This document shows, piece by piece, positions 1-64,000 of a DNA stretch of 64,000 nt. Positions within the stretch are counted from its first letter, which is position 1. Each line of letters starts with the position of its first letter. Source of the stretch: a virus. Taxonomy: Duplodnaviria > Caudoviricetes. The translations under genes and the position numbers were made by a program. The stretch lies in the IMG/VR virus record IMGVR_UViG_3300008262_000055, one strand, 5' to 3'. The notes beneath the pieces were generated by a model. That model was not told the origin of the DNA and ran no database searches. It saw nothing but the letters and a program-made list of their open reading frames with translations.

Positions 1-2
1 CT

Positions 3-3000
3 AGTTTAGTTGCTAACATTGATTATAAGATTAATCAAATTGAAGATTATTATGAATTGGGTTATCAAGGAATAGATGATACTGAAAAAGAATTAGCTAG
101 ACATTCTATTGGATATCAAAAACGTGGATATCTAGACGAGTTAGCTCAGGACGAAGTTACACAATTTAGAATTTATCAAGGATTTATTAGAGAAAAGGGA
201 ACAACAAATTCTATTACTAAAATTTTTGATAAACTAAGTTCTTTAGATCAAGATGCTATTGAAATGAATGAAGAGTGGGCATTCTTAATGGGAACATTTG
301 GAGGCTCATCTCAATTTAAAGAATTAGAATTATTATTAAATCAAAAGGATATAAGATTAAATCCTCAACCAATTATTATTGATAGCAGAGGGTTATCAAA
401 ATCAAATTATCAAAATTATATTTTAATAGGATCTAATGATTTTACTATTGGTGGCCCAGAATATACCTTTCCAACAAAATCTTATCCTGTAACCGAATCA
501 TCGGCAGGTTATGTATATTCTGGCGATGTAGACTTTGTAGTAAAAACTAGAACCAACCTATATGCTTTAGATATAACTGAATTAAAAGATGGTTCTAAGG
601 TGTGGGTAACTTTTGATAACCCAGGCTGGTCTGTATTAAGATATACAATTACAGATATTATTATAGGAGCAGTGGCAGTAGTTGATACTACATCGGTTGC
701 TTTAGAGTGTAATAAACCACACGGATTGAAAGTAGATGATATTATAGGAATTAATAATATCAAATACTTAGAAGGATTCTGGAGAGTTAAAGCAGTTGAT
801 CCTAATACAGTAATCATAGAAATAGCTGGATTTGACGAAGAACCAGTTATCGATCAAAGTTCTTTCGCCACAATATCTATTTTTGAAACTTTACGAGTGG
901 GTCAATACAGCGACTTAATTTCTGACAGATTCGCAGCTTATAAAGAAGGAACTAGAGTTTGGTTAGATGACAATGGCGAAGGCAAGTGGGAAGTCTTAGA
1001 AAAGAAAAGAATTTATAAACCTGTTGATGTAGCTAATTATGGTGTAGCATTTCCTACCGGTTCAGGAAAAGATGTTTTATTTTTAGAAGCAAGAAATCAA
1101 ATTATTTCGTCAAATCCTGGTCAAGTGGTACCTGCTGGAGAAGTAATTAGAGAATCAGCAGTGGTTGTCTACGGCCAGAGCGAAGAAGGATTAATTCCTT
1201 TACAGATATTAAATCCTAATTCAAATTTAAGATCAATATTTTTAGGATCTTACGGAGAAGTATTAGCATCGAGTAAAGATGGTCGATGGCTAATGGTAGG
1301 ATCGCCAACTGTTTCTTATATCCCTAGCAATTATAAAGAAGTCTTTAGTCCTACAGCAACATATAATCCGGGCGATACTGTGTTATTTGCTGGTAAATTG
1401 TACCAAGCACAAACCACAGTTGTGGGTGACGGGTCAACGATTAACATAGACAGTCAAGATTGGAAACCAGCTACGGAACATCTTGCTAACCCCTTAGGTA
1501 TAGGATTGTATGACGTTAATCAAGGATACAGACAGCAAGGTGCTTTAGAAATTTTTGAATATGATGAAATTTTCAGCCAATATCAATTAAGACACACAAT
1601 AATAAGCCCACGTCCGGCACACGGAGAAAAATTCTCGTCTACGATTAGTTTATCAAAGAGAGAAGGAATAGAAGGAACCAGCGGAGACGTAACCTTAACA
1701 GTGGCCTCTATAGACAGTGTTGGCGGAATTTTAGAAGTATCTGCTCAAGGAGAAAGCGGTTTAGAAGACGCTAGATTTTCAAACGTCAGCGGATCAGATA
1801 TCAGCTTGCCGGGATCTAATGCTACGTTTGATGTCCAAAAAACTAATAATACCTATAGTGTTTTAGTAAGAACTGGCGGATCTAGATATGCTATAGGTGA
1901 CAGAATAAAAATTACCGGTAGTAATTTATTAGGGCTTACTCCTTTTAATGATTTAATTATAACTGTAGTAGCAGTCACAGCGACTGGGGAAATAGTTGGA
2001 TCGGCAACCTATAATAATATCAAAGGTATTAATTCAATATTGCCTGACGAGGAAGCTACTTTTAGAGTAACTAAATCTGGAAACAGGTACGCAGTCACTC
2101 GCACTAGTGCTGGTAGTGGATATAGCTCAAGAAGTATTGTAAGATACTCTGGTAGATTATATGCTTGTATCAAAGATACTAGAATAGATTTAGGTGTATG
2201 GAATCCTAGCCGAACATACCAACCTGGAGATGTAGTCAAATATCCAGCTAACTCTACAGCATATTACACAGCAACTGGACTAAACACTGGGATCGTTCCT
2301 ACAGATACTTCTAAGTGGGAAAATGCTTTACCAATATTCCCAACTAATCAAGCGTACTGGGAACAGGTGTCTGGTGCTGTGTTTGCCGAAACAGCAGTAG
2401 AATGGTCAGATTTAGATTTAACAGGAAATAAAATTAGATACACCGCAGGGTCTATCATAGTTATTCCTGGCAGCGAGTTAGGTGGCGAAGACGGTGAACA
2501 TAACATTACTATTCGAGTAAATTTAGTTACAGCAAACTCTGCTATTGATAATTTTTCTTTTAGAGGAACTGCGTCGTCGGGAATTATTTGGTCAGGAACT
2601 GCTACTGCTGGCGAAAGACAATTTAACGATCTACAAGGTGAAGATGTTAGCGACCCAGGTCAGGGTGCTATTTTTGATCTTGTAAGAGAGGATGGAAGAT
2701 ATAATGCTATAGTTAATGTAGCAGGCACAAGATACAATGTTGGAGACCAAATAAGAATTTTAGGCAGCACGTTAGGTGGTGTTGAAGAAGCTTATTATAT
2801 GGTAGTGGGTGCTCCAGGATCTAAAGACGATATGGGCCGTAGCTATCTTTATAAATTTGATGGGGTGAGCTGGAAGCATCTTGACGATCCTAATTTTGTA
2901 GGAATATATTCGTCAACAAAAAATTATCCTATAGGATCTAGAGTATGGTATAATTCTGATTATTGGCAAGCATTGTCAAATATACCCGCTGTCCCTAATA

Positions 3001-6000
3001 ATCAACCCGGTGCCGGCGATTGGGAAAAAATTGCGGAGGTTACTAATAGTATACTTCCGCCTTCATTAGCCTATGCTGATGATGGATCTACTATACAACA
3101 ACCCGCCAACGGCGATATAGAATTTTTGAATATCGGCAGCTCTTACGGAACTTTCTCAGCATTTAATAAAGACGGTTCTTTAATGGTAATATCAGCTCCA
3201 GCAAATGATACAGCTAGCTTTGAAAATTTTAAAGGTGTCTGGAGAAACAATATTAATTATCTAGCCGGTGATACTGTAAGACGCGGCACTTTTTATTATA
3301 ACTGTCTAGTAGATAATATTAATTCTATTCCAGAATTTTCTTCATCGACTTGGCAAGAAAACTCAGATTCCACATTAGGGAAAACTGGTTCAGTTTTTGT
3401 ATACGAAAAAACTTCTAATGAAACATTTACTCTTATTCAAACAATAGATAGCGATGAAATTGAATTAGAAGCAGGTGACGAGTTTGGTCACAAAGTAGTA
3501 TTGAATCAAGAAGGTACTCGATTATTTGTATCTGCCCCCAACTTTGATTATCTAGGCAAGGATCAAGGCAGTGTATTTGTTTTTGATAAAACAACCTCTG
3601 GATTTGTTTTAAAACAAAAATTAAATGGCCTAATTATGGAACCTGGAGAAAGGTTTGGGTCTAACGTATCTGTATCACCGGACGGTGTAACTTTAGCTAT
3701 TTCGGCAGAAGGGGCAGCAAGTTATAAGACCACTATATTTGACCGAGGCAATACTGCGTTTGATAGATTCGTAACTAGATTTAGAGACAGTCAAGGAAAA
3801 ACTGGTAAAGTCTATGTGTATACAAATTACACAGGATCTTTTGTATTGTCAGAAATTTTAGATCAGGGATTAAACACTGATGAAGATTTTGGTAGAGGGC
3901 TGTCTGTTTCTAATAATTCTATAATAGTTGGTAGCCCGTCATTTATATCTGAAGATCCTGCGTTCGAAGCTGTTAGGATTGGTAGACTTCAAAAATTTGA
4001 TAAAATACCTAATTCAAAACCTTGGTTCACTATTAAACAACAAGATGATCAAGTAAACATTGATTTGCTTAAGAATTTTTCTTTCTACGATAAATTTAAT
4101 AACGTAAAACTAGCAGATGTTGATATTTTAGATCCTGCTAAAGGAAAAATTTTATCCCTAGCTGATCAGTATATTGATTTTAAAACATCATTTGATCCTG
4201 CGGTTTATTCTGTTGGAACTGAAGAATCTGCTACTGATCCTAAACAATCATGGCAGTTAGATAAAGTTGGCACAATTTGGTGGGACTTATCTGCGGTTAA
4301 ATGGGCGTTATACGAACAAAACTCTTTATCTTTTAGAAACGGAAACTGGGGTTCTACAGCAGTTGGTAGTAGCGTAGATGTTTATGAATGGGTTGAAAGT
4401 TCTTACAGTCCCAGCGAGTGGAATGCTCTTACCGGAACTACTGAAGGATTTTCGTTAGGAATAACTGGAACAGCCCGATATGGTGATGATACTAATTACA
4501 GTGTCAAAACTAATTTTGATACTATTACAGGATTGCCATCTGGATCAATGTATTATTATTGGGTAAAAAATAAAACTACTGTACCAGAAGATTTAGATAG
4601 AGACCTCAGTGCTAATCAAATAGCCAATTACATTTCAGCTCCTTCATCTGCTGGGATACCTTATGCTTTATTAACCTCTAAAAACACATTTAGTTTAGTA
4701 AATTTCAACAGTGTAATAGACGACGATGAATTTTTAGTTAATATACAATTTTATGATCAAGAAAAAGAAATTAATCTAATTCACAATGAGTATCAACTAT
4801 TAGCTGAAGGCACAATACAAGTACCTAATTTAGAATTAGAAAATAAATGGATTGACAGTCTAATAGGTGAGGACATTGCTGGACAAGCTGTTCCAGATAG
4901 AAAATTGCCAGTAAAATTAAGATACGGCATTTCTTCTAGACCAAGACAGTCAATGTTCATAAACAGGAATAAGGCTGTTAGTTTAATAATTGATTATGTT
5001 AACGATATTCTAAAGAAAAAACCATTTGCTGAGATAATAGACTATGGCAATCTTAATTTACAAGATGAAAAACCTGCGTTAACAAAAAATCTCTATGACC
5101 AAGTATTAGAAACTGAAAAAGAATTAAGATTTATTGCTACTTCTAAAATTAAAACAGCAAAACTTAAAGCAAACATAGTAAATGGTCACATTAACACTGT
5201 AGATGTTATTGATGGCGGGTACGGATATAAAACCGCACCTGATATAAAAATTCTTGGTTCGGGGTCTGGGGCAAAATTTAAACCAACCCTAGATAATAGA
5301 GGATCTATAACTTCTGTAGAAGTAATAAATCAAGGAAAAAAATATCTAACTGCTAACTTAATAGTTAGACCATTTTCTGTTCTTGTTTCACAAGATTCTA
5401 GTGTAAACAATTTTTGGAGCATTTATTCTCTAGATGAAAAAAATAAAGAATTTTATAGAACAGCTACACAGTCCTTTGATACTAAAAACTTTTGGAAAAA
5501 GGTTGATTGGTGGCTACAACCATTTAATGAAAAATCTAAAATTAAAAAAACCATTGCTGGTCTTTATGAAGAAGCTAGTGTAGATCTAGCAATTGGTGAT
5601 TTATTAAGATTAGAAAATTATGGAATTGGTGGTTGGGCTGTTCTTGAAAGAGTCAATGCCACCGATGCTGACATAAGCGGAAAATATAAATTAGTAGGAA
5701 GAAAATTAGGTACTATTCAAATTATTAACGGTTTTTATAATACTGATGTTGAATCTACAGGATACGACTTAAGCCAAGCCTTTGATAGTAACAAATACGA
5801 TAGTTCGGCATCTATTGAATTTAGAAATATCTTAAAAGCTGTAAAAGAAGATATTTTTAAAGAAGACTTATCTGTAGAGTGGAATAAACTTTTCTTTGTA
5901 AGTTTACGATACGTATTTTCAGAACAACTGTATGTTGATTGGGCATTTAAAACTAGTTTCTTAAATGCTGTACATAACGTTGGTATTCTTGAACAAAAAT

Positions 6001-9000
6001 TGAATTATAAAAACGATAATCTTTCTAGTTATCAATCTTATATTGAAGAAGTAAAACCTTATAGAACTAAAATTAGAAACTATATCAGTAAGTATTTCAA
6101 TGTTGAATTAGCTAATCAATTAACTACTGATTTTGATTTACCACCCGTGTGGAATCCCGAAACTTCATCTATTGATGTTATTGGTAGTAATTCTAACCAA
6201 TTATCTCAATATCCGTGGAAGCTTTGGGTTGATAATAATCATTATTCTGTTGTAGATATTAAGATAGTAAGCCCGGGAAAAAATTATTCTTCTGTGCCTC
6301 AAATTATATTTGATGGTGGAAATGGAACAGGTGCTCAAGCCCAAGCATATATTTCAAACGGCAAAATTTCTAAGATTGTAGTTACTAATCCGGGTAGTGG
6401 TTATATTTCTGCTCCTACTGTTATGATCGTGGGTGGTGTAGGCAGCGAAATACAAAATGCTGCTCGTGCTGTGGCTATCATTGGGGATTCAAAAGTTAGA
6501 ACTTTTGATATGAAGATGAAGTTTGATAGAATTTCTAAAACTCCTAAGTTTAAATCTTACAGTTTCAACGAAAAGTTTATAGAAATTGAAACATTCAACG
6601 CTTCAGCAAAACAAACAACTTATAAATTAAAATATCCTTTATCCTTAGATAAATCTACAATCACAGTAACATTAGACGGATCTAGATTATTGTCTAGTCA
6701 ATATTCTGTAACATTAACTGAAGAATTAATTAATTCTAAAACAGAACTCATTGGAAGATTAATTCTTAATTCTGCTCCTGACGAGGCAAGTATAGTTGTT
6801 ATTGAATATCAGAAAAACAATGAAATACTAGATAGTCTAAACAGAATAGACAAATACTATAAACCTAAAGACGGACAGTTAGGTGTAGAAAAAATTAGAA
6901 TTGATGATACTGAAGGCAGCGAAGTAGTTTCTGATTATTCTCAGTTAATCACAGGTATTGATTACGGCGGCACTATTGTTCAAGGAGCCACTTTTGACAT
7001 TGGTGCGGGCTGGGATGCTCTACCTTGGTTTACTGAAGGATGGGATAGTTCCGAAGTTAACGAAACTGATTTCTACTTCCTAGTTGACGGAAGCACTACT
7101 TCGGTGTTATTACCCGAGGTTCCTAAACAAGGCATAGACATCAATATCTACGTTAAAAGAGTAACTACAGGAAAAACAGTAAGATTAGATTTTGAAACTT
7201 ATAATGAATATCAGTTAGGTGATAGTTCTTATAGTGGTGAAGTTCCGCCCGAAACAGCAATAATGAATACATTTGTTGGCGACGGTTCTACAGCATCAAT
7301 AATAATTCCTCAAGCAGCAAATTTAGAATCTGGAGATTTATTAATCTTCCGTCCATCTACCAGCGATGGCAGTTTAGTTATTGGCGGACGTAACAGCATA
7401 GACGCTTATATATCAGGCGGCTCTTTATCGGGAATGTCGGCATATTCGACTGCTACAGGAACCACTGCTGCTGAGATAGTACTTGACGGGGATAGACTTA
7501 TTAGTCCTGAACAAGTTCCTGCTCCTGAAGAAAATGTTCCAGGTCAGGTCTTGGAAGCATTGAGCATCAAGGTGTTTCATTCTTCAAGAAGCGGCTCTTC
7601 GGCTGTTAAATCTAAAATTTATATAGCTGACGGAAATACTGTTATTTTTGATATAGGACAAAAAATAATTGAAAAAACAAATATACTTGTATTTGTAGAT
7701 AAGTTTAAAAAGGATATCGATACAGAGTTTGTTATATTGTCAGAAAATAATTCTATTAGATTTATTGGAACAATACCTACTGCTGGTTCTGTTATTGAAA
7801 TTTTCACTATGGGAACAGGCGGCAAGGGAATATTAGACTATAGAGAATTTACCGGCACAGGCAACGATAGATATTTTATTACAGGGGCATCATTTAACGA
7901 AACGGTTACAGTATTTGCTAGTGTGGATAATCAGCCAGTTGATGTTGGATTTATTAATAGTGCTCAACTTACTGACACTCAAGATAAAACTCTTGTAGAA
8001 TTTGGAGTAGCACCTACCGAAGGTTCTAGAATAGTATTAATAGCTTTGAATACAGACCAACGCCCGTTAGTTAAAATTAATCATGTTGAAATACCCCTTG
8101 ACGAAGCAATTAAAGAATATGCTATACCGACTTTTAGCGGATTAGATATTGATCCAGCTGGCGACATGTTGGTAGAAATAAATGGTGAATTATTACGAAC
8201 TGTTGAAACAACCTATAAGATTTATGACGGAAACAATAATATACAAATAGGTGTTGATACTCCGAGAGATCCAGGAACAGTTATTTTTACTGATTTAAAA
8301 GTATTTGTTGATAATCAACTAAAAACATTTGGTATTGATTTTACATTTACGTCTGAAAACAACACAGTTACTTTTATTAAACCAATAACACTAGGAGCTG
8401 TTATACGTATAGAAGATTCGTCTGGTAGACAATATTCTATAGCAGATACAAATATTGTTTTAGAGCAGTTTACAGAATACTCAACTGGCGATACTTTATC
8501 TATAACTTGGTTTGAAAGATATACAGAATTAGATATTGTTAAAGATGAATTTAATGGCGGAAAAGTTAGTTTCTCTTTACAAAGACCTCTAATAGGAATT
8601 TCATATGTATGGGTATACAAGAACGGTATTCGACTAACGCCCGACATTGACTTTTATGTAGAATTACCAAGGGCTATATATCTAAGACAAGAAACAACTG
8701 AATCTGATATAATTGAAACTATTAGTTTTGGAGATCGTTTATACAAGCAGCCGTTATCTTTTGAAATATTCAAAGATGTGCTGAATAGAAATCATTACAA
8801 CAGATACAGAGTACTTGATCTAAAACTTGATAAAGATTTTAACTATTTTGATAATGAAATTACGCTTGTAGATGCTAGTCCGTTAGCAAGTCCATCAAAA
8901 GATCAGCCAGGTATAATAACTATACAGGGAGAAAAAATTCAGTACTACGAAAAAATTGGAAATGTGCTAAAAAATATTAGAAGAGGACTTTTTGGAACTG

Positions 9001-9515
9001 CTATTAGAGCAGTCTACCCAAAAAATACTCTTGTAGTTGATACTGGTTTCTTAGAGTTTATTCCTTATCAAGAAGCACAAGAAAAAGAAGATTTTATTTC
9101 GGACGGTACATCCCTATTAGTAGGGCCTTTAAATTTCCTACCAGGAAAAGCTAATATCAGTAACTGGTACAGAAATACTATTCCTACAAACTTTGGAAGA
9201 TGTGATCAGATTGAAGTTTTTGTGGGTGGAAGAAGACTTCGAAAAGATGCTACTAAAATTTATGATTCTACAGTAGGTGCTTATAGCCCTGCGGGAGATA
9301 TTGACATAGAAGCAGAATTTTCCGTAGACGGAATTAATGAAAACATAAGATTGACATACCCAGTTCCAGCAGGAACACGTATTACAGTTATCCGCAGACA
9401 AGGTAGATTGTGGTATGATAGGGGAGCATCGACTGCTACAACCGGCCAAGGACTCAGCTATAGTAATACCGCTATCGCTAAGTTCTTACAAAATAGCAGT
9501 ACAAAATTACCATAA
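3..9515 (+). CDS. Giant virion structural protein (baseplate/tail-associated), 5'-truncated by the window edge
   Basis: The frame is open from base 3 (SLVANIDYKINQIEDYYELGYQG), so the TTG at 57 is not the true start; >3150 aa. FG-GAP-like beta-propeller motifs (FGHKVVLN..LFVSAP, ERFGSNVSVSPDG, DFGRGLSVS..IIVGSP), short W/Y carbohydrate-binding-like modules (WNPSRTYQPGDVVKY, WRNNINYLAGDTVRR), VI.GG.GY repeats. Confidence 0.8.
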   Translation, partial: SLVANIDYKINQIEDYYELGYQGIDDTEKELARHSIGYQKRGYLDELAQDEVTQFRIYQGFIREKGTTNSITKIFDKLSSLDQDAIEMNEEWAFLMGTFGGSSQFKELELLLNQKDIRLNPQPIIIDSRGLSKSNYQNYILIGSNDFTIGGPEYTFPTKSYPVTESSAGYVYSGDVDFVVKTRTNLYALDITELKDGSKVWVTFDNPGWSVLRYTITDIIIGAVAVVDTTSVALECNKPHGLKVDDIIGINNIKYLEGFWRVKAVDPNTVIIEIAGFDEEPVIDQSSFATISIFETLRVGQYSDLISDRFAAYKEGTRVWLDDNGEGKWEVLEKKRIYKPVDVANYGVAFPTGSGKDVLFLEARNQIISSNPGQVVPAGEVIRESAVVVYGQSEEGLIPLQILNPNSNLRSIFLGSYGEVLASSKDGRWLMVGSPTVSYIPSNYKEVFSPTATYNPGDTVLFAGKLYQAQTTVVGDGSTINIDSQDWKPATEHLANPLGIGLYDVNQGYRQQGALEIFEYDEIFSQYQLRHTIISPRPAHGEKFSSTISLSKREGIEGTSGDVTLTVASIDSVGGILEVSAQGESGLEDARFSNVSGSDISLPGSNATFDVQKTNNTYSVLVRTGGSRYAIGDRIKITGSNLLGLTPFNDLIITVVAVTATGEIVGSATYNNIKGINSILPDEEATFRVTKSGNRYAVTRTSAGSGYSSRSIVRYSGRLYACIKDTRIDLGVWNPSRTYQPGDVVKYPANSTAYYTATGLNTGIVPTDTSKWENALPIFPTNQAYWEQVSGAVFAETAVEWSDLDLTGNKIRYTAGSIIVIPGSELGGEDGEHNITIRVNLVTANSAIDNFSFRGTASSGIIWSGTATAGERQFNDLQGEDVSDPGQGAIFDLVREDGRYNAIVNVAGTRYNVGDQIRILGSTLGGVEEAYYMVVGAPGSKDDMGRSYLYKFDGVSWKHLDDPNFVGIYSSTKNYPIGSRVWYNSDYWQALSNIPAVPNNQPGAGDWEKIAEVTNSILPPSLAYADDGSTIQQPANGDIEFLNIGSSYGTFSAFNKDGSLMVISAPANDTASFENFKGVWRNNINYLAGDTVRRGTFYYNCLVDNINSIPEFSSSTWQENSDSTLGKTGSVFVYEKTSNETFTLIQTIDSDEIELEAGDEFGHKVVLNQEGTRLFVSAPNFDYLGKDQGSVFVFDKTTSGFVLKQKLNGLIMEPGERFGSNVSVSPDGVTLAISAEGAASYKTTIFDRGNTAFDRFVTRFRDSQGKTGKVYVYTNYTGSFVLSEILDQGLNTDEDFGRGLSVSNNSIIVGSPSFISEDPAFEAVRIGRLQKFDKIPNSKPWFTIKQQDDQVNIDLLKNFSFYDKFNNVKLADVDILDPAKGKILSLADQYIDFKTSFDPAVYSVGTEESATDPKQSWQLDKVGTIWWDLSAVKWALYEQNSLSFRNGNWGSTAVGSSVDVYEWVESSYSPSEWNALTGTTEGFSLGITGTARYGDDTNYSVKTNFDTITGLPSGSMYYYWVKNKTTVPEDLDRDLSANQIANYISAPSSAGIPYALLTSKNTFSLVNFNSVIDDDEFLVNIQFYDQEKEINLIHNEYQLLAEGTIQVPNLELENKWIDSLIGEDIAGQAVPDRKLPVKLRYGISSRPRQSMFINRNKAVSLIIDYVNDILKKKPFAEIIDYGNLNLQDEKPALTKNLYDQVLETEKELRFIATSKIKTAKLKANIVNGHINTVDVIDGGYGYKTAPDIKILGSGSGAKFKPTLDNRGSITSVEVINQGKKYLTANLIVRPFSVLVSQDSSVNNFWSIYSLDEKNKEFYRTATQSFDTKNFWKKVDWWLQPFNEKSKIKKTIAGLYEEASVDLAIGDLLRLENYGIGGWAVLERVNATDADISGKYKLVGRKLGTIQIINGFYNTDVESTGYDLSQAFDSNKYDSSASIEFRNILKAVKEDIFKEDLSVEWNKLFFVSLRYVFSEQLYVDWAFKTSFLNAVHNVGILEQKLNYKNDNLSSYQSYIEEVKPYRTKIRNYISKYFNVELANQLTTDFDLPPVWNPETSSIDVIGSNSNQLSQYPWKLWVDNNHYSVVDIKIVSPGKNYSSVPQIIFDGGNGTGAQAQAYISNGKISKIVVTNPGSGYISAPTVMIVGGVGSEIQNAARAVAIIGDSKVRTFDMKMKFDRISKTPKFKSYSFNEKFIEIETFNASAKQTTYKLKYPLSLDKSTITVTLDGSRLLSSQYSVTLTEELINSKTELIGRLILNSAPDEASIVVIEYQKNNEILDSLNRIDKYYKPKDGQLGVEKIRIDDTEGSEVVSDYSQLITGIDYGGTIVQGATFDIGAGWDALPWFTEGWDSSEVNETDFYFLVDGSTTSVLLPEVPKQGIDINIYVKRVTTGKTVRLDFETYNEYQLGDSSYSGEVPPETAIMNTFVGDGSTASIIIPQAANLESGDLLIFRPSTSDGSLVIGGRNSIDAYISGGSLSGMSAYSTATGTTAAEIVLDGDRLISPEQVPAPEENVPGQVLEALSIKVFHSSRSGSSAVKSKIYIADGNTVIFDIGQKIIEKTNILVFVDKFKKDIDTEFVILSENNSIRFIGTIPTAGSVIEIFTMGTGGKGILDYREFTGTGNDRYFITGASFNETVTVFASVDNQPVDVGFINSAQLTDTQDKTLVEFGVAPTEGSRIVLIALNTDQRPLVKINHVEIPLDEAIKEYAIPTFSGLDIDPAGDMLVEINGELLRTVETTYKIYDGNNNIQIGVDTPRDPGTVIFTDLKVFVDNQLKTFGIDFTFTSENNTVTFIKPITLGAVIRIEDSSGRQYSIADTNIVLEQFTEYSTGDTLSITWFERYTELDIVKDEFNGGKVSFSLQRPLIGISYVWVYKNGIRLTPDIDFYVELPRAIYLRQETTESDIIETISFGDRLYKQPLSFEIFKDVLNRNHYNRYRVLDLKLDKDFNYFDNEITLVDASPLASPSKDQPGIITIQGEKIQYYEKIGNVLKNIRRGLFGTAIRAVYPKNTLVVDTGFLEFIPYQEAQEKEDFISDGTSLLVGPLNFLPGKANISNWYRNTIPTNFGRCDQIEVFVGGRRLRKDATKIYDSTVGAYSPAGDIDIEAEFSVDGINENIRLTYPVPAGTRITVIRRQGRLWYDRGASTATTGQGLSYSNTAIAKFLQNSSTKLP

Positions 9516-9521
9516 TAAATA
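9515..9521 (+). promoter_or_regulatory. T4-like late promoter core (ATAAATA)
   Basis: ATAAATA lies 7 nt upstream of the 9528 ATG. T4 late promoters have the consensus TATAAATA. Confidence 0.6.
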
Positions 9522-9527
9522 CATGAT

Positions 9528-10190
9528 ATGAATAAAGACGAGTCAAACACTATGCTAGAACAACCAACACAACAGCAACCTTACGATAAAAAACCAGACG
9601 AAACTGGCGGTTTTCACGTAGAAGGGCATATAAAGATTTTTGATCCAGAAAATGGAGAGATTTTTATTGATAAAAGAAACGCTATCCACTATGAAAATAT
9701 GAGTGTTGCTATGGCACAATCATTATCTAACCAGTTACAGGGGTGGATATCAGAAATGGTATTTGGCAACGGAGGAACTGTTGTAGACCCTACCGGACTA
9801 ATTACCTATCTAACTCCAAACACTAACGGAACTAATTCAAGTCTTTATTCTCAAACATACAGTAAAGTAGTAGACCAAAACTCTGCTACAAACAACGATC
9901 CTGTTAGGAATAAAATGGAAATTCGCCATGTAACTGGTGCTACCTATACAGACATTGTTGTATCATGTCTATTAGATTATGGTGAGCCAGAAAATCAAGA
10001 AGCATTTGACAATTCTGTAGATATGGCAGGCGATTTTGTTTTTGATGAATTAGGTTTAAAAGCTGCCGGAACAGGCAAATTGCTAACACATGTTATATTC
10101 CATCCTGTACAAAAATCTTTAAATCGATTAATACAGATTGATTATACTATTAGAATACAGAGCCTAACAGGCTTTACTGAGGTACAATAA
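9528..10190 (+). CDS. Putative baseplate/tail structural protein
   Basis: 220 aa ORF between the giant protein and the first fibre gene. Beta-rich (GHIKIFD, FDELGL, IDYTIRIQ). Function inferred from position. Confidence 0.55.
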   Translation: MNKDESNTMLEQPTQQQPYDKKPDETGGFHVEGHIKIFDPENGEIFIDKRNAIHYENMSVAMAQSLSNQLQGWISEMVFGNGGTVVDPTGLITYLTPNTNGTNSSLYSQTYSKVVDQNSATNNDPVRNKMEIRHVTGATYTDIVVSCLLDYGEPENQEAFDNSVDMAGDFVFDELGLKAAGTGKLLTHVIFHPVQKSLNRLIQIDYTIRIQSLTGFTEVQ

Positions 10191-12385
10191 TGGCATATAA
10201 AGTATTTTTTACCGACAGCACATTACATCCAGAACCGTTAGACGTTCCAGACAATTTTCCTAACACGTCAACTAGTATTTCTATCCCTGGTAGAAATCAA
10301 ACAGGATACGGAAAAATTATTGCTGAAAATTTTATTCATTTACTTGAAAATTTTGCTAGTGGTTCGGCACCAGAAACATCTAAATCCGTTATAGGACAAC
10401 TGTGGTTTAATTCAGATGAAAATAAACTTTACGTGTATGATGGAATAGAATATAAGACAACCAGCAACATCAGCACAGGGGTTAATGAACCAACCGGTGC
10501 TAGTCTTGGAGACTTATGGGTAAACTCTAGTACCCAACAATTATATCTATGGTCTGGAACTAACTGGGTTTTAATTGGACCACAATTTAGTGAAGGTACA
10601 AAATCGGGACCATTAGTTGAAACTATTCTTGACATCGATAACATTGAAAGAACAGTTATTGTATTTTACACTAAAGATATACCAGTAAGTATTGTTAGTA
10701 AAGATGATTTTATTCCTAAAGTTGTTATTCAAGGTTTTCCAGAAATTGGAGCAGGTATAAATGTTACCGCTAGAACAGATATTTCTGAAGAAGTAGTATT
10801 GCCTAGATTAATAGGTATAGCTAGATCAGCACAAAATTTATTAGTAGCAGATGAGGAAATACCATCTTCTAGATTTATTAGAAGTGACGAATCAGGAACA
10901 ATACAGGCAACACTAGCTGTAAGGGACGATGCTGGGTTATTTGTAGGTACTAACGGTAATATTAACTTATCGGTAAGATCGTCTAACGGTACACTGTATA
11001 ATTCTACTCCCGGTGCTGCTATTGATTTACAAACAACAAGAACTGGTGCCGCTGGATTACCAACAACTGTTGTAAAAATAGTTGAAGACAGAGTAGGTAT
11101 TAACAACACCAATCCTCAGCAACCTTTAGATGTTGGTGGTAATGTAAAAATAGCGGGAGAAATAATTAATACTTCCGAACAGCAGTCATCTAATTTAAGC
11201 AACGGTGCTATACAAACTGCTGGCGGTATGGCCGTAGCAAAAAATCTTAATGTTGGCGGAGACCTTTCGGTATTAAGCGGAAATATTTTTTCTAAATCTA
11301 TTAAACCGTTAACAGGCTCTGAAACAATCGGAGATGCTTCTAATAGGTATAGTACAGTTTATGCTAACACCATTGACGCTTCAATTATTAAAGGTAACCT
11401 AAGCGGTAACCTTGCTGGTAATGCCCAAACAGCAACATCTTTACAATCGGCAACTAATTTTAAGTTAGAAGGCGATATTTCTAGTAACGTAGTAGTATTC
11501 AATGGTACAGGAAATCTTACAAAAACATTTGTTACTACTCTAACATCTGATATTATTTCTACAAAATCTGCGTTAGGTAATGTACGAGATACAGATGAAT
11601 TATTAGTATATAGAAGTACTCTTGGTCTTCGTAAGATGACTAGAGAAACCTTTATTGATGACGCAGGTGTTCCACTTGGGGCAGTGTTGCCTTATGCTGG
11701 GACTACAGCACCAATTGGTTATCTACTTTGTGATGGTTCAGAATATGAAGCTTATAGATTTAGAGATTTGTATGATATAATCGGAGCAAATGTAAACTAT
11801 AAAAATTTAGGAAGAACAGTTAATCTTGACTTAAAAGGCTCAGACAAGGGTGCTACTTTCCGTGTACCAGATCTGCGAGGCAGATTTGTTTTAGGTAAAC
11901 AGGATATGAACGCAGATACAACTGTTCCTTATCCAGGCGGAAATAACAGTCCTGCAGCAGAAACTCCGTTATCTGAAGTAGGGGGTAACAGAGTAGCAGA
12001 TACTGCTTCAGCAAATAGTTTAGGTAGAGCAGGCGGTGCTGATCAATACACGTTACAAACACCAAACGTCCCTGATCACGAACATGATATGTATGGTAGA
12101 TCTAGTGCTAACATCAGAGCTACGCAATATTATGCCATTACAGAAACACCTACAGCTAATTTAGATTATCAACCAGGTGGATCTGTTTCTAATGTGAGAA
12201 TAGAAGGCGGAACAGCAACTAACGGAGCACAAGCAATGGCATCATCTGGTTTAGTCAAAGTCACAGATGAAAATAAAAGAAGACCAGGTTTTGCTGATTC
12301 GCAAACGGGTAAACCTTTTACAGTAATGAATCCGTTCCTTACTTTAAATTACATTATTCGAAGCGGTAGACCTTCTAATGATTAA
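10190..12385 (+). CDS. Tail fibre protein with tail-collar domain (paralog 1)
   Basis: Shared N-module GRNQTGYGKIIAENFIHLLENFA..GQLWFN; collar motif PLGAVLPYAGTTAPIGYLLCDG..FRVPDLRGRF. Confidence 0.8.
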   Translation: MAYKVFFTDSTLHPEPLDVPDNFPNTSTSISIPGRNQTGYGKIIAENFIHLLENFASGSAPETSKSVIGQLWFNSDENKLYVYDGIEYKTTSNISTGVNEPTGASLGDLWVNSSTQQLYLWSGTNWVLIGPQFSEGTKSGPLVETILDIDNIERTVIVFYTKDIPVSIVSKDDFIPKVVIQGFPEIGAGINVTARTDISEEVVLPRLIGIARSAQNLLVADEEIPSSRFIRSDESGTIQATLAVRDDAGLFVGTNGNINLSVRSSNGTLYNSTPGAAIDLQTTRTGAAGLPTTVVKIVEDRVGINNTNPQQPLDVGGNVKIAGEIINTSEQQSSNLSNGAIQTAGGMAVAKNLNVGGDLSVLSGNIFSKSIKPLTGSETIGDASNRYSTVYANTIDASIIKGNLSGNLAGNAQTATSLQSATNFKLEGDISSNVVVFNGTGNLTKTFVTTLTSDIISTKSALGNVRDTDELLVYRSTLGLRKMTRETFIDDAGVPLGAVLPYAGTTAPIGYLLCDGSEYEAYRFRDLYDIIGANVNYKNLGRTVNLDLKGSDKGATFRVPDLRGRFVLGKQDMNADTTVPYPGGNNSPAAETPLSEVGGNRVADTASANSLGRAGGADQYTLQTPNVPDHEHDMYGRSSANIRATQYYAITETPTANLDYQPGGSVSNVRIEGGTATNGAQAMASSGLVKVTDENKRRPGFADSQTGKPFTVMNPFLTLNYIIRSGRPSND

Positions 12386-12397
12386 CGGAGCGATTTA

Positions 12398-14464
12398 ATG
12401 GCCTATACAGTAAACAAAACAGACGGATCAATAGTAGCTACAGTAGCTGACGGTCAGATAGATCAAGGATCGACCGATTTAACTTTAATAGGAAAAAACT
12501 TTAGCGGTTTTGGTGACTATCTTAATGAAAATTTTGTACACCTACTAGAAAATTTTGCTGGACAGTCTCAACCAAATCAACCTTTGCTGGGACAATTATG
12601 GTATGACACAACAGAAAACAGAATTAAAGTCTATTCAGGTAATGAATGGAAATCTGTAGGAACTGCTGCGTTATCTATCGCACGACCTTTAGATATCAGT
12701 ACTGGTGATTTTTGGTTCAACACATCATTAGCACAGTTATTTTTCTTTGATGGCAACCAAGATACACTAGTAGCTCCTATATATAGTTCGTCCCAAAATA
12801 CCAGCGGATTTAGAATAGAAACAGTTGAAGATTCGGACAGAAGAAATAAAATTATATCTGGTGTTTATAATGCTGGAAGATTAATGGGGTATTTTAGTGC
12901 CCAGGAATTCACATTAAGAAATCCTATATCAGATTACAATACAGCTAATCAAAACGGCGAAACTATACCCAATACTTTAATTAAGATTGGATTTAATCCA
13001 GCAGATACTTCTTTTAAATGGCAAGGCACTACTTATAATTCTGATAGGTTAGGAGAAGTAGATTCGTCAAATTATGTAAGAAAAGATTTAGCTAACGTTC
13101 TTACAGCAGCTTTAACAGTTCAAAACAATGAAGGATTATTTTTTGGAACAGGTCCTCAGGGTCAATTAGCTGTTGAAAATTTTAGAGATGTAACAATAAG
13201 AAACACATCAGATGAAGGAAGAATAACTTTAAGGGCTACACGGGCCGGAAATTTATTAAGTTATTTTTCAATTGCTCCTGATGCCAGCGGTTCAGATTTA
13301 ATTGAGATTGCCCCATCAAATCCTTTGAGCTTAACTACTATTGGCGGCAGTGTTGAAATTACAGGAAACCTAACAGTATTAGGGAATATGGTCAGTGTCG
13401 ATGTTTCAACACTAAGAGTAGAAGATAAAAATATAGAACTTGGTAAAAAATCCGACAATACAAACATCACCGACGCTCAAGCCTATGGTGGCGGGATTGT
13501 ATTAAAAGGGGATACTGATCATTATATTGTTTGGAATCAAGTTGAATCAGCAGTAACCGATGAACAAGATTGGGACTTTAGTGAAAACATCGATATTCCT
13601 TCTACCCGTTCTTATAAGATAGGCGGTGTTGAAGTTTTACGAAACAACGGTGTTACTATAGAATTAACATCGGCAGTGACAACAGCTCCGGGATTAGTTA
13701 GTTTTGGATCGCAAACATCACTTACAGCAGACAATATCACAATCGACGATAATAGGATTTCTAATAATGGACGTACAACTCCATATGTAAACGGAGATCC
13801 TGCTAACCCTACTAATTTAGTTTTTGAACCGTTAGGTGATGTAGAATTTACAGGTAATCCTAGATTGCTAGGAATCGCCACTGACGGCGAAAATTCTCCA
13901 GATCAAACTCAAGAAGGATACACATATCTTTCTGTTAACGATCCTGATCAATTAGAACAAGCAACATCTAAAAAATATGTTACTAACCTAGTTAGAACTC
14001 GCAGTATTCCGTTAACTTTAGATATTACAAAAAATACTAACAGTGGACAAGGTACACAAGCAGAACAACCATTAACTAACGCAGAAATTATTGCTATAGT
14101 CACTGACATTTGTCCTCCAGATGAGTACGAAGAGAATACATTGTGTCGCATAGCAACTACTAGGTACTATCAAGAAGATATTGCCCAGCAAACATTTACT
14201 ATTAATTACTCTACTTTATATGAAGTTGATGGTTCTGAAACACCAGGCGGAGTAGAAACACCACATGGTGTTGTACTAGATATACAAAATCCTGTAGTAA
14301 TACCTGCTAAAGCACCACCACTGTTATTTGTAAGAAGAGGGTTGATAATATTAAAATTAGAAAATATTACATCGACGTTAATATGGACAGTTGACACTGC
14401 GTTGGTTGAAGATCCATCGCCATACGACATCCCGTATTCAACATACAGTACAAGATTACCATAA
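12398..14464 (+). CDS. Tail fibre protein (paralog 2)
   Basis: Shared N-module IGKNFSGFGDYLNENFVHLLENFA..GQLWYD..GDFWFN. Confidence 0.75.
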   Translation: MAYTVNKTDGSIVATVADGQIDQGSTDLTLIGKNFSGFGDYLNENFVHLLENFAGQSQPNQPLLGQLWYDTTENRIKVYSGNEWKSVGTAALSIARPLDISTGDFWFNTSLAQLFFFDGNQDTLVAPIYSSSQNTSGFRIETVEDSDRRNKIISGVYNAGRLMGYFSAQEFTLRNPISDYNTANQNGETIPNTLIKIGFNPADTSFKWQGTTYNSDRLGEVDSSNYVRKDLANVLTAALTVQNNEGLFFGTGPQGQLAVENFRDVTIRNTSDEGRITLRATRAGNLLSYFSIAPDASGSDLIEIAPSNPLSLTTIGGSVEITGNLTVLGNMVSVDVSTLRVEDKNIELGKKSDNTNITDAQAYGGGIVLKGDTDHYIVWNQVESAVTDEQDWDFSENIDIPSTRSYKIGGVEVLRNNGVTIELTSAVTTAPGLVSFGSQTSLTADNITIDDNRISNNGRTTPYVNGDPANPTNLVFEPLGDVEFTGNPRLLGIATDGENSPDQTQEGYTYLSVNDPDQLEQATSKKYVTNLVRTRSIPLTLDITKNTNSGQGTQAEQPLTNAEIIAIVTDICPPDEYEENTLCRIATTRYYQEDIAQQTFTINYSTLYEVDGSETPGGVETPHGVVLDIQNPVVIPAKAPPLLFVRRGLIILKLENITSTLIWTVDTALVEDPSPYDIPYSTYSTRLP

Positions 14465-14476
14465 TGGAAGAGCGAC

Positions 14477-16099
14477 ATGCCATATCAAATTAATAAATTC
14501 AACGGAGAGCGACTAGTTATACTAGAAGATGGTACACTAGATTCGACAACCAATCTTAATCTAGTAGGTAAAAATTTTGCCGGCTATGGAGAAACTCAAA
14601 ATGAAAATTTTGTATGGTTGCTAGAAAATTTTGCCAGCGGTATAGCACCCGGAAAACCGTTAACCGGACAAATATGGTATGATACTGTTACTAAAAAAAT
14701 TAAAGTTTATTCAGGATCAACATGGAATTTTGTAGGTGGAACTAAACTATCAGCTACTGAACCCGTTGATCCTTCAGAAGGCGACGGTTGGTACGATAGC
14801 GATGATGGAAAATTTTATGTATATGACGGCACAGACTTTCAGTTTATAGGACCAGAAACTGTAGCAGGTTTTGGAAATACAAGACACATTTCGGATAAAA
14901 TAATTGATTCATTAGGAAACAATGTTCCAGTAATTAAAACTTTAATTAATGATTCAATAATAGCTATTACGGCAGATAGATCTTTTAATCCGTTAACTCC
15001 TATTACAGGATTTACATCATTTGTAAAAGGTATAAATTTTTCTAGTACATCTGTTCTTAATGGCAACATTTCAGGAAATGCTGGTTCAGCAAATATTTTA
15101 TCTACAGCTAGAAATATCAATGGTGTAGCATTTAATGGATCCGCAGATGTTACTGTAAAAGCATCAACTACTAATAAATTGATATCTGGAAATTATATTA
15201 CAGGTTCTGATTTTGATGGATCTGCTCCTATTACATGGACACTCGATGCTTCGTCTAACAATGTTCAGGATACCGTAGTTGTTAGAGATAGCTCAGGAAA
15301 TTTTGCTGCTAATACTGTAGTAGCTAATCTTACGGGTAATAGTGTAGGCACACATACTGGCCCTGTTGTCGGCGGTGTTACAGGAAATGTTATAGGTAAT
15401 TTAACTGGTAATGTTTTAGGAAATGTCACTGGGGATGTTACTGGTAACGTAACAGGATCTTTAACAGGTAGTTTGTTAGGTAACGCTAAAGGTAGTTTAA
15501 TTGCTGCAGACAATTCTGTAGCCTATGACGGAACTACAAAAATCTTTACAGGTACTTTTACAGGTAATGCTACATCTGCTACTAGATTACAAAACGAAGT
15601 AATGATTAACAATGTTCCGTTTACAGGACAATCTAGTATCACAGTTTTTGATAATACTAAATTTCCTAGTACCGGAGGAACATTAACTGGACCTTTGATC
15701 CTTGCTGATAATCCAAATACAGGATTAGGAGCAGCAACAAAACAATATGTTGACGATAGAGATCAAATTATTAAAAATGAAGTTGTTGCTTTATTCCCAA
15801 CAAATTATACAATAACCTATGGTAATACTCAATACAGCACCACTGGATATACTAATCAAGTTGGATCTTTTAACAACGGTGCTAACTTTTTTGATGTATA
15901 TTCCCCCGCTGGTAAAACAATGGCTAATTTAGTTGCTTTTATTCCTTCAATTGCAGTTATACATTACGCTGGTGGAGTTGACGGCAACGACAGTTTACGA
16001 TGTACTTGGTCTAATCTTGGAGACCGTATCCGTGTATGGGTACAAAACACAGAGCAAAGATCAACACCTGCTGCCAATTGGCTAGCTATTTGGAGTTAA
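14477..16099 (+). CDS. Tail fibre protein (paralog 3)
   Basis: Shared N-module; ARNINGVAFNGSAD and ATKQYVD fibre motifs; GN(V/L)T tetrapeptide repeats; aromatic C-terminal tip. Confidence 0.8.
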   Translation: MPYQINKFNGERLVILEDGTLDSTTNLNLVGKNFAGYGETQNENFVWLLENFASGIAPGKPLTGQIWYDTVTKKIKVYSGSTWNFVGGTKLSATEPVDPSEGDGWYDSDDGKFYVYDGTDFQFIGPETVAGFGNTRHISDKIIDSLGNNVPVIKTLINDSIIAITADRSFNPLTPITGFTSFVKGINFSSTSVLNGNISGNAGSANILSTARNINGVAFNGSADVTVKASTTNKLISGNYITGSDFDGSAPITWTLDASSNNVQDTVVVRDSSGNFAANTVVANLTGNSVGTHTGPVVGGVTGNVIGNLTGNVLGNVTGDVTGNVTGSLTGSLLGNAKGSLIAADNSVAYDGTTKIFTGTFTGNATSATRLQNEVMINNVPFTGQSSITVFDNTKFPSTGGTLTGPLILADNPNTGLGAATKQYVDDRDQIIKNEVVALFPTNYTITYGNTQYSTTGYTNQVGSFNNGANFFDVYSPAGKTMANLVAFIPSIAVIHYAGGVDGNDSLRCTWSNLGDRIRVWVQNTEQRSTPAANWLAIWS

Positions 16100-16100
16100 T

Positions 16101-16460
16101 ATGTATTACGTCTGCTTAGAAAATAATCAAATTACAGCAATATTAAATTATCAACCAAACACACCTAATGGTGTAGAGGTGGTTAATATTACCAGCGAAC
16201 AATATGATCAAATAGTCAATGACACACATTTTTTTAATGTAACAACTAAAACTGTTGACGCATTAACTAATGAACAAGTAATTGCTAAATCAACATTTAA
16301 TCAAAACAGTGTTCATAGAGAATTCTTAAATAGTACCGATTGGAAAGTGCTAAGACACTTAAGAGAGCAGTCATTGGGATTACCGACATCTTTAACACAA
16401 CAACAGTTTTTAGAATTAGAGCAGCAAAGACAAACTGCCGCAGATAGTATAACAGAATAA
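16101..16460 (+). CDS. Putative tail-fibre assembly chaperone
   Basis: 119 aa immediately downstream of a fibre gene; REFLNSTDWKVLRHLRE resembles fibre-assembly proteins. Confidence 0.55.
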   Translation: MYYVCLENNQITAILNYQPNTPNGVEVVNITSEQYDQIVNDTHFFNVTTKTVDALTNEQVIAKSTFNQNSVHREFLNSTDWKVLRHLREQSLGLPTSLTQQQFLELEQQRQTAADSITE

Positions 16461-16472
16461 TAGGAGCAAGTA

Positions 16473-18118
16473 ATGCCATACCAGATAGATAGATATAACG
16501 GATCGTTTTTTATAGAAGTTCCTGATCAAACGGTTGACAGTTCTAGTTCCGATCTAAAACTTATTGGAAAAAATTATGCTGGATATGGTGAGGTCCAGAA
16601 TCTGTAACCGACGTATCTAGCACAGCCCCAACAGGATCGTCAGTTAAAGACAAAGGAAATCTTTGGTATAACGATGCTCTAGATCAATTAAACATCTGGG
16701 ATGGCACTGAATATAGAATTATTGGACCAGAAATCGCAGTAGGATTTGGAGAAACTAAATTATCATCAGGAACAATACGTGATAACGGAAACGTTGAATA
16801 TCCTATAATCAAAGTTTTTAACAATGATAAAGTTATTGCGGTTGTAAGTAACGATCAATTTGACATTGGAATTATTGACACTATTGATGGATTTACAACT
16901 ATCAAGAAAGGATTTACTCTAGTTGATACTGCTGCTAGCGGTGTAACATCTTCGCAATATAGATACTGGGGAACAGCTAGTAACACAGAAAAATTCTCAG
17001 GATTTACCACTGCTGATTTTGTTATGCGTGGTATGAACGGATCTACGTTTGGAGATACGGGTGTAACTTTAGGTGATGACAACGATTTAAAAATATTTGT
17101 TGAAGATTTTAACAAGATTGTTATATCCAGTCAGTTAAATGGTCCATTAAAAATACGTGTAAAGAACGGTGCTATTAACAATGATGTGGCTATTTTCTCC
17201 GAAGCAGGTATGGAGCCCAACACTACTGAAATATATAACTTAGGGTCGTCTGTTAAAAAATGGAGTGCTATACATTCCAAGGACGTATTTGGTAATGTCA
17301 TAGGTACATTACAAGGCGATCTACTAGCAGAAGACGATCAAGTAATGTTTGATGCTAGTCTTAAAGAATTTTATGGTACACATGTGGGTATCAATAAAGG
17401 CGATATTAGAGCAGCAGATAATTCTTTATGTTTTGATTCTTCTGCTAGAGCGTTTATTGGTGCTTCGGGTACATTTACTAATATAACTACGGATCTATTA
17501 ACATTAGTTGACAGGGTTATTGGTGATCTCAAAGGCGACATTTACGCTAGTGATGATACTATTGCCTATAACGCAGGAACAAAAATATTCACAGGCTCGT
17601 TAGTTGGTAACGCAGACACAGCCGCTAAATTACAATCGCCTAAGTATATTAACGGTGTTGCTTTTGACGGATCAGAAAATATTAATGTTGTTGACGAAAC
17701 TAGAGTAGCTAAATCCGGTGGCATTATGACTGGGTATCTAACCTTAGTAGACGATCCTATTAATGATAAACATGCCGCTACTAAGAAATATGTTGATGAT
17801 CAAATAGCAAACAGAACTCTATATTTCAGTTTAGATACTAATGGATTATCGACTACAGGTTCCGGGCCAGGGTCGGTAGCAGGTTTGTTAAATCAATTAG
17901 CACCACCATTAAACTTCCGTGTGGGTACAATGGCACATATCGCAAGTACTATACAGAATGTATCAACATCAACATCTGTTTCTAGAGGTAGTTGGATTAG
18001 CGTTTCGTTTGTAAGTAACGTTAGTGTAACTACTACAGTTACTAATCCTTCTAGAAATAATTTATTGATATATCGAGTTAACACAATACAGTCGAGTTGG
18101 GAATATGTCTCAGGTTAA
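16473..18118 (+). pseudogene. Tail fibre protein (paralog 4), split by an out-of-frame internal deletion near 16600
   Basis: The ATG at 16473 follows a GGAG SD and gives MPYQIDRYNG..IGKNYAGYGEVQNL* (stop 16605-16607). A second frame, open from 16592, gives SVTDVSSTAP..GNLWYND and runs into the 17024..18118 ORF. The conserved ENF.LLENF..GQIW.D block of the paralogs is absent. Confidence 0.85.
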
Positions 18119-18602
18119 ATTAGTAAAAAACTATGTTACTAATGTAGATGAAATTATCGAACTAGCTGAAAAGCATAGCGATAAGTTCTCTAGCCGCACT
18201 TCAACCGATACACATAATTTTAAAACATCATACGGTAGTAGTAAATTAAAAAGCCTATTTCACTTTAATATGGATTCTGAATTAAAGTCTGCTATCACAA
18301 AAACACTACCTGATGATGTTAGATTTATAACCAGCATGACTATCAATAGATACGATCCGGGCGATTATCTGCTGCGTCACAGAGACAGTATCGGGGGATA
18401 TTGGAAATTTAAATTGATTTTTTTAAGAAGCGATAGACCACATTTCAAATATTATGATGATCAAGGACAAGACCATTTAGTGGATGAGGAACCGGGTTCC
18501 CTTATCGATATGCCTTTACATCTAGAACATGAAGTTACAGAAATTGGATCTACTGAAAAATCCAAATACAGTTTAGTATTAGCTTGGGGAAGGATAGGAT
18601 AA
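18105..18602 (+). CDS. 2OG-Fe(II) oxygenase (prolyl-hydroxylase-like fold)
   Basis: INRYDPGDYLLRHRD (HxD) ... LEHEVT (distal His) ... KYSLV. Confidence 0.75.
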   Translation: MSQVKLVKNYVTNVDEIIELAEKHSDKFSSRTSTDTHNFKTSYGSSKLKSLFHFNMDSELKSAITKTLPDDVRFITSMTINRYDPGDYLLRHRDSIGGYWKFKLIFLRSDRPHFKYYDDQGQDHLVDEEPGSLIDMPLHLEHEVTEIGSTEKSKYSLVLAWGRIG

Positions 18603-19072
18603 TGACAAAAATAGCAAGAGAATTACTTTTTATAAAAAACAGCGGAGTCCTTATTGGAGAAATTACTCCAGAAACTGATAGATCAACTTTAAATCTAGAC
18701 AGCTTTGTTGTTAAGATTGTTGAATTAGATGAGGATGCCGGTGATTACTGGTACGGAGATTATACTACAGGCGAAGTTAGATCTAGAGCCGATAAGCCTG
18801 TAATCACCGAATCATATGTAAAGTATAATACTAACGTATCTATACTCAACGAATATCCTATACATAAACAACTTAATATAATAATTGATATGTTAGATAG
18901 AAGCGAGATCGCAAAAACGTCTGAATTTACAGCTCTTAAAGAGTTTTTAGAAGCTGCTAAACAGAATCATAGAGAGCAAATTGCGTCGTATTCGGCAAAT
19001 GCCGCTGCTTTTACATTTGTTTCTGAAGCCGAAGAGAGAGAAATTATAACAAAAAAGCAGAATTTTGAATAA
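18602..19072 (+). CDS. Hypothetical protein (fibre-associated)
   Basis: The ATG at 18602 overlaps the upstream stop (TAATG); 156 aa. Confidence 0.6.
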   Translation: MTKIARELLFIKNSGVLIGEITPETDRSTLNLDSFVVKIVELDEDAGDYWYGDYTTGEVRSRADKPVITESYVKYNTNVSILNEYPIHKQLNIIIDMLDRSEIAKTSEFTALKEFLEAAKQNHREQIASYSANAAAFTFVSEAEEREIITKKQNFE

Positions 19073-19074
19073 AC

Positions 19075-19089
19075 AGTCTGCGATAAATA
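19075..19089 (+). promoter_or_regulatory. Extended late promoter motif AGTCTGCGATAAATA
   Basis: The same 15-mer occurs at 54436-54450 (-) and a 13-mer of it at 62014-62026 (-), each in an intergenic gap upstream of a gene. Confidence 0.75.
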
Positions 19090-19110
19090 CAGTGAATTGG
19101 ACGAACAACT

Positions 19111-20907
19111 ATGACATACCGCGTAGACAGATATAACGGAACTTTTTTAACGAATGTTGCTGACGGCACCATCGATAATACTACGGATTTAAAATTTGTA
19201 GGCAGGAACTATACAGGCTACGGCGAAGTACAAAACGAAAATTTTCTTCATTTATTAGAAAATTTTGCTAACACAATACCGCCATCTAAGCCAATCTTAG
19301 GACAGATATGGTTTGATTCTGTTAATAAAAAATTAAAATTCTACGATGGAACAAAATTTAAAGTAGCCAGTGGTGCTGAAATAGCGTCAACGCCTCCTCC
19401 AGGACTAACAGCAGGCGATTTATGGTTTGATACTAATACTAATCAATTATCAGCTTGGAACGGGTCAAGCTTCGTGCTAATTGGACCTCAGAGTGCTCCA
19501 GGATTTGGTACTTCACAGATTGTTACTCAGGTTGTAAAAGATTCCAATAACACCAGTCATGTTATCCTACGTGCTGTAGTTGGCGGAGTTACCACAGCTA
19601 TTTTCAGCAATGATGACGATTTTACTTTATCAACTTCAAATAACATAGCAGGTTTTTCAGAAACAGGACGACAAGTTAAAAAAGGTGTTACTTTAAATTC
19701 TGTAAATTCTACAGGTGTAAGTACCGGTCAAGTATTTTGGGGCACAGCTAGTGATGCTCTTAAACTAGGTGGCGTATCTCCGTCTAATTATATTCGTTCA
19801 GACATTGAAGGCGGATTTAATAACACTATTGGGTTCCAGGCAGGTTTAACTGTTGGAACTAGTACAAGAAAAGACCTTAAAATTTATGTAAATTCATCTG
19901 TTGGCCAACAACCGATTATTGAAAATCAAATTAATGGTCAAATTTTAGTTAGAATAAGTGCTGGTGGTTCAAACGTCGATAAAGACGATATGATGATATT
20001 TTCTAGGCAGATATATGACGTTGCCGATCCAGACTCGGAATTTTGTATTTTACCTGGGTCTACATCAAAGTATAATCTAGGTTACAGTGGTAAAAGATGG
20101 AATAAAATTTACGCTAATCATCTATTTGGCGATGTTGAAGGAAATGTAACAGGAAATAGTACTGGTGTACACAAAGGCAGCGTTAGAGACAATTCAAATG
20201 TTATTTCTTTTGATGCTGACACAAGAACATTTTATGGAAGATTCGAAGGCGAATTTGCCGGTCCTATTGTAGGTCAAGCTTCTTCGGCTATCAGTGCTAC
20301 TAGATTACAAGTAGGATCTAACATTTATAACCCTAGTGAGTTGGCCCTTCCTGGTTCGGCATCAATACCAATTAGAACTTCAATAGGAACTATCAGTGCT
20401 GTATTGTTTAATGGTACATCAACTAACAGTCAAGCAATCGAAGGAAGATTACCGTCTGTAGAAAAAGATCCTGATACTGTAGTACTTAGAACAGCAGGAG
20501 CGGATATAAATGCTAGATTTTTTAACGGTACGTCTACTAGTTCTAGATACGCTGACTTAGCTGAAAAATACCTCGCAGATAAAGAATACGCTGTAGGCAC
20601 AGTAGTAGCAGTAGGCGGAGAAGCAGAAGTACGGGAAGCACAATTTGGAGATAGAGCCATAGGCGTTGTTTCAGAAAACCCTGCGTTCAGAATGAATGAG
20701 GATTTAACAAACGGCACATATATAGCATTAAAGGGAAGAGTTCCAGTCAAAGTTACTGGATCCATTAGGAAAGGAGACAGATTGGTAGCTGCTAATAACG
20801 GATGTGCTATTCATGCTAGTTTCCATCAGTACCCAGATGTTTTTGCTATTGCTCTAGAATCTTCAGATGATGTAGGAACAAAAATAGTAGAAGCTTTAGT
20901 ATTATAA
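19111..20907 (+). CDS. Tail fibre/spike protein (paralog 5) with C-terminal autocleaving chaperone-like domain
   Basis: Shared N-module GRNYTGYGEVQNENFLHLLENFA; C-terminal RYADLAEKY..GTVVAVGG..AIGVVS..IALKGRVPVKV..GDRLV resembles peptidase-G2-type intramolecular chaperones. Confidence 0.75.
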   Translation: MTYRVDRYNGTFLTNVADGTIDNTTDLKFVGRNYTGYGEVQNENFLHLLENFANTIPPSKPILGQIWFDSVNKKLKFYDGTKFKVASGAEIASTPPPGLTAGDLWFDTNTNQLSAWNGSSFVLIGPQSAPGFGTSQIVTQVVKDSNNTSHVILRAVVGGVTTAIFSNDDDFTLSTSNNIAGFSETGRQVKKGVTLNSVNSTGVSTGQVFWGTASDALKLGGVSPSNYIRSDIEGGFNNTIGFQAGLTVGTSTRKDLKIYVNSSVGQQPIIENQINGQILVRISAGGSNVDKDDMMIFSRQIYDVADPDSEFCILPGSTSKYNLGYSGKRWNKIYANHLFGDVEGNVTGNSTGVHKGSVRDNSNVISFDADTRTFYGRFEGEFAGPIVGQASSAISATRLQVGSNIYNPSELALPGSASIPIRTSIGTISAVLFNGTSTNSQAIEGRLPSVEKDPDTVVLRTAGADINARFFNGTSTSSRYADLAEKYLADKEYAVGTVVAVGGEAEVREAQFGDRAIGVVSENPAFRMNEDLTNGTYIALKGRVPVKVTGSIRKGDRLVAANNGCAIHASFHQYPDVFAIALESSDDVGTKIVEALVL

Positions 20908-20916
20908 GGAAAAAAA

Positions 20917-22017
20917 ATGCCGACAATTACGCCGGGTGTAACACCAATATCGTTTAGCGATTGGGACAAAATTATTTCTACAATTACTAGAGCTAATCCG
21001 GGAGTAGTTACCACATCAACAAACCACGGATTCGCAAACGGTGATATTATATTCCTTTCAGGATTACCGGGGCTTTGGGCTAGCGAAGCAGCAGGGCTAG
21101 AAGGACAATACTTTGAAGTTACAAGTGCTACATCAAACACTTTTTCCCTTAAAGACTCACAGTTGGACGGCTTAGGATTGCCACCGTACCCGTCAAATAA
21201 CGGAACAGTTACTCAACCTATAGTACATAAAAGCCAATTTGACAGAATTAAAGTAGATCTTGATGCTGTATATCAACACATTTTTGGAATTAATTCTGGA
21301 GCATCATCGCCAACACGAGCGACCACAATACAGGGAAATGTATATAATCAATATTATACAGGTATAGATACAGCCTTATCTAAAAAATTAGTTTTAAAAA
21401 CATATGAATCTGTACTGATAGCTACTAGAAGCCAAACATCCAACTGGGGTGACGGTGCCTCTGGTATCGATGCTACGTTTACAGTAACGTGGCCTGATGA
21501 GTTGAAATTTTTTCAATATTGGAATACTGGCGGATATTTAAAATTTAGTATTATTATTTCTAACCAAACAACCACAGGGGCTCAGAACAATAAGGAAGTG
21601 GCATGGACAAGTCTAATAAACAATAACTTTCCTATGTATTATACGGGATTTACTAAAGCGGTCATGGGCTACGACTCAACAACTTTTATTGAAAACAGAA
21701 CATCTGATACAAATAATTTTACAGAAGAAGGAGCATTCACTTCATCTACGGCTGGATTTACACAAATTTATCTAAAAAATTCAACTACTAGTCCGTATAC
21801 ATCAAACTACATTCGCATGGAACACTTTAGAGTAGTAGGTCAACCAAACGCAATTCAATTTAATTTGTTATTACAAGACCAGGTTTCAAATGCTTTTACT
21901 TCAGGTGTAACAGCAGATATAACATTCAATATTAATGCTGTCTATACCAAAACTCCAATCCCTCTCGGATGGGATCCTTCTACACAGATTACCTGTTCAT
22001 TCACTAATACCCTATAA
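20917..22017 (+). CDS. Virion structural protein with FCCH-like beta domain
   Basis: ITRANPGVVTTSTNHGFANGDIIFLSG..FEVTSATSNTFSL resembles the E1-FCCH-like beta module found in phage structural proteins. Confidence 0.55.
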   Translation: MPTITPGVTPISFSDWDKIISTITRANPGVVTTSTNHGFANGDIIFLSGLPGLWASEAAGLEGQYFEVTSATSNTFSLKDSQLDGLGLPPYPSNNGTVTQPIVHKSQFDRIKVDLDAVYQHIFGINSGASSPTRATTIQGNVYNQYYTGIDTALSKKLVLKTYESVLIATRSQTSNWGDGASGIDATFTVTWPDELKFFQYWNTGGYLKFSIIISNQTTTGAQNNKEVAWTSLINNNFPMYYTGFTKAVMGYDSTTFIENRTSDTNNFTEEGAFTSSTAGFTQIYLKNSTTSPYTSNYIRMEHFRVVGQPNAIQFNLLLQDQVSNAFTSGVTADITFNINAVYTKTPIPLGWDPSTQITCSFTNTL

Positions 22018-22020
22018 TCC

Positions 22021-22056
22021 AGTTAGCTCGGCATATATAATTTGTCGAGCTAAACT
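22021..22056 (+). promoter_or_regulatory. Stable hairpin abutting the start codon of ORF 22057
   Basis: TTAGCTCGGCA (22023-33) pairs with TGTCGAGCTAA (22043-53): 11 bp with one G-U. TATAAT lies in the loop; there is no U-tail. Confidence 0.6.
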
Positions 22057-22380
22057 ATGGAAAAATCTCTTGAACTTATAATTAAAAAATCTGATAGATT
22101 ATTATCAGCTAAAATCAAACGACAGACTCTTAAGGAGAGGTTTGATGCTGATATTACATTTGGATATAATGGTGGAATTTTTAAAGTTGATCAGCAGCTG
22201 ATAACTTATACGAATTTCTTATTATCTTTAGACAAACAACATAATGTAATACTATTAGATATCAATCAAACACCTATTGTAATAGACGATCTATCTAAAT
22301 TTCAAAAAGATATTTTAGAAAGATATTTTATGGCACTGGGGCGATACAATGCCGGATACCAAGATTTAAAAAATGGATAA
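22057..22380 (+). CDS. Hypothetical protein
   Basis: 107 aa ORF leading the glycosyltransferase block; overlaps the next start. Confidence 0.6.
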   Translation: MEKSLELIIKKSDRLLSAKIKRQTLKERFDADITFGYNGGIFKVDQQLITYTNFLLSLDKQHNVILLDINQTPIVIDDLSKFQKDILERYFMALGRYNAGYQDLKNG

Positions 22381-23146
22381 AGGTATAGTAATATTTGGTC
22401 ATAATTCTAAAGATATAGATTATGTTAAATTATCTGATATGGCAGCAGGATATGCTGTAAAAAAATTAAATGTTCCTGTAACACTAATTACTGATCATAA
22501 ATCTGTAACCAATAGTCAATCCAAATTAAAAAATATAGATAATCTTTTAGTTGTAGACAGGCCACCTAGTGTCAATACAAGACAACTTCTAGGGCAGCAT
22601 ATAGATTTTATCAATACCAACAGACATCTAGCTTTTAAATATTCTCCGTATGATCGTACCTTATTAATTGATTCAGATCTTTTTATCCTTACAGATAGAT
22701 TAAACGCATACTGGAATTCAGATAAAGAATTTTTAATAACCGAAGGAATGATTCCGATTGGTGATCGATTATCTTCAGACACTGTAAAATTATCACCAAC
22801 AACTATAACTATGCGATGGGCGACAGCCATTATGTTTTCTAAAACTGACACGGTTGAAAATATTTTTAAAGTAGTAGAATATGTTAAAGAAAATTGGTTT
22901 TACTTTATTGATCTTTACAATTTGCCCCCTACTAGTTTTAGGAATGATTTTGCTTTTACCATAGCCAATCATATTGTTTACGGATTCTTGCCCGCAGATA
23001 ATTTTTTACCAAGTCCTATGATGGCACTAGAAAATTTAAAAGTTAAACAATTTAATAACGATAATATTGTTATTGACAAATACACTATTGATACTGATGT
23101 TCATATTATGGACAAATTTAGTTTACAGGATAGTATATATGAATAA
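22373..23146 (+). CDS. GT-A fold glycosyltransferase-like protein
   Basis: N-terminal GIVIF..Y..LS pattern; RTLLIDSDLFI (DxD); NDFAFTIA. Confidence 0.65.
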   Translation: MDKGIVIFGHNSKDIDYVKLSDMAAGYAVKKLNVPVTLITDHKSVTNSQSKLKNIDNLLVVDRPPSVNTRQLLGQHIDFINTNRHLAFKYSPYDRTLLIDSDLFILTDRLNAYWNSDKEFLITEGMIPIGDRLSSDTVKLSPTTITMRWATAIMFSKTDTVENIFKVVEYVKENWFYFIDLYNLPPTSFRNDFAFTIANHIVYGFLPADNFLPSPMMALENLKVKQFNNDNIVIDKYTIDTDVHIMDKFSLQDSIYE

Positions 23147-23990
23147 TGATTTTGGTTATCTAATTATAATTTCTAAAAGTCAAACTCATAGGTACGATCT
23201 GATGGCAGTATTATTGGCTCAATCTATAAAACGTACTCAAAAACAGGGATATGATAAGATAGCTTTAGTAACAGATGATCAAGATAAATTATCATGGTTT
23301 AAAGGTATGCCTTATTTTGATTCTGTAATTTTTTGGGATAAAAAATCACACTGGGACGGCAGGTCTTATATGGACGAATTGTCACCTTGGAAATTTACAG
23401 TATGTTTAGATACTGATATGATTTTTTTCCGCGATACCAGTCACTGGGTTGATTATTTTATTAGAGAAAATTATCTATATGTTGCTAATAAAGTTTTACA
23501 ATATAATGGTGAGCTAATGACTAACGATCATTGTAGAAAAACTTTTACAGACAACAATCTTCCTATGCTTTATTCTGGTTATACTTTTTTTGCTAAAAAT
23601 GAAAAATCTAAAGATTTTTTTGACTTAGGTAGGACAATAATAGAAAATCCTAAAGAATTTAAGAATTTCTTTCTTTATAATAATATTCCTGAAGTTGTAG
23701 GTACAGACGAAGCATTTGCTCTAGCTGCTAAAATTTTAGATATAGACAACGATATATCCTATCCTTTAGAATTTCCAAGATTTACCCATTTAAAATCTAT
23801 ATTACAAGATGAAGTCACTGGAACAATTAAAGATGATCTTGGATATTACTTTAATGAAAAAATTTTTAAAATTGGAATTTTTAATCAAATAGATATTTTA
23901 CATTATTCTGATAAAGATATTGACATTAGTACTTTAATACAATCTTACCAAGATGAATTTTTAAAGAATATGAAGGTCAGTCATGAATAA
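23139..23990 (+). CDS. GT-A fold glycosyltransferase-like protein (paralog of 22373)
   Basis: Likely start MNNDFGYL at 23139; TVCLDTDMIF (DxD); GTDEAFALA; LHY near the C-terminus. Confidence 0.65.
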   Translation: MNNDFGYLIIISKSQTHRYDLMAVLLAQSIKRTQKQGYDKIALVTDDQDKLSWFKGMPYFDSVIFWDKKSHWDGRSYMDELSPWKFTVCLDTDMIFFRDTSHWVDYFIRENYLYVANKVLQYNGELMTNDHCRKTFTDNNLPMLYSGYTFFAKNEKSKDFFDLGRTIIENPKEFKNFFLYNNIPEVVGTDEAFALAAKILDIDNDISYPLEFPRFTHLKSILQDEVTGTIKDDLGYYFNEKIFKIGIFNQIDILHYSDKDIDISTLIQSYQDEFLKNMKVSHE

Positions 23991-24555
23991 TCTTTACATT
24001 CTTTTTGATATATTATCAGGAACCATTATAAAGGTATCATCTACAGAAATAGAAAACGATCTTGATTCAAGACAATCTATAAAAGTAGACCAACATATCT
24101 TAGATCACTTAAATGAAAGTAACTCTTTTGAAAGGTTATTTACGGATTTTAAAGCCTTCATAACAGATAAAGGCCTACGTATTGTTGATCAACGTAAAAC
24201 CACTGCCGATAAAACTTATAATAAATTATTACCTATACCATATATACATAGATTACAAGACGCTGTAGCAGATCTTAAACTAGAAATTACCAGTTTAGAA
24301 AATAAACCAGTATTAAAAATTAAATTATTAGCAGAAAAAGATATTCGGTTAAATCCTTACAAGAATAAAACCTATATACATCTAACAGAAAAAAATGACG
24401 TTAATGGTCATTATCAAACTTTTGAAATTGATCTCAATAAGTTTGATGATGAAATAATTTTTGATATTGATCGTTGCGATTATAAAAAATTATTTGCCAA
24501 TCAAATTAGTTTTTATCATCGTAAAAAAATGAACATAGTGTATACAATTATATGA
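23983..24555 (+). CDS. Hypothetical protein
   Basis: 190 aa, overlapping both neighbours in the operon. Confidence 0.6.
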   Translation: MNNLYILFDILSGTIIKVSSTEIENDLDSRQSIKVDQHILDHLNESNSFERLFTDFKAFITDKGLRIVDQRKTTADKTYNKLLPIPYIHRLQDAVADLKLEITSLENKPVLKIKLLAEKDIRLNPYKNKTYIHLTEKNDVNGHYQTFEIDLNKFDDEIIFDIDRCDYKKLFANQISFYHRKKMNIVYTII

Positions 24556-25469
24556 AAACATCTGATCTAGATATTATTTTTATTTCTTATGACGAACCTA
24601 ACGGAGATTTTAATTATGCTGATCTCTGTAATAAAGTTCCTTATGCTAAACGAGTTCACGGAATTAAGGGCAGCGATAACGCTCATAAAGCTGCGGCAGA
24701 GTTAGCTGAGTCTGATTGGTTTGTTACAGTCGATGGAGATAACATAGTTGATGATAAATTTTTTCATATAGAAATAAATGAAACACCAACTATACAAGTG
24801 TACGGCTGGTCTGGAGAAAATATTATTAACAATCTACGCTATGGCAACGGTGGATTAAAAGTTTGGAAAAAAGATTTTGTTTTGAATATGCGTACCCACG
24901 AAGCAGCTATTGAATCTAAAGCACAAGTTGATTTTTGCTGGGAAGAAGGTTATTTAAATCATCCTACAGTTTTCAGTAAAACTGTTATAAATTCTACACC
25001 ATTCCAGGCATGGAGAGCAGGCTTCCGCGAAGGTGTAAAGATGTTGTTGAAAGACGGAGTAAAGGTCGATAGTACAGCAATTACTAATCAAATATACTGG
25101 CACAATCTACATAGATTAAAAATTTGGTCTTGTGTTGGCGACCATGTTGAAAATGGTATCTATGCGATGCTTGGTGCTAGAGCAGGAAGCTATATGACTT
25201 ATTGTACTGATTGGAATCACATAGAAGTTAGAGACTTTGAATGTTTAAAAAACATATACGAAGAACAGTATGCTGGCATTGAAGGTAATAGAAATCAAAT
25301 TTTAGAAAAGTTAGAATTTTTATCTTTTGAAATCCAAGCAGGCATCGGGTTACAGTTAACTACTTTTGATGCTGATCAAAGTAGATACTTTACTGATCTG
25401 TATGCTGAAACAGTAGCACTAGGGCAGACATACTATAATAAGGATCCTGTGTGGAAAAGTTCTTTTTAA
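24552..25469 (+). CDS. Glycosyltransferase-like protein (GT2-like)
   Basis: FISYDEPN..WFVTVDGDNIV (DxD)..YGNGGLK..FQAWRAGFREGVK. Confidence 0.6.
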   Translation: MKTSDLDIIFISYDEPNGDFNYADLCNKVPYAKRVHGIKGSDNAHKAAAELAESDWFVTVDGDNIVDDKFFHIEINETPTIQVYGWSGENIINNLRYGNGGLKVWKKDFVLNMRTHEAAIESKAQVDFCWEEGYLNHPTVFSKTVINSTPFQAWRAGFREGVKMLLKDGVKVDSTAITNQIYWHNLHRLKIWSCVGDHVENGIYAMLGARAGSYMTYCTDWNHIEVRDFECLKNIYEEQYAGIEGNRNQILEKLEFLSFEIQAGIGLQLTTFDADQSRYFTDLYAETVALGQTYYNKDPVWKSSF

Positions 25470-26134
25470 GTTATGATGATCCTAATCTAGCTGAAAATTT
25501 TTTAGTAGCTAGATCTAAAATAAACGATCTTAATCTTTTTACTACAAAAGAGGGTATAGCTAAATCTCATAAACTCTGCGGTGACCAATCTCTAACAGAC
25601 ATGTTTTTAGTCATAGATTCGGACGCTTATCTGCTTGATAGTTTTAGAATGTCACAAGTCTACGACAGTATCAATGAACCTAATAAGATGTATATTTTTT
25701 CTGCTAGAAATCCCATAAATGATTTAGAATACGGGCACGGTGCTATAAAAATATTTCGAAAATCTTTTTTTACTGATGCAGAAGTCGTTGATTTTTCTAC
25801 AAGTTTTTTTGGTAAGATCGAACATGTAAACTTAACTTTAAATATACATCGTTTTAATTCTAGTGAATTTCATACTTGGCGTACAGCATTTAGAGAATGT
25901 GTAAAGCTGTCGTCCTCTGTAATTAAAAATAGAAATAAGTATGATGACGAATATAGGTTAGAAACTTGGTGTGAAAAAGCCAACGGAAATGATTTTTCTC
26001 AGGAATGTCTAAATGGTGCTCGAGAAGGTAGGGAGTATGGTTACAGATTTAAACACAGTGTTGATGATCTAAAAAAGATAAATGATTTTAATTTTTTAAA
26101 AGAACAATATGTTTTGGCAACGAGACCCGAATAA
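25451..26134 (+). CDS. Glycosyltransferase-like protein (paralog of 24552)
   Basis: FLSYDDPN..FLVIDSDAY..YGHGAIK..FHTWRTAFRECVK aligns motif-for-motif with 24552. Confidence 0.6.
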   Translation: MEKFFLSYDDPNLAENFLVARSKINDLNLFTTKEGIAKSHKLCGDQSLTDMFLVIDSDAYLLDSFRMSQVYDSINEPNKMYIFSARNPINDLEYGHGAIKIFRKSFFTDAEVVDFSTSFFGKIEHVNLTLNIHRFNSSEFHTWRTAFRECVKLSSSVIKNRNKYDDEYRLETWCEKANGNDFSQECLNGAREGREYGYRFKHSVDDLKKINDFNFLKEQYVLATRPE

Positions 26135-27494
26135 AAAGTATATTAAGATTGCTAATCAATTAGACAAAACAGGTAAAGGTTTTTGTCTAGCTAAATGGCA
26201 CATGGTGACTATTCATCTTCACACAGGTGACAATCACAGTTGTTATCATCCGTCTATGCATAGAGTTAGTGTTGACGAAGTTAACGATAATCCCGCAGCA
26301 TTACACAACAGTAATTACAAAAAACAGCAAAGAAAATTAATGTTAGAGGGAGAACGTCCTTCAGAATGTAGTTATTGTTGGGCGTTAGAAGACCTAGGAC
26401 AAATTAGCGATAGACATCTAAGAAGTTGGGAATTTGAAAATACTATGCCTAGCATTAACCAGGTAAAAAATTTACCATGGGATGCTGATGTTTACCCTAG
26501 ATATATGGAATTAAGTTTTGGATCAGAATGCCAAATGAAGTGTATGTATTGTGCTCCAACTATTAGCAGTGCGTGGGAAGGTGAGATTAAAAAACATGGA
26601 GAATATCCTTTACAATATTTGCCCAACCGCAGACAGTATTCAATAAATCCTAAAGCAAGAACTGTATATAAAGAGGAAAATAATCCTTACATTGATGCGT
26701 TTTGGAAATGGTTTCCCGAATGCTACAAAAATTTAGAGACTCTTAGAGTCACTGGTGGCGAACCATTATTAAGCACAAACTTTATAAAGATGCTAGATTA
26801 TATTGAAAATAATCCAAGGCCAGATTTACAGTTTGCTATTAATAGCAATATGAGTGTACCCCAACGTAATCTTGATAAATTTATTCATCGTGCTAAATCG
26901 TTAAAAGAAAATAAAAAAGTAAAAGAAATAATGCTTTATACTAGTGTTGATACTTGGGGCAATCAAGCAGAATATATTAGGAATGGTTTAGATTTAGTTC
27001 AGTGGGAAAACAATATTCATAGGTATCTAAACGAAGTTCCAAATAGCAAATTAGGTTTCATGATAACTGTAAATCTTTTAAGCATTTACAATTTTGAAGA
27101 ATTATTAGATAAAATATTAGAGTTGCGTAAAAAGTATAACACTCGCTTTAACAGAAGAATACAAATTGATACTCCCTATCTTTTAGAACCACCACATTTA
27201 AGTCTTCAGATAGCCAATGATGATCAAATTAACCGACTGTATAAAGCTGTTGAATATATGTCAACACAAGTTGATAATTTAAGTTATAAACAATTTGATA
27301 GCACAGAATTATCTAAATTTCAGCGTGTAGCTAAATGGGCAGAAGATAATAGATACAGTCAAGATCTATTGCCTACTTTAAGAAAAGATTTTGTTTCTTT
27401 TGTCGATGAACATGATAAGAGACGAGGAACGAACTTTTTAAGTACGTTCCCCGAAATGGAAAGTATTTACAATCAGTGGAAAGTTACTGATTAA
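26109..27494 (+). CDS. Radical SAM protein with N-terminal auxiliary Cys cluster
   Basis: CQMKCMYC (CxxxCxxC) and TGGEPLL; N-terminal CLAKW..SCYH..CSYC resembles a SPASM/twitch segment. Confidence 0.85.
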   Translation: MFWQRDPNKKYIKIANQLDKTGKGFCLAKWHMVTIHLHTGDNHSCYHPSMHRVSVDEVNDNPAALHNSNYKKQQRKLMLEGERPSECSYCWALEDLGQISDRHLRSWEFENTMPSINQVKNLPWDADVYPRYMELSFGSECQMKCMYCAPTISSAWEGEIKKHGEYPLQYLPNRRQYSINPKARTVYKEENNPYIDAFWKWFPECYKNLETLRVTGGEPLLSTNFIKMLDYIENNPRPDLQFAINSNMSVPQRNLDKFIHRAKSLKENKKVKEIMLYTSVDTWGNQAEYIRNGLDLVQWENNIHRYLNEVPNSKLGFMITVNLLSIYNFEELLDKILELRKKYNTRFNRRIQIDTPYLLEPPHLSLQIANDDQINRLYKAVEYMSTQVDNLSYKQFDSTELSKFQRVAKWAEDNRYSQDLLPTLRKDFVSFVDEHDKRRGTNFLSTFPEMESIYNQWKVTD

Positions 27495-28152
27495 TAAAAT
27501 CTTTAGTTAACGGAAATATTTCAGCAATTACTCTAGCACAAGCAATAGCAACTTCTTGATGTTCTAGTTGTGTGCCATTAGCACTACGTAATTCAATAAA
27601 GTGAATCCAGCTACGTAGTGTACCATTCATATATAATCGACTTTCTGTAAGGCCTTCTGGTAGCACAGCACGAGCTTGCTCTTTAGCTATGCCTCGAGCG
27701 ATAGCCCATTGATAGGCACTTCGGGCGTAGTCAATGACCTGCTGTTGTTGATGTTCCCAATCTCTTTGTAGGCGTTCATCATCTGTTTGGATACTATTTT
27801 GTCTGTTTTTTGTGTCTTGAAGTCTAGCTTCTCTTGTAACGAACGCCAAATCTTGAGTTGGGTCAGCATAGCGTTGACTGAACTCTTGGAAACTAAAACT
27901 TCTGTGTCGCAAGATTTGTCTTGCGATATCTCTTGTGGTTGTGATTTCAATACAGGCTGAGACCATTTCGAGTGGGCTCCAGTGTTGGTGTTTGACCAAG
28001 TATCTGATGAGTTTCTCTGATGTTTCGGTGTTAAGTTGGTTGCTGGGATTGCTGACACGGGCACAATACGCAATGAGTTCCTGTGCATCCGAGATGCCCA
28101 TGTCTCTAAATTCACCTGTTGGCTGGGAATAGGATAAAAGTTTAACATTCAT
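27484..28152 (-). CDS. thyX: Flavin-dependent thymidylate synthase
   Basis: RHRSFSFQEFS (RHRx7S), HWSPLE, EQARAVLP. Confidence 0.95.
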   Translation of the reverse strand: MNVKLLSYSQPTGEFRDMGISDAQELIAYCARVSNPSNQLNTETSEKLIRYLVKHQHWSPLEMVSACIEITTTRDIARQILRHRSFSFQEFSQRYADPTQDLAFVTREARLQDTKNRQNSIQTDDERLQRDWEHQQQQVIDYARSAYQWAIARGIAKEQARAVLPEGLTESRLYMNGTLRSWIHFIELRSANGTQLEHQEVAIACARVIAEIFPLTKDFINQ

Positions 28153-28463
28153 TTGTCACCTAATATATTTTTTGTTATTTTTAAAACGTCTTGTTTAAGC
28201 CTATCAATATCGACCTGAAAATTGATAGTTACGATTTCCTCCTGAAAGTCTTTTATACCTTCAGAAAGTCTTTCCAAAATATCGTCCTCGTCAACTAAAT
28301 CTAGTTGTTCCGGAACATCTATTTCCCAAACTCTGCCATCCTGAAATGTTAGCTCGACGCCATGAATATACTTAATGGGCATTGAGCTCATGTATATCTC
28401 TTCAAATACTTCAGGCCATTCTTTTATAACATCTTTTGGTGGCTTAAAGTATTTTTTAGGCAC
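28149..28463 (-). CDS. Hypothetical protein
   Basis: 104 aa acidic ORF with overlapping start and stop. Confidence 0.6.
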   Translation of the reverse strand: MPKKYFKPPKDVIKEWPEVFEEIYMSSMPIKYIHGVELTFQDGRVWEIDVPEQLDLVDEDDILERLSEGIKDFQEEIVTINFQVDIDRLKQDVLKITKNILGDK

Positions 28464-29076
28464 TAGCTTCTTCTGATACCTTTACTGTCTTTTTCTTTGG
28501 CGGATCTAGGTCGTCTGCTTGCTTACGTAGTCTTGCAGCTTCTTTATACATAGCATCTGCTTGACTTCTGTAAGATTTAGCTAGATCAGTATCAGAAAGC
28601 ACACCGGCATTGTCTTGTGCTACAGGAGCAGCAGTTTCCATCAAATCTTTTACTTTTGCTACTTCTTTAACTTCAGATTTAGCAGGACCGTCAGTAATAG
28701 CTAGATCTTCTACCTTAACCCCTCTTTGCTCTGCGATTAGTTTGTTTAACTCATCTAAGGGCATTATTGTAGTTGGGTTTGGAGTCATCTCTACATCTTT
28801 AGTTGCTACTTTAACTAAATTTCTACCTTGATGTAGGGCTGGTAGCATTGGTTTACCATCAGCAAAATAACGGATTGAAAGGATCTCTCCAAATTCAAAT
28901 GTGTCTTGTGCTTGTTGGCTTTCAACTAAGTCGATGATCGAGTTATGATAACTATCATCGAGGCCGGAAGTTCCAACTACGAGACAATGATCTGGATCAT
29001 TAGGTAATGTTTTGAAAACTACAAGGACTTTAGCCTTGTTGGTCTTCATACGGCCAAGATGTTTTAAATTAACCAT
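28456..29076 (-). CDS. Hypothetical protein
   Basis: 206 aa in the tightly packed - strand run. Confidence 0.65.
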   Translation of the reverse strand: MVNLKHLGRMKTNKAKVLVVFKTLPNDPDHCLVVGTSGLDDSYHNSIIDLVESQQAQDTFEFGEILSIRYFADGKPMLPALHQGRNLVKVATKDVEMTPNPTTIMPLDELNKLIAEQRGVKVEDLAITDGPAKSEVKEVAKVKDLMETAAPVAQDNAGVLSDTDLAKSYRSQADAMYKEAARLRKQADDLDPPKKKTVKVSEEASA

Positions 29077-29302
29077 TTTCTTTTTGTCCTTCTGGTTTTG
29101 GTGTTACACTGTCTAAGAACGATGCTAATCTGTTATAAACCTTTCCAACAGATTCCATCTCTGCTGCTTTAAAAGCACCTCGCTGTGTAGCAACATCAAC
29201 AATGGTGCGTAACGCACCTAGGTCATTAATAGTAAGCTCTGGAGCTTTGGTCTCTGGCTGTTGCGGCTGAGCCTGGTCTTGTTTCACTTCTTCTGTCATC
29301 AT
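29069..29302 (-). CDS. Hypothetical protein
   Basis: 77 aa; GGAG upstream; overlapping neighbours. Confidence 0.6.
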   Translation of the reverse strand: MMTEEVKQDQAQPQQPETKAPELTINDLGALRTIVDVATQRGAFKAAEMESVGKVYNRLASFLDSVTPKPEGQKENG

Positions 29303-29544
29303 ATTCTCCTAAAATGCGGACATGCTAACATAAAATAAGTTAGCTCTTTATCATCTTCAAATCCTAAGGTAGCACTACTGTTATCCGAATTTTGAACAAA
29401 GCAGTATCTTCCTTTTAATTTGTATTTTACCCAATCCTCTAGATCAGTTTCAAACACCTGATGTTTAACTTTGATCTTGGCAAAATGCGGAGGAATCCAA
29501 GTTAATGATCGTTTGTTTAGAACATCTAAGGGATTAAGATTCAT
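29299..29544 (-). CDS. Hypothetical protein
   Basis: 81 aa, preceded by a GTAAATA late-like motif (29550-29556). Confidence 0.6.
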   Translation of the reverse strand: MNLNPLDVLNKRSLTWIPPHFAKIKVKHQVFETDLEDWVKYKLKGRYCFVQNSDNSSATLGFEDDKELTYFMLACPHFRRI

Positions 29545-29577
29545 GATAGTATTTACGGGGATGAAATAAAAGCTGAG

Positions 29578-29967
29578 TTATTCTTGGCTCATTCGTTGGC
29601 TTAACGCCTTGCCGTAACCCAATTTTCGGATATCACCAGAAAACAAATAAAGCTCAAACGCAGCTTTTTCGGTTATTACTGTAATATCTTTCTTAGTTAT
29701 ATAATACGGGCTTTCAATGAAATTGTCAAGCCATACAAGTATTTGTGGAGTAATTGTAATTTCTTTTGGAAATTTAACTGTGTAAGTTTTGAGTTGAGCG
29801 GTTTCGGTAATAAAGTTAAGGCCTTCTTCAGTTAGCCTAAGCCCCCCGCTATCTTTATTTCTAGTATTCCACCACCAAATACTTTTTTTAGATTTTACTA
29901 AATCTTCGTTGATTTGTTCTTGGGCAGCTTTTAAGAATACTTGAGTATAAACGTCTTTGGTTTTCAT
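29578..29967 (-). CDS. Hypothetical protein
   Basis: 129 aa, overlapping its upstream neighbour. Confidence 0.6.
   Translation of the reverse strand: MKTKDVYTQVFLKAAQEQINEDLVKSKKSIWWWNTRNKDSGGLRLTEEGLNFITETAQLKTYTVKFPKEITITPQILVWLDNFIESPYYITKKDITVITEKAAFELYLFSGDIRKLGYGKALSQRMSQE
29701..29729 (-). promoter_or_regulatory. Candidate intragenic sigma70 promoter
   Basis: TTGACA-N17-TATTAT, about 155 nt upstream of ORF 29544. Confidence 0.35.
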
Positions 29968-30257
29968 TTCATCGACTTAATGATTTCGCCCTGAGTCAAT
30001 TTAACAACTTGGAAATCTTCTGTCTTGAATAATTTGTTTAGTTTCTTAGCTAGATTGTATGCGTGACCGGGATTAGAAAAACTTACCTTTTTATATTTAG
30101 GTCCAGGGTAACTTGATATAAGACTACCACTTTTTAAATTAAAAGGTTTTCCTTGATAAAAGACCGCCCATATAGCATCAGACTCAAGAATCTGTTCTAC
30201 CTTGAAATTTTCTTTGTTAGCATACTCTAACAGTACTTTTGGCTTAGGTCTACTCAT
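29964..30257 (-). CDS. Hypothetical basic protein
   Basis: 97 aa, preceded by GATAAATA (30285-30292). Confidence 0.65.
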   Translation of the reverse strand: MSRPKPKVLLEYANKENFKVEQILESDAIWAVFYQGKPFNLKSGSLISSYPGPKYKKVSFSNPGHAYNLAKKLNKLFKTEDFQVVKLTQGEIIKSMK

Positions 30258-30295
30258 CTATATCTCTATAATAATACACGCATATATTTATCTCT

Positions 30296-30544
30296 CTAGA
30301 AAGTTCCTCCATCCATCTGGACTGATACTTGTTGCTGTTCACCAGTTAGTTTATCCAATCTAGCATGTATTTCTTGTATTTGTTTACCCAATTTAGAAGT
30401 TAATAGACTAAGATCTGTAACAAGTTCTCGAGCTTCTTGAACTGTGATTCTAATCTCTTTTTGATTGGTTTTTTCTGCTGCTATTACTCTTTGGATAAGA
30501 CGCTCTACACTAGGCATTTGGGTTGATAATTTATCTTGAGACAT
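30296..30544 (-). CDS. Hypothetical coiled-coil protein
   Basis: 82 aa heptad-rich ORF. Confidence 0.6.
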   Translation of the reverse strand: MSQDKLSTQMPSVERLIQRVIAAEKTNQKEIRITVQEARELVTDLSLLTSKLGKQIQEIHARLDKLTGEQQQVSVQMDGGTF

Positions 30545-31007
30545 GTGATAACCTTTGACGCATTTCTACTTCTGTTTTAAAAGGGCCTTCGTATTGATAA
30601 CGTTGTAGAGTTATCAGTTTAGGACAAAATGATTTAACCCAACCTTTGTCAAATTTAATAACATAGTAACCAGCACAATACAAACTTTTGCTGTCGCCGC
30701 TTTTTGTAAACAGCGGAAGTTTTTTCTGAATGTCGTACATGGCATTATGTGGATCGGCACTAGTAGGATATCCATGAACTTCTAATGGAAGAGAATCTCT
30801 TGCCTCTTTAAGAATTTTTACAACAAAAAAGTCTTTACCAAATTGGTCAGTTAAACTTTTTTTTGTTTCGTAAATCTTAACACCGTTGTCATTACTCATA
30901 ACAAATCGTTCATCTTCGTTTTTTCGAAGTGTGGCTATCTTTTCGCCATTCTCTTCTACTATCCAAAATTTATTATCGATGATGGGTTTAGCATGTATGT
31001 CTGTCAT
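30531..31007 (-). CDS. Hypothetical protein
   Basis: 158 aa; GAGG SD upstream. Confidence 0.65.
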   Translation of the reverse strand: MTDIHAKPIIDNKFWIVEENGEKIATLRKNEDERFVMSNDNGVKIYETKKSLTDQFGKDFFVVKILKEARDSLPLEVHGYPTSADPHNAMYDIQKKLPLFTKSGDSKSLYCAGYYVIKFDKGWVKSFCPKLITLQRYQYEGPFKTEVEMRQRLSHVSR

Positions 31008-31990
31008 TGTGTATACCTCGCATTAAGTGGTTCTGAATAACTTTGTGCTTGATCAGAAATCTTTTTAAGATCAAACAGATTACAAAATTTCATCAATCTA
31101 ATACCAACCTGACTGATATTTTTATTAGCAGTAATAGCTGTCTGAATTGTTTGATTAATAATACCTTTGATATCGTCGGGTTGATGTGCTAGATCAATTA
31201 GTCTACGGTTGCGTTCATAATCTTCTAACACACGATGTTCTTTACCTTCGTGGTCAGTCCATCTCTGAAGCATGAGATTGTTCCACGAATATCCTTTGCT
31301 TTTACGATCTTCGAACGCTTCACTAAGACCCACTTTTTTGCTTGTGCCTTTAGTACGCACACCTGGATATGCCGAGAAGACATTATCACTGGTATCACCA
31401 CGCATACATTTTTCAAATAAGAGCCACTCTGGATCCGGTGCTGCTTTTTCTTCGCCTGTTTTTTTGTCTTTAACTTTGTTACCTTTGGCATCAAAATAAC
31501 CTTCGTGTGTAATAGTAACTTCGCTGACTCCGTTATATTGTTTAACGTTAGGAGCAATCAATTGTTCAAAGTCGCTATCTGTGGAAATTATTACATGTTT
31601 TGATTGTGGGTGATTTTGAATCCAGCCTGCAATAAGATCGTCGGCTTCTAGTTGAGGATTTTGTAGTACTGTACAATTTGTTTTGTCAGATACAAATTCT
31701 TTAAATGTATCAAATGCTTCCCAAAACAATTTATCTTCTTCTTGTTCTTTAGCAGTTAATGCCGCACGGGCATCGCTGCGATTACGTTTATAAGGACCAT
31801 AATAGTCTTTACGCCACGAGCGACCTTCTAAACAGAATATAACATGACTGCCGTTAAAATCCTGCCATGCTTTACGTATGGAATTTAAGGTAATATGAAA
31901 AGCCATGCCAATTTTAATGTCAGCGTCGCCGCGGACTACGTGTCTAGCACGAAAAAACGTGTTAGCAGTATCTACTAGTATATATGTCAT
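31004..31990 (-). CDS. rnh: T4 RNase H-like 5'-3' exonuclease (FEN family)
   Basis: ILVDTAN, EADDLIA, STDSDF and GDTSDN acidic motifs. Confidence 0.9.
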   Translation of the reverse strand: MTYILVDTANTFFRARHVVRGDADIKIGMAFHITLNSIRKAWQDFNGSHVIFCLEGRSWRKDYYGPYKRNRSDARAALTAKEQEEDKLFWEAFDTFKEFVSDKTNCTVLQNPQLEADDLIAGWIQNHPQSKHVIISTDSDFEQLIAPNVKQYNGVSEVTITHEGYFDAKGNKVKDKKTGEEKAAPDPEWLLFEKCMRGDTSDNVFSAYPGVRTKGTSKKVGLSEAFEDRKSKGYSWNNLMLQRWTDHEGKEHRVLEDYERNRRLIDLAHQPDDIKGIINQTIQTAITANKNISQVGIRLMKFCNLFDLKKISDQAQSYSEPLNARYTQ

Positions 31991-32415
31991 GAAACTTCAG
32001 ACTTTCCTTTAGAAATAGGTGTAACATTAATGTATCCTGCTGGTCTATTAGTATCCATACCTTCTTCTGATAACATTTGTCTTACAATGTCTCTAAACCA
32101 ACGATCTACGATTTCTTCCTCAGGGTCACCGTCAAAACCGTAACCCTCTTGCTTTAATTTTAACACAAATTGGTCGTTCCAGTCAAGTTCGAAAAAACCA
32201 TTTCGAATATTATCTGGATTTACTTTGGTATCGAGGACGCTAACCCAAGGCTCATTTTTATGAGTAGCTCTTTCTTTTGGTGTTAGTTTAGCCTGCTCAG
32301 CTTCTTCTTGTGCCCGAACTGTTTCGGCTACGGCTTTATCTCTGGCTGCTTGTAATGCTTCTTTTTCTGCCTTTAATTTATCGAGGCCAAACACTTTATC
32401 TATAATTTTTTTCAT
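31987..32415 (-). CDS. Hypothetical protein
   Basis: The ATG at 32415 overlaps the queE stop (TAATG). Confidence 0.65.
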   Translation of the reverse strand: MKKIIDKVFGLDKLKAEKEALQAARDKAVAETVRAQEEAEQAKLTPKERATHKNEPWVSVLDTKVNPDNIRNGFFELDWNDQFVLKLKQEGYGFDGDPEEEIVDRWFRDIVRQMLSEEGMDTNRPAGYINVTPISKGKSEVS

Positions 32416-33275
32416 TAAGTTCCCCACTCATTTTTAAATAACGGTACCTGTAGTCTGTCGCTATAACGTAAACCTGCTTTTATTGCTAGTTCAGCCACCC
32501 GTCGATTGTTAAGTGTGTAGACACTTTCTACACCTCCCACGGGCATCAAATATACAGGACCACTAAAACCTTCAGCACGATAAATGTCTACAGTCTCAAT
32601 AGCTTCTTCTGCATCTTCTTCTGTAGCTATTACAAATTTAAGATATGTATAACCAACTTCTTCGTATTCACACACCACACTTGGTAATATAGCTTCGTGT
32701 CTTGACTCTCCTGAACAGCTCAGTTTAGCACTTACACTGAAGGTTAATCTATGATAACCTCTATTTTCCATACCCCAGTCTAAAAGATATTTTTTAAATT
32801 CTGGAGTGAGCGGTTGAGTACCGTTTGTTTCAAAGGTAATCTCTTTGAGATTTTTCATCTTAGGATGATCTAACAGTTCGGGGTAAGCACGTTGCCACCC
32901 AAGCAGCGGTTCTCCTCCTGTGATGACGAGGTGTTCGTCTCTCCATTCATTGAACGGTAAAATCTCGCAGATTCTTTCTGCGATGGCGTCGGAAGTAAGC
33001 ATTGGGCTAAGGTCTTTAAAAGCAGGATGCCAGCTAGCGTAACTATCACAACCAGTAGAAACCAATGGAAGTTCTTCATATTTTTGAAATGATTCAATAT
33101 TTGCGTGTGTATAGGCAATGTCGTCGGCTTCAATGCTTATATCACCTTTAGGCATACCAAAGCCAGCACATTTAAAGTTACAACCAAATGTGCGTAAGAA
33201 CACAGAAGGTACGCCCATATAACGTCCTTCTCCTTGTACGCTGTAAAACAGCTCTGCGATTTTAATTTTGCTCAT
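32415..33275 (-). CDS. queE: 7-carboxy-7-deazaguanine synthase (radical SAM)
   Basis: IAELFYSVQGEG..PSVFLRTFGCN..GCDS..VITGGEP..ETNGT..LTFSVSAK; C-terminal RLQV. Confidence 0.85.
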   Translation of the reverse strand: MSKIKIAELFYSVQGEGRYMGVPSVFLRTFGCNFKCAGFGMPKGDISIEADDIAYTHANIESFQKYEELPLVSTGCDSYASWHPAFKDLSPMLTSDAIAERICEILPFNEWRDEHLVITGGEPLLGWQRAYPELLDHPKMKNLKEITFETNGTQPLTPEFKKYLLDWGMENRGYHRLTFSVSAKLSCSGESRHEAILPSVVCEYEEVGYTYLKFVIATEEDAEEAIETVDIYRAEGFSGPVYLMPVGGVESVYTLNNRRVAELAIKAGLRYSDRLQVPLFKNEWGT

Positions 33276-33540
33276 AGATGTTTGACCATTTTTTTAATTT
33301 TTCAAATTTAGCTTTTTTAGCACTTTCCATTTTGTCTTTGGAAATTATACCGTCTTTTTCTAAAAGATCAACCATAGCTAACAGGTCACCTAGTTCTTCT
33401 TCTAGATGCTCTCTGTTTGTCTTGGGCTTTCCTGGTTTGTAATTATCGATTCCAAAACGATTAATTTTAGAAACTGCTTGTATGACTTCGGAACATTCTT
33501 CTTGGAGAATGCTCATAATTTCGTGAGATTTAGTATTCAT
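33262..33540 (-). CDS. MazG-like NTP pyrophosphohydrolase
   Basis: LQEECSEVIQA..LEEELGDLL (EExxE..EExxD); likely start MNTKSHE at 33540. Confidence 0.75.
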   Translation of the reverse strand: MNTKSHEIMSILQEECSEVIQAVSKINRFGIDNYKPGKPKTNREHLEEELGDLLAMVDLLEKDGIISKDKMESAKKAKFEKLKKWSNIYEQN

Positions 33541-33546
33541 ACTAAT

Positions 33547-33576
33547 ATTATACACTCTCTTTGTTCTCGTTGTCAA
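33547..33576 (-). promoter_or_regulatory. sigma70 consensus promoter (probable leaderless transcript)
   Basis: TTGACA-N18-TATAAT, followed by 6 nt and then the ATG at 33540. Confidence 0.7.
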
Positions 33577-33715
33577 GCTTCTTAGATAACATCCAAGAAC
33601 CATCGCCATTATCTTTCCAAACTAAAACATCCCCTTCTTTCCAACCATTAGCTTCTAGGAGATCGGGCGGAAAGGTTATTACTCCGTCATCATCAATAGT
33701 TAAAACCCATTTCAT
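33548..33715 (-). CDS. AbrB/SpoVT-like small DNA-binding protein (not in the ORF track)
   Basis: MKWVLTIDDDGVITFPPDLLEANGWKEGDVLVWKDNGDGSWMLSKKLDNENKESV (55 aa) has an AbrB-type pattern. Confidence 0.7.
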   Translation of the reverse strand: MKWVLTIDDDGVITFPPDLLEANGWKEGDVLVWKDNGDGSWMLSKKLDNENKESV

Positions 33716-34295
33716 ACAACTTCTCCTTAATTCGTTGAGCTACAATTTTATTACCTTCTTCGGTATAATGATTTACTAGTCCTCTATGAAAGGTCCAGTG
33801 ACTAGTAAAATCCATGTGTAATTCTTCAAAAGCATGATTACAACTAGTTGGTGTATGATCTATAGCTAGATAAGGCAGCTTAATCAATCTACGAATTTCT
33901 CTTCTAACAATATCGTAGATATCTGTTTGATATTGTTCATCATAATGATGTTTGAACCAATTGTAGGCTGTAACAGTACTTTCATTTTTAGGATCTAGAT
34001 TAGCTTCTACATCACTAAAGATCAAATCACAGTTAGCGTGTAACTTGCTTTGATGTATGGGATTAAGGGTGTGAACTCTAAAAGGACTAGTATGATTTAC
34101 TATTACTAAATCAAATTTATCTAAATTTTGATTCTTAATCTGATTTAATATTTTATATTCACCTACTCCGGCCTGAGAAACGTTAGTAATATTATAATCT
34201 TTTTTTAATAACTCGGGCCAACCAGACGGACTGTCGGGCCATTTAGCAGAGAAACTATCACCTGCTAATAAAATTTTTAAATTGTTTTTAGCCAT
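33693..34295 (-). CDS. SGNH/GDSL-like protein
   Basis: LLAGDSF (block I), QAG (block II), NHY near the C-terminus. Confidence 0.6.
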   Translation of the reverse strand: MAKNNLKILLAGDSFSAKWPDSPSGWPELLKKDYNITNVSQAGVGEYKILNQIKNQNLDKFDLVIVNHTSPFRVHTLNPIHQSKLHANCDLIFSDVEANLDPKNESTVTAYNWFKHHYDEQYQTDIYDIVRREIRRLIKLPYLAIDHTPTSCNHAFEELHMDFTSHWTFHRGLVNHYTEEGNKIVAQRIKEKLYEMGFNY

Positions 34296-35095
34296 GGAAT
34301 AAATTTAGTAGCAATTAAATCGTGAAACGATTTGTTGTAGTGTTCATTGTCGTCAAGATAATATTTTTTGTGATCAATGAATTTCTTTCTAAAGAACGAT
34401 TCTACTGTAACAGGTGATATTATAGTAGACTTTAATTTTGTATAAAAATCAAACTTTTCCGGAAATTTTACTCTGTCGGTCATATTAAACAGATAGAGTT
34501 TACAACCGTGATCTTCACACATTCTATCCATAACAAGTACATCTTTAAAAAAATCTCTTTGTTCTAGATGAGTATTTAGATCAAAGAATAATTTTACATC
34601 CATGTATGTATCTTTTCGGAGATCTGGTTTTATTAGACCATTTTGATAATCAAAATTAATATCAGCAATTTTTCCAAAATCTTCAAATGTTGGTTTGTTA
34701 AGAAGTTGAAAACGATCGTCTTTAAATATTTGATCATAATACAGATCAACTAACGGATTCTTTTTTTCGTGTTTTAATGTAAAAAAATCTGCCGGTAATG
34801 TATCTTGCGAAAGAGTTTCGTTAAACGCAAGAACAAATCTATTAAAGCTAGATAATAAAACATACACTTCGTCAATGTCGGGGTGTCTATCTAACATAAC
34901 ACGTAACCAATCTGGATATATTCGATTACACACGCCCGGTAACGCATACACCGATGTTGGCTTAGAAAAAGTTTCAGCGTATGACTCTGCGTAGCTATTA
35001 TCATTCCACATACTATAACTACCAAAGCCAACCTTGCCGGGAATAGTTACATATCCGCACGTATGACTATCGCCTAAAAATAATGCCCTACTCAT
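34277..35095 (-). CDS. SGNH/GDSL-like protein
   Basis: LFLGDSHT (block I) and DNEH (DxxH, block V). Confidence 0.6.
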   Translation of the reverse strand: MSRALFLGDSHTCGYVTIPGKVGFGSYSMWNDNSYAESYAETFSKPTSVYALPGVCNRIYPDWLRVMLDRHPDIDEVYVLLSSFNRFVLAFNETLSQDTLPADFFTLKHEKKNPLVDLYYDQIFKDDRFQLLNKPTFEDFGKIADINFDYQNGLIKPDLRKDTYMDVKLFFDLNTHLEQRDFFKDVLVMDRMCEDHGCKLYLFNMTDRVKFPEKFDFYTKLKSTIISPVTVESFFRKKFIDHKKYYLDDNEHYNKSFHDLIATKFIPWLKTI

Positions 35096-35295
35096 GTGGT
35101 ATACCTGCTGTTATTTTTCTCGTGATATTCTTTTCTTAATCTACGACACTCTTCTTTAACTTCGATAGGAAAGTCAGGGCTGATTTCAGATATAGTACAA
35201 TCATAAATTTTAGTCCGCGGGTTTCCTAAGTCAGAAGTTAACATAATGAATACACAAAATAGCACTGCTATAATTATGATAATCCTGTCTCTCAT
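35092..35295 (-). CDS. Small membrane-anchored protein
   Basis: MRDRIIIIIAVLFCVFIML hydrophobic N-terminus; two further Cys. Confidence 0.55.
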   Translation of the reverse strand: MRDRIIIIIAVLFCVFIMLTSDLGNPRTKIYDCTISEISPDFPIEVKEECRRLRKEYHEKNNSRYTT

Positions 35296-35486
35296 ATTTC
35301 CTCGCTGATCATTAGCTTGCAAAAGAAAGCATCTTTTTCGTTTTTAAAAAAGAACTTCATATCGTCAGCAGACACTTCAGTAGTGTATTTGTCCCCTGGC
35401 AAACCAAAGTGTTCAAGGATTTTAGCACAAGTTTCGTTCCAAAAAACATTACTTTGATTTTTCCAAGGTATCTTAATTTCAGTCAT
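35292..35486 (-). CDS. Hypothetical protein
   Basis: 64 aa, overlapping neighbours. Confidence 0.55.
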   Translation of the reverse strand: MTEIKIPWKNQSNVFWNETCAKILEHFGLPGDKYTTEVSADDMKFFFKNEKDAFFCKLMISEEI

Positions 35487-35682
35487 TAAAATATTTTTCC
35501 ATTACTTCAAGTTTATCCATATATTCAGCAATCTGAGCAACTTCTTTTTCAATAGCATCCATAAGATCTGTATGATCGTGAATGGCCATAGGATTAGCTA
35601 ACATAATGTCAACATTCATTTTATGTTTTAGAATGTGTGCTTCGAAATGTTGCTTTAGTGTTTCGACAATTTGCTTTTTCAT
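35479..35682 (-). CDS. Hypothetical protein
   Basis: 67 aa helical hairpin-like ORF. Confidence 0.55.
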   Translation of the reverse strand: MKKQIVETLKQHFEAHILKHKMNVDIMLANPMAIHDHTDLMDAIEKEVAQIAEYMDKLEVMEKYFND

Positions 35683-36071
35683 TTTGATTTCCTATAATTT
35701 CCCTTTTCGGGTATTACATGTCTAACCCCACCTGTGGGATCTTCCATGTCGCCTTTGCGTCTCGGTATTAGATGAACATGTGGCCATTCAACAGTTTGAC
35801 CAGCAGCTTTACCATAGTTGAGACCTACGTTAAATCCGTCCCATATACCCTGCTCTACTTGTAGTTTGCCAAATCGAACAGCATCTTCAATCGAGTCCAT
35901 CAACACAGCAACGGTGTTGTATTTAGGTACATATAATAGATGGCCTTCAGTTACTGGATATTTGTCAGCAAATACCTTAGTATGAAAGTCTTCGCTAATA
36001 ACAGTTTCCCATGGAGCGTCTGTTGAATCATCAATACACGGAGGTTGACTGTGTATTACGGTTTGGTTCAT
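35679..36071 (-). CDS. HIT-family nucleotide hydrolase
   Basis: DKYPVTEGHLLYVPK..GFNVGLNYG..AGQTVEWPHVHLIPRR; the first His of HxHxH is replaced by Trp. Confidence 0.9.
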   Translation of the reverse strand: MNQTVIHSQPPCIDDSTDAPWETVISEDFHTKVFADKYPVTEGHLLYVPKYNTVAVLMDSIEDAVRFGKLQVEQGIWDGFNVGLNYGKAAGQTVEWPHVHLIPRRKGDMEDPTGGVRHVIPEKGNYRKSK

Positions 36072-36295
36072 CGTTGAAATTCCTTACGTTCTTGTGGTAG
36101 ATCGTTTTCTCGAACTACAAATTCACGCCCGCCTAAACTTCCTACAAATGCTTTGGTACGTTCCATATAGGCCAATCTTAGTTTAATAGTTTGGAATGCT
36201 ACTTCTAAAAATGCTTTAGGTTTGTATCCTAAAATATGCATATCAAAGTCTTTGCCTGCGTCTGTACAGTGAACTTTAATTTTTTGATCAATCAT
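36068..36295 (-). CDS. Hypothetical protein
   Basis: About 75 aa with ATGA overlap. Confidence 0.55.
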   Translation of the reverse strand: MIDQKIKVHCTDAGKDFDMHILGYKPKAFLEVAFQTIKLRLAYMERTKAFVGSLGGREFVVRENDLPQERKEFQR

Positions 36296-36798
36296 TTCGT
36301 CCACCAATCTTCAAAAGGAAAATCAATCCAAACATCTTTTTCTGCTTTGTTTATCTCTTCGCCAATATAATCCATTGGCACTTCAGCTTTGCTAGCAAGA
36401 TTATCAAACACAGTGGCAAATCTTACATTGTCATTCCACACTTCGGCCCATTTGGAATCGTTAGAAAAACATCCACTAGGCCAGTCATTTAAAATCCAAT
36501 TAATTGTAGCACCAGTATCGTTGATATCATCAACAATGAGAATCTTCTTGTCATTAAACGCATCTTCAGCCATCCACAGATTGCTTTCAGTAGCGTGTTC
36601 CCCGCCGTTGTCTCTAAGGCTTACCTTTAATGCTTCACATGGCACATTAAAATATTGACTGATCATTACAGCAGGTAATAATCCGCCTCTAGTAATTCCT
36701 ACTATATAATCAGGACGCCAACTACTTAAACTGATATCTCTACATATTTTTGCTATCAGGTTTTGGAATTCTATCCAACTAACTTTACGCTTTACCAT
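36292..36798 (-). CDS. Type I phosphoribosyltransferase (Gpt-like)
   Basis: IVGITRGGLLPA; PRPP-binding motif ILIVDDINDTGAT; WIDFPFE. Confidence 0.9.
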   Translation of the reverse strand: MVKRKVSWIEFQNLIAKICRDISLSSWRPDYIVGITRGGLLPAVMISQYFNVPCEALKVSLRDNGGEHATESNLWMAEDAFNDKKILIVDDINDTGATINWILNDWPSGCFSNDSKWAEVWNDNVRFATVFDNLASKAEVPMDYIGEEINKAEKDVWIDFPFEDWWTK

Positions 36799-37249
36799 TA
36801 GACTCCTTACGTTGTGCTATATATTTTTCGTTTTGTATCCATTTGTTGTTAACAAGAAATCCCCATTCTCTTTTTTGAGGACCTGGCATGAATAACGTCC
36901 AAGCAGTTACTCCTTCTTTTAGCTCAATACGATGATAACTGTTTGGACTACAAATTCTAAAATGACCAGGGCCACGCCAGTATTTTATTTCGTTAATTTT
37001 TTTACCTAGAGTGTTAAACACTGGGACCCATTCGTAGTACCCACCAGCAAGAATTAGTGTAGCATACGGCCATGGATGATCATGAACATCATCGGGATCA
37101 CCTTTTAAGAACTTATGTAAGAATATGTTAAAGGGAAAACGCTCGCGATCTTTAAGAAAAAGATAGTAGCGTTCTAGATATGGTTCGTTATCTACACGAT
37201 CCATGATGATACGTTTGCGACCTAGTCGTTCAAGCAGTTTCAACAACAT
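36785..37249 (-). CDS. Cupin-fold metalloprotein
   Basis: VHDHPW..LILAGGYYE..YHRIEL..WTLF cupin metal motifs. Confidence 0.7.
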   Translation of the reverse strand: MLLKLLERLGRKRIIMDRVDNEPYLERYYLFLKDRERFPFNIFLHKFLKGDPDDVHDHPWPYATLILAGGYYEWVPVFNTLGKKINEIKYWRGPGHFRICSPNSYHRIELKEGVTAWTLFMPGPQKREWGFLVNNKWIQNEKYIAQRKESNGKA

Positions 37250-37652
37250 CTCTTACCTCTTGGTCTAGATAACGGATTAATTCTTTGTCAGTAGGTTCGA
37301 CAGTATAATTCTGTTTGAAAAAGATCTCATAACTGTCTGAACCATATTTACCAATGCCATATAATATTGTAGCATCATTTCCGTCCCAGGTCAAATAACC
37401 TCTGCTCATTCCGATCAATCTCTTATAACGGACATTAACCATTCCCAAAGGCTGTATGATGCTTTTGACGAATTCTTCATCAGCGTTTATCAGTGTGATA
37501 GGATCGGGAAACCAATATAGGAATTCTGGCAGGCAGGTCTTAACAGGCTTTCGACTGGTCTGATTAAGCATTATGACACCTACAAAGTGTTCCCATGAGT
37601 TCGAGATCTGTTGTTGTACCATTAGGTCGTCACGTAGAGGGTTGAACCACAT
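37230..37652 (-). CDS. MBD4-like HhH-GPD DNA glycosylase domain
   Basis: WEHFVGVIMLNQTS..FLYWFP..AD..IIQPLGM..LYGIGKYGSDSYEIF closely parallels the MBD4 catalytic domain (LHGIGKYGNDSYRIF), with the catalytic Asp present. Confidence 0.8.
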   Translation of the reverse strand: MWFNPLRDDLMVQQQISNSWEHFVGVIMLNQTSRKPVKTCLPEFLYWFPDPITLINADEEFVKSIIQPLGMVNVRYKRLIGMSRGYLTWDGNDATILYGIGKYGSDSYEIFFKQNYTVEPTDKELIRYLDQEVRDVVETA

Positions 37653-37654
37653 GA

Positions 37655-37726
37655 TTATTTCCTAATAAAGATCCATAAGATGACACCAACGACGATTCCA
37701 ACTATCATACCTAGAGCGAACAGCAT
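37655..37726 (-). CDS. 23-aa single-pass membrane peptide (not in the ORF track)
   Basis: MLFALGMIVGIVVGVILWIFIRK*; exactly fills the gap with TAATG coupling. Confidence 0.55.
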   Translation of the reverse strand: MLFALGMIVGIVVGVILWIFIRK

Positions 37727-37944
37727 TATTCTACTCCTTCGCCAAACCAGTCATCGACCTGCTGTTCAGCTTCTTGCTGTGTCATGGCATGTACGAATAT
37801 TTTAGCAAGTTCACCTTGAGTATGTTGAATATTAAATTTAATAACACCTGCAGGGATCAAATCCCAGTCTCTTTCAACTACAAATTCTTGTAGATGTTTC
37901 ATTCTGTGTATTAAATTATCTGTGAGGGCTTTGGCTGTGCTCAT
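37726..37944 (-). CDS. Hypothetical protein
   Basis: 72 aa, ATGA overlap with the folE stop. Confidence 0.55.
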   Translation of the reverse strand: MSTAKALTDNLIHRMKHLQEFVVERDWDLIPAGVIKFNIQHTQGELAKIFVHAMTQQEAEQQVDDWFGEGVE

Positions 37945-38777
37945 CTTGGGGCAAACTCCTGTTGTAGTTTAATGTTATCAAAGAATTCTTTCTTAGTATT
38001 GCCGTCGTCTTTGAAAGCACCTTTTAATACTGTAGTCTGTGTAAGACTAGAGTGTGCCATAATACCGCGATTCTCACAGCATCCGTGTACTGCTTGGATG
38101 TAGACACCTAGATCTTTGGCTCCTGTGGCACGTTCGATCTCCCTAGCAATGTCATTACAAAGTTCCTCCTGGAGAGTACCTCGACGGGCACACCACTGAG
38201 CGATCCTTGTATACTTGCTAAGTCCGATGAGTTTCTGAGCCGCAATAAGACCAATATAAGCAACACCAGTAACGGGTTGGTGATGATGGCTGCACATGCT
38301 ACGAAGCTCACTGCGAACAACCAACATACCTTCATAACGATCCGCTGTGTCGTTGGGAAATGCTGTTGCGTCTGGTGCTGGTTCATATCTTCCTGCCATT
38401 ATTTCATTAAAATACATCTTAGCCAGTCTACGTGCTGTACCCTGACTGTTAGGATCGTTTTCACGATCAATCAGCAAACGATCTAGCACTAGTTCAAATG
38501 CTTCTGTTGCTTCGTCGATTAGTTTTTCTTTATCGCCTTCGTGTAAGAAGTCGCTGATATTATCTCCAGCCCAGAATCGTTTTCCTTCACGCTTCATTTT
38601 AAAGCGAAGATGATCACCAAGATATGCTTCTTTGTAGCCACCGTCGCCTGCCATTGCGTCAAGTGCTGTTTCTTTTTTAATATAAACCGTTTTACCTAAT
38701 GGTTCATATTTTTCTTCTTTAAAATCTTTATTCACATCTGCGTGAATTACAGGATCCGGTGTAAATTTGGTTGTCAA
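37941..38777 (-). CDS. folE: GTP cyclohydrolase I
   Basis: SMCSHH, GLSKYTRIA, LQEEL, HGCCENRG; TTG start with GGAG SD. Confidence 0.95.
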   Translation of the reverse strand: MTTKFTPDPVIHADVNKDFKEEKYEPLGKTVYIKKETALDAMAGDGGYKEAYLGDHLRFKMKREGKRFWAGDNISDFLHEGDKEKLIDEATEAFELVLDRLLIDRENDPNSQGTARRLAKMYFNEIMAGRYEPAPDATAFPNDTADRYEGMLVVRSELRSMCSHHHQPVTGVAYIGLIAAQKLIGLSKYTRIAQWCARRGTLQEELCNDIAREIERATGAKDLGVYIQAVHGCCENRGIMAHSSLTQTTVLKGAFKDDGNTKKEFFDNIKLQQEFAPR

Positions 38778-38812
38778 TTATTTTTCTCCGAGTTATTGTC
38801 GTGGATGACATA

Positions 38813-39913
38813 TTATTTTAACATCTTTAATAGTTTATCGCAACTAAAGAAATCATTCGTTAATATATCGACCTGTTTATTTAGGCTTGGTAAAAACTTT
38901 TCATAATTTTCCATGTACTGGATTATCTTATGGCAGACTTCTTTCCTGTGGATTTCATATGATTCAAAAGATTCAGTCCATTCGCTAGGATACTTAAATG
39001 TATCAAACGCCATTTCACTGTAGCTTAATCTATCAGGAACCATAGGAATAGCATCTACTAACGCACCTTCGTACCAGCTAATGCCTAGTGTTTCTTGTAA
39101 ATTAGCACTGAACACTAACTTTGCCTCTCCTAGCATATTATGATATTCATTTTTTGTCAACGGGTATTCTTGACAGACTTTGAACTCATATTGAGGAAGA
39201 TGTTTTTTAAGATCTTCAAAGATTGGCAATTGTTTTTCTGGAGCAATACGATGTGGAAATAGTATAAGATTACGTTTAGGCATATTCTTATACATTAACA
39301 ATGTATCAGACATATATTCCATAGGCCATCCAGAACGAACTACATTTTTCCATTCGCCTTTAAGGGCATCTGCTACATCGTCTTCTATCCAAGGATTTTC
39401 AAACATTCCGTCATTGATAAGGTTACGGATAAACATCTCAATATGAAAATTTGTAGCAAAGTAGTTGTGATCAAATGCGTAGAAGAAACTCTTCTCGGCA
39501 TTTCTAACCCAAGGCTTATTGCCTACAAGACGACCTAGGAAGTCTTGAGGATCATAACTGCCAGCATGCCATAATCCGTGTGTTGTTACCGGAATGCCCA
39601 GCAGTTCACTCATGTACTTTAAGTTTATGATACCAGGATGCCAAGCATCAGTAAAAATAAAGTGATCACCGGGATGAACGGCTCCGTTACAAAATAAGCG
39701 GCCCATCTGCTCAACCTGATTAGCTTTGTATATATTGGTACCACCAAAATTAAGAAAGGCACCAGGAGTAGTGGCACTAGGAATATCCTGAGGGCCAGAG
39801 ATAATTTGAACATCATGTCCCCTTTTTTGTAACAAGGTAGGCAAGTGAGATTTCCACTGGCCTGTGTACCTTGTTTCTACTGCTTCGAGATCTACAAGAA
39901 ATACCTTAGCCAT
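38813..39913 (-). CDS. GT-B (GT4-like) glycosyltransferase
   Basis: Likely start MAKVFLVD at 39913; ILFPHRIAPEK and QETLGISWYEG (ExxGx4E) GT-B signatures. Confidence 0.8.
   Translation of the reverse strand: MAKVFLVDLEAVETRYTGQWKSHLPTLLQKRGHDVQIISGPQDIPSATTPGAFLNFGGTNIYKANQVEQMGRLFCNGAVHPGDHFIFTDAWHPGIINLKYMSELLGIPVTTHGLWHAGSYDPQDFLGRLVGNKPWVRNAEKSFFYAFDHNYFATNFHIEMFIRNLINDGMFENPWIEDDVADALKGEWKNVVRSGWPMEYMSDTLLMYKNMPKRNLILFPHRIAPEKQLPIFEDLKKHLPQYEFKVCQEYPLTKNEYHNMLGEAKLVFSANLQETLGISWYEGALVDAIPMVPDRLSYSEMAFDTFKYPSEWTESFESYEIHRKEVCHKIIQYMENYEKFLPSLNKQVDILTNDFFSCDKLLKMLK
38815..38843 (-). promoter_or_regulatory. sigma70-like promoter for folE
   Basis: TTGCGA-N17-TAAAAT with a TGn extended -10, 38 nt upstream of the folE start. 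Confidence 0.55.
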
Positions 39914-40124
39914 GGCGTTTATTGTATGGCTTGTATCCACGATCCGTGTAGCCACGATTGTTATCCCAACGTCTTGGAGGACGTTGACTATTTAAAAACG
40001 CACGATAATTTTCATTATCTTTATTGTATAAATGTGCGGGATTAAACTCACGCAACTCGAAACGGCAAAAATCCAAGTAGCGGTCGAGATCGTCAAAGAT
40101 TTTCTCAACTTGTTGTTTCATCAT
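39906..40124 (-). CDS. Hypothetical protein
   Basis: 72 aa; AAGGA SD. Confidence 0.6.
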   Translation of the reverse strand: MMKQQVEKIFDDLDRYLDFCRFELREFNPAHLYNKDNENYRAFLNSQRPPRRWDNNRGYTDRGYKPYNKRHG

Positions 40125-40133
40125 GTTTCCTTT

Positions 40134-40341
40134 TTAATATTTGATGAATGAACCATTTTCTCCGTCTTCGGAGACCTCAATCCAAACCTCACGGTCTGGG
40201 TACTTTGCGTGAATCTGAGCGTATAAATCATCGCTCATCATCTCACAACTCTTATAGTCTAGCGACAATACACCTTCGTTGCTAGAATACAATTTTTCCA
40301 ACCATCGTTTGAATTGTATAAATTCCACATCTCTGTCATTG
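40134..40341 (-). pseudogene. 3' remnant of a T-fold/QueD-like protein
   Basis: NDRDVEFIQFKRWL..SCEMMSDDL..VWIEVSEDGENG resembles the C-terminal half of QueD/PTPS-like T-fold proteins. The N-terminal half is absent and replaced by another gene's 5' part in a different frame. Confidence 0.6.
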
Positions 40342-40531
40342 CGTCTCTAGTCATATGAAAGTTATATGTGCTTGAAGAATTAACCTTGCCATCATCATTT
40401 AGACATTCTTGAATAATATCTACAGAAAATAATCCTTTAGGATTGATAGATTCCCAAGATTCTACACGAACCCTATATGCTGGACTTTCTTTAACAGTGA
40501 TGTTTTTAATATTTAGATCAGTGTGTCTCAT
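40342..40531 (-). pseudogene. 5' part of a hypothetical protein fused out of frame to the QueD-like remnant
   Basis: MRHTDLNIK..YNFHMTRD continues into MTEMWNLYNSNDGW, which is the off-frame reading of NDRDVEFIQFKRW. Confidence 0.55.
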
Positions 40532-40881
40532 CTTTTTAATGACTCCATCATTACAATTTTACCCAACGCATCACCAAGATCTTGATCTTCAGTGATAACG
40601 TGCATGCTATTAAAATTACGATCTTTGTGGCTATCGTAACTACGAGTTTCTACAACATAGCCGCCACTGGCTTTGTAAATCTGTAGACGCATACCATCAC
40701 TACAAAGTCTGTCCGATTCTACTACTTGAGGAATATCTTGTTCATACTCGTCGCTGTTCAACCAATTACGAATACGTTGTCTAAATGTTAGTTTCACTTT
40801 CGTTGCCTTTTTTATTTTACGACTGGGTCTAATTGCTTGATGTTTAGCACCAGATATAGTTGCGTAACCCATAGTTCCCAT
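40528..40881 (-). CDS. Hypothetical protein
   Basis: 117 aa, overlapping neighbours. Confidence 0.6.
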   Translation of the reverse strand: MGTMGYATISGAKHQAIRPSRKIKKATKVKLTFRQRIRNWLNSDEYEQDIPQVVESDRLCSDGMRLQIYKASGGYVVETRSYDSHKDRNFNSMHVITEDQDLGDALGKIVMMESLKR

Positions 40882-41438
40882 TATTTGATGATCTCATCCT
40901 TGCCATATTGGTCCCAATCTGTAAAGCGATCTCTTCCCAGAAGGTCCTGTAGGTTATGGCACCATACCCCAGAATTAGTTGCGTTAAAATCTTTGTCGTC
41001 AATCTTTAATGTAGCGTTATAACCTAATTGATTTAGATAAGGTAATTTTACACTAATTTGCGGAATAAATCTACGTTTTTCGGTAAGACCGCTCTCTAGC
41101 AATCCTTCCGTTTCGCGTACATCAAAATCTAATGTACACCACAGATCATATTCACTATCTAAACATACATAGATCATACTTTCCCAAGGACGCCAAGTTT
41201 CCGAATCATTAGTGCCCTTAGTTTTAAAACTTTGATTAGCACCAAAGTAGATATGCTTGATATGTTTAGATTCGTCTGTGTAAGATCTACTTTCTTTGAC
41301 CATTTCTAAAATAATGTAAGGATCATGTACACCTACTACAAATAGAGTTTTCATTCCATAAGCAGGAGTCTTTTCAATCTCTACACCTGTAAAAAATGTA
41401 ATGTTATCTTTTATACCATCTTTATAATCACGTTTCAT
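40881..41438 (-). CDS. Hypothetical protein within the deazaguanine island
   Basis: 185 aa; FFTGVEIEKTPAYG..HIYFGANQSF..KIDDKDF..GVW. Function not recognised. Confidence 0.65.
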   Translation of the reverse strand: MKRDYKDGIKDNITFFTGVEIEKTPAYGMKTLFVVGVHDPYIILEMVKESRSYTDESKHIKHIYFGANQSFKTKGTNDSETWRPWESMIYVCLDSEYDLWCTLDFDVRETEGLLESGLTEKRRFIPQISVKLPYLNQLGYNATLKIDDKDFNATNSGVWCHNLQDLLGRDRFTDWDQYGKDEIIK

Positions 41439-41935
41439 TCTTCAAACCCCGATGATTTCATTTCACGGCTTCTCATACGTTCTTGATATTCTGCTTCATG
41501 CTTGTCGCAAAGTGTGCGGATCCACCCACCATTACGAGATTTGCCAGGATCTCCACAAGTTTCGCAAGTCCTAGCCGCCCACGATTCTGCCATACGCACC
41601 ATACCATGAATCTGTTCATCGCCACCGTCGTAATAAAAACGCAGCCCGCCAAATTTTTCTTTGACCTGTACAGCGACTACTTGATCAATAGCATCTGGAA
41701 CTTCTCTTAGTTCCTCTGGTGCGGCCTTGCTGTTAAATGTAATTGCCCATTGACGTTGTTTTTCTTTCCAATCAATGTGATGTTGAATATTACCGCATAG
41801 GCTATCGAGGACGTTATACCAACCATCGCCGCATTCAAACCCCCAACACATAAGTGTTTCTTTCATGTCTCCATGACGGTTTTTGAAAATTTTTGGATAT
41901 TTGCTACACAGTGCTTCGTCAAGTTCTTGTTTCAC
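41435..41935 (-). CDS. Conserved phage protein with C-terminal Zn-finger-like motif
   Basis: GFECGDGW, QVKEKFGGLRFY, CETCG..LCDKH. Confidence 0.65.
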   Translation of the reverse strand: MKQELDEALCSKYPKIFKNRHGDMKETLMCWGFECGDGWYNVLDSLCGNIQHHIDWKEKQRQWAITFNSKAAPEELREVPDAIDQVVAVQVKEKFGGLRFYYDGGDEQIHGMVRMAESWAARTCETCGDPGKSRNGGWIRTLCDKHEAEYQERMRSREMKSSGFEE

Positions 41936-42159
41936 CAGGTGCTCACATCAGTGATATCAACGGTAGTATCGATGTCCTTATCGATATCGTTGAATAGATT
42001 GAATTTTACAACAACGGTAGGACCAATTCCGCTGCTGCTACTTTCTTCTAGAGTGAACCACTCAACTTCTTTAAAGTGAGCGGCCATTTTTGCCAATTTT
42101 TCAATTTGACCTCGATTGAGGCAAAACTGAGCCGGTTGATACTTTTTATCTTTCGTCAT
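41932..42159 (-). CDS. Hypothetical protein
   Basis: Likely start MTKDKKY at 42159. Confidence 0.55.
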   Translation of the reverse strand: MTKDKKYQPAQFCLNRGQIEKLAKMAAHFKEVEWFTLEESSSSGIGPTVVVKFNLFNDIDKDIDTTVDITDVSTW

Positions 42160-42358
42160 CGTCGTAATGGATAGTTTCGTGATCATGTTCCCATTGCTTA
42201 CGTTTAAGTATAGCAATTTCATCCTTTACTGTCAACTTATGTTTCTTCAAATCAGTCAATCTTTGGTCAGTAAAGTTGCCAGTTCTTTCCAAAGTTTCAA
42301 TTTGCTTGTCAAGTGCCCTGTGTGCTTCTTCCAAATGCTTGATTCTATTTTCATACAT
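42146..42358 (-). CDS. DUF465-like coiled-coil protein
   Basis: RIKHLEEAHRALDKQI..LKKHKLTVKDEI matches the DUF465 pattern. Confidence 0.65.
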   Translation of the reverse strand: MYENRIKHLEEAHRALDKQIETLERTGNFTDQRLTDLKKHKLTVKDEIAILKRKQWEHDHETIHYDDDER

Positions 42359-43877
42359 TCTGAGCCTCCTGTTCGTAATAAAGTTCTTCCAATTCTTTTA
42401 GCTTTTCATCTTCTGGGTCCATAAAATCTTCTACAGCACCAGTTTTGGCTTCTTCTTCGAATAAACTATTAAATTGATTTTTAGCAACACCGCCTTTAAG
42501 ACGCATACCCATCATATTATTGAGCATTGGACGAGCTTGTTCAATCATCTGCATTGGAGTTTCACTCTTAAACAATTCTTTTACGAATCGATCAAAGTAA
42601 AGTATATTTCTAGGCACCCAGTCTGAGTATTCATCACTCATGTCTGAGTCTTTGACCTTCTTCCATTCTCTCCAATCCGGATCAAATCTTGCTGTTTCGA
42701 TATCCATTAAATTATTGGCACGTTGTACTGCTTTAATATGACAGTAGGTATTATGTGCCATCATTAGAGCATAACCAAAACTGTCCCATGATGTTTTACC
42801 TTCTTTACCTACTTTGTTTAACATTCCTGGTTTATACCAACAAATGTCTCCTTGAGTAAGTCTTCTTCCTATTTCTGATTCGAAAGGGAACGGGATGTTA
42901 AAAGCCTGGCTAAGGGCTTTATTGTCGGGGGCTTTGTCCATGATGACTGACCAACGTTTGTTGGTATGTTGGGCGTTGGTGTAGACAAGTCCGTGGGCTG
43001 TTGCGATAAACGGGCTGGCACAATCAAAAGATATGGTAAAGTTTTCATTGATATTTTCCCTTACTTGACGTTGAATAGAAGTTAGATAGCAGGACCAATC
43101 CAACTGGGCTGTACCTAAGAAGTGCATCCAGTTCCTATCATCTAAGAGTTTTTCGTCTCTAAGAATAATAAGGCGTTTCAATGCGATTTCCATATCGCAC
43201 ATATTTTTACCACCCATCGCCCAACCTTCAGTTGGCAGATGTTTAACCGCTTCATACCAAGCCTGTGCTGTTTCCCAATCGCTGCCTTGTAGCACGTTTA
43301 AGAACTTGGTTTGCCCTAATCGATTACGAATGAAATAATCATTATTGTGTAAAGTTTTATCTAAGCAATCATTAAAACTTTTTAAACCAGTTTTTGGACT
43401 ATGAATATGATCACACGCCCACGTAGGCACGTCTAACAACATCGACCAGTCGGCAGTTAATTCTAACCAGTTAAGGATATTATCTCGAACTTTATTTGCA
43501 GCGGCACCTTCAAAGTTTTGCCAATCAAATTTAAGAACACCTTTACCAATCTGATAACCACCGGAATCACCTACAATCACTGTATTAGCACGATCTCGAT
43601 CTTGTATCATAGCATCCTGTGTTATGGTTTTATTTAGATCTAACTGTGCGTGACCTGCTGAATACAGTCCGTACTTGTAAGTAAAGTATCCTTCTTCCGG
43701 ATTTAAAAAGTTCATACCTTCGATGCCTCGATCAAAGCCTTTGGGAATTCGATCATCTGGAACAAATTTATCAAATCTTTGTTTGCTGACGTAGGTGCTA
43801 AAAAAGCAGCTAATGGCTGGCAGATATACTGCGTAATCTTTTTGTAAAGGTGTTAAATTAACTGGTGGCTGTTTCAT
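42351..43877 (-). CDS. tRNA/DNA-guanine transglycosylase-like protein (TGT/DpdA family)
   Basis: VGDSGGYQ (TGT nucleophile-region motif), MLLDVP, NVLQG, WAMGG, MHFLG, SFDCASP (second Asp), MAHN. Confidence 0.75.
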   Translation of the reverse strand: MKQPPVNLTPLQKDYAVYLPAISCFFSTYVSKQRFDKFVPDDRIPKGFDRGIEGMNFLNPEEGYFTYKYGLYSAGHAQLDLNKTITQDAMIQDRDRANTVIVGDSGGYQIGKGVLKFDWQNFEGAAANKVRDNILNWLELTADWSMLLDVPTWACDHIHSPKTGLKSFNDCLDKTLHNNDYFIRNRLGQTKFLNVLQGSDWETAQAWYEAVKHLPTEGWAMGGKNMCDMEIALKRLIILRDEKLLDDRNWMHFLGTAQLDWSCYLTSIQRQVRENINENFTISFDCASPFIATAHGLVYTNAQHTNKRWSVIMDKAPDNKALSQAFNIPFPFESEIGRRLTQGDICWYKPGMLNKVGKEGKTSWDSFGYALMMAHNTYCHIKAVQRANNLMDIETARFDPDWREWKKVKDSDMSDEYSDWVPRNILYFDRFVKELFKSETPMQMIEQARPMLNNMMGMRLKGGVAKNQFNSLFEEEAKTGAVEDFMDPEDEKLKELEELYYEQEAQNV

Positions 43878-44226
43878 GTTCTCTCGCTAAAATTGTTGTA
43901 AGTTCTAATCTAGTCTTTGCCTGTTCTAATTGATCTAATGCTATACGAACTGCTTCGTTGCTAGAAGCCAGCTTGTACCATTCATTTTCTTGAGCACGTT
44001 TCTTACGTGCCCATTGAACTATATCTAATACGTCTTGATCTAGGCCTACAGTAGCATAACTGGTACTCATGTTGATCCATGAGTTGCCGTCAAACACCTG
44101 CATATCATTACCCCATACACGGAGCATACCTTGTATAGGATTGTTGTTGTTTTGATTAATGTACGGCATACTGGTGTTACCACCAGTTACCGTTAACCCG
44201 CTAATACCTTGTAGACCTTTAATCAT
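43858..44226 (-). CDS. Hypothetical protein
   Basis: 122 aa, TAATG-coupled to the clamp gene. Confidence 0.6.
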   Translation of the reverse strand: MIKGLQGISGLTVTGGNTSMPYINQNNNNPIQGMLRVWGNDMQVFDGNSWINMSTSYATVGLDQDVLDIVQWARKKRAQENEWYKLASSNEAVRIALDQLEQAKTRLELTTILAREHETATS

Positions 44227-44963
44227 TATTGTTGCTGTGCTGGAATAATGTATTTGTAAGTAGCAAGTCCGCTGTCTAAAGTGATTTGGATAGCACCTTC
44301 ATTACTTAAAGCCATTTTAGTATTGTTAACATCAGCAGCTTTTAAGATACTTAGAATTGGAAGTACTGGCCATGTCCATCCGCGATCAAGTTTACCTACT
44401 ACATTCTGTGCGAATACAAATTCGCCGCCGTGTGTTGAAGCATCGCCAAATATAAACTTTAGATTATTGCCATCTGTTTTTGCCAAGAATGTTGGATGTT
44501 CACTATGAGCACCTGCCTGAAAGTTAAAACGTGTAACAGAAGCTACACTTGGCTCAAGCTCTACATCCCACTTAACACCACGGAACTTAACTGTTTTCAT
44601 CTTTTCGTTGATGATTTCTTGATTCATAAAACGATAATCGTTCTTAAAGTCGCCATCTTTGTTTTCAAAGTGAATACCAACAGGAATAGTTTCTCCGTTA
44701 CGTTCTGCTGTAGTAATGTTTATCTTAGCATCCTCTTTGTATTCTGGACCGTCTATTAGATATTTTAATTTCTGTAGTTGCGGCATTCCAAATGTACCAA
44801 TCATATCTGGATATGGATTGTGTGTGCTAGCTTCCATAATTACTGAACGGTCATCAGCCATTGAGAAGATGCTTGTGCCTTCTTCTGTGCCTGTGACCTT
44901 AACTGTGGTTAAGAAGCCTAGGTTTTGCGTATGTGATACGATGTCTTGTAAAATATCTTTCAT
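44226..44963 (-). CDS. DNA polymerase sliding clamp (gp45-like)
   Basis: 245 aa alpha/beta protein next to PolB, with a PCNA/gp45-like C-terminus (ITLDSGLATYKYIIPA). Confidence 0.65.
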   Translation of the reverse strand: MKDILQDIVSHTQNLGFLTTVKVTGTEEGTSIFSMADDRSVIMEASTHNPYPDMIGTFGMPQLQKLKYLIDGPEYKEDAKINITTAERNGETIPVGIHFENKDGDFKNDYRFMNQEIINEKMKTVKFRGVKWDVELEPSVASVTRFNFQAGAHSEHPTFLAKTDGNNLKFIFGDASTHGGEFVFAQNVVGKLDRGWTWPVLPILSILKAADVNNTKMALSNEGAIQITLDSGLATYKYIIPAQQQ

Positions 44964-44988
44964 TTAGAGAGTCTCCATGTATATTAAG

Positions 44989-45017
44989 ATTATATTTAGA
45001 TCTTGAGAAAAAATCAA
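44989..45017 (-). promoter_or_regulatory. Overlapping sigma70-like and late-like promoter for the clamp gene
   Basis: TTGATT-N17-TATAAT, with CTAAATA overlapping the -10; GGAG SD downstream. Confidence 0.6.
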
Positions 45018-45025
45018 CCTAGAAA

Positions 45026-47692
45026 TCACTCAAAATCAAACAATTTGCTGAATGTATTATCCGACCTAGTTGAACTGATGTCCCATTCCAAAACACCAAT
45101 TAGGTTTTCTAACTTTTCATCGATAACTGTGGTTTCCATTTCACCGTCGGCGAAAGGCAAGTCTTTGAACCATTGAGGAAGTCTAAGCTCGTCAACAGGA
45201 TAAGCTACACTAGTATAGCCCATTGGATTATCTTTGATCTTACATACAATGACTTTAGCACCATCAGTGATACTCATGCTGTATTTGTCATCATTCATGC
45301 GTTTCAAAGTATTCCAATTTAAGCTAGCTCGAACATGTCCTGGCATGTTTGCTTTGCCTTGTTTCTTTTCTTTGGCCTGATACTCAGTGATATTGTTGGC
45401 TCGTTTAGGAGAACCTTTTTCCCAACCCGGCCGTGTTTTAAATTCAGTTCTAAAATTAGTAATGTATTCTAGGACTTCTTCTTTAGGCACACCGTTTAGG
45501 ACTTGTTCTAGCACTTGACTTAAGAAATCTTGAATAACAACTGGAGTGTCTGAACGTTTAAGATCTAGACCCATAGCCTTGATCTTTCCCGGTTTACCAT
45601 TTACATCTGCTCGTTTACCTTCTTTATCATAATAAAGAACAGCATAGCGTTTCTTAGTAATAAACAGACCTTTTGAAGCTACTAGTTCTCTTCCTGCTTT
45701 GATAACTTCGCCGCGAGTTTTAGGACAATGAAACTTATCTTGCATCATTTTAGGAAAGCTGGCATTTACCTCATCTGCTATTTGGTCGTAGAGTTGGACT
45801 ACAGTTTCTTTATTCCAAGGTAACTGACCGCTTTCAATTTCTTTTTTCAACACAGGGTAAGCGGAAAAATAACAAGAGTCTGTGTCGCCGTAGATTACAG
45901 CTTTTCCTTTGTAATCATATTCGCCTGTGGCTATTTCATTTATTTTACCAGCCATGTGTCTAACAATCTGTCTACCACTAAGTGTAGTACTTTGACCAAT
46001 CCTGTTATCAAAGAATCTACAGCCGGGATTAAGAATAGCACCATACAGGCTGTTTAGGTTAATCTTTTTAACTAATTGACGCTTGTCCCAGTATTCTTCT
46101 TCTACTTTATTTCCGGCAGCAATACACTCTTTGAGTTTGGCCTGCATCTCTTTACGTTCAGCGTACCAGCGTTTTAACAATCCGGGAATAACACCTTCTT
46201 TTTCGTAAGTGAAAATTGTACCGTTAGCAGAAATCATCCAAGGTTGATTACTTTCGAAGATAAGGTCATAGATTTGAGCACCACTTAGGGTATCGCTACC
46301 CCCACCTTCCCAATCAATTGTAATTTCTTTGGCAATATTTCTTTCCATCACGAATTCGTATTCAAGACTACCAAATATACCTTCCCAAGCAGCAGCAAAT
46401 GATTTTCCCTTGCCCATTTCCTGTTCAATGTAATTTTTTGTATAGTCTTGACGTAATTGTCCAACAATAGTCTCTGGACCCATATTCAAAGCACGAATCG
46501 CTGACGGATACAGCGAGTTAATATCAACTGAACCGATCCATTCGTGGATACCTTTCTTTGGATACGCAACATACGCACCCGCAGCCGGCTCTGAACCAGG
46601 TTCTCTTCGGATCCTATTAGGAACAATCATTCCTCTTCGATGAGCTTCGTTAATAATAGCCTGTTCAGTAACAGCTACAGCACCCATAGTTGTCTGTAAT
46701 AATACAGTACATTCATGTGCTAGTTTGTTAGCAAGATCTAAAAACTTTAGTTTTTTGTCTAATTTATCTAACAAGGCCGTGTCTTGTCTATTGTATTCAA
46801 TGAACTTACGGAAATCGTTGTTATACAGTTGATCCAACGTACCTTCGTAGACAGTCTTGTTCTCACCTATCTCCATTTCTCCAATAGCATCAAGTCTGTA
46901 TGTGTGGCGTTCTTCATAGGTATATTTGCGGTACAACTCGAGACTGTCCAGATGAACACGACCAACAAGGTCATAAGTAACAGCTTGCCTTCCATACTTC
47001 TCATACTCTCGTTTCTTTGGATATTGATCCCACAGACAGAATCTACGTGTGTCGTCTTTGCTTAATACCTTGGTTACACGATTAACAGTATAAGGAATAT
47101 CAAAGCCTTCTGAGTTCCATCCGCTTAATACATCGGCGTCTTGGATTAAATTTAGGAAGTTGTCTAACAGCTCTGCTTCTGTTTCAAAAATATAAGTATT
47201 AGGAAATTCTGCTACTGCTTGTTTAGCTTCTTCTACGGTGAGAGTTTTTGGAGGTATAGCTAAACATACTAGAGTATCTAACCATTGTAAGTGTACAGCA
47301 ATAGCAGTTATAGGCATAAACGCATCTTCTGGTGATGCGTAGCCACGCTCAGGATCAAAGTCTACTTCAATGTCAAAGAATGCTACATGTAATTTGGGGG
47401 AGTCTTGATTTAGATAATTGTCTTCTAGACATCGATAAATTGGATTTATATCCGATTCATACAGCTTCATACCGCTGTGTATTTTAAGTTCTTTATGTAG
47501 GTCTTTGAGATTTTTACAAGTTACACGGCTAAGTGGTTCGCCGTTAGTACTAGTATATTTGCCCTTAGGGTCTTGAAAGTAAAAGATATGTCGAGCAGGA
47601 TATTCTTTAAAATGTCTATGGCCATTATCGTCTCGTTCAACGATGTGGATAGTATCCTGATCGCGATTATAGAATGCGTCAACGTAACTCAA
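45026..47692 (-). CDS. polB: Family B DNA polymerase (gp43-like)
   Basis: Exo I DIEVD, Exo II NSEGFD, Exo III YNRQD; motif A DINSLYPS, motif B KINLNSLYG, motif C YGDTDS. TTG start with AGGAG. Confidence 0.97.
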   Translation of the reverse strand: MSYVDAFYNRDQDTIHIVERDDNGHRHFKEYPARHIFYFQDPKGKYTSTNGEPLSRVTCKNLKDLHKELKIHSGMKLYESDINPIYRCLEDNYLNQDSPKLHVAFFDIEVDFDPERGYASPEDAFMPITAIAVHLQWLDTLVCLAIPPKTLTVEEAKQAVAEFPNTYIFETEAELLDNFLNLIQDADVLSGWNSEGFDIPYTVNRVTKVLSKDDTRRFCLWDQYPKKREYEKYGRQAVTYDLVGRVHLDSLELYRKYTYEERHTYRLDAIGEMEIGENKTVYEGTLDQLYNNDFRKFIEYNRQDTALLDKLDKKLKFLDLANKLAHECTVLLQTTMGAVAVTEQAIINEAHRRGMIVPNRIRREPGSEPAAGAYVAYPKKGIHEWIGSVDINSLYPSAIRALNMGPETIVGQLRQDYTKNYIEQEMGKGKSFAAAWEGIFGSLEYEFVMERNIAKEITIDWEGGGSDTLSGAQIYDLIFESNQPWMISANGTIFTYEKEGVIPGLLKRWYAERKEMQAKLKECIAAGNKVEEEYWDKRQLVKKINLNSLYGAILNPGCRFFDNRIGQSTTLSGRQIVRHMAGKINEIATGEYDYKGKAVIYGDTDSCYFSAYPVLKKEIESGQLPWNKETVVQLYDQIADEVNASFPKMMQDKFHCPKTRGEVIKAGRELVASKGLFITKKRYAVLYYDKEGKRADVNGKPGKIKAMGLDLKRSDTPVVIQDFLSQVLEQVLNGVPKEEVLEYITNFRTEFKTRPGWEKGSPKRANNITEYQAKEKKQGKANMPGHVRASLNWNTLKRMNDDKYSMSITDGAKVIVCKIKDNPMGYTSVAYPVDELRLPQWFKDLPFADGEMETTVIDEKLENLIGVLEWDISSTRSDNTFSKLFDFE

Positions 47693-47704
47693 ATTTTTCT
47701 CCTA

Positions 47705-47749
47705 TGCCATTTGCGGCTGGCAAACCAAACAGATCATTTATGGCTGATC
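47705..47749 (-). promoter_or_regulatory. Twin-hairpin putative translational operator of polB
   Basis: GATCA-GCCATAAA-TGATC and TGCCA-GCCGCAAA-TGGCA each form a 5-bp stem with an 8-nt loop; the second ends 1 nt before the AGGAG SD. Confidence 0.75.
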
Positions 47750-47760
47750 AAACCTTATTC

Positions 47761-48051
47761 TTAAGTACTTAGCATCCTAACTAACCCTACTGAGTCAATT
47801 GTGACCAACAATAGGTAATTAGCCAGCATCCCAAAGGAACCACGACTATAAGCACACCCAGCGTATATAGCACAACCAGTAATCCAAATTGGGTAAAGTA
47901 TAATGAGAGGTGGTGTTGGAACGGTGAGTGCCATAGTGATAGAACAGCCAATGCTAATAGCCCAAGCAACGACCTCAAGACAAAAACGAACTCCATTGCT
48001 CGAATAGTCTTGTTTGATCCATGTAGCTGTTCCATTTAAAATATCTATCAT
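47761..48051 (-). CDS. Small multi-pass membrane protein
   Basis: 96 aa with three hydrophobic segments. Confidence 0.6.
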   Translation of the reverse strand: MIDILNGTATWIKQDYSSNGVRFCLEVVAWAISIGCSITMALTVPTPPLIILYPIWITGCAIYAGCAYSRGSFGMLANYLLLVTIDSVGLVRMLST

Positions 48052-48308
48052 TCGGGTAATCTTTTTGTAACACCTAAGATCATTTCAATTTCGTCCCACT
48101 CTTCTTCATGGGATTTCCAATTATCTTTATGTGCGATTTTAATTGCTTTGTTAATAATACTAGGTTTTACTTGTAATTCTTCTGCGACTGCTTTTACAGT
48201 TTCTTTAAGACCTTCACTTAAATCTTCAATTTCACGAAGTACATTACCACCTTCGTTAATCAATCTTTCTAATTTTGCTTTTTCTTCAGGTCCGTACATT
48301 TTTGCCAT
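48048..48308 (-). CDS. T4 DsbA/GapR-like dsDNA-binding protein
   Basis: Start MAKMYG at 48308 (GGAG SD); LKETVKAVAEELQVKPSIINKAIKIAHKDNW resembles the T4 DsbA core. Confidence 0.55.
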   Translation of the reverse strand: MAKMYGPEEKAKLERLINEGGNVLREIEDLSEGLKETVKAVAEELQVKPSIINKAIKIAHKDNWKSHEEEWDEIEMILGVTKRLPE

Positions 48309-48333
48309 TTGTAAACTCCAAGTAATAATGTAT

Positions 48334-48362
48334 ATTATATAGTCATAAAAAAAGCCAGTCAA
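48334..48362 (-). promoter_or_regulatory. sigma70 promoter
   Basis: TTGACT-N17-TATAAT; the -35 lies in the terminator stem. Confidence 0.7.
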
Positions 48363-48378
48363 GTAATGACTGGCTTTT
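48347..48378 (-). terminator. Rho-independent terminator of the head-internal-protein block
   Basis: 12-bp stem AAAAGCCAGTCA/TGACTGGCTTTT, 5-nt loop, T-run on the - strand. Confidence 0.85.
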
Positions 48379-48394
48379 GTTTACCAAAAGAAAT

Positions 48395-49348
48395 TTATTC
48401 TTTGATAATTTTATGTAGGTTCCATTCGCCGCCCATTCTTTCATAGGTAGCAGCAGCAAATGCCTGTGCTTGAACAGATTCGTTAAATTTGCTCTTACCT
48501 ACACGCTCTGCCCATGACCATAAATCTTTGTCCATAGGATCAATTTGAAATTGGCCTCTACTTTCTCTAACTACTTGAAGTGCTGTAGCAAAGGATAATG
48601 ATTCTTTAGCTTTCTTTTTGCCAAAGAATTTTTCTTGCTTGGCTGACATGCCTTTCTTAGCACCGTCTTTGGCAGCAGGTGTTTTACCTTTTCCTAGGTC
48701 CTTAGGACCTTTTCCGTCTTGTGCGTAATCCGGAATGCCGTCTTTGTTAGCGTCTGGCTTGGCACCTTCTTTAACAGATTCGTCTTTTTTACGATTGTCA
48801 AATTTTTCGCCGTCTTTCATACCCCAGGTCTTAGCACTCTTTGGAGATTGTTTTTGTTTTGGAGCACGATCTTTCTTTTCCGCTGCTGACATTGACTTAG
48901 CATGGCTCTTTTTACCCTTGCCTGACTTCTCTTCGCTGTCCCCGCCATCGTCGTAGCTTTCTGGATCACGTTCGTGTTTGATACCAGTTGCTGTTTTAGT
49001 AATTGTGCCACCGGAAGCTGATTTCTTTTTGTCGCCAACTTTCATTTCTTCTTTAACAGCTTCGGTTGTCTTTTTAGCTGTTGCTGTAGCAATAGCCATC
49101 TTTTTAGATTTTTTCATGCTAGGGTCGTCTTTTTCGATTGCCTTAGCAACTTCTTCTTTCTTTTTCTTTTCGGCTGCTGTTAATTTCTTTTCAGCAATAA
49201 CAGATTCAGTTAGTTTTGTAACACCAGCTAGAACACGTAATTCTGTGCCTTCGTCTAATCTAATAGGATCGGCTTGTTTTGGTGCTTGAACTCCCTTTGG
49301 AGGAGCAGACAAATTGTCTAGTTTGTTAATTATAGATTTAAAATCCAT
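48395..49348 (-). CDS. Lys-rich modular protein, probable head-internal/scaffold-type
   Basis: Start MDFKSIINKL at 49348; ELRVLAG motif; K/D/E-rich modules separated by xxE sites. Confidence 0.55.
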   Translation of the reverse strand: MDFKSIINKLDNLSAPPKGVQAPKQADPIRLDEGTELRVLAGVTKLTESVIAEKKLTAAEKKKKEEVAKAIEKDDPSMKKSKKMAIATATAKKTTEAVKEEMKVGDKKKSASGGTITKTATGIKHERDPESYDDGGDSEEKSGKGKKSHAKSMSAAEKKDRAPKQKQSPKSAKTWGMKDGEKFDNRKKDESVKEGAKPDANKDGIPDYAQDGKGPKDLGKGKTPAAKDGAKKGMSAKQEKFFGKKKAKESLSFATALQVVRESRGQFQIDPMDKDLWSWAERVGKSKFNESVQAQAFAAATYERMGGEWNLHKIIKE

Positions 49349-49352
49349 GTTC

Positions 49353-49691
49353 TTATCCTTGTGTCTTAAATTTTTTCCATTGATCTGTGAGGTTTTCAGC
49401 AACTTCAGCAGTTAATGATTCGTCTGGTTCAGAGTCCAACGACATTTCGTCATCCATTTTAGGTTCTTCGAATTTCTTTTGATATTCCATATAATGTGCT
49501 ACAGAATCTAGATAATCAGCTGCTTTAGTGATCTTAGCAGCTACCCATCCTTCTAAATTATCGCCGGGCTTGATCATATGGAAGATCTTAATAGCATATT
49601 CAGCAGACTTGTATAGTTCTGCTCTAGCCATAGAAGCTTCGTGGTCTTGAGGACCTAGATCGTTATCTTCATTAAACACATTGTTTTTCAT
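49353..49691 (-). CDS. Probable head-internal protein
   Basis: MKNNVFNE..DHEASMARAEL..LEGWVAAKIT; preceded by GATAAATA (49697-49704). Confidence 0.55.
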   Translation of the reverse strand: MKNNVFNEDNDLGPQDHEASMARAELYKSAEYAIKIFHMIKPGDNLEGWVAAKITKAADYLDSVAHYMEYQKKFEEPKMDDEMSLDSEPDESLTAEVAENLTDQWKKFKTQG

Positions 49692-49699
49692 AGTAGTAT

Positions 49700-49891
49700 T
49701 TATCTTTTTACCAAAGAGCCGCCTGAAAGCAGGTTTCCGCCTTTTAGATCTAATGCGTTAGGAGCAGTACCGTCTTTTCGTTTTTTAGGCTGCTTTCCTT
49801 TGACATTAGGGTAAGCTACCCCTACGGAAACATTAGCTGCTGATGTAGCACCTGCTGTAGCTGTTTCTTGAATAATATCTTTAATTTTCAT
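49700..49891 (-). CDS. Small basic protein, probable head-internal
   Basis: MKIKDIIQE|TATAGATS. Confidence 0.55.
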   Translation of the reverse strand: MKIKDIIQETATAGATSAANVSVGVAYPNVKGKQPKKRKDGTAPNALDLKGGNLLSGGSLVKR

Positions 49892-50073
49892 TTAATTTCT
49901 CTAACATTGCTAACTAGGGCAGTTTTTCCATACTGTGCTTTGATTAATCTACGGGCCATTTCTTGATTCTTAGCAGTAATAGTAGTATCTATAACTTGGC
50001 TATAGCCGGTCTGCTTGACTCGTACTTTAGCAGCAAAGAATTTAAACTGACCTGTGATCTCTTCAATCTTCAT
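49888..50073 (-). CDS. Small basic protein
   Basis: MKIEEI..; preceded by GTAAATA (50078-50084). Confidence 0.55.
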   Translation of the reverse strand: MKIEEITGQFKFFAAKVRVKQTGYSQVIDTTITAKNQEMARRLIKAQYGKTALVSNVREIK

Positions 50074-50076
50074 AGC

Positions 50077-51249
50077 TTATTTACCGCTTTTCATATTGGC
50101 ACACCAATGATACATTTTAGCCTTTTCGCCGGAAGCATTCTTGGCTTTTTTTCTTAAATCAGTTACTGATCCATCACAACTAGCACCGGCACGTTTTACA
50201 CGCCCTGGCCTACTTTTGCCTTTGACTTTGCCATCGGCAAAATTTTCTACGTTGTACCTAGGATCAGTTTTTTGACGCTTCATTCCCTTAGGTTGTTTAG
50301 GATCAACCGGATCAATATCAGTAGTAGTTAATCCTGTTTTTTCTAAATCTTGAATATACTTGTGTTCTTCTTCTTCGTCACCAAACGATAAAATAGTACT
50401 TGGAGGCCCTTGGCCAAAATCGTGCTTGCCTAATCCCTTAAGATTAGCAATATGCATTCCTAGTTTATACCAATCGTAGACATCACTGACATCAACTTTT
50501 ACTGTACCTTTTGGCATAGTAGGTTTAGCTTCCGGACCATATGGCTCATCATTAACGTGTCGATCTTCACCACCAGCACCGTCCCCGCCGATACCACCAT
50601 CACCGCTGTACCCTACTGCTGTACCGTAATAGCCATATGGTCCTGGACCATAAGCAGCCCACCGACTACGTTTCTTTTTTCTTCTAGCTTCGTCTATGTT
50701 TTCAGTTGGCGTATTAGATAAAATTTCTTTAGCATCACGTAACCCGTCTAATACTTTTTTAAGACTGTCTTCATCTGCTTGATATTTGATAGCAATCCCG
50801 CCAGCAGCCTGCCACTTTCTAATGTTTACACCATAGTCGTCAATTAGTATATTAGGTACACCATTGGTATTAGCATACATTTGTTTTTCATGTTCAAACA
50901 CCCACGCATCGGCAGGCACGTTGATATGTTTTGCTAACCACTCTTTCTTGCCTTTGATACTACCTGCTTTGTCAAAGTTTAATGGACTACTTAAGATTTT
51001 GTATCCGCCAGCAAAGTTTTTAACAATGCTTAATAATTTATTAGCGGTAGGAAATGCTGGAAGTCCTTTAAAAAGTTCGTAGGCATTTGAATCTTTAAAA
51101 AACGTTTCCCATTGATCCTGAGTCATCTTGTTGTAATGTTCTACATCGTGTAATCCGCCAACGTGATTAAACAAGTCAGCAAGAACACCGTCCATGTCAA
51201 CGTAGACTGTAACACCTTTAGGTAACTGATTTAATTCTTTAGCTCGCAT
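50077..51249 (-). CDS. HAD 5'(3')-deoxyribonucleotidase-like domain fused to low-complexity/basic modules
   Basis: MRAKEL start (TGATG coupling); YVDMDGVLAD and ILIDD HAD motifs, then a G/Y-rich linker and the C-terminal NFADGK..HWCANMKSGK module. Confidence 0.75.
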   Translation of the reverse strand: MRAKELNQLPKGVTVYVDMDGVLADLFNHVGGLHDVEHYNKMTQDQWETFFKDSNAYELFKGLPAFPTANKLLSIVKNFAGGYKILSSPLNFDKAGSIKGKKEWLAKHINVPADAWVFEHEKQMYANTNGVPNILIDDYGVNIRKWQAAGGIAIKYQADEDSLKKVLDGLRDAKEILSNTPTENIDEARRKKKRSRWAAYGPGPYGYYGTAVGYSGDGGIGGDGAGGEDRHVNDEPYGPEAKPTMPKGTVKVDVSDVYDWYKLGMHIANLKGLGKHDFGQGPPSTILSFGDEEEEHKYIQDLEKTGLTTTDIDPVDPKQPKGMKRQKTDPRYNVENFADGKVKGKSRPGRVKRAGASCDGSVTDLRKKAKNASGEKAKMYHWCANMKSGK

Positions 51250-51323
51250 CAATGATCACCGTAAGGATTTATTGGACGATCTTCTTCGCTCTGTTGTTCG
51301 GGGTATACTGGATATTTGTTCAT
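51249..51323 (-). CDS. 24-aa peptide (not in the ORF track)
   Basis: [24 protein letters not shown]; coupled by ATGA and TGATG overlaps on both sides. Confidence 0.55.
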
Positions 51324-51646
51324 ATTGAAAAACTGCTTCCGCAACCGCAAGTTGTTTGTGCGTTGGGATTTTTAATAGTAAATTGACTGCCATTAATGTC
51401 GTCTGTATAATCTATCTGAGCACCAGTTAGATACTGCATACTCATAGCATCAATAACAACTTTCCAGCGATCACTAAGTGCTATCTCAAAGTCGTCATCG
51501 TTTTGTGCTTCGTCAAAAGTAAAACCGTAACTAAATCCTGAGCACCCACCTCCCTGAACAAATGTGCGTAACATTAGCTCTGGATTATTTTCTTCGTTTA
51601 GTAGATCAATTACTTTAGCTTTAGCTGATTCTGTTATCTCGACCAT
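51320..51646 (-). CDS. erpA: A-type Fe-S carrier (ErpA/IscA/HesB)
   Basis: GGGCSGFSY and TTCGCGSSF motifs. Confidence 0.9.
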
Positions 51647-51852
51647 TGATCATCTCCTACAGGTTTTTCGCCAGTCATATAAGGTAAACTGAACCATAGT
51701 TTAAACCATTCTGGTGTTCCGGGTTTTATATTGTGTTTCTTTTCTAATTGTCTTTTTTCTGTACCAGTGATGCTGATATTACTACCACCATAGGGTTGGT
51801 AGCCTTTAAATTCTTTAATACCGGCTAAACGTTTAAGATCTTCTATGTTCAT
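51634..51852 (-). CDS. Small protein, probable head-internal
   Basis: [12 protein letters not shown]; [13 protein letters not shown]. Confidence 0.55.
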
Positions 51853-52649
51853 TATTCTGTTGCTGGTTCACCAGTGATAGAAACTTCCCACTTTTTACCA
51901 GTGGCGGCAGTTTTTTTAGCAGCCCAATCTTTTAACTGGTAGTAGTGTTGTCTTTCACGCTCGTCGTCTGCGTAATATCCACGGCCTTTAAATACTTTCC
52001 ATTTCTTGCCGTTGATATAAACAGCAAAGTTATTTGGAGGTTCAGTATTGCCTTCGTCCCAATCTTCTGGATCTCTTGCTTCCATATTTGCCTCTTCGGG
52101 GAACACACGTTTTGCCACACCGCCCATATGAGATATTCTAGGATGCTGTGTATAGGTAAATCTTTCGTTAGGGTGTTTAGCTTTTAATTGTTCAAACGCT
52201 TCTTTAGCTTCTTCATATGTAGCGTATGCAGGACCAACAGCGTCCCATGCCTTAGGTGGCATTTCTAATTCAATATCTCGTTTGGTTTGATGACGCACTC
52301 TAAAGTAATGTGGATCTTCACCGGGATTAAGCTCTACGGTGCTTTCGGCCATGGCTTGATCTATATCTTGAATATTCACAGTGGTCAATTCACCGTTTGA
52401 TGCTTTGACTGTGACAGTGTTGCCCTCTACTGAGATCACAGTTCCGTATTGGGTTTTCATCCCAGGTTTGATTTGTGGGTCTCCATGGTCTTCCGCCACA
52501 CCTTGTTCAAACTGTTTAGCTTTATGTTTTACATCACCTTGTTTGGCTGCTTTCTTTTTATCTTTGTGGGCACCGGCCCCTGCAGTTTTTTGATTCTTAG
52601 CTACAAAGTTACGTGGCTTACTTGTTGGTATAAATTCTTTTGCTTTCAT
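51852..52649 (-). CDS. Modular protein, probable head-internal polyprotein
   Basis: MKAKEFI start; modules separated by QGVAE and QAMAE linkers. Confidence 0.55.
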   Translation of the reverse strand: MKAKEFIPTSKPRNFVAKNQKTAGAGAHKDKKKAAKQGDVKHKAKQFEQGVAEDHGDPQIKPGMKTQYGTVISVEGNTVTVKASNGELTTVNIQDIDQAMAESTVELNPGEDPHYFRVRHQTKRDIELEMPPKAWDAVGPAYATYEEAKEAFEQLKAKHPNERFTYTQHPRISHMGGVAKRVFPEEANMEARDPEDWDEGNTEPPNNFAVYINGKKWKVFKGRGYYADDERERQHYYQLKDWAAKKTAATGKKWEVSITGEPATE

Positions 52650-53332
52650 GATGATCTCTTTTGTTTAGGACCTTTACGAGTTTTCCATTTCTTATCAGTT
52701 GAGCACCAGTAGCGACCGTAGCTTTCTGAAACCCCTTCTGATATCCAAGGTTGTAATCCTTCTCTAACAGCAGAAAATACTGCTTCAACATCGCCCTGTA
52801 ATCCAGTAGCTAGTCCTGATTTAAATTTTTCAACGTCATTATCTATAGCAGCCTGTCTCATCTTAGTACCGCTCATGCCTTCTGCTCCCGGGGAGTCTGG
52901 ATCTCTCATGCCGCTAGACTGTATTTTTAAATTCTTAATATTATAATCACTACCGTTTCGATCATTTAGCAGCTGAGTGAATTCGGGCACTCGATCTGAA
53001 CCGCAGACCATGATTACTGTTTCGTAGCCTTTATCTTCTAGATACTTCATCATTTCTATAACTGTCTTAACAGATGTGTCACCTATAGGAATATTAGGAA
53101 ATGCTTTTTGTATAAAATGTAGTTTTGTATCAAATGGCAACGGATTTTCAAATCTTGTTTTGTTCTTTCCCGTAGGCTTATGAGTATGTGACACAAATAA
53201 GAAATGAGCATCTGCTGGTTGATCCATTACAGCTTTGATTAATTTTTCGTGACCAATAGTAGGAGGATTGAGTCTGCCAAAGGCAACTGCTACAGTTTTG
53301 TCTACTTGTTCAAAAAGTTCTTTAAGTCTCAT
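52646..53332 (-). CDS. HIGH-family nucleotidyl/cytidyltransferase-like protein
   Basis: AFGRLNPPTIGH (HxGH-like), VCGSDRV, MSGTKMR (KMSKS-like); N-terminus MRLKELFE. Confidence 0.8.
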   Translation of the reverse strand: MRLKELFEQVDKTVAVAFGRLNPPTIGHEKLIKAVMDQPADAHFLFVSHTHKPTGKNKTRFENPLPFDTKLHFIQKAFPNIPIGDTSVKTVIEMMKYLEDKGYETVIMVCGSDRVPEFTQLLNDRNGSDYNIKNLKIQSSGMRDPDSPGAEGMSGTKMRQAAIDNDVEKFKSGLATGLQGDVEAVFSAVREGLQPWISEGVSESYGRYWCSTDKKWKTRKGPKQKRSS

Positions 53333-53669
53333 AATCGCCGCGTTCTAAATAATTACATTGCTCTTCGGCAAATCTTTTACAAACTGCTTCAATAACTTCA
53401 TTGGTAAAAATGTCTTCTTCCACATCAGACATTTCGTATTCTGCACAGTATTTGGGAATTGCTGATTTTACAGCATTGAGATAAACATGATATTGCCCAG
53501 GTTCTCCACCTAATGCCTTGTGTTTCTTAATAGCTGGAAATAAACTTTGACTTACTAGATCGTTGTCATTGTCTATAAAAAATTTTAAATCAGATACATA
53601 ATCAATATCTGAATTTAATCTTTCGTCTTTGTTTTCTGACTCAGGGCCAAACAGTTCAAATAATCTCAT
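53322..53669 (-). CDS. Hypothetical protein, probable head-internal
   Basis: MRLFELF start at 53669, TAATG-coupled. Confidence 0.55.
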   Translation of the reverse strand: MRLFELFGPESENKDERLNSDIDYVSDLKFFIDNDNDLVSQSLFPAIKKHKALGGEPGQYHVYLNAVKSAIPKYCAEYEMSDVEEDIFTNEVIEAVCKRFAEEQCNYLERGDYET

Positions 53670-54409
53670 TACCAACTCCTACAAGACCAGTATCTCGCTT
53701 TCCAACGTGGTCCTGGATTTTTACAATTATGTCTAGCACGGAATGATTTTCTACGTGCTGGATTTGATTTTTTAATACGCATTTTCTTATCGCCAAAGTT
53801 TACTTTGACAATATTACCATTAGGCTTGCGTACATATACTTTTGATTTTTTAACATCGCCGGCCATCTTTTTACCTAACGGTACTTCACGGCCTTGATAC
53901 TTAGCTTCGTCTGTTTGATCTTCTTCTATATCTTCGCCCATCTTAACGCAGTTATCTACAGTCTTGCCGCCTTTCTGTTTGGTGCCCATACGCTTGTAGC
54001 CTTTCCAACAAGCCTTGCCATCAACACCTTTTTGTTTTTCTTCGTTGACTACTTCGCCTTCTAAGAATGTTAAACCTTCGTTGGTCAGCATATCTAAAGC
54101 AGTGTCATCTAGTTCAATTACAATACCATCTTCTAGGATATCTACAATTTCTGTAGCAATTTCGTGATCTTCAGAAAAGCTAATACCAAACCCGTCACCT
54201 ATCTCTAAAGATTCTGAAAATCCTTTAGATTTAGCTTCTCGTTCAAGATCTGCTTTACGTTGCTCTATAGCAGATGAAATTTCAGGGTCGGATGATGCTA
54301 CAGGATCTGCTTCTAGATCAGCTAGGGCTTTGCGTTTAGCTTCTAGATCTCCCTGATCTTTGAGGGAAGATTCGTTGATTACGTTTAATTTATTAAGAAT
54401 ATCTCGCAT
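53669..54409 (-). CDS. Modular protein with basic Cys/Trp modules, probable virion protein
   Basis: KACWKGY..DNCVK and RRKSFRARHNC..YWSCRSW modules after an acidic region; first gene downstream of the late motif at 54436. Confidence 0.6.
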   Translation of the reverse strand: MRDILNKLNVINESSLKDQGDLEAKRKALADLEADPVASSDPEISSAIEQRKADLEREAKSKGFSESLEIGDGFGISFSEDHEIATEIVDILEDGIVIELDDTALDMLTNEGLTFLEGEVVNEEKQKGVDGKACWKGYKRMGTKQKGGKTVDNCVKMGEDIEEDQTDEAKYQGREVPLGKKMAGDVKKSKVYVRKPNGNIVKVNFGDKKMRIKKSNPARRKSFRARHNCKNPGPRWKARYWSCRSW

Positions 54410-54435
54410 AGTATCTCTCTTTGAAGATGATACTA

Positions 54436-54450
54436 TATTTATCGCAGACT
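54436..54450 (-). promoter_or_regulatory. Extended late promoter motif AGTCTGCGATAAATA
   Basis: Exact match to 19075-19089. Confidence 0.75.
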
Positions 54451-54470
54451 AGAATTGATAAGAAATTGTA

Positions 54471-55109
54471 TTAGTCCTGTATAATCAGGTTATAAACTGT
54501 GCCAACCACGTTAGAATTCTTTAATTTCAGCATTAGCAGCGTCTTTTCGCTATCTACAAGAATATATCTACGATCCCAGTTCCAGTGAGTAGTTATAAAC
54601 CACTGCGATACAGCGTCAGAAATAGAAACTCCATTAACGCTTTTTAACCATTTAATATACTGCGGTTTTTCACTAACATCCATTTTATGAGGTTTCATGT
54701 ATACTCGCATAGTAAACTTATCTTGAGGATACTTTTTTACAAGAATGGTATGTTTGTCAGATAGTTGCTGCTCGGGTTTTTGTGCGAATCGTATTTTTTC
54801 GGGTAACAGGCATAGCATTGTGTTAAAAAATGCTTCGTCGCTAGTATAAACATCAATGATATTTGTTTCTATTCTAATATCATAGGAATTTCCAGGAACT
54901 TTTTTTAATAAGCCAGTGAGATGTACTAAATCATCCTTGCTATTGATAATTTTGCGATTATAGGTACTGTTAGGCACAAGTTTTTCAATAGTATTCTCAA
55001 TACCGTCAAAAGACTTATGCCTTATGAATGAACAGCCGTCAATGTTATAGCTGACTTTGTAAAGCCATTTACCGTAGAATAACTTTTTAGTTGGCTTGTA
55101 TTGTATCAT
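54471..55109 (-). CDS. Hypothetical protein
   Basis: 212 aa, overlapping the clpA end. Confidence 0.6.
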   Translation of the reverse strand: MIQYKPTKKLFYGKWLYKVSYNIDGCSFIRHKSFDGIENTIEKLVPNSTYNRKIINSKDDLVHLTGLLKKVPGNSYDIRIETNIIDVYTSDEAFFNTMLCLLPEKIRFAQKPEQQLSDKHTILVKKYPQDKFTMRVYMKPHKMDVSEKPQYIKWLKSVNGVSISDAVSQWFITTHWNWDRRYILVDSEKTLLMLKLKNSNVVGTVYNLIIQD

Positions 55110-57429
55110 CTTTTATCAATGGAGCACCGTCTAGAATCCTTCTATGGTGCTTAAAAGCACGTTTTTCGTACTTGTCTAGCTCGTCCTCTTGTAATTTTAC
55201 AACAAACTCTAGTTTATTGTCAACCACATTAACAAATACCTTGCCTCCATTTTTCAATTCACCGAATAGTATTTTTCTACTAACAGGTGATTTGATTTCG
55301 TTATCAATTAGTCTGTTTAGAGGTCTAGCACCTAATTTGACATTATAACCATTCTTAGCTAGCCAATTTCTAGAATCATCTGTGAGTACAATTTCTACAC
55401 CCTTGTCTTTGATCTGATGATTTAATTCACGCATAAACTTGTCTACGATAACTTTGACAGTATCCATTGATAATCCGCCAAATTTAACAATAGCATCTAA
55501 ACGATTACGGAACTCAGGAGCAAAGAATTTCTTAACCGCTTTATCATCTTCGCCGTCTTTGTTTAAATCGCCAAACCCAATAGTGTTTCTTTCATTGTCC
55601 GCCGCACCTAAGTTTGATGTCATAATAAGAATGCTGTTACGGCCATCTGCTTGTTTACCATTACTGCCTGTTACAAAACCATTATCCATGAACTGTAACA
55701 AGATATTAGAAACATCTGGATGAGCTTTTTCAATTTCATCAAGCAATAAAACACAGTTTGGTGTTTCTTGAAGTTTAGTAATCAGTTGTCCGGCATTATC
55801 TTCAAAACCTACATAGCCCGGAGGAGCACCGATCAGTCTTGCTACACTGTGTTTTTCTTGATATTCGCTCATATCAAATCTTACCAATGGCATTGTCATC
55901 TTTTCAGACAATGCTTTAGCAGTTTCGGTTTTGCCACAACCAGTTGGACCCACAAACAAGAAACATCCAATGGGCTTATTGGGTACTTTCATACCTGCTT
56001 GTGCTACAAAGATTTTATCGAGCAAGTTAGAGATTGCTGATTCCTGACCAAACACAGAATTTTTTAAATTGGCTTCTAAGTCTGACAGATTTTTAGATTC
56101 CTTTTCGCTAACTGCTTCAAACGGCATATTGGTCATTTTACTGACTTCAAACATAACCTGTTCAATGTCAACAATACTTACAGCAGTTTCGACATCATTA
56201 TCTTTGATTTTATATCTAGCCGCAGAGCAATCGATAATGTCAATGGCCTTATCTGGTAATTTCTTATCGGGCATGTATTTGATACTCATTTTTACAGCCT
56301 GTTCGATAGCAGCATCGGTAATTTTAACACCGTGAAACTGCTCGTAATACTTGCGAATGCCTTTGATAATCTTAACTGACAGTTCCGGTGTAGGCTCATC
56401 AACTGTAACACGCTGGAATCGACGCATCAAAGCACGATCCTTTTCAAAGTGTTTACGATATTCTTCCCATGTAGTTGACGCAATGACTTTCATTGTACCT
56501 TTGGTCAACATTGGCTTGAGGATGTTAGCCAAATCGTTAGCTGACCCATTAGCGGCACCAGCACCATTCATCATATGTGCTTCGTCGATGAACAGAATAA
56601 TTTTTCCTTTTTTCTCCAAGGCTGTTAGAACTGCTTTAATTCGTTCTTCAAAGTCGCCTCTATATTTGCTGCCTGCTAGCAACGCAGAGATATCTAATGT
56701 ATAGACACTATGGTCTAATATAAATTTAGGAACTTTCTTTTCAAATATTTTACGAGCTAGCCCTTCTGCTATAGCAGTTTTACCAACTCCGGGTTCGCCA
56801 ACTAATAAAACGTTGCTCTTTGTCCTACGTGCTAGAATAAGTTGTATTTTTTCTAACTCGTCATCTCTGCCTATTACTGGATCAATCTTACGTTGTTTTG
56901 CCAAGAGGCTTAGATTACTACAGAATTGATTGAGAATTTTATCCAATTGGTTATGATTTAGTCTAGGATTTTGTTCGTCTACTTCGATATCGTTTTCAAA
57001 TTTGGATTGGAAGTATTCGATTAGTTTTTCTTTAGTAATACCAGCTTTGGTCATATAATAAAAACTAAAGCTCTTTCTTTCTCCGATAATGGCAATTAAC
57101 ACATCTTCTACTTCAATAACTTGTCGCCCACTGAATAAGGCCTGTGTAAATGCTCTGTTTAGCACACGCTCAACTGAAGTAGTTCTTTTTGGTTTGTGTT
57201 TATCAGTACCAGTTCTAATATCATCTAATTTTGTTTTAAGAAAATGATCTAAATTAACTTTGAGGTACTCGCTAGCAAATCCGGATTTCTGTAAACCATT
57301 AAATGTTTCCTCATCTAACATAATAGAAAAGGTTAAATGTTCAATAGTAATGTATTCGTGTTCTAGTCTTTGAGCAACATCGATCGCTTTTTCAAAGACT
57401 GCTTGGAGTTTTTTACTTGGTTCTAGCAT
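55087..57429 (-). CDS. clpA: ATP-dependent Clp protease ATPase subunit
   Basis: Clp N-domain; two AAA+ modules (GEPGVGKT, GPTGCGKT); IGF ClpP-docking loop; no ClpB M-domain. Confidence 0.93.
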   Translation of the reverse strand: MLEPSKKLQAVFEKAIDVAQRLEHEYITIEHLTFSIMLDEETFNGLQKSGFASEYLKVNLDHFLKTKLDDIRTGTDKHKPKRTTSVERVLNRAFTQALFSGRQVIEVEDVLIAIIGERKSFSFYYMTKAGITKEKLIEYFQSKFENDIEVDEQNPRLNHNQLDKILNQFCSNLSLLAKQRKIDPVIGRDDELEKIQLILARRTKSNVLLVGEPGVGKTAIAEGLARKIFEKKVPKFILDHSVYTLDISALLAGSKYRGDFEERIKAVLTALEKKGKIILFIDEAHMMNGAGAANGSANDLANILKPMLTKGTMKVIASTTWEEYRKHFEKDRALMRRFQRVTVDEPTPELSVKIIKGIRKYYEQFHGVKITDAAIEQAVKMSIKYMPDKKLPDKAIDIIDCSAARYKIKDNDVETAVSIVDIEQVMFEVSKMTNMPFEAVSEKESKNLSDLEANLKNSVFGQESAISNLLDKIFVAQAGMKVPNKPIGCFLFVGPTGCGKTETAKALSEKMTMPLVRFDMSEYQEKHSVARLIGAPPGYVGFEDNAGQLITKLQETPNCVLLLDEIEKAHPDVSNILLQFMDNGFVTGSNGKQADGRNSILIMTSNLGAADNERNTIGFGDLNKDGEDDKAVKKFFAPEFRNRLDAIVKFGGLSMDTVKVIVDKFMRELNHQIKDKGVEIVLTDDSRNWLAKNGYNVKLGARPLNRLIDNEIKSPVSRKILFGELKNGGKVFVNVVDNKLEFVVKLQEDELDKYEKRAFKHHRRILDGAPLIKDDTIQAN

Positions 57430-57432
57430 TGA

Positions 57433-57924
57433 TTATTTTCTCTTATTAATTTTTTTAATAGCTAATTGTAGCTTCATCTGAGATACTCTGTCAACAAAAC
57501 ATATTCCCTTTAGGTGATCAAACTCGTGTTGAAAACATCTAGCAATTAGCCCGTCCATCTCAGCAGTGACAATGTCTCCTTTGCTATTTTGAAACTCTGC
57601 GATAATAGCTTTGGGTCGTTTAATAGTTAACCATAAATCAGGATAACTCAAACATCCTTCTTTAAAAAGGTCTGTGTCTTTGCTTACTTCTAAAATTTTA
57701 GGATTAAACACAGCCATAGGTTCGTATCCTGAAATATTTTTACTACCTATCACAAAAACATTTTTTGTAAATCCTATTTGATTAGCAGCTAGCCCTATGC
57801 CGTTATTATCTAACATAAAGTCTATCATTTGTTTTTCTAGATCCTCTGCGTTTTTATCAACAGAAAAATCCCAGTCCAAGCTAACCTGTGTTAACGCATC
57901 ATGTGGGCCGAGTTCAAATGCCAT
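57433..57924 (-). CDS. def: Peptide deformylase
   Basis: GIGLAANQ, EGCLS, HEFDH. Confidence 0.95.
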   Translation of the reverse strand: MAFELGPHDALTQVSLDWDFSVDKNAEDLEKQMIDFMLDNNGIGLAANQIGFTKNVFVIGSKNISGYEPMAVFNPKILEVSKDTDLFKEGCLSYPDLWLTIKRPKAIIAEFQNSKGDIVTAEMDGLIARCFQHEFDHLKGICFVDRVSQMKLQLAIKKINKRK

Positions 57925-58723
57925 TGCGTAAATCCTCTATAAGTTTTTTTGCCTGCTCAGAAAGTATCTTTGGTATGTTAACTTTAACTTTAATTAAAAT
58001 TGCTCCACGCACTCCTGATCGAGGGTGTGGTAGGCCTTCTCCTTTGCAGCTAAACACTGTCCCAGGTTGTGTTCCAGCTGGTACTGTTATGCTTAGAGTT
58101 TTCTTTTCTAAAGTTTCAAAAGTTACTTCAGTTCCTAGTAGTGCTTCCCAAACATCTATATCTTTTTCTAACAATAGATTAGAGTGCTCTCTACGCCATA
58201 TTGGATGAGGTATTACTCTAACAGTTACAATAAGGTCGCCGGGGTGAAGTTTGGGAATACTGTGATCTCCCATTCCTGGATATCTGATCTGTACATTATC
58301 TTCAATACCTGCTGGTATGTTTATAGAAACTAGTTTTTTCTGACCGTTTCTAAAGCTGATCTCAGCATCTATGGTTTTACCAGTCAACACATCTTCTAGA
58401 GTAATTGTGACATTGGCACCTATGTTAGTATTTCTTTGTTGCTGTTGGAAACCAAATCCAAAAGGACTACCTCCACCAAAAAATGTTGTGAAGATATCAT
58501 CGCCCATATTACTGGTATTAAACTGGTATTGATTAGGATTGTCGTATTGAAATCTTTTTTCATCGTCGCTGAGTGTACGATATGCTTCTTCAATTTCTTT
58601 AAATTTATTAGCGTCACCGCCGCGGTCAGGATGATGCTTCATAGCCAAGCTACGATATGCTTTTTTAATTTCGTCCTGTGTAGCAGATTTTCCTACACCT
58701 AAAGTTTTATAATAATCTATCAT
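57914..58723 (-). CDS. dnaJ: Class II J-domain protein (DnaJ/CbpA-like)
   Basis: J-domain with HPD, G/F linker, DnaJ C-domain, no Zn finger. Confidence 0.9.
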   Translation of the reverse strand: MIDYYKTLGVGKSATQDEIKKAYRSLAMKHHPDRGGDANKFKEIEEAYRTLSDDEKRFQYDNPNQYQFNTSNMGDDIFTTFFGGGSPFGFGFQQQQRNTNIGANVTITLEDVLTGKTIDAEISFRNGQKKLVSINIPAGIEDNVQIRYPGMGDHSIPKLHPGDLIVTVRVIPHPIWRREHSNLLLEKDIDVWEALLGTEVTFETLEKKTLSITVPAGTQPGTVFSCKGEGLPHPRSGVRGAILIKVKVNIPKILSEQAKKLIEDLRNGI

Positions 58724-58728
58724 AGAGT

Positions 58729-58764
58729 AAAAAAGGGTATAGTAGTAATTATACTATACCCTTT
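58729..58764 (-). terminator. Rho-independent terminator of the lysis block
   Basis: 13-bp stem AAAGGGTATAGTA/TACTATACCCTTT, 7-nt loop, T-run on the - strand. Confidence 0.75.
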
Positions 58765-58776
58765 GATAAAAGTCAA
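58748..58776 (-). promoter_or_regulatory. sigma70 promoter for dnaJ-def-clpA
   Basis: TTGACT-N17-TATAAT; the -10 sits at the stem/loop boundary of the hairpin. Confidence 0.7.
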
Positions 58777-58784
58777 AAACAGAA

Positions 58785-59012
58785 TTATTTCTTTGCGTCA
58801 GGTACTTTGGTGCCTTCATGCTTTTGATGTTTCTTAACTGTTTTACACTCTTGTTTTGGTTTTTTGGTTTTTGGATCAATAACAGGTTTACCGTCTTTAC
58901 CCTGTACATCGACGCAAACTTTAGCAGTTTCTGCCTCTTTCTTTTCTTCAGCGGCATACACTGGACCAGCAGCTAAAAAGCCTGCCATTAACATTGTTAA
59001 AAATAATTTCAT
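58785..59012 (-). CDS. Small exported basic peptide (signal peptide, 2 Cys)
   Basis: MKLFLTMLMAGFLAAGPVYA|AEEKK signal sequence; GGAG SD; last gene of the lysis block. Confidence 0.65.
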   Translation of the reverse strand: MKLFLTMLMAGFLAAGPVYAAEEKKEAETAKVCVDVQGKDGKPVIDPKTKKPKQECKTVKKHQKHEGTKVPDAKK

Positions 59013-59031
59013 TTAAATCTCCTTGATTAAA

Positions 59032-59349
59032 TTATTTTCTGCTCATCCAGGCTGTTACACCCATATAAGCACCTACTACACCGGCTTGAGCAATATAGAA
59101 CATTCCTAAAAGATCAGCCAAGGCCTTTACACGTTCAACTTCAATTATTGGTAAAAATAAAAATCCGCTGAAGATGATCATTGAAACCATTGCAACCCAT
59201 GCCATTCTTCTATGAGCATCTGCCTTTTCTTCTCGAAGCTCAATTTCTAAAATTTCATTAGCGTTGTTGATTTCTTCGTCACTAACAGTACCATCACTGT
59301 CCATATCGTATCTATTATATCTTGAATTTTTTTCTAGTATTTTTGCCAT
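59032..59349 (-). CDS. Holin-like 2-TM membrane protein with N-terminal EF-hand loop
   Basis: Start MAKILEK at 59349 (AGGAG); DMDSDGTVSDEE; two hydrophobic helices; basic C-terminus; directly downstream of the spanin and endolysin genes. Confidence 0.6.
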   Translation of the reverse strand: MAKILEKNSRYNRYDMDSDGTVSDEEINNANEILEIELREEKADAHRRMAWVAMVSMIIFSGFLFLPIIEVERVKALADLLGMFYIAQAGVVGAYMGVTAWMSRK

Positions 59350-59368
59350 GTGCCGCTCCTGCAAAAAC

Positions 59369-59641
59369 TTATTTTACTTCGTCAAAGATTTTTTTCTGTG
59401 ACTCGTACCATAGTATCCAATTATCAACTTTTAACTTACACTCGTGATATTGAGTATAATTTTCTGTAACAACTGTAAGTACTTTGCTCAAAGATTCTGT
59501 GCCCTTATCTACTTTTTTAAGATTTGGACACGCTGCTATTAGTTCAGCAGGTACATCTGGAAAGTTACGTTTTACTGGAGCAGTAGTAGTGAAGCAACCA
59601 GTTAATAGAAAAGCAGGTATTAATAAGATTAAGAATTTCAT
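59369..59641 (-). CDS. o-spanin-like lipoprotein
   Basis: Lipobox LLTG|C, Pro-rich segment, further Cys; overlaps the i-spanin end. Confidence 0.75.
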   Translation of the reverse strand: MKFLILLIPAFLLTGCFTTTAPVKRNFPDVPAELIAACPNLKKVDKGTESLSKVLTVVTENYTQYHECKLKVDNWILWYESQKKIFDEVK

Positions 59642-60105
59642 TTCTTTTCTCCTTCAGGTACACCTGCAGCACTTTCGTTAAGAATATCTAAAGCTTCTTG
59701 CGGAACCTTACATTGTGCGTCAATAATTTTTTCTTTTTCTACTATAACTTCCTTGATACGATCTTGGAACACTTTAATTTCCTTGACTTTGGTTATAATT
59801 TTTTCTTTGATAATCGTATTAGTTTCTTTAGATTTTTGTTCTGCTATAGCTACTTTAGATTCTAATTCTCTAACACGTTCACGCCATACCATTTCGGTAC
59901 CGTAACTACCAAATACATAAGCTCCTACAGTTAATATTAGAACTCCTAATATTTCAGCAGGAAATTTGTACTGACTTATTATTGGAAGCCATTTTACTAT
60001 CTTACTGAGAACATATAGTCCTACACCTATGCCTATCAGTGCGTAGGACACCCAGAGAAAGAAGCTGTCTGGTATAAAGCTCAGCATCCACCCTGTTAGC
60101 CACAT
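59638..60105 (-). CDS. i-spanin-like protein
   Basis: N-terminal TM segments followed by a periplasmic coiled coil and a Cys; lies between the endolysin and the lipoprotein. Confidence 0.7.
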   Translation of the reverse strand: MWLTGWMLSFIPDSFFLWVSYALIGIGVGLYVLSKIVKWLPIISQYKFPAEILGVLILTVGAYVFGSYGTEMVWRERVRELESKVAIAEQKSKETNTIIKEKIITKVKEIKVFQDRIKEVIVEKEKIIDAQCKVPQEALDILNESAAGVPEGEKK

Positions 60106-60106
60106 A

Positions 60107-60736
60107 TTAGTGAACTCCTAACACATGCTTGGCATGTTCGAAGTGCTTGATACGATCGTCTAATCCAATAGTACCACCGTTAATACGTTTAGTCAACGTT
60201 AGAATATCACCTTTGTCTGCCCATTGATTGAGATTGTTTTGTTCCCAGAAGAAACAAGCTGACTGGACAGCACCCTCAAAAGTTCCTAGATATTCTGGAA
60301 CATCCTCAACTTTCATGTCTAAGCTGGCAGCAAAAAATGTATAATTGTTTTTGCCAGTTAACTGAATAAGACCGCGACCGCAATAACGCCAGCCATCACC
60401 AGATGCTTCATCGCCGTTGCCCATGCGACTAGCATAAACTCTGTTGGCAATTTTTTCTTGTTTATTAGCATACTCGGCAGCAATAGCATCATCTGGAAAA
60501 TACTTAGGAAATACTTTACGCAGGCTAGGTGCTTTGTAATTTAAATTTTCTTTTAAGAATTTAAATCCACCACTCTCGTGAGCACACTGAGCAATAAATG
60601 CCGCTACACGCTCTTTGGTATTAATTTCATACTCTGGAAGAATTTCACATAAAGCATGATGCCAATTATCCAAGTAAGGATTATTACCGATCATTTCTTT
60701 TAGATGTGCTTTTGTAAATTCAAAATCAAAACTCAT
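60107..60736 (-). CDS. GH19 chitinase-like endolysin
   Basis: AAFIAQCAHESGGF..ENLNY..GRGLIQLTGKNNY..KRINGG. Confidence 0.92.
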   Translation of the reverse strand: MSFDFEFTKAHLKEMIGNNPYLDNWHHALCEILPEYEINTKERVAAFIAQCAHESGGFKFLKENLNYKAPSLRKVFPKYFPDDAIAAEYANKQEKIANRVYASRMGNGDEASGDGWRYCGRGLIQLTGKNNYTFFAASLDMKVEDVPEYLGTFEGAVQSACFFWEQNNLNQWADKGDILTLTKRINGGTIGLDDRIKHFEHAKHVLGVH

Positions 60737-61476
60737 TATTGCTCCTCCATTTTAATTATCATGGATTTCTTTCCGTCTTCTAGGACGAATTGATCACCAT
60801 ACTTCGTAATATTAAAGTCTCCCAAGACTTTAGTAAGCCACATGACTTCTGCCATGCTTTTAGTATCAATTTTTACTGTTTCAGTGATTTTCACTTGTAA
60901 ATCATCTGCTTGACCAAATTCTACTAGATTAAAAGTAAATCTAGATCCGAAAGGTTTAATAACAGTGATTTTGTTTCCTTCTATAATTAATTCATTTTTA
61001 AATGTCTTAGAAAAGAAACGTTTAATGCTTTCCACCCTAATAGTTTCAACCATCATGTCGTAGGCGTCTGGGGTACCAGGAACTGCTGATTTTAAAGCCT
61101 GTTCATCTAAACTCTGGTATCTATTACCTTTATGGTATTTAAATTTCCATTCGTTGATAGCTGTTAATCTCTTAACGCCATCTATTAATTCGTTAATTTG
61201 ATCGTATAAAGCTGGGGTTCTTTTTAACTCAATAAAAATATGATAAAGACCGTGCTTGTCTTCGCCGGAACTTACATCGGCGTCAAGTACAAACGCATAA
61301 CCTTTTTCAATGAACTCCATCATGTCTTTAGCTGGACCACGTTCTCTAGCTTTGAACGACACTACGCAAACATCTCTATCTTCTCCCATCTTACTTTGGA
61401 AAGAATCAATTTCGATGCTGTCGAAAACCATATCGGCTAGATCGTTAGGTCGAAGACCTTCTTGTAATTGTGTCAT
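60736..61476 (-). CDS. Hypothetical protein
   Basis: 246 aa; LQEGLRPNDL..IDSFQSKMGED. Confidence 0.65.
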   Translation of the reverse strand: MTQLQEGLRPNDLADMVFDSIEIDSFQSKMGEDRDVCVVSFKARERGPAKDMMEFIEKGYAFVLDADVSSGEDKHGLYHIFIELKRTPALYDQINELIDGVKRLTAINEWKFKYHKGNRYQSLDEQALKSAVPGTPDAYDMMVETIRVESIKRFFSKTFKNELIIEGNKITVIKPFGSRFTFNLVEFGQADDLQVKITETVKIDTKSMAEVMWLTKVLGDFNITKYGDQFVLEDGKKSMIIKMEEQ

Positions 61477-61994
61477 TATTGTGTTGCCCCTTCTACAGGT
61501 TCAGCCTGACTTTGTTGCGATGGAGGTACAGCGGTAATAACACCAGCCATAGGACTTTCTACTTTATTTTTAGTAAGTTTTCTATAACCTTTATCAACAT
61601 CAAACATTAATTTCTTAGGCATACGTATTTCCACAATCCATACAGACTTGTGATCTATCTTACCTTGTTTAGTACCAGGACGAATATCGTCTGGAGTTTT
61701 AATCTTTCTTACTTCAGCCATTTCATCTTGTTCAAAGAATACTCTACAGCCGTAGTCTAGTAATCTCATGCCTCCCTTAGGATTAGGCATTTTCTTTTCT
61801 GGCCACATAAATTTACAACTGATAAAATATCTAGATTCTTTAGGACCTTCTAACAGCTCGCCGTCGATCCAGTTTTCATAAACATAAAGATCTAACTCGT
61901 CAAGCACACGCTCGAAGTCTTTTAGTAATTTTAAGCTGTTGTTTGAACCATAGATATTTTCTATGTTTTGTAGTATTTCGCGGGTATCACGCAT
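61476..61994 (-). CDS. Hypothetical protein
   Basis: 172 aa; GGAG SD; first gene after the late motif. Confidence 0.65.
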   Translation of the reverse strand: MRDTREILQNIENIYGSNNSLKLLKDFERVLDELDLYVYENWIDGELLEGPKESRYFISCKFMWPEKKMPNPKGGMRLLDYGCRVFFEQDEMAEVRKIKTPDDIRPGTKQGKIDHKSVWIVEIRMPKKLMFDVDKGYRKLTKNKVESPMAGVITAVPPSQQSQAEPVEGATQ

Positions 61995-62013
61995 AGCTTT
62001 TAATCTCCAATAG

Positions 62014-62026
62014 TATTTATCGCAGA
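62014..62026 (-). promoter_or_regulatory. Extended late promoter motif TCTGCGATAAATA
   Basis: 13-nt match to the copies at 19077 and 54436; drives the block ending in the lysis genes. Confidence 0.75.
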
Positions 62027-62074
62027 AAAATTATCTTAAGTTATTATTTTTTGACTCAGGTATTAAATACTGAT

Positions 62075-62119
62075 GTGTTCGGTCACGGACACAACGGTTG
62101 AAAGGTCCGTGCCGCTCAC
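62075..62119 (+). ncRNA. Candidate structured 5' leader of phoH
   Basis: GC-rich island after TTAAATA (62063-69) that can form two alternative base-paired folds. Confidence 0.4.
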
Positions 62120-62138
62120 TTAATTAGGAGGCTATCCT

Positions 62139-62879
62139 TTGAGAAAACAAAGAAAATCAGTCAAAAATCTAGCTGTACAAGAGCAAGATAACGTAGTTCA
62201 AATAAATAAATTCCTTCCAAAAAAGAAAAATAGGGTACTGATATATCCTAAAAACCTCAATCAAGAGAATTATCTCTTAAAACTCCAAGAAGAACAGAAA
62301 AACATAGTATTTGCTATTGGGCCTGCGGGAACCGGTAAAACTATGCTAGCCTGCCAGTGGGCAGTAAAGCTGTTTCAAGAGGGAGAGATCGATAAGATCG
62401 TGGTTACTCGTCCAGCTGTAAGCGTGGATGAGCAGCATGGATTCCTACCAGGAACTCTACAGCAAAAGATGGAACCTTGGACACGCCCTATTTTTGACGT
62501 ATTCGAAGAATACTATTATGCTAAAGAAATAGAAAATTTTATCAAAGAGGGGGTGATTGAGATCAGTCCTTTAGCATATATGAGAGGACGTACATTTAAA
62601 AAGAGCTTTATCATTGCCGATGAGATGCAAAACGCAACCCCTAGTCAGATGAAAATGTTGTTGACTAGATTGGGTGACGGCTCTAGGATGGTAGTAACAG
62701 GAGATTTACAACAAGCAGACAGACCAGCATCAAATGGACTTCTTGAATTTTTAAAATTATATAATAATTTTGAAAACCACAAACACGTTGATATTTGCCA
62801 GTTTAGTGTCGAGGATGTAGAACGACACAAAGCGGTTAAAGAAATATTAGCTATCTACGGAGATTATGACGGGAGGTAA
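62139..62879 (+). CDS. phoH: PhoH-like ATPase
   Basis: GPAGTGKT, LAYMRGRT, DEMQN, VVTGD; TTG start with GGAGG. Confidence 0.95.
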   Translation: MRKQRKSVKNLAVQEQDNVVQINKFLPKKKNRVLIYPKNLNQENYLLKLQEEQKNIVFAIGPAGTGKTMLACQWAVKLFQEGEIDKIVVTRPAVSVDEQHGFLPGTLQQKMEPWTRPIFDVFEEYYYAKEIENFIKEGVIEISPLAYMRGRTFKKSFIIADEMQNATPSQMKMLLTRLGDGSRMVVTGDLQQADRPASNGLLEFLKLYNNFENHKHVDICQFSVEDVERHKAVKEILAIYGDYDGR

Positions 62880-63103
62880 TCGAGTAAAGTAGAACCAATA
62901 ACTTTCTTATAGAACTCCAACATATCGTTAAATGATGCGTTGGAGTTTAACTCGTTTTTAAGGATAGTTTTTTTCTTAAGGTCTAAGATGACCTTAGCAC
63001 GATGTCTGTTTTTGAATTTTAAACTGTTTTTAAACTCGGTAAGTTCATTATATTTTCCATCATCTCTTTGATGATAGGAGACTAACATATATCTGTATTT
63101 CAA
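62864..63103 (-). CDS. Hypothetical protein
   Basis: 79 aa, TTG start overlapping the deaminase stop. Confidence 0.5.
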   Translation of the reverse strand: MKYRYMLVSYHQRDDGKYNELTEFKNSLKFKNRHRAKVILDLKKKTILKNELNSNASFNDMLEFYKKVIGSTLLDYLPS

Positions 63104-63612
63104 AATTCCACCTGTTCTACTTTGACTCCCGATTTTTCAAGAAACTCAACACCACTAGTATCCCTATAAGAGTTCCGATATAAAACACTGCCAATACCAC
63201 TTTGGAATATAAGTTTGGCACACTCCATACATGGAGCATGGGTAATAAACATAGTAGCACCCACACCGCTGTTGTTAGACTTAGCCAGTTTTGCGATCGC
63301 ATTAGATTCTGCATGTAACACCTCTGGTTTTGTTTTTAATCCATATCTGACATTACGTTCTGCTTCTGAATGCCATTCTTCATAGGGATATTTGATTTCA
63401 ATCTCTTCTGGACTCAACCATCCACCGGCTCCGGGATCAAATACCTTATCCTCGCAGTTGTTATCCCAACCAGCAGGCATACCGTTGTATCCATAACTGA
63501 TAACACTATCGTCTTTGACAATAACAGCACCAACTTGTAATCGCATAGCATGACTAAGTTTTGAACAGCGTTCGGCCCAATCCATATACAGGCTAATAAA
63601 TTTCTGTTTCAT
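63100..63612 (-). CDS. dCMP deaminase
   Basis: GYNG, HAESNAI, PCMEC Zn motifs. Confidence 0.92.
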   Translation of the reverse strand: MKQKFISLYMDWAERCSKLSHAMRLQVGAVIVKDDSVISYGYNGMPAGWDNNCEDKVFDPGAGGWLSPEEIEIKYPYEEWHSEAERNVRYGLKTKPEVLHAESNAIAKLAKSNNSGVGATMFITHAPCMECAKLIFQSGIGSVLYRNSYRDTSGVEFLEKSGVKVEQVEF

Positions 63613-64000
63613 AATTTAAGTTTAGCTAATTTAACTAGTGTAGCAGAAAGATTAATTTCAGGATCAGAAATTAATGTATGATCTACCAGTCCTTGCTTGA
63701 TGATCAATATAGCGTTGTCTTGTTTTGCTTCTTCACCAAATATAGCGATATTATCGTAAAGCCAACGGTACACTTCTTCCATTTCTTCTGCTCTTAATTT
63801 ACCGCAGAGCAGTTTACGTGCTTCGTTGAGTTTACCTGCGTTGAAAAGTTCAACCATATCAAATTTCCAGTCAGCGGTACCTTCATCGCCTTTGTTTGGC
63901 GGTAAGAGTTTTCCTTCTTGTACATTTTGTTGAACAAGATTAATACACTTACGTAGATCTGGATATGTTACTTTAACATAATTGTCTAGCGTCTCAAGAT
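63609..64000 (-). CDS. Clamp-loader (RFC/gp44-like) subunit, 3' part
   Basis: The frame is open from the window edge: LETLDNYVKVTYPDLRKCINLVQQ (sensor-2 DLRKxIN)..DPEINLSA. Confidence 0.8.
   Translation of the reverse strand, partial: LETLDNYVKVTYPDLRKCINLVQQNVQEGKLLPPNKGDEGTADWKFDMVELFNAGKLNEARKLLCGKLRAEEMEEVYRWLYDNIAIFGEEAKQDNAILIIKQGLVDHTLISDPEINLSATLVKLAKLKL

Follow-up and report, generated by a model that had tools for sequence, protein, structure and literature searches.

A probable QueC-independent 7-deazaguanine DNA-modification island in the replication module of an uncultured freshwater jumbo phage

RESULTS

Organization and conservation of the island

The stretch of DNA analysed here (the window, 64,000 nucleotides) comes from an uncultured jumbo phage of fresh water, a relative of Pseudomonas phage PA5oct, and carries, at 32415–43877, a 7-deazaguanine island whose genes all lie on the minus strand, as do the neighbouring replication genes described below. 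The original prediction had placed at these coordinates an island for nucleic-acid modification, with a TGT/DpdA-type enzyme and a GT-B enzyme and without QueC or QueF; the genes do lie at the stated coordinates, and this part of the reading was supported. The island adjoins the DNA polymerase gene (45026–47692; phrog_262, 3.8e-203) in the replication module. The same gene order recurred in 80 related viral contigs, so that the arrangement is more than chance.

Presence of each gene was counted over 29 relatives, each with 10 kb or more of flanking sequence at the locus. The genes first listed as a single island behave unequally: the core was kept (26–29 of 29 loci), but half of the listed genes come and go among these relatives, so that MazG, the two SGNH-like ORFs, the MBD4-like glycosylase and several of the small unknowns rank as accessory. 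The glycosyltransferase (GT), a 185-aa protein and QueE were found in every locus, DpdL and the cupin in 28, and the phosphoribosyltransferase (PRTase) and HIT protein in 27. Conserved additions to the core are the GT, the 185-aa protein (at 40881), the PRTase, the HIT protein and the cupin.

The Pseudomonas jumbo phage PA5oct (Arenbergviridae) encodes in the same order the polymerase, a 245-aa protein, a DpdA-like enzyme (43% identity), the GT (41–47%), DpdL (EST35_0318, 52% to the fragment present here), the PRTase (24%), QueE and RNase H; its FolE and two PTPS genes are located elsewhere in its genome. It differs in that the two PA5oct stretches compared yielded no homologue of the 185-aa, cupin, HIT, MazG, MBD4-like or SGNH-like ORFs; a short epimerase-like ORF takes their place there.

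Route to the deazaguanine

Two predicted biosynthetic enzymes were readily recovered. FolE (GTP cyclohydrolase I; 37941–38777; Pfam PF01227, 130.9 bits) is extended N-terminally by about 90 aa and is 54% identical to FolE of Vibrio phage 2.275.O. The QueE-like radical-SAM CDG synthase (32415–33275; phrog_2076, 7.9e-50) shares 31% and 49% identity with QueE of PA5oct and BUCT-ZZ01, respectively. The third, a "QueD-like" protein, had to be reinterpreted: QueD-like sequence is indeed present at 40134–40341, but according to sequence matches it is the C-terminal half of a truncated DpdL, a QueD paralogue and proposed CDG decarboxylase, which also matched DpdL of Cellulophaga phage phiST at E 9e-5. 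The 5′ half of dpdL, including the HRH motif, is missing from the assembly. In relatives the intact protein is about 125 aa long and carries LANPHRHIF, with the LxxxHRHxF signature. The truncation corresponds to a 218-bp gap against every relative (positions 13538–13755 of locus L016), and public contigs from four runs, each of a different study, read on from exactly 40338/40341 into the half that is absent here. Since dpdL is intact in relatives and in these contigs, the gap is probably an artefact or a minority variant. No true QueD was detected in the window by tblastn with phage references; all five long relatives encode it elsewhere, about 48 kb from the island.

The noted lack of QueC, QueF and Gat held throughout the window: none occurred among the 25 families listed (down to E 5e-12; Pfam scan, 44 further ORFs), a cut-off below which a weaker match may lie concealed, nor did tblastn with phage QueC, Gat-QueC and QueF references return a match. 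QueC was likewise not found in the complete PA5oct genome or in a CheckV-complete relative, which contains only a TilS-like PP-loop protein. A DpdL-type, QueC-independent route from CDG to 7-deazaguanine (DG) has been proposed for phiST, whose DpdL/DpdA3 system yields 2′-deoxy-7-deazaguanosine (dDG) (Cui, Hutinet et al., NAR 2023, PMC10516641). This route would account for the missing QueC, and with DpdL intact in relatives we read the absence as its signature and not, as first suggested, as a gap to be filled by the host. Like the present system, that of phiST combines FolE, QueD, QueE and DpdL without QueC; its cluster contains a MazG-like gene and adjoins the polymerase, and phiST encodes a homologous PRTase as well (CGPG_00045, 31% identical). 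It differs in holding QueD within the cluster instead of 48 kb away, and no GT homologue was found there among the matches listed; the 185-aa, HIT and cupin proteins were not among the phiST genes compared.

A TGT-fold enzyme beside the polymerase

The gene at 42351–43877, placed between the polymerase and RNase H, encodes a divergent 508-aa TGT-fold base-exchange enzyme, termed DpdA-like. For its AlphaFold model (pLDDT 90.9), the best 50 Foldseek matches listed were all TGT (top E 1.6e-8), and VIA aligned 306 residues with T. maritima TGT (Z 18.6, rmsd 4.5). In hhalign with E. coli TGT (88%), D104, D149 and D285 align with Ec D89, D143 and D264, so that the three catalytic or substrate-binding aspartates are kept; D104, S105, G107, H252 and D285 were invariant across 62 diverse homologues. 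With the bacterial enzymes (Z. mobilis, T. maritima, E. coli) it shares the TIM-barrel (Z 17–19) and aligned DSGGxQ, LD/FD aspartate and FDC nucleophile motifs. It differs from them in a low identity (about 15%), in the absence of the zinc CxCxxC...H site, in an additional 130-aa helical/disordered C-terminal region and in its replisome context.

The enzyme falls short of the Pfam TGT threshold. By hhalign it is related to DpdA of Acidovorax phage ACP17 at profile level only (96.9%; 424 aa there), and to the 259-aa phiST DpdA3 at 66% over just 83 columns, with 0.5% probability for DpdA of phage 9g. Its homologue in Vibrio phage 2.275.O adjoins QueF, a YhhQ-type transporter, a queuosine biosynthesis gene and FolE.

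Between the polymerase and this gene, in 77 of 80 loci, lies an ORF for a 245-aa protein (44226–44963; phrog_12062), at the position of the annotated processivity factor in phage 9g; a PDB sequence search gave no match. The floppy acidic C-terminal tail of the 508-aa enzyme contains NQFNSLF, a peptide resembling the polymerase C-terminus NTFSKLFDFE, and complex prediction of the 245-aa protein with this tail gave a weak signal (0.59 versus 0.29 for the best control). The 245-aa protein is a possible sliding clamp.

That the nearest solved folds, among the Foldseek and VIA matches listed, are all tRNA-guanine transglycosylases could mean that the enzyme acts on phage or host tRNA. We consider this very improbable: the sequence lacks the CxCxxC zinc subdomain and is related to ACP17 DpdA, its gene sits in the replication module, its tail carries a peptide resembling the end of the polymerase, and PA5oct DNA resists several restriction enzymes that cut at G sites (PMC12191111). 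The target would be DNA, and the incoming base putatively DG, CDG or another base.

A glycosyltransferase and a 185-aa protein accompany dpdL and dpdA

The predicted GT-B enzyme is genuine and is by fold of the GT4 type (38813–39913; the ORF, 38813–39955, encodes 380 aa, and homologues start at Met15). Its AlphaFold model (pLDDT 77.6) matched BshA, MshA and glycogen synthase in Foldseek (E 5e-8, TM about 0.6), and the motif E288-x7-E296 is invariant. Homologues occur in PA5oct, Phosso, ACP17 and BUCT-ZZ01. In four lineages (that of the window, PA5oct, ACP17 and BUCT-ZZ01) the GT gene is the direct neighbour of dpdL, and from this conserved adjacency a role of the GT in the deazaguanine pathway is likely. 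The 185-aa protein (40881–41438) matched nothing in Pfam, PHROG, NCBIfam or PDB, and Atlas gave weak GT-A-like leads only (0.85–0.89). It is homologous to ACP17 gp122, which adjoins the dpdA of that phage (hhalign 98.4%).

The ACP17 cluster (gp119–gp126), also beside the polymerase, comprises QueD, FolE, gp122, gp123 (DpdA), gp124 (GT, 34% identical), gp125 (DpdL, 54% identical) and QueE, and differs in having no PRTase, HIT or cupin within the stretch viewed. As the GT and the 185-aa protein keep their place beside dpdL/dpdA there too, both are most likely part of the pathway.

The island might alternatively make plain dDG, as phiST does apparently without a GT (none from phiST among the GT matches listed), with the GT, 185-aa, HIT and cupin proteins serving other ends such as a pterin glycoside, a host envelope sugar or the glycosylation of virion proteins. 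In Foldseek the GT matches small-molecule GT4 enzymes, among them a tetrahydrobiopterin glucosyltransferase (9v0l); the pterin could come from FolE together with a PTPS-type enzyme; and in other phages the cupin family shows no tie to Que genes. DG has no obvious acceptor group, and no obvious hydroxyl for a glycosyltransferase, which weighs against a decorated base. The T4-type DNA glucosyltransferases, by comparison, act on the hydroxyl of 5-hydroxymethylcytosine. They resemble the present case in that a GT-B enzyme is encoded alongside a phage DNA base-modification pathway. The cases differ in the base, here a purine analogue for which no acceptor is known, and in the GT, which here resembles small-molecule GT4 enzymes. 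Plain dDG is nevertheless the less probable outcome, if a real possibility, given that the GT occurs in all 29 relatives and directly beside dpdL in four lineages whose gene order otherwise shuffles, and that the 185-aa family travels with dpdA, GT and dpdL in ACP17 as well.

Nucleotide-related and accessory genes

The remaining family assignments of the original prediction stood, with one exception. The PRTase (36292–36798; Pfam Pribosyltran, 53.5 bits) belongs to the Gpt-type purine (6-oxopurine) enzymes and matched PDB 1VDM (E 1e-10) and E. coli XGPRT (1e-3). Its annotated phage homologues belong to the phiST and immuto groups and BUCT-ZZ01, one further match being an unannotated 4-kb faecal fragment. 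The HIT-family nucleotide hydrolase or transferase (35679–36071; Pfam HIT, 35.6 bits) matched PDB HIT proteins and Ap4A phosphorylase. The cupin (36785–37249; phrog_4786, 1.2e-37) belongs to the 'cysteine dioxygenase' phage family, widespread in unrelated phages, where it does not adjoin Que genes. Among the accessory genes, the MazG-like NTP pyrophosphohydrolase (33262–33609; Pfam MazG, 31.6 bits; phrog_4856, 2.7e-27) was found in 6 of 29 relatives and the MBD4-like HhH-GPD DNA glycosylase (37230–37652; PDB 4ew4, E 1.8e-16) in 14; in the latter, GIGKYGSDSY aligns with GIGKYGNDSY and the catalytic Asp is kept. The exception concerns two adjacent ORFs of 200 and 272 aa (33693–35095; 13–14 of 29 relatives), originally called SGNH proteins. 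They gave no family match in Pfam or PHROG; with N-terminal GDSFS and GDSHT motifs and an Atlas lead to DUF6071, which 38% of the members carry in one neighbouring cluster, they are possibly SGNH-like.

The PRTase could also point to a pre-replicative route, in which it joins DG or CDG to PRPP, kinases and ribonucleotide reductase convert the resulting 7-deazaguanine nucleotide to a dNTP for the polymerase, MazG and HIT clear competing nucleotides, and the TGT-like enzyme patches leftover G or acts otherwise. In the tubercidin and toyocamycin pathways a PRTase does act on CDG or preQ0. Here the enzyme is purine-type, kept in 27 of 29 relatives and shares its island with MazG and HIT; it has annotated homologues in BUCT-ZZ01 and in phages of the phiST and immuto groups, which have been shown to replace all G, and ADG was observed as a nucleoside in CP220-infected cells (PMC10516641). 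We judge this route unlikely: a TGT-fold enzyme that is conserved and retains its catalytic aspartates stands by the polymerase in every relative, MazG is kept in so few of them, the PRTase is accounted for just as well by guanine salvage, and, as Cui et al. argue, insertion is post-replicative in every case known (PMC10516641).

DISCUSSION

Taken together, the island is best explained, with good though not full confidence, as a replication-module copy of a QueC-independent, DpdL-type 7-deazaguanine DNA-modification system. Synteny, co-conservation, catalytic residues and the assignments to families and folds are shown here, and the substrates, the DNA target and what the GT and the PRTase do are inferred. 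FolE would turn GTP into H2NTP, from which a QueD encoded elsewhere than in the window would form CPH4; QueE would yield CDG, and DpdL would convert CDG to DG, the step proposed for phiST (PMC10516641). The 508-aa enzyme, which belongs to the TGT/DpdA superfamily and is long and zinc-less, would then replace guanine in the phage DNA by the deazapurine, perhaps at the replication fork via its clamp-binding-like tail, and the Gpt-type PRTase may return released guanine to GMP and GTP, refilling the FolE substrate pool.

Replacement in DNA is supported by the PRTase homologues in the groups that replace all G. Weighing against it are the truncation of dpdL as assembled, the weak similarity of the 508-aa enzyme to Pfam TGT, 9g DpdA and phiST DpdA3, the occurrence of the cupin family in many phages without Que genes, and the finding that dpdL with dpdA, of phiST and also of ACP17, produced no dDG in E. 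coli (PMC10516641).

With the GT and the 185-aa protein most likely in the pathway, we infer that the final base is dDG or a further-decorated derivative; a sugar-bearing deazaguanine is possible, and a glycosylated or acylated product a possibility. Since the GT and the purine-salvage PRTase are conserved with the module, the final DNA base may be one not yet described.

Gene content of the island

The island genes occupied a minus-strand span from a family-B-like DNA polymerase (45026-47692; phrog_262, 3.8e-203) to a 5′-3′ exonuclease/RNase H (31004-31990), and a megablast search with the island had no match among GenBank phages. Most of the enzymes named in the original prediction were recovered by profile searches, all of them on the minus strand: FolE (GTP cyclohydrolase I) by Pfam PF01227 (130.9 bits; cut-off 27), a QueE-like radical-SAM enzyme (CDG synthase) by phrog_2076 over its full length (7.9e-50), and likewise a MazG, a HIT protein, a phosphoribosyltransferase (PRTase), an HhH-GPD protein and a cupin of the phage ‘cysteine dioxygenase’ family (phrog_4786, 1.2e-37). 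The QueE-like ORF scored 25.3 bits with Pfam Radical_SAM, under the cut-off of 29.5.

The PRTase carried the Pfam PRTase domain (53.5 bits) and its nearest solved relatives were archaeal purine/6-oxopurine phosphoribosyltransferases (1VDM, E 1e-10; Sulfolobus GpT-1 and GpT-2), followed by E. coli XGPRT (1e-3). By domain and nearest solved relatives it is thus a predicted 6-oxopurine phosphoribosyltransferase of the Gpt type. The HhH-GPD protein matched the glycosylase domain of MBD4 (E 1.8e-16), with GIGKYGSDSY aligned to GIGKYGNDSY and the HhH hairpin followed by the catalytic Asp, in agreement with the MBD4-like glycosylase proposed earlier. The two ORFs previously described as SGNH proteins carried the block-I-like motifs GDSFS and GDSHT, the sole blocks seen of the four; they had no Pfam, PHROG or NCBIfam match, and an Atlas search gave a lead to DUF6071.

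A candidate zinc-less branch of the DpdA/TGT superfamily

The 508-aa ORF (42351-43877), held from the outset to be a TGT/DpdA-type enzyme, had no match in Pfam, PHROG, NCBIfam or PDB sequences, and no meaningful match came from searching PDB sequences with its family by phmmer or profile. The family was assigned by fold comparison and hhalign. An exhaustive homologue search yielded 944 representatives at 50% clustering, and 62 diverse homologues were taken for alignment and for an AlphaFold model (pLDDT 90.9). All of the best 50 Foldseek matches of this model were tRNA-guanine transglycosylases (top E 1.6e-8, probability 1.0). The TGT TIM-barrel fold was also evident with VIA-align, which superposed 306 residues on T. 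maritima TGT (Z 18.6, rmsd 4.5) and gave Z 17.4-17.7 for the Z. mobilis, human, mouse and archaeal enzymes.

The hhalign comparison with E. coli Tgt (88% probability) placed the segments VGDSGGYQ, LLDVPT and SFDCASP on those containing D89, D143 and D264. D104, D149 and D285 hence correspond to these three residues and to Z. mobilis D102, D156 and the nucleophile D280. D104, S105, G107, H252 and D285 were invariant in the 62 homologues, and D149 nearly so. As for the zinc motif CxCxxC...H, no CxCxxC occurs anywhere in the 508-aa sequence. The TGT family PF01702 did not match the window protein and gave weak matches in three of the 62 homologues (best E 0.0045). A rival reading of a transglycosylase with such relatives is tRNA modification. 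Among accepted phage DpdAs, the family aligned best with that of Acidovorax phage ACP17 (96.9%, E 1.4e-10) and was more distant from DpdA3 of Cellulophaga phage phiST (66% over 83 columns) and from DpdA1 of phage 9g (0.5%). The TGT fold and the three aligned catalytic aspartates thus bear out the initial assignment, and we take the ORF to represent a new branch of the DpdA/TGT superfamily, long and zinc-less, with base exchange in DNA as its predicted activity. The family is very abundant, numbering over 7,900 clusters at 90% identity, none of which has a Pfam domain; it carries no annotation in public records and corresponds to no Pfam family.

The polymerase and the DpdA-like enzyme have an NxFxxLF peptide in common, located at the C-terminus of the former (NTFSKLFDFE, in ...DNTFSKLFDFE; 45026-45060) and in the disordered tail of the latter (NQFNSLFEEE, in ...KNQFNSLFEEE; 42441-42480; pLDDT below 50). 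F..LF was enriched in the family's tails, being present in the last 90 residues of 96/119 close and 15/88 diverse homologues versus 3/364 background windows. Between the two genes lies that of a 245-aa protein (44226-44963), a putative sliding clamp whose profile found nothing among PDB sequences. A predicted complex of the DpdA-like tail with three copies of this protein scored 0.59 (best control 0.29), with run agreement of at least 69% and partner pLDDT of at least 48. Of 80 solved complexes, 58 attained the pass mark, as did 2 of 110 mismatched pairs; scores up to 0.60 accounted for only seven of the passing solved complexes and for both mismatches. The prediction faintly suggests that the tail might dock on the 245-aa protein.

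A GT4-like glycosyltransferase

The 380-aa glycosyltransferase (GT) ORF probably starts in fact at Met15, the position where its homologues begin. Its AlphaFold model (pLDDT 77.6, loops uncertain) had the two Rossmann domains of the GT-B fold, and Foldseek matched it to BshA, the GT4 enzyme BA1558, MshA and glycogen synthase (E 5e-8 to 2e-6, TM 0.57-0.63) and also to tetrahydrobiopterin glucosyltransferase. It carried EX7E, the C-terminal motif of GT4 glycosyltransferases, as E288-TLGISWY-E296, both glutamates being invariant in 35 homologues. The fold together with this motif substantiates the GT-B enzyme of the original prediction; the acceptor is not readable from the modelled fold. Two neighbours of DpdA-like homologues, gene 469 of Vibrio phage 2.275.O and gene 441 (‘primase’) of phage Phosso, proved unrelated to the GT.

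A dpdL remnant and a proposed route that dispenses with QueC

A QueD-like gene had been assigned to the island. No QueD was found in the window, and the small ORF concerned (40134-40328) is instead a remnant of dpdL, homologous to EST35_0318 of Pseudomonas jumbo phage PA5oct (52%) and to CGPG_00067 of phiST (E 9e-5). CGPG_00067 is DpdL, a QueD paralogue and proposed CDG decarboxylase yielding 7-deazaguanine, in which the signature LxxxHRHxF replaces the QueD motif CxxxHGH (PMC10516641). Relatives carry an intact dpdL of ~125 aa with either LANPHRHIF (L016, L017 and L023), an exact fit to the published signature, or LGYPHRHIF (L024 and L074). In the window, 218 bp corresponding to positions 13538-13755 of the related record L016 are missing at 40338-40341, and with them the 5′ half of the gene, encoding the N-terminal half of DpdL; the signature was accordingly not found in the window's own sequence, having been deleted with the gap. 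The 218 bp are missing by comparison with all 80 related loci.

We aligned to the region contigs from four freshwater runs in public data, representing four studies. Those matching either flank continued at exactly 40338/40341 into the missing part, which encodes HFRVWLSVTH at one edge and SSRRRIDVS at the opposite one, and none bridging 40338/40341 in the deleted form was seen among the records listed. The portion of dpdL read in them lies just 3′ of the HRH motif (HFRVWLSVTH). Because they run on into the missing letters at precisely these positions, the truncation probably arose in assembly or reflects a minority variant.

QueC and QueD were also sought in the genomes of relatives. QueD was present in 5/5 long relatives; in G002, a relative of 96% identity, its distance from the DpdA-like gene is ~48 kb, which would place it outside the window. 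The QueD motif read CSTLHGY in L101 (764-2864) and L102, as in phiST QueD, and in three relatives QueD was flanked by the same two ORFs (196 and ~231 aa). The original prediction had pointed to a lack of QueC and QueF. That absence held in our searches of the window, but it is not a gap: no QueC was found in the complete PA5oct genome, the sole PP-loop protein of the CheckV-complete relative G004 is TilS-like, and relatives carry DpdL, so that the absence is what the DpdL route predicts.

A QueC-like PP-loop gene of G002 and of another relative, G005, which in G002 lies far from the island, was not counted in the pathway, because it is missing from the complete G004. The G002 protein carries SGGADS and a C-terminal CGECFWC (QueC E 0.0019, below cut-off), and its gene directly precedes that of a radical-SAM/SPASM enzyme (L098:979-2965), ~66 kb from the DpdA-like gene. 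It probably belongs to another biosynthetic island and not to the deazaguanine route.

Conservation of the island genes

Gene content was counted over the 29 related viral contigs in which the DpdA-like gene is followed downstream by 10 kb or more of sequence. Gene order was kept in relatives. The 185-aa protein (40881-41438), the GT and QueE were present in all 29, DpdL and the cupin in 28/29, PRTase and HIT in 27/29 and FolE in 26/29. The MBD4-like glycosylase (14/29), the two GDS-motif ORFs (13-14/29) and MazG (6/29) were found less often and count as accessory. We make no claim on the fold of the 185-aa protein, since its family had no PDB or Pfam match and its Atlas scores were below 0.9. 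Nor is the cupin confidently placed in the pathway, as no Que genes were found in its neighbourhoods in phages Salvo, MiCath and Rey. In Xylella phage Salvo (L109) and Pseudomonas phage MiCath (L110), which are unrelated, a MazG-like pyrophosphatase is encoded two or three genes away from the cupin, and this proximity hints at a nucleotide-related role for the cupin family.

Related clusters in other phages

PA5oct has the same order of polymerase, 245-aa protein, DpdA-like enzyme (EST35_0316), GT (EST35_0317), DpdL, PRTase (EST35_0321), QueE and RNase H. Its DNA resists several restriction enzymes, a pattern that the authors put down to a modified G (PMC12191111). Between DpdL and PRTase it carries EST35_0320 (L009:18416-18934), a 172-aa NAD-dependent epimerase-like ORF (Pfam Epimerase, 6e-7), at a position taken by other genes in the lineage of the window. 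The ACP17 run is QueD, FolE, gp122 (185-aa family, hhalign 98.4%), DpdA, GT (34%), DpdL (54%) and QueE, and that of Synechococcus phage BUCT-ZZ01 is QueE, PRTase, one ORF, QueD, FolE, two ORFs, DpdL and GT. DpdL and GT are therefore neighbours in four lineages, those of the window, PA5oct, ACP17 and BUCT-ZZ01, whose clusters are otherwise rearranged.

Annotated phage homologues of the PRTase were found in the phiST group, the Flavobacterium immuto group and BUCT-ZZ01; the phiST and immuto groups were shown to replace all G, in a 2023 reference paper that mentions neither PRTase nor GT (PMC10516641). No publication linking these was found among those searched. Newly described here for this window are the dpdL gap, probably an artefact, the core/accessory split and the relationship of the 185-aa protein to its ACP17 homologue.

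Proposed pathway and product

From the observed families, folds, catalytic residues and co-conservation, we infer a route in which GTP would be converted to CDG by FolE, QueD and QueE, and CDG to 7-deazaguanine by DpdL, and in which the DpdA-like enzyme would then exchange G in DNA. As a helper, the PRTase would make GMP from guanine and PRPP, the released base being recycled into the GTP pool feeding FolE. A rival explanation also uses the PRTase, in a nucleotide-level, pre-replicative route. Further probable members of the pathway are the GT and the 185-aa protein, with HIT perhaps another.

A sugar-bearing 7-deazaguanine, made by the GT4 enzyme with DpdL and the 185-aa protein, is a plausible if rather unlikely product. 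The sugar could be added on the free base or after insertion into DNA, perhaps following oxidation of the electron-rich C7 or C8 by the cupin. The rival here is plain 2′-deoxy-7-deazaguanosine, the base of phiST, with the GT serving another product. If the sugar-bearing product were real, these phages, among them the cultured PA5oct, ACP17, BUCT-ZZ01 and Phosso, would have DNA containing a purine analogue that bears a sugar, a type of DNA base found in no publication searched, and a guanine-recycling loop completed by the Gpt-type PRTase would make full replacement affordable.

Genomic surroundings

A ThyX gene (flavin-dependent thymidylate synthase; 27484-28152, minus strand; Pfam Thy1 6.4e-45) opens a minus-strand block of replication and nucleotide genes, and a dCMP deaminase domain was detected by Pfam among the minus-strand ORFs outside the island. 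A 108-aa minus-strand ORF (51320-51646) ends in CGCGSSFSI, an A-type Fe-S carrier motif, and one member of the scanned ORF set matched Pfam Fe-S_biosyn (7e-18); this carrier-like protein could feed clusters to the radical-SAM QueE. In a block-level Pfam tally, the minus-strand block 47761-63857 held ClpB-type AAA+ domains, DnaJ with DnaJ_C, PhoH and peptide deformylase, i.e. host-like proteostasis and stress genes. A single 3152-aa ORF (57-9515, plus strand) starts the plus-strand, presumably structural, half.

Significance

With 7-deazaguanine bases in their DNA, phages are protected against restriction enzymes as well as some of the newer defence systems. The island is real and strongly conserved, a predicted 7-deazaguanine DNA-modification island of the known DpdL type, to which it adds a new DpdA branch and unexplained conserved genes. 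The QueC-less DpdL-type pathway thus reaches beyond a few marine siphophages, into a very abundant freshwater jumbo-phage group and the therapy candidate PA5oct. The conserved GT, PRTase and 185-aa companions could explain why no product was obtained from dpdL and dpdA alone in E. coli. Finally, cultured phages with the module may offer a new DNA base, enzymes for DNA-modification biotechnology and a trigger of END-type nucleases.

Follow-up and report, generated by a model that had tools for sequence, protein, structure and literature searches.

The short leader that precedes the DNA polymerase gene of an uncultured freshwater jumbo phage (Duplodnaviria; Caudoviricetes; IMG/VR record IMGVR_UViG_3300008262_000055) raises the question of whether the two small hairpins placed at its ribosome-binding site are a selected RNA structure and, if so, what they control. 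The DNA analysed, referred to here as the window, is a stretch of 64,000 nucleotides. In it, polB (45026..47692, minus strand) encodes an 888-aa family B DNA polymerase of the T4/RB69 gp43 type, with Pfam DNA_pol_B and exonuclease domains, which scores about 220-227 bits against RB69 gp43 chains over residues 20-834 in full-length alignments and, on this similarity, is a full-length homologue of RB69 gp43. The gene heads a same-strand gene row running into a deazaguanine module. Upstream lies a hydrophobic 96-aa ORF (47761..48051, minus strand), the C-terminal coding sequence of which is conserved in relatives, while the gene of a small T4 DsbA-like nucleic-acid-binding protein (48048-48362) belongs to the same operon, two genes upstream of polB. 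A sigma-70-like promoter match (TTGACT-17-TATAAT, 11 of 12; 48334..48362, minus strand), obtained by a consensus scan alone, which is no proof of function, marks a possible start of the transcript carrying polB; a late-promoter search of the window for TATAAATA as the leader promoter gave 0 matches. The sole blastn match of the region to the phage collection was short and fell in the DsbA-like ORF. The DNA is present in lake and freshwater sequencing runs of many studies. RNA-library contigs from two studies also span the leader, one of them reaching from polB across the leader as far as the upstream ORF, that of the other study being a relative's; such contigs cannot show transcription, ends or strand, and were not counted as evidence.

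The gap between the stop codon of the 96-aa ORF (TAA 47763-47761) and the polB start codon (UUG 47692-47690) is 68 nt long, and it contains two hairpins of 5 bp with an 8-nt loop, exactly as the sequence-only reading had described: GAUCA-GCCAUAAA-UGAUC (47749-47732) and UGCCA-GCCGCAAA-UGGCA (47722-47705), these and all the following features being on the minus strand. The first unit opens with GGU (47752..47754), complementary to the loop GCC, nearly invariant as GGY among relatives and the putative 5' strand of a pseudoknot stem, S1. It is followed by the 5' arm of the hairpin stem, S2, GAUCA (47745..47749), which pairs with the 3' arm UGAUC (47732..47736) and shows double-sided changes at 5/5 pairs in 52 distinct relatives. 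In the loop GCCAUAAA (47737..47744), GCC would be the 3' strand of S1 and AUAAA an A-rich loop, L3; GCCA and two following A's are invariant in 53 leaders. An inter-unit linker, UGUUU (47727..47731), variable among relatives in both sequence and length, leads to the second GGU (47724..47726), where GG is invariant and followed by U or C, the triplet covarying with the third loop base across clades. The second S2 is formed by UGCCA (47718..47722; 99.6% of cells paired, double-sided changes at 4/5 pairs) and UGGCA (47705..47709), enclosing the loop GCCGCAAA (47710..47717), with GCC as the putative S1 3' strand, GCAAA as L3, and GCC and AA invariant. The 3' arm stops 1 nt short of the Shine-Dalgarno sequence, so that U, AGGAG (47699..47703), a 6-nt spacer and UUG (47690..47692) complete the leader. 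A UAG closes the reading frame shortly before UUG, and the relatives' PolB has a conserved N-terminus with which that of the window aligns; UUG is therefore the sole possible polB start. The second hairpin ends where it had been placed, 1 nt before AGGAG and a UUG start.

Neither the shape nor the stability of such hairpins is unusual. Perfect hairpins with a 5-bp stem and an 8-nt loop are common (112 per strand over the 64 kb), and the minimum free energy of the leader is no better than that of shuffles (z = +1.44), so that thermodynamics alone does not single it out. The common 12-mer CAGCCRYAAAUG has exact matches in the window at the two hairpins only, and 7 matches against 0.9 expected when one mismatch is allowed; further hairpins in the window with a GCCNNAAN loop and an upstream GGY did not go beyond chance. 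A recurrent hairpin at 28421 sits within a coding region.

The deciding evidence for the hairpins is comparative. Both are kept in all 160 of the close relatives fetched from IMG/VR, with compensatory stem changes, which gives the check proposed earlier, covariation among the polB leaders of related phages, a clear positive outcome. In these leaders 96.7% of the stem cells are paired, against 20-41% in slid controls, double-sided changes occur at 9/10 stem pairs of the two hairpins, and 0/500 shuffles equalled the real leaders in covariation score or in the percentage of paired cells. Moreover, the G-U pairs in S1 and S2 are workable on the mRNA strand only, and the structure therefore belongs to that strand, since on the opposite strand they become A-C mismatches. 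The suggestion that the hairpins are selected RNA structure is borne out by this strong covariation and by the strand-specific pairs, and on such comparisons we regard it as very nearly certain. A pair of hairpins arisen by chance, a protein site at the DNA level, or an intrinsic terminator of the upstream gene could be put forward on account of the frequency of single hairpins of this size, the unremarkable folding energy and a U-rich run 3' of hairpin 1. Nevertheless, the stems covary without sequence conservation, their G-U pairs are strand-specific and all close relatives keep the element, while for a terminator the stems are too weak (mean -4.3 kcal/mol) and a terminator scan reported nothing at the leader. 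These explanations are scarcely credible and are effectively refuted by the comparative data.

The comparison also changed the picture of what is conserved. The sequence-only reading had taken CA-GCCRYAAA-UG as the shared core; the loop part of it holds, but the inner CA/UG pairs covary across relatives like the remaining stem. The conserved core is instead the loop GCC-NN-AA-R together with GGU upstream of each stem, and the conserved unit can be written as GGY, 1-3 nt, a 5-bp stem and an 8-nt loop GCC-NN-AA-R. The invariant GCC of the loop is complementary to the GGU that precedes each stem by 1-3 nt, and in a sister clade triplet and loop change jointly, AGY occurring with GCU. The covariation between GGY and GCC was scored on the Shine-Dalgarno-proximal units of three clades, the counterparts of unit 2 in the window. 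In 204 distinct units, the first triplet base and the third loop base form G:C in 160 and A:U in 44, with 0 discordant; the middle pair of S1 is G:C in 204/204, and the third is U:G in 140, C:G in 63 and U:A in 1. A gapless alignment of 68 distinct units showed S1 to be 100% paired and S2 98.8%, as compared with 25-40% in slid controls. In this alignment, double-sided changes affect 5/5 pairs of S2, while S1 has one pair alternating between G:C and A:U (48/20), one between U:G and C:G (61/7), and one invariant.

Because GGY and GCC change together across clades, with none of the 204 units discordant, we infer that each "hairpin" is probably a small H-type pseudoknot in which GGY pairs with the loop GCC. 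In H-type geometry, as in pseudoknots of the Pleij type, L1 needs at least 1 nt to cross the deep groove and L3 at least 3 nt to cross the shallow groove. The units fit this geometry, L1 being 1-4 nt in 203/204 and L3 5 nt in 201 and 6 nt in 3. The order S1a-S2a-S1b-S2b was found, with covariation in both stems, although S1 involves only 3 changes on the PolB tree. In fact, an independent-pairs test of S1 gave 3/3 concordant changes (sign test, p = 0.25), too few for significance; the support for S1 amounts to one to three independent co-changes, and whole-leader exchange between phages could cut it to a single event. Of the two hairpins first described, then, both stems are real, but they probably form part of two small pseudoknots rather than plain hairpins.

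As regards position, 202 of the 204 distinct units stop no more than 5 nt from the Shine-Dalgarno sequence (-5 to +5 from its first G) or overlap it, 65 of them overlapping. It is, furthermore, specific to polB and occurs once per genome. In a covariance-model search each contig (128-270 kb) gave one strong match, at polB in every case. Regular-expression scans covering the window, contigs of 270 and 238 kb and a 97%-complete 349-kb genome gave no strict unit elsewhere; the other matches of either kind in the window and three large genomes were weak and at chance level. The unit is absent from the leaders of Phosso, Atu_ph07, Vibrio phage 2.275.O and 121Q, the named phages inspected with the most similar PolB. 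The operator had been proposed to be tandem: the duplicated structure does abut the ribosome-binding site, but the duplication is particular to the clade of the window, some sister clades having one unit plus a different hairpin. Other sister clades, which are many and whose PolB is 62-68% identical, are leaderless, the stop of the upstream ORF overlapping the polB start, and the control is therefore dispensable.

It is likely that the units control polB translation. As to the means, our leading though still tentative explanation, drawn by analogy with T4, is a translational operator with PolB as the putative binder and autogenous repression as the outcome. A protein recognising the folded unit would sit on or beside the polB ribosome-binding site and, once bound, would block the 30S subunit and set the PolB level; free PolB, as the putative binder, would thus repress its own translation; with two units, two molecules could bind, or binding could be tighter. 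We infer PolB to be the most economical binder because the motif occurs at polB only and the product is a homologue of gp43, itself a nucleic-acid-binding protein. That gp43 represses its own translation is documented (PMC3014915), but the same review notes that autoregulation is absent in some T4-related gp43 proteins; homology to gp43 therefore does not predict RNA binding.

The likeness to the T4 operator, claimed at the outset for its geometry, held when a T4-type gene 43 leader was re-read: AGCCU-AAUAACUC-GGGCU has 5 bp and an 8-nt loop and lies 7 nt before the Shine-Dalgarno sequence, and T4-type and RB69-type leaders in general have a stem of 4-5 bp and an 8-nt loop 2-7 nt before it. 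Both here and in T4/RB69, a single-gene element with a short stem and an 8-nt A-rich loop stands a few nucleotides before the Shine-Dalgarno sequence in the leader of a homologous family B polymerase gene. The two differ in the loop (AAUAACUC as against GCCNNAAR) and in PolB binding, proven in T4/RB69 and putative here. T4 gene 43 has one hairpin, as opposed to two in the window, and this operator is reported not to form a pseudoknot (PMC3014915), whereas in the units described here GGY probably pairs with the loop. The T4, RB69 and RB49 operator loops have a UAAC or UAAA core, their 3' AC/AA bases being important (PMC3014915). In the window, AUAAA occurs in unit 1 and AA-R closes each of the two loops, but neither the first three loop bases nor the register are those of AAUAACUC, and no sequence similarity to the T4, RB69 and RB49 leaders was recognisable by eye.

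With regard to folding, another parallel is the leader of T4/T2 gene 32, where a small H-type pseudoknot is the site of autogenous translational repression of a replication gene (PMC3014915, PMC535899). Situated well upstream (about -70 to -40), that pseudoknot nucleates binding that proceeds cooperatively over an unstructured A/U-rich tract, whereas the present units abut the Shine-Dalgarno sequence, are much smaller (3-bp S1) and are duplicated. A survey of IMG/VR, the data source used here, reported 12 candidate motifs upstream of gp32 genes and read them as autoregulatory; its main text makes no mention of polymerase leaders (PMC10690425).

The same anatomy would serve an operator for another protein controlling polB translation, supplied by the host or, as a dedicated RNA-binding repressor or activator, by the phage itself. 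Tandem identical sites would suit a dimeric binder, and the DsbA-like protein encoded in the operon offers a candidate. However, DsbA is known to bind double-stranded DNA, autoregulation is more economical than keeping, in a genome of about 350 kb, a dedicated regulator for one target, and no RegA-like or other RNA-binding gene was identified, which leaves this alternative unlikely.

What counts against the operator reading, besides the absence of the leader in many sister clades and the dissimilarity in sequence to the T4 operator, is that RNA tertiary structure alone, that is, the S1 pairs and the A-rich L3, can explain all conserved bases, no leftover base appearing to mark clearly a contact with protein. 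The units could then act without any trans factor, by protecting the 5' region of the mRNA from decay, by uncoupling polB from the upstream ORF, or by tuning access to the weak UUG. In line with this, translation of polB is tied to the upstream ORF where sister clades are leaderless, so that the leader alters the ribosome's route to polB; in one sister clade, moreover, a -10-like TATAAT just 5' of the leader's first hairpin would put the structure at the mRNA 5' end. Still, a fixed position at the Shine-Dalgarno sequence and strict loop conservation are typical of recognition sites and not of generic stabilisers. Nor does the unit go with UUG starts: relatives begin polB with UUG or AUG, and UUG accounts for 27% with the unit and 20% without. 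Action without a trans factor is accordingly judged distinctly improbable.

Compact pseudoknots at a ribosome-binding site also call to mind small riboswitches. PreQ1-I, SAM-II and guanidine-II/mini-ykkC are folds of 20-35 nt at or overlapping the Shine-Dalgarno sequence, in which an A-rich loop spans a groove, and some of them are tandem arrangements of small units with identical loops. The tandem mini-pseudoknots of 22-26 nt could thus be a new, very small class gating polB translation by a metabolite. They share with preQ1-I and SAM-II the H-type architecture at the Shine-Dalgarno sequence, the first G's of which are taken into the 3' arm of the stem in one sister clade, and with guanidine-II the tandem hairpins with identical loops beside it. 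Their ligand would be a nucleotide-pool metabolite or, given that the gene row of polB continues into the deazaguanine module, a 7-deazapurine precursor from this adjacent DNA-modification module. Against this, the window leader matched no Rfam family at E up to 10, and 12 leaders taken from three clades (E up to 5) gave no relevant match. Nor is a conserved unpaired pocket evident, since L1 is variable in both length and sequence and L2 is empty, and the gene is a polymerase, whereas those of the known classes serve biosynthesis or transport. The link to deazaguanine was rejected, as a DpdA-like gene adjoins polB in 5/5 related genomes, unit present or not, and shows no association. A riboswitch is thus very unlikely.

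To our knowledge, the only experimental examples of a replicative DNA polymerase under autogenous translational control come from T4 and its close relatives. The leader described here places a differently built RNA at the same site, before a distantly related polymerase of the gp43 type, and hundreds of abundant, uncultured jumbo phages from lakes retain it. Were a metabolite to act on it, the synthesis of DNA polymerase would be set by that metabolite in phages that rewrite their DNA chemistry. If, as the operator reading proposes, PolB binds the unit, RNA recognition by family B polymerases would be either ancient or repeatedly evolved, and the natural variants (twin units, a single unit, GGY:GCC versus AGY:GCU forms, and no leader) would form a ready mutational series for the rules of recognition. 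Whatever its function, the element is a well-supported candidate RNA family missing from Rfam, and its unit, of about 25 nt, is short enough for direct structural and biochemical study.

The polB gene (45026-47692, minus strand) encodes an 888-aa protein with family B polymerase and exonuclease domains, whose alignment with RB69 gp43 covers residues 20-834 at about 220 bits. Its UUG start at 47692 is the sole possible one, immediately 3' of an in-frame UAG, and the N-terminus agrees with the conserved N-terminus of the relatives' PolB. The 68-nt gap before it, opened by the stop of a 96-aa hydrophobic (membrane) ORF (47761-48051, minus strand), holds on the same strand unit 1 (47754-47732; GGU-UU-GAUCA-GCCAUAAA-UGAUC), a UGUUU linker and unit 2 (47726-47705; GGU-U-UGCCA-GCCGCAAA-UGGCA), followed by U-AGGAG-AAAAAU-UUG (Shine-Dalgarno sequence (SD), spacer and polB start). 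On re-reading of the window, the hairpin coordinates and sequences of the sequence-only reading were correct. From the window alone, the better-than-chance case is modest: perfect 5-bp/8-nt hairpins number 112 per strand, and the leader folding energy is no better than that of shuffles (z = +1.44). The 12-mer shared by both hairpins has no other exact copy in the window and, with one mismatch allowed, gives 7 matches there vs 0.9 expected.

On comparative sequence evidence, the leader element is more than chance. Both hairpins were kept in every one of 80 IMG/VR loci with PolB 83-95% identical to that of the window, and in 80 further loci obtained with a second PolB query. A covariance model built from 16 leaders was used to realign 81 leaders (52 distinct), and in this alignment, which is fitted to the model and biased towards the structure, standard pairs occupied 96.7% of cells, with double-sided changes at 9 of the 10 stem pairs. 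Stem 2, for example, varies among CCA/UGG, UGA/UCA, CGA/UCG, CAA/UUG, UCU/AGA, AGA/UCU and UAA/UUA, and its pairing already reached 98.5% in a MAFFT alignment not fitted to structure. None of 500 shuffles equalled the alignment in covariation score or in its share of paired cells, and sliding the partners by 1-3 columns lowered pairing to 20-41%. The covariation check that the sequence-only reading had proposed is therefore answered in its favour, as is its view of the hairpins as selected RNA structure.

Moreover, each unit is probably an H-type pseudoknot. In the window's clade, a conserved GGU, sometimes GGC, lies 1-3 nt before each stem and is complementary to the GCC of the conserved loop GCC-NN-AA-R, while in a sister clade the upstream triplet is AGY and the loop has GCU. 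With the upstream triplet chosen without regard to complementarity, its first base and the third loop base were G:C in 160 and A:U in 44 of 204 distinct SD-proximal units, with none discordant; the middle pair of this helix (S1) was G:C in all 204, and the third was U:G in 140, C:G in 63 and U:A in 1. As the U:G pairs also show, the fold is functional on the mRNA strand only. A gapless alignment of 68 distinct units from three clades gave 100% pairing for S1 and 98.8% for the hairpin stem (S2), vs 25-40% in slid controls. The strand order and loop lengths (L1 of 1-4 nt, no L2, an A-rich L3 of 5 nt) are compatible with classical H-type geometry. On a PolB tree, G:C changed to A:U three times only, always at both bases together; three are too few for significance, and leader exchange between phages could reduce them to one event.

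In 202 of the 204 units, the 3' arm terminates no more than 5 nt to either side of the first G of the SD, and 65 units overlap the SD; the start codon is AUG in 139 and UUG in 56. The hairpin stems by themselves are weak (mean -4.3 kcal/mol). Among the sister clades fetched (PolB 62-68% identical), one keeps only one unit, built in the same way, whose 3' arm in many cases runs into the SD (CCG-GCCAYAAA-CGGAG). Of 281 distinct leaders, 71 lack a recognisable unit, a few of these being near-misses of the parser. The proposed tandem arrangement thus holds throughout the window's clade and does not extend to the single-unit clade, so that the duplication characterises the window's clade, and relatives can dispense with the element as a whole. 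In many unit-less leaders, the stop codon of the membrane ORF and the start codon of polB overlap, an arrangement that implies translational coupling; polB translation in leaderless sister clades appears, from this arrangement, to be coupled to the upstream ORF. The overlap was seen in L216, L219, L229, L230, L241 and other related loci (around base 300), for example AAAUUGAGC, where UGA overlaps UUG and the leader is absent. In further loci (L259, L282-L359, L360-L439), the single unit is preceded by a second conserved hairpin, some 40-70 nt 5' of polB, with fixed flanks GAGUCG ... CAUGWA and a covarying stem (GCUC/GAGC, GCCC/GGGC, GUUGG/CCAAC, GCCG/CGGC); since one sister clade has a TATAAT-like box just 5' of it, this hairpin may be located at the mRNA 5' end.

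All genes in this region run on the minus strand, in the order 104-aa T4 DsbA-like ORF (48048-48362), membrane ORF and polB, with a 245-aa protein of unknown family and a DpdA-like gene 3' of polB. T4 DsbA is a dsDNA-binding transcription regulator; the ORF scores 24.6 bits with Pfam PF11126 (cut-off 25) and E = 2e-11 with phrog_639, and part of it has 74% DNA identity with PA5oct-type Pseudomonas jumbo phages. A strong sigma-70-like promoter match (48362-48334, minus strand, 11/12) coincides with the listed 5' end of this ORF, which therefore probably starts at an internal AUG instead. For the T4 late-promoter octamer TATAAATA, the 64-kb window has 0 matches on either strand, vs 10.3 +/- 3.2 expected from shuffles, a marked avoidance in this 36% G+C phage. 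DNA of this phage is present in lake and freshwater metagenome runs from many studies, and the leader is covered by RNA-library contigs, which cannot show transcription. Among relatives, one IMG/VR polB (L231:301-2973) has an in-frame internal stop, and that of Agrobacterium phage Atu_ph07 (L090:1501-4470) is annotated as two adjacent CDS.

The element is furthermore restricted to polB. The covariance model gave a single strong match per locus, and per 128-270 kb contig, always in the polB leader, with next-best matches at E > 0.04; searching for the stem with the GCCNNAAN loop elsewhere in the window, in 270- and 238-kb contigs and in a 97%-complete 349-kb genome yielded chance-level weak matches only. 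A weak unit-like GGC-C-UAU-GCUAUAAU-AUA in a 349-kb relative (L455; G008:C1, ~315241, plus strand), directly 5' of CAUAGGAG and AUG and some 12 kb from polB, can also be read as a TATAAT box and probably arose by chance. A recurrent hairpin, GAAUG-GCCUGAAG-UAUUU/C (28404-28421, minus strand, and two relatives), was rejected, its conservation being due to the coding sequence (...KEWPEVFEEIY...). The unit was absent from the polB leaders of Sinorhizobium phage Phosso, Atu_ph07, a Vibrio phage and 121Q, the named phages with the most similar PolB (43-51% identical) among those inspected.

An element conserved in fold and constant in position at the ribosome-binding site of one gene, whose product is nucleic-acid-binding, fits the pattern of an autogenous translational operator, and by this analogy repression of polB by PolB is the most probable of the readings, though a tentative one. 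That the binder is another protein is unlikely, and a structural role without any factor is less likely again. A riboswitch is very improbable: no Rfam family matched the window leader or the leaders of three clades, a conserved unpaired pocket is absent, and the deazaguanine module beside polB occurs in relatives both with and without the unit. For autogenous repression by PolB, the precedent is gp43, which is documented as a repressor that crosslinks in its palm domain, with the AC/AA bases on the 3' side of the loop being important (PMC3014915). Re-reading of T4-type, RB69-type and RB49 gene 43 leaders gave AGCCU-AAUAACUC-GGGCU, 7 nt 5' of the SD, in T4 and AGAC-AAUAACUC-GUCU, 2 nt 5' of it, in the RB69 type. 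The suggested T4-like operator with another loop therefore stands as to stem/loop geometry and SD-adjacent place, whereas the sequence differs and a pseudoknot, probable for the window's units, is reportedly not formed by the T4 operator (PMC3014915); autoregulation is also lacking in some T4-related polymerases (PMC3014915).

No description of the motif was found in Rfam or the searched literature. Candidate structured RNAs in IMG/VR were surveyed in 2023, with motifs upstream of gp32 genes among those reported (PMC10690425), and an earlier listing of the present motif in the supplementary tables of that survey is possible. The element is rated as a putative polymerase-leader translational operator, a known type, with what would be a new RNA architecture.

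Follow-up and report, generated by a model that had tools for sequence, protein, structure and literature searches.

What does a membrane protein with a putative calcium-binding loop do at the end of a phage lysis operon? This question is raised by a gene located at 59032..59349 (minus strand, stop codon included) in the 64-kb window, i.e. in the whole stretch of viral DNA taken into our analysis. Its product of 105 amino acids, referred to as P0001, combines an EF-hand with two transmembrane (TM) segments and matches phrog_27150, a family of "unknown function" (E 3.5e-9). A previous sequence-only reading regarded it as a holin candidate and possible Ca2+-gated lysis timer. The open reading frame starts with ATG at 59349, its translation begins with MAKILEKN, and a Shine-Dalgarno sequence (AGGAG, 59356..59360, minus strand) can be read 6 nt upstream of the start codon. 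An alternative TTG start at 59364 was rejected because it overlaps this Shine-Dalgarno site and has none of its own.

Residues 15-26 of P0001, together with hydrophobic residue 27 (59269..59307, minus strand), fit the PROSITE pattern PS00018 at 13 out of 13 positions. The pattern has no other match in the window when all 64 kb are translated in six frames. Shuffled P0001 matches it in 87 of 200,000 shuffles, and the probability that the match arose by chance is low. Oxygen ligands at loop positions 1, 3, 5, 9 and 12, glycine at position 6 and a hydrophobic residue at position 8, by which membership among EF-hands is judged, are all present. The loop is single, with no second one in the chain. 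On P0001, the Pfam model EF-hand_5 reaches 13.3 bits and stays below its gathering cut-off of 25.9; single short EF-hands often score below the Pfam cut-off. With calmodulin and Entamoeba CaBP1 (PDB 1jfj), P0001 shares the 12-residue loop (D1, D3, D5, G6, hydrophobic 8, S9, E12); an exiting helix and an aromatic residue immediately ahead of the loop are also common to them. In contrast to these proteins, P0001 has no second EF-hand in its chain with which the loop could pair, its entering helix is short and its exiting helix turns transmembrane.

P0001 belongs to a large family. Clustering of its homologs gives more than 1000 groups at 90% identity and, with E up to 0.001, 594 at 50%, and the phrog_27150 profile is matched by 112 of 119 family representatives (best E-value 1.8e-16). 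No Pfam entry exists for the family, and its PHROG is without an assigned function. An NCBIfam search retrieved only the EF-hand effector XopAW along with scattered membrane-protein noise, and comparison with a feature-based protein atlas returned only unnamed viral clusters, which are the P0001 family itself.

When 151 representatives were compared, the Ca-ligand positions turned out to be among the best-conserved columns of the family. Aspartate occupies position 1 in 122/135 and position 5 in 122/138 representatives, and D or N is found at position 3 in 127/135. Position 6 is G in 116/137, position 8 is V, I or L in 126/143 and position 9 is mainly S, T, D or N. The last ligand, position 12, is acidic in 133/142 representatives (E in 111/142, D in 22/142). 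The non-ligand positions 2, 4 and 7 are freely variable. This combination of conserved ligands and variable non-ligand residues appears as expected for a working EF-hand. Among the 119 family members, 67 match Pfam EF-hand_1 (at E <0.1) and 61 match EF-hand_5. The family profile also aligns to solved Ca2+-bound EF-hands (Entamoeba CaBP1/EhCaBP1 and calmodulins) with E-values from 8e-6 to 1e-4, and this alignment covers the loop together with the aromatic residue preceding it.

The loop is not present throughout the family. It is not recognisable in 38 of 154 representatives (~25%), some of which are fragments and several of which are full length. Further, in 19 of 113 members (~17%) the loop begins after no more than 6 residues, so that the entering helix is not universal. 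The exact PS00018 match and the ligand columns kept over 151 representatives uphold the canonical EF-hand loop that the sequence-only reading had placed at residues 15-26. As a check, that reading had named conservation of the loop in homologs near lysins; the loop is indeed kept in hundreds of clusters, with about a quarter of the representatives lacking it.

Downstream of the loop, a charged exiting helix (residues 27-48; 59206..59271, minus strand) serves as a linker to the first TM helix and contains conserved K42 and Q46. TM helix 1 (residues ~49-69; 59143..59205, minus strand) is strongly hydrophobic, with a Kyte-Doolittle peak of 2.29 in a 19-residue window, and carries conserved W51, T61 and P67. 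TM helix 2 (residues ~78-102; 59044..59118, minus strand) was delimited by hydropathy and is followed by SRK only. One face of TM2 is made up of conserved small residues A89, G93 and G97: in the family, position 89 accepts A, S, G or T and position 93 G, A, S or C, and G97 is found in 131/142 representatives. Conservation of the TM helices is far higher in this family than is usual for holins.

A structural model of P0001 was built by AlphaFold2 from an alignment of 119 sequences and has a mean pLDDT of 92.3. The model consists of a short helix (residues 10-14), the loop, an unbroken helix 24-64, a turn, and helices 71-76 and 78-104. The entering helix is thus limited to residues 10-14, the exiting helix is clear, and the latter is the same helix as TM1. 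Both the model and the hydropathy profile (49-69, 78-102) agree with the previous claim that the loop is followed by a helix and two TM segments. Fixed spacing is indicated by the 22 residues that separate E12 of the loop from the MAW motif, with which TM1 begins, in 72 of the 83 counts listed. In the monomer model, a small bridge pairs residues 3-4 with loop residues 21-22. Residues 1-71 of the model match predicted eukaryotic EF-hand proteins (TM-score ~0.55). Foldseek search of the model against PDB gave no match at E <0.001, and VIA-align against 48,161 chains retrieved generic helical hairpins only (best Z 7.5). A complex predicted for the homodimer with two Ca2+ (score 0.04, mark 0.42) bears neither way.

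To estimate the orientation in the membrane, we compared positively charged residues around the TM helices. The 15 residues preceding TM1, taken together with the C-tail, carry more K/R than the inter-helix turn in 119 of 119 members; the medians are 4 for the pre-TM1 flank, 2 for the C-tail and 1 for the turn. The C-tail itself is short (median of 4 residues, 2 of them K/R), although some members have long basic tails. According to the positive-inside rule, this distribution leads to a predicted N-in/C-in topology with the EF loop in the cytoplasm.

Further, we examined the genomic surroundings of P0001. All genes from ~61994 down to 58785 lie on the minus strand. Two virion structural genes (phrog_12928 and phrog_13138) precede the gene for a GH19-type endolysin (60107..60736, minus strand; phrog_181 E 4.6e-77, Pfam Glyco_hydro_19 E 4.4e-5). 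It is followed by genes for a 155-aa i-spanin-like protein (59638..60105, minus strand), which has weak Rz-like and phrog_4952 matches, and for a 90-aa lipoprotein o-spanin with the lipobox LTGC (59369..59641, minus strand; Pfam LysC/Rz1-like E 1.6e-5, phrog_456 Rz-like spanin E 4.7e-7). P0001 comes next. The operon's last open reading frame (58785..59012, minus strand) encodes a 75-aa Lys-rich protein with a signal peptide; Pfam and PHROG searches yielded no family match for it, and it is conserved, with its position, in the relatives L008 and L023. An intrinsic-terminator-like hairpin with a 13-bp stem and a T run (58732..58764, minus strand), detected by terminator scan, closes the lysis operon before dnaJ. 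Beyond the hairpin lies a separate block coding for DnaJ, peptide deformylase and a ClpA-like protein. P0001 is therefore assigned to the lysis operon and not to the chaperone block.

The order of endolysin, i-spanin, o-spanin and P0001 given by the sequence-only reading is thus borne out by open reading frames and family matches. Its statement that the endolysin has neither a signal nor a SAR sequence also stands, since the N-terminus of this protein is charged and not hydrophobic. The claim that P0001 is the only holin candidate in the cassette holds in part. P0001 does have two TM segments, but the 155-aa i-spanin-like protein has two hydrophobic segments as well (15-33 and 48-66, followed by a coiled coil), which makes it a further, weaker candidate. 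The i-spanin of the syntenic relative L008 has only one TM, and the cassette of L008 contains no other multi-TM protein. P0001 is encoded at the distal end of the cassette and not at the upstream position usual for holins. DNA nearly identical to that of the window is found in the lake and freshwater metagenomes of many studies. In a freshwater metatranscriptome, one contig of 203 nt covers 59263-59465 with 3 differences; it may represent DNA carry-over.

By size and location, P0001 resembles a holin: it is a small membrane protein (105 aa) with two TMDs, encoded beside an endolysin. The best non-EF Pfam family for P0001 is PF07332 (Phage_holin_3_6; putative actinobacterial Holin-X, holin superfamily III), with 16.3 bits and E 0.01, below the gathering cut-off of 28.4. 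Residues 32-101 align to model positions 20-84, so that the similarity spans the juxtamembrane helix and both TMs. Sub-threshold matches to PF07332 were obtained for 23 of 119 members at E <0.1 (best E 1.1e-4). In contrast to P0001, PF07332 is without an EF-hand, and it is itself only a putative holin family.

Similar genes occur next to endolysins in other phages. In Roseobacter phage CRP-9, the homolog stops one base ahead of the start codon of an M15-like endolysin, and next comes a lipoprotein whose C-terminal TM gives it u-spanin architecture. No other multi-TM lysis-type protein is present there beside the homolog, which is not discussed in the CRP-9 paper. In Roseobacter phage CRP-1, the stop of the homolog overlaps the endolysin start. 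In Limnohabitans phage DC31, the homolog is followed first by an i-spanin-like gene and then by the gene for an L-Ala-D-Glu peptidase.

A broader survey was performed on 76 distinct viral loci from IMG/VR, using 26 closer sequences; neighbouring open reading frames were clustered and recurrent clusters were annotated. Within five genes of the family member, we found GH24 and GH108 lysozymes, M15 peptidases, GH19 and a recurrent Peptidase_C93-like protein. A tail-anchored coiled-coil protein of ~150 aa (phrog_32327) accompanies the family in 35/76 loci, and a GTA-type 3TM holin (PF11351) or its weaker relative is located at most five genes away in 32/76. The typical order is EF-TM protein, tail-anchored protein, 3TM holin, one small unassigned gene and lysozyme. 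The large terminase gene, whose vicinity is the usual place of the lysis cassette, often lies just downstream of the family gene. Of three EF-less members examined, two had informative context, one of them lying by Hydrolase_2 and the other by Peptidase_C93. Altogether, five recognised classes of wall hydrolases (GH19, GH24, GH108, M15 and Hydrolase_2) are found beside the family, along with the recurrent Peptidase_C93-like neighbour, and these neighbourhoods span myo-, sipho- and podo-type genome contexts. One membrane protein travelling with many unrelated wall hydrolases reads as the classical holin-type signature, and we consider it very probable that P0001 is a membrane protein of the lysis cassette.

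A different arrangement was observed in T4-like phages phiM12 and DLP_6. In both of them, the gene is located between baseplate genes 26 and 51 and a gene for a tape-measure-like or GH108-bearing tail protein. The phiM12 homolog is far from the phiM12 endolysin. In DLP_6, the copy of the family protein is without the EF loop, and the neighbouring tape-measure-like protein (720 aa) contains a GH108 domain at 508-582. We also searched the genomes of relatives for other holin families. No match to PF11351 or to PF11031 (T4 holin T) was found in the genomes of CRP-9, DC31, phiM12 and the 269-kb relative behind L023; the DLP_6 genome was searched for PF11031 only and gave no match. The family member is therefore the best or only holin candidate in these relatives.

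Several features of P0001 can be compared with those of known lysis proteins. With class II holins, represented by S21 68 of phage 21, P0001 shares small size, two TMs, predicted N-in/C-in topology and location in the lysis cassette. Glycine-zipper-like spacing of small residues on TM2 is another common feature. Unlike S21 68, P0001 has a strongly hydrophobic TM1 (Kyte-Doolittle 2.29) that is not SAR-like, and a predicted cytoplasmic N-terminal domain of 48 residues with the EF-hand loop. In pinholins of the S21 68 type, a SAR endolysin is combined with a TMD1 that is itself a SAR domain of weak hydrophobicity. P0001 does not have these features: its TM1 exceeds the hydrophobicity of a SAR domain, and since the partner GH19 endolysin is without SAR, a pinhole would not suffice. 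As for lysis timing, lambda S107 and the T4 antiholins RI and RIII, which are lysis-cassette proteins, determine when the holin is triggered, with membrane potential or superinfection as the signal (PMC11413866, PMC8385771). The role considered for P0001 is likened to theirs; there is, however, no similarity in sequence or architecture, and none of the three is known to have a metal-binding domain, RI being periplasmic and RIII soluble. In many marine phages, holins of the PF11351 GTA_holin_3TM/phrog_3427 type lie in one cassette with the P0001 family, which they resemble as small inner-membrane proteins, but the two families are unrelated by profile-profile comparison.

Our preferred explanation is that P0001 represents a holin-type lysis protein of the uncharacterised phage family phrog_27150 and that its triggering is modulated by Ca2+; taken as a whole, we regard this reading as evenly balanced between right and wrong. 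Its parts differ in strength. Judging from the loop and its conservation, P0001 is likely to bind Ca2+. We lean slightly towards P0001 itself being the hole-former. That Ca2+ tunes lysis timing through P0001 is a tentative proposal, about which doubt prevails.

The proposed course of events is as follows. P0001 would be made late, from the structural/lysis operon, and would enter the inner membrane as a helical hairpin whose two ends stay cytoplasmic, as suggested by charge distribution. It might then accumulate and oligomerise through TM2. As its gene context suggests, P0001 would most likely help directly in making the lesion that gives the signal-less GH19 endolysin access to the wall. The cytoplasmic N-terminus would expose the single EF-hand-type Ca2+ loop, whose exiting helix is predicted to run unbroken into TM1 with the fixed 22-residue spacing. 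Energised bacteria hold free cytoplasmic Ca2+ far below that outside, so the loop would be empty until the membrane leaks or the proton-motive force falls. On either event, Ca2+ would enter the cell, fill the loop and order it. Through the rigid 22-residue helix, the filled loop could alter packing of TM1 or oligomerisation, and thereby sharpen or advance concerted triggering in a positive feedback. The effect might also have the opposite sign, with Ca2+ inhibiting the triggering of P0001. Because ~25% of representatives are without the loop and EF-less members still lie by wall hydrolases, Ca2+ can do no more than modulate the core function, for which it cannot be essential.

Two other explanations place the function of P0001 elsewhere. 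P0001 may be an antiholin or a membrane-bound lysis regulator for which the EF-hand provides regulatory input, the partner holin being held inactive or activated by it. This partner would be a PF11351-type protein in many phages and an unrecognised one here. Since a separate PF11351-type or similar gene lies at most five genes away in 32/76 loci, the family member is not needed as the sole holin there and might act as an antiholin or second holin. The co-occurrence with phrog_32327 in 35/76 loci suggests a multi-part membrane system; for F1-cluster mycobacteriophages, PMC13056207 describes holin-like pairs of a two-TMD and a one-TMD protein. The predicted cytoplasmic domain of P0001 points in the same direction, since a regulatory domain of this kind attached to a membrane protein is reminiscent of known holin regulators. 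Against this speaks the absence of PF11351 and holin T matches from CRP-9, DC31, phiM12 and the 269-kb relative, and of holin T matches from DLP_6, as well as the position of the gene in CRP-9 and CRP-1, where it occupies the exact place expected for a holin. Moreover, when the family alignment was compared by hhalign with 30 PF11351-type neighbours, the probability of relationship was 2.7%; the families are unrelated and therefore do not form a paralogous holin/antiholin pair. All in all, we judge a regulator without hole-forming activity of its own to be unlikely. A role outside lysis seems far less probable and is in our opinion quite improbable: P0001 would be a late membrane protein acting as an anchor or helper in baseplate or tail assembly, in superinfection exclusion or as an ion channel, and adjacency to endolysins in small phages would be a mere late-operon neighbourhood. 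The phages phiM12 and DLP_6, which have different hosts, keep the gene in the same place of the baseplate module, P0001 itself follows two virion structural genes in the window, and the unusually high conservation of its TMs would fit binding of a conserved partner. Adjacency to five unrelated hydrolase classes and to the C93-like neighbour is, however, hard to explain without a role in lysis; T4-like phages scatter lysis genes among late genes, and the gene downstream in DLP_6 itself carries the GH108 wall-hydrolase domain.

Another alternative concerns the loop only. It might be a constitutive structural site for Ca2+ or Mg2+, or a dimerisation element, that stabilises the N-terminal domain and does not act as a sensor; lysis timing would then depend on the accumulation of protein, as it does with classical holins. 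A structural role is usual for bacterial DxDxDG and dockerin-type loops, and Dockerin_1 is matched by 9 of 119 family members. Aspartate at position 12, found in 22/142 representatives, favours Mg2+. The entering helix is missing in ~17% of members, EF-less members occur in the same contexts, and the pairing of residues 3-4 with residues 21-22 in the monomer model suggests that the site may be self-contained. On the contrary, if the predicted N-in orientation is correct, the loop would face sub-micromolar free Ca2+, and a structural Ca2+ site would be empty. The fixed spacing and the continuous helix into TM1 also look like a coupling device. We hold a purely structural role of the loop to be somewhat unlikely.

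In classical models, protein accumulation and membrane potential determine when a holin acts, and no holin is known to have a ligand-binding sensor domain. Literature search revealed no paper describing an EF-hand or Ca2+-controlled holin, in accordance with the earlier remark that Ca2+ control of holins is not an established mechanism. New here are the fixed spacing between loop and TM1, the occurrence of EF-less members by hydrolases, the T4-like baseplate location, the lack of other holin families in the searched genomes of relatives and the unrelatedness to PF11351.

Hundreds of clusters of marine and freshwater phage proteins retain the canonical Ca2+ loop, which has a rigid connection to a TM helix, and cultured phages with a family member infect Roseobacter, Limnohabitans and Sinorhizobium. 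It is conceivable, if doubtful, that aquatic phages widely use cytoplasmic Ca2+ as a lysis trigger or feedback signal, an EF-hand holin sensing Ca2+ influx through first lesions, loss of proton-motive force or superinfection and responding by concerted hole formation or lysis inhibition. The conserved loop offers a concrete and inexpensively testable handle on whether ion signals control the timing of phage burst. A possible use is a small ion-switchable membrane-permeabilising module for the laboratory. Should P0001 be a regulator and not a holin, it would still be a new type of lysis-control component. If Ca2+ does serve aquatic phages as such a signal, P0001 would be the first ligand-gated holin and would give Ca2+ signalling its first defined role in phage lysis timing. 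As the family is abundant in ocean and lake viromes, its mechanism would bear on lysis timing in nature.

Within the lysis operon of the window, the i-spanin-like protein (59638-60105, minus strand) contains two hydrophobic segments (residues 15-33 and 48-66), which are separated by a K-rich loop and followed by a coiled coil. It may represent a spanin with an additional N-terminal membrane helix; the i-spanin of the syntenic relative L008 is an ordinary one with a single TM segment. The operon ends with a gene for a Lys-rich protein of 75 aa (58785-59012, minus strand), which has a signal peptide and two Cys. The position of this gene is kept in the relatives L008 and L023. A family match was looked for and none was found for this protein, which is possibly a periplasmic lysis accessory.

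The stretch separating the lysis operon from dnaJ contains, at 58732-58776 on the minus strand, a strong terminator-like hairpin with a 13-bp stem and, overlapping it, a sigma-70-like promoter match (11/12). This hairpin marks a boundary between transcription units. The block immediately after the lysis operon (55087-58723, minus strand) encodes DnaJ (269 aa), peptide deformylase (163 aa) and a ClpA/ClpB-like AAA+ chaperone (780 aa), and the same block is retained in L008 and L023.

Two other parts of the window were recorded. An ORF of 96 aa with three predicted TM helices (47761-48051, minus strand), located just upstream of an 888-aa ORF (45026-47692), represents a further small multi-TM protein distant from the lysis cassette. 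On the plus strand, a single giant ORF of more than 3150 aa (3-9515) runs off the window start.

Members of the EF-hand family also occur in T4-like phages, namely phiM12 (gp121; 3830-4249 of locus L003) and DLP_6 (AAY80_234; 2351-2797 of locus L090). Both occupy a constant site, with baseplate gene 51 on one side and a tape-measure-like protein on the other; in DLP_6, the latter contains a GH108 domain. No match to T4 holin T was found in either the phiM12 or the DLP_6 genome.

We also examined neighbours of the family in other loci. A Peptidase_C93-like protein (transglutaminase-like cysteine protease) of about 141 aa repeatedly adjoins the EF-hand family gene, with terminase right after (4052-4474 in locus L017, 2601-3026 in L095). 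In pelagic phages, this protein is a candidate for an endolysin of unusual type. Another neighbour is the tail-anchored phrog_32327 protein of about 150 aa (function unknown), composed of an N-terminal coiled coil and one C-terminal TM segment (L004, 3355-3813; L037, 3519-3995; L076, 3041-3481; and similar loci). It is encoded at most five genes from the EF-hand protein in 35 of the 76 distinct viral loci compared, and is likely to be a partner in the same lysis system.
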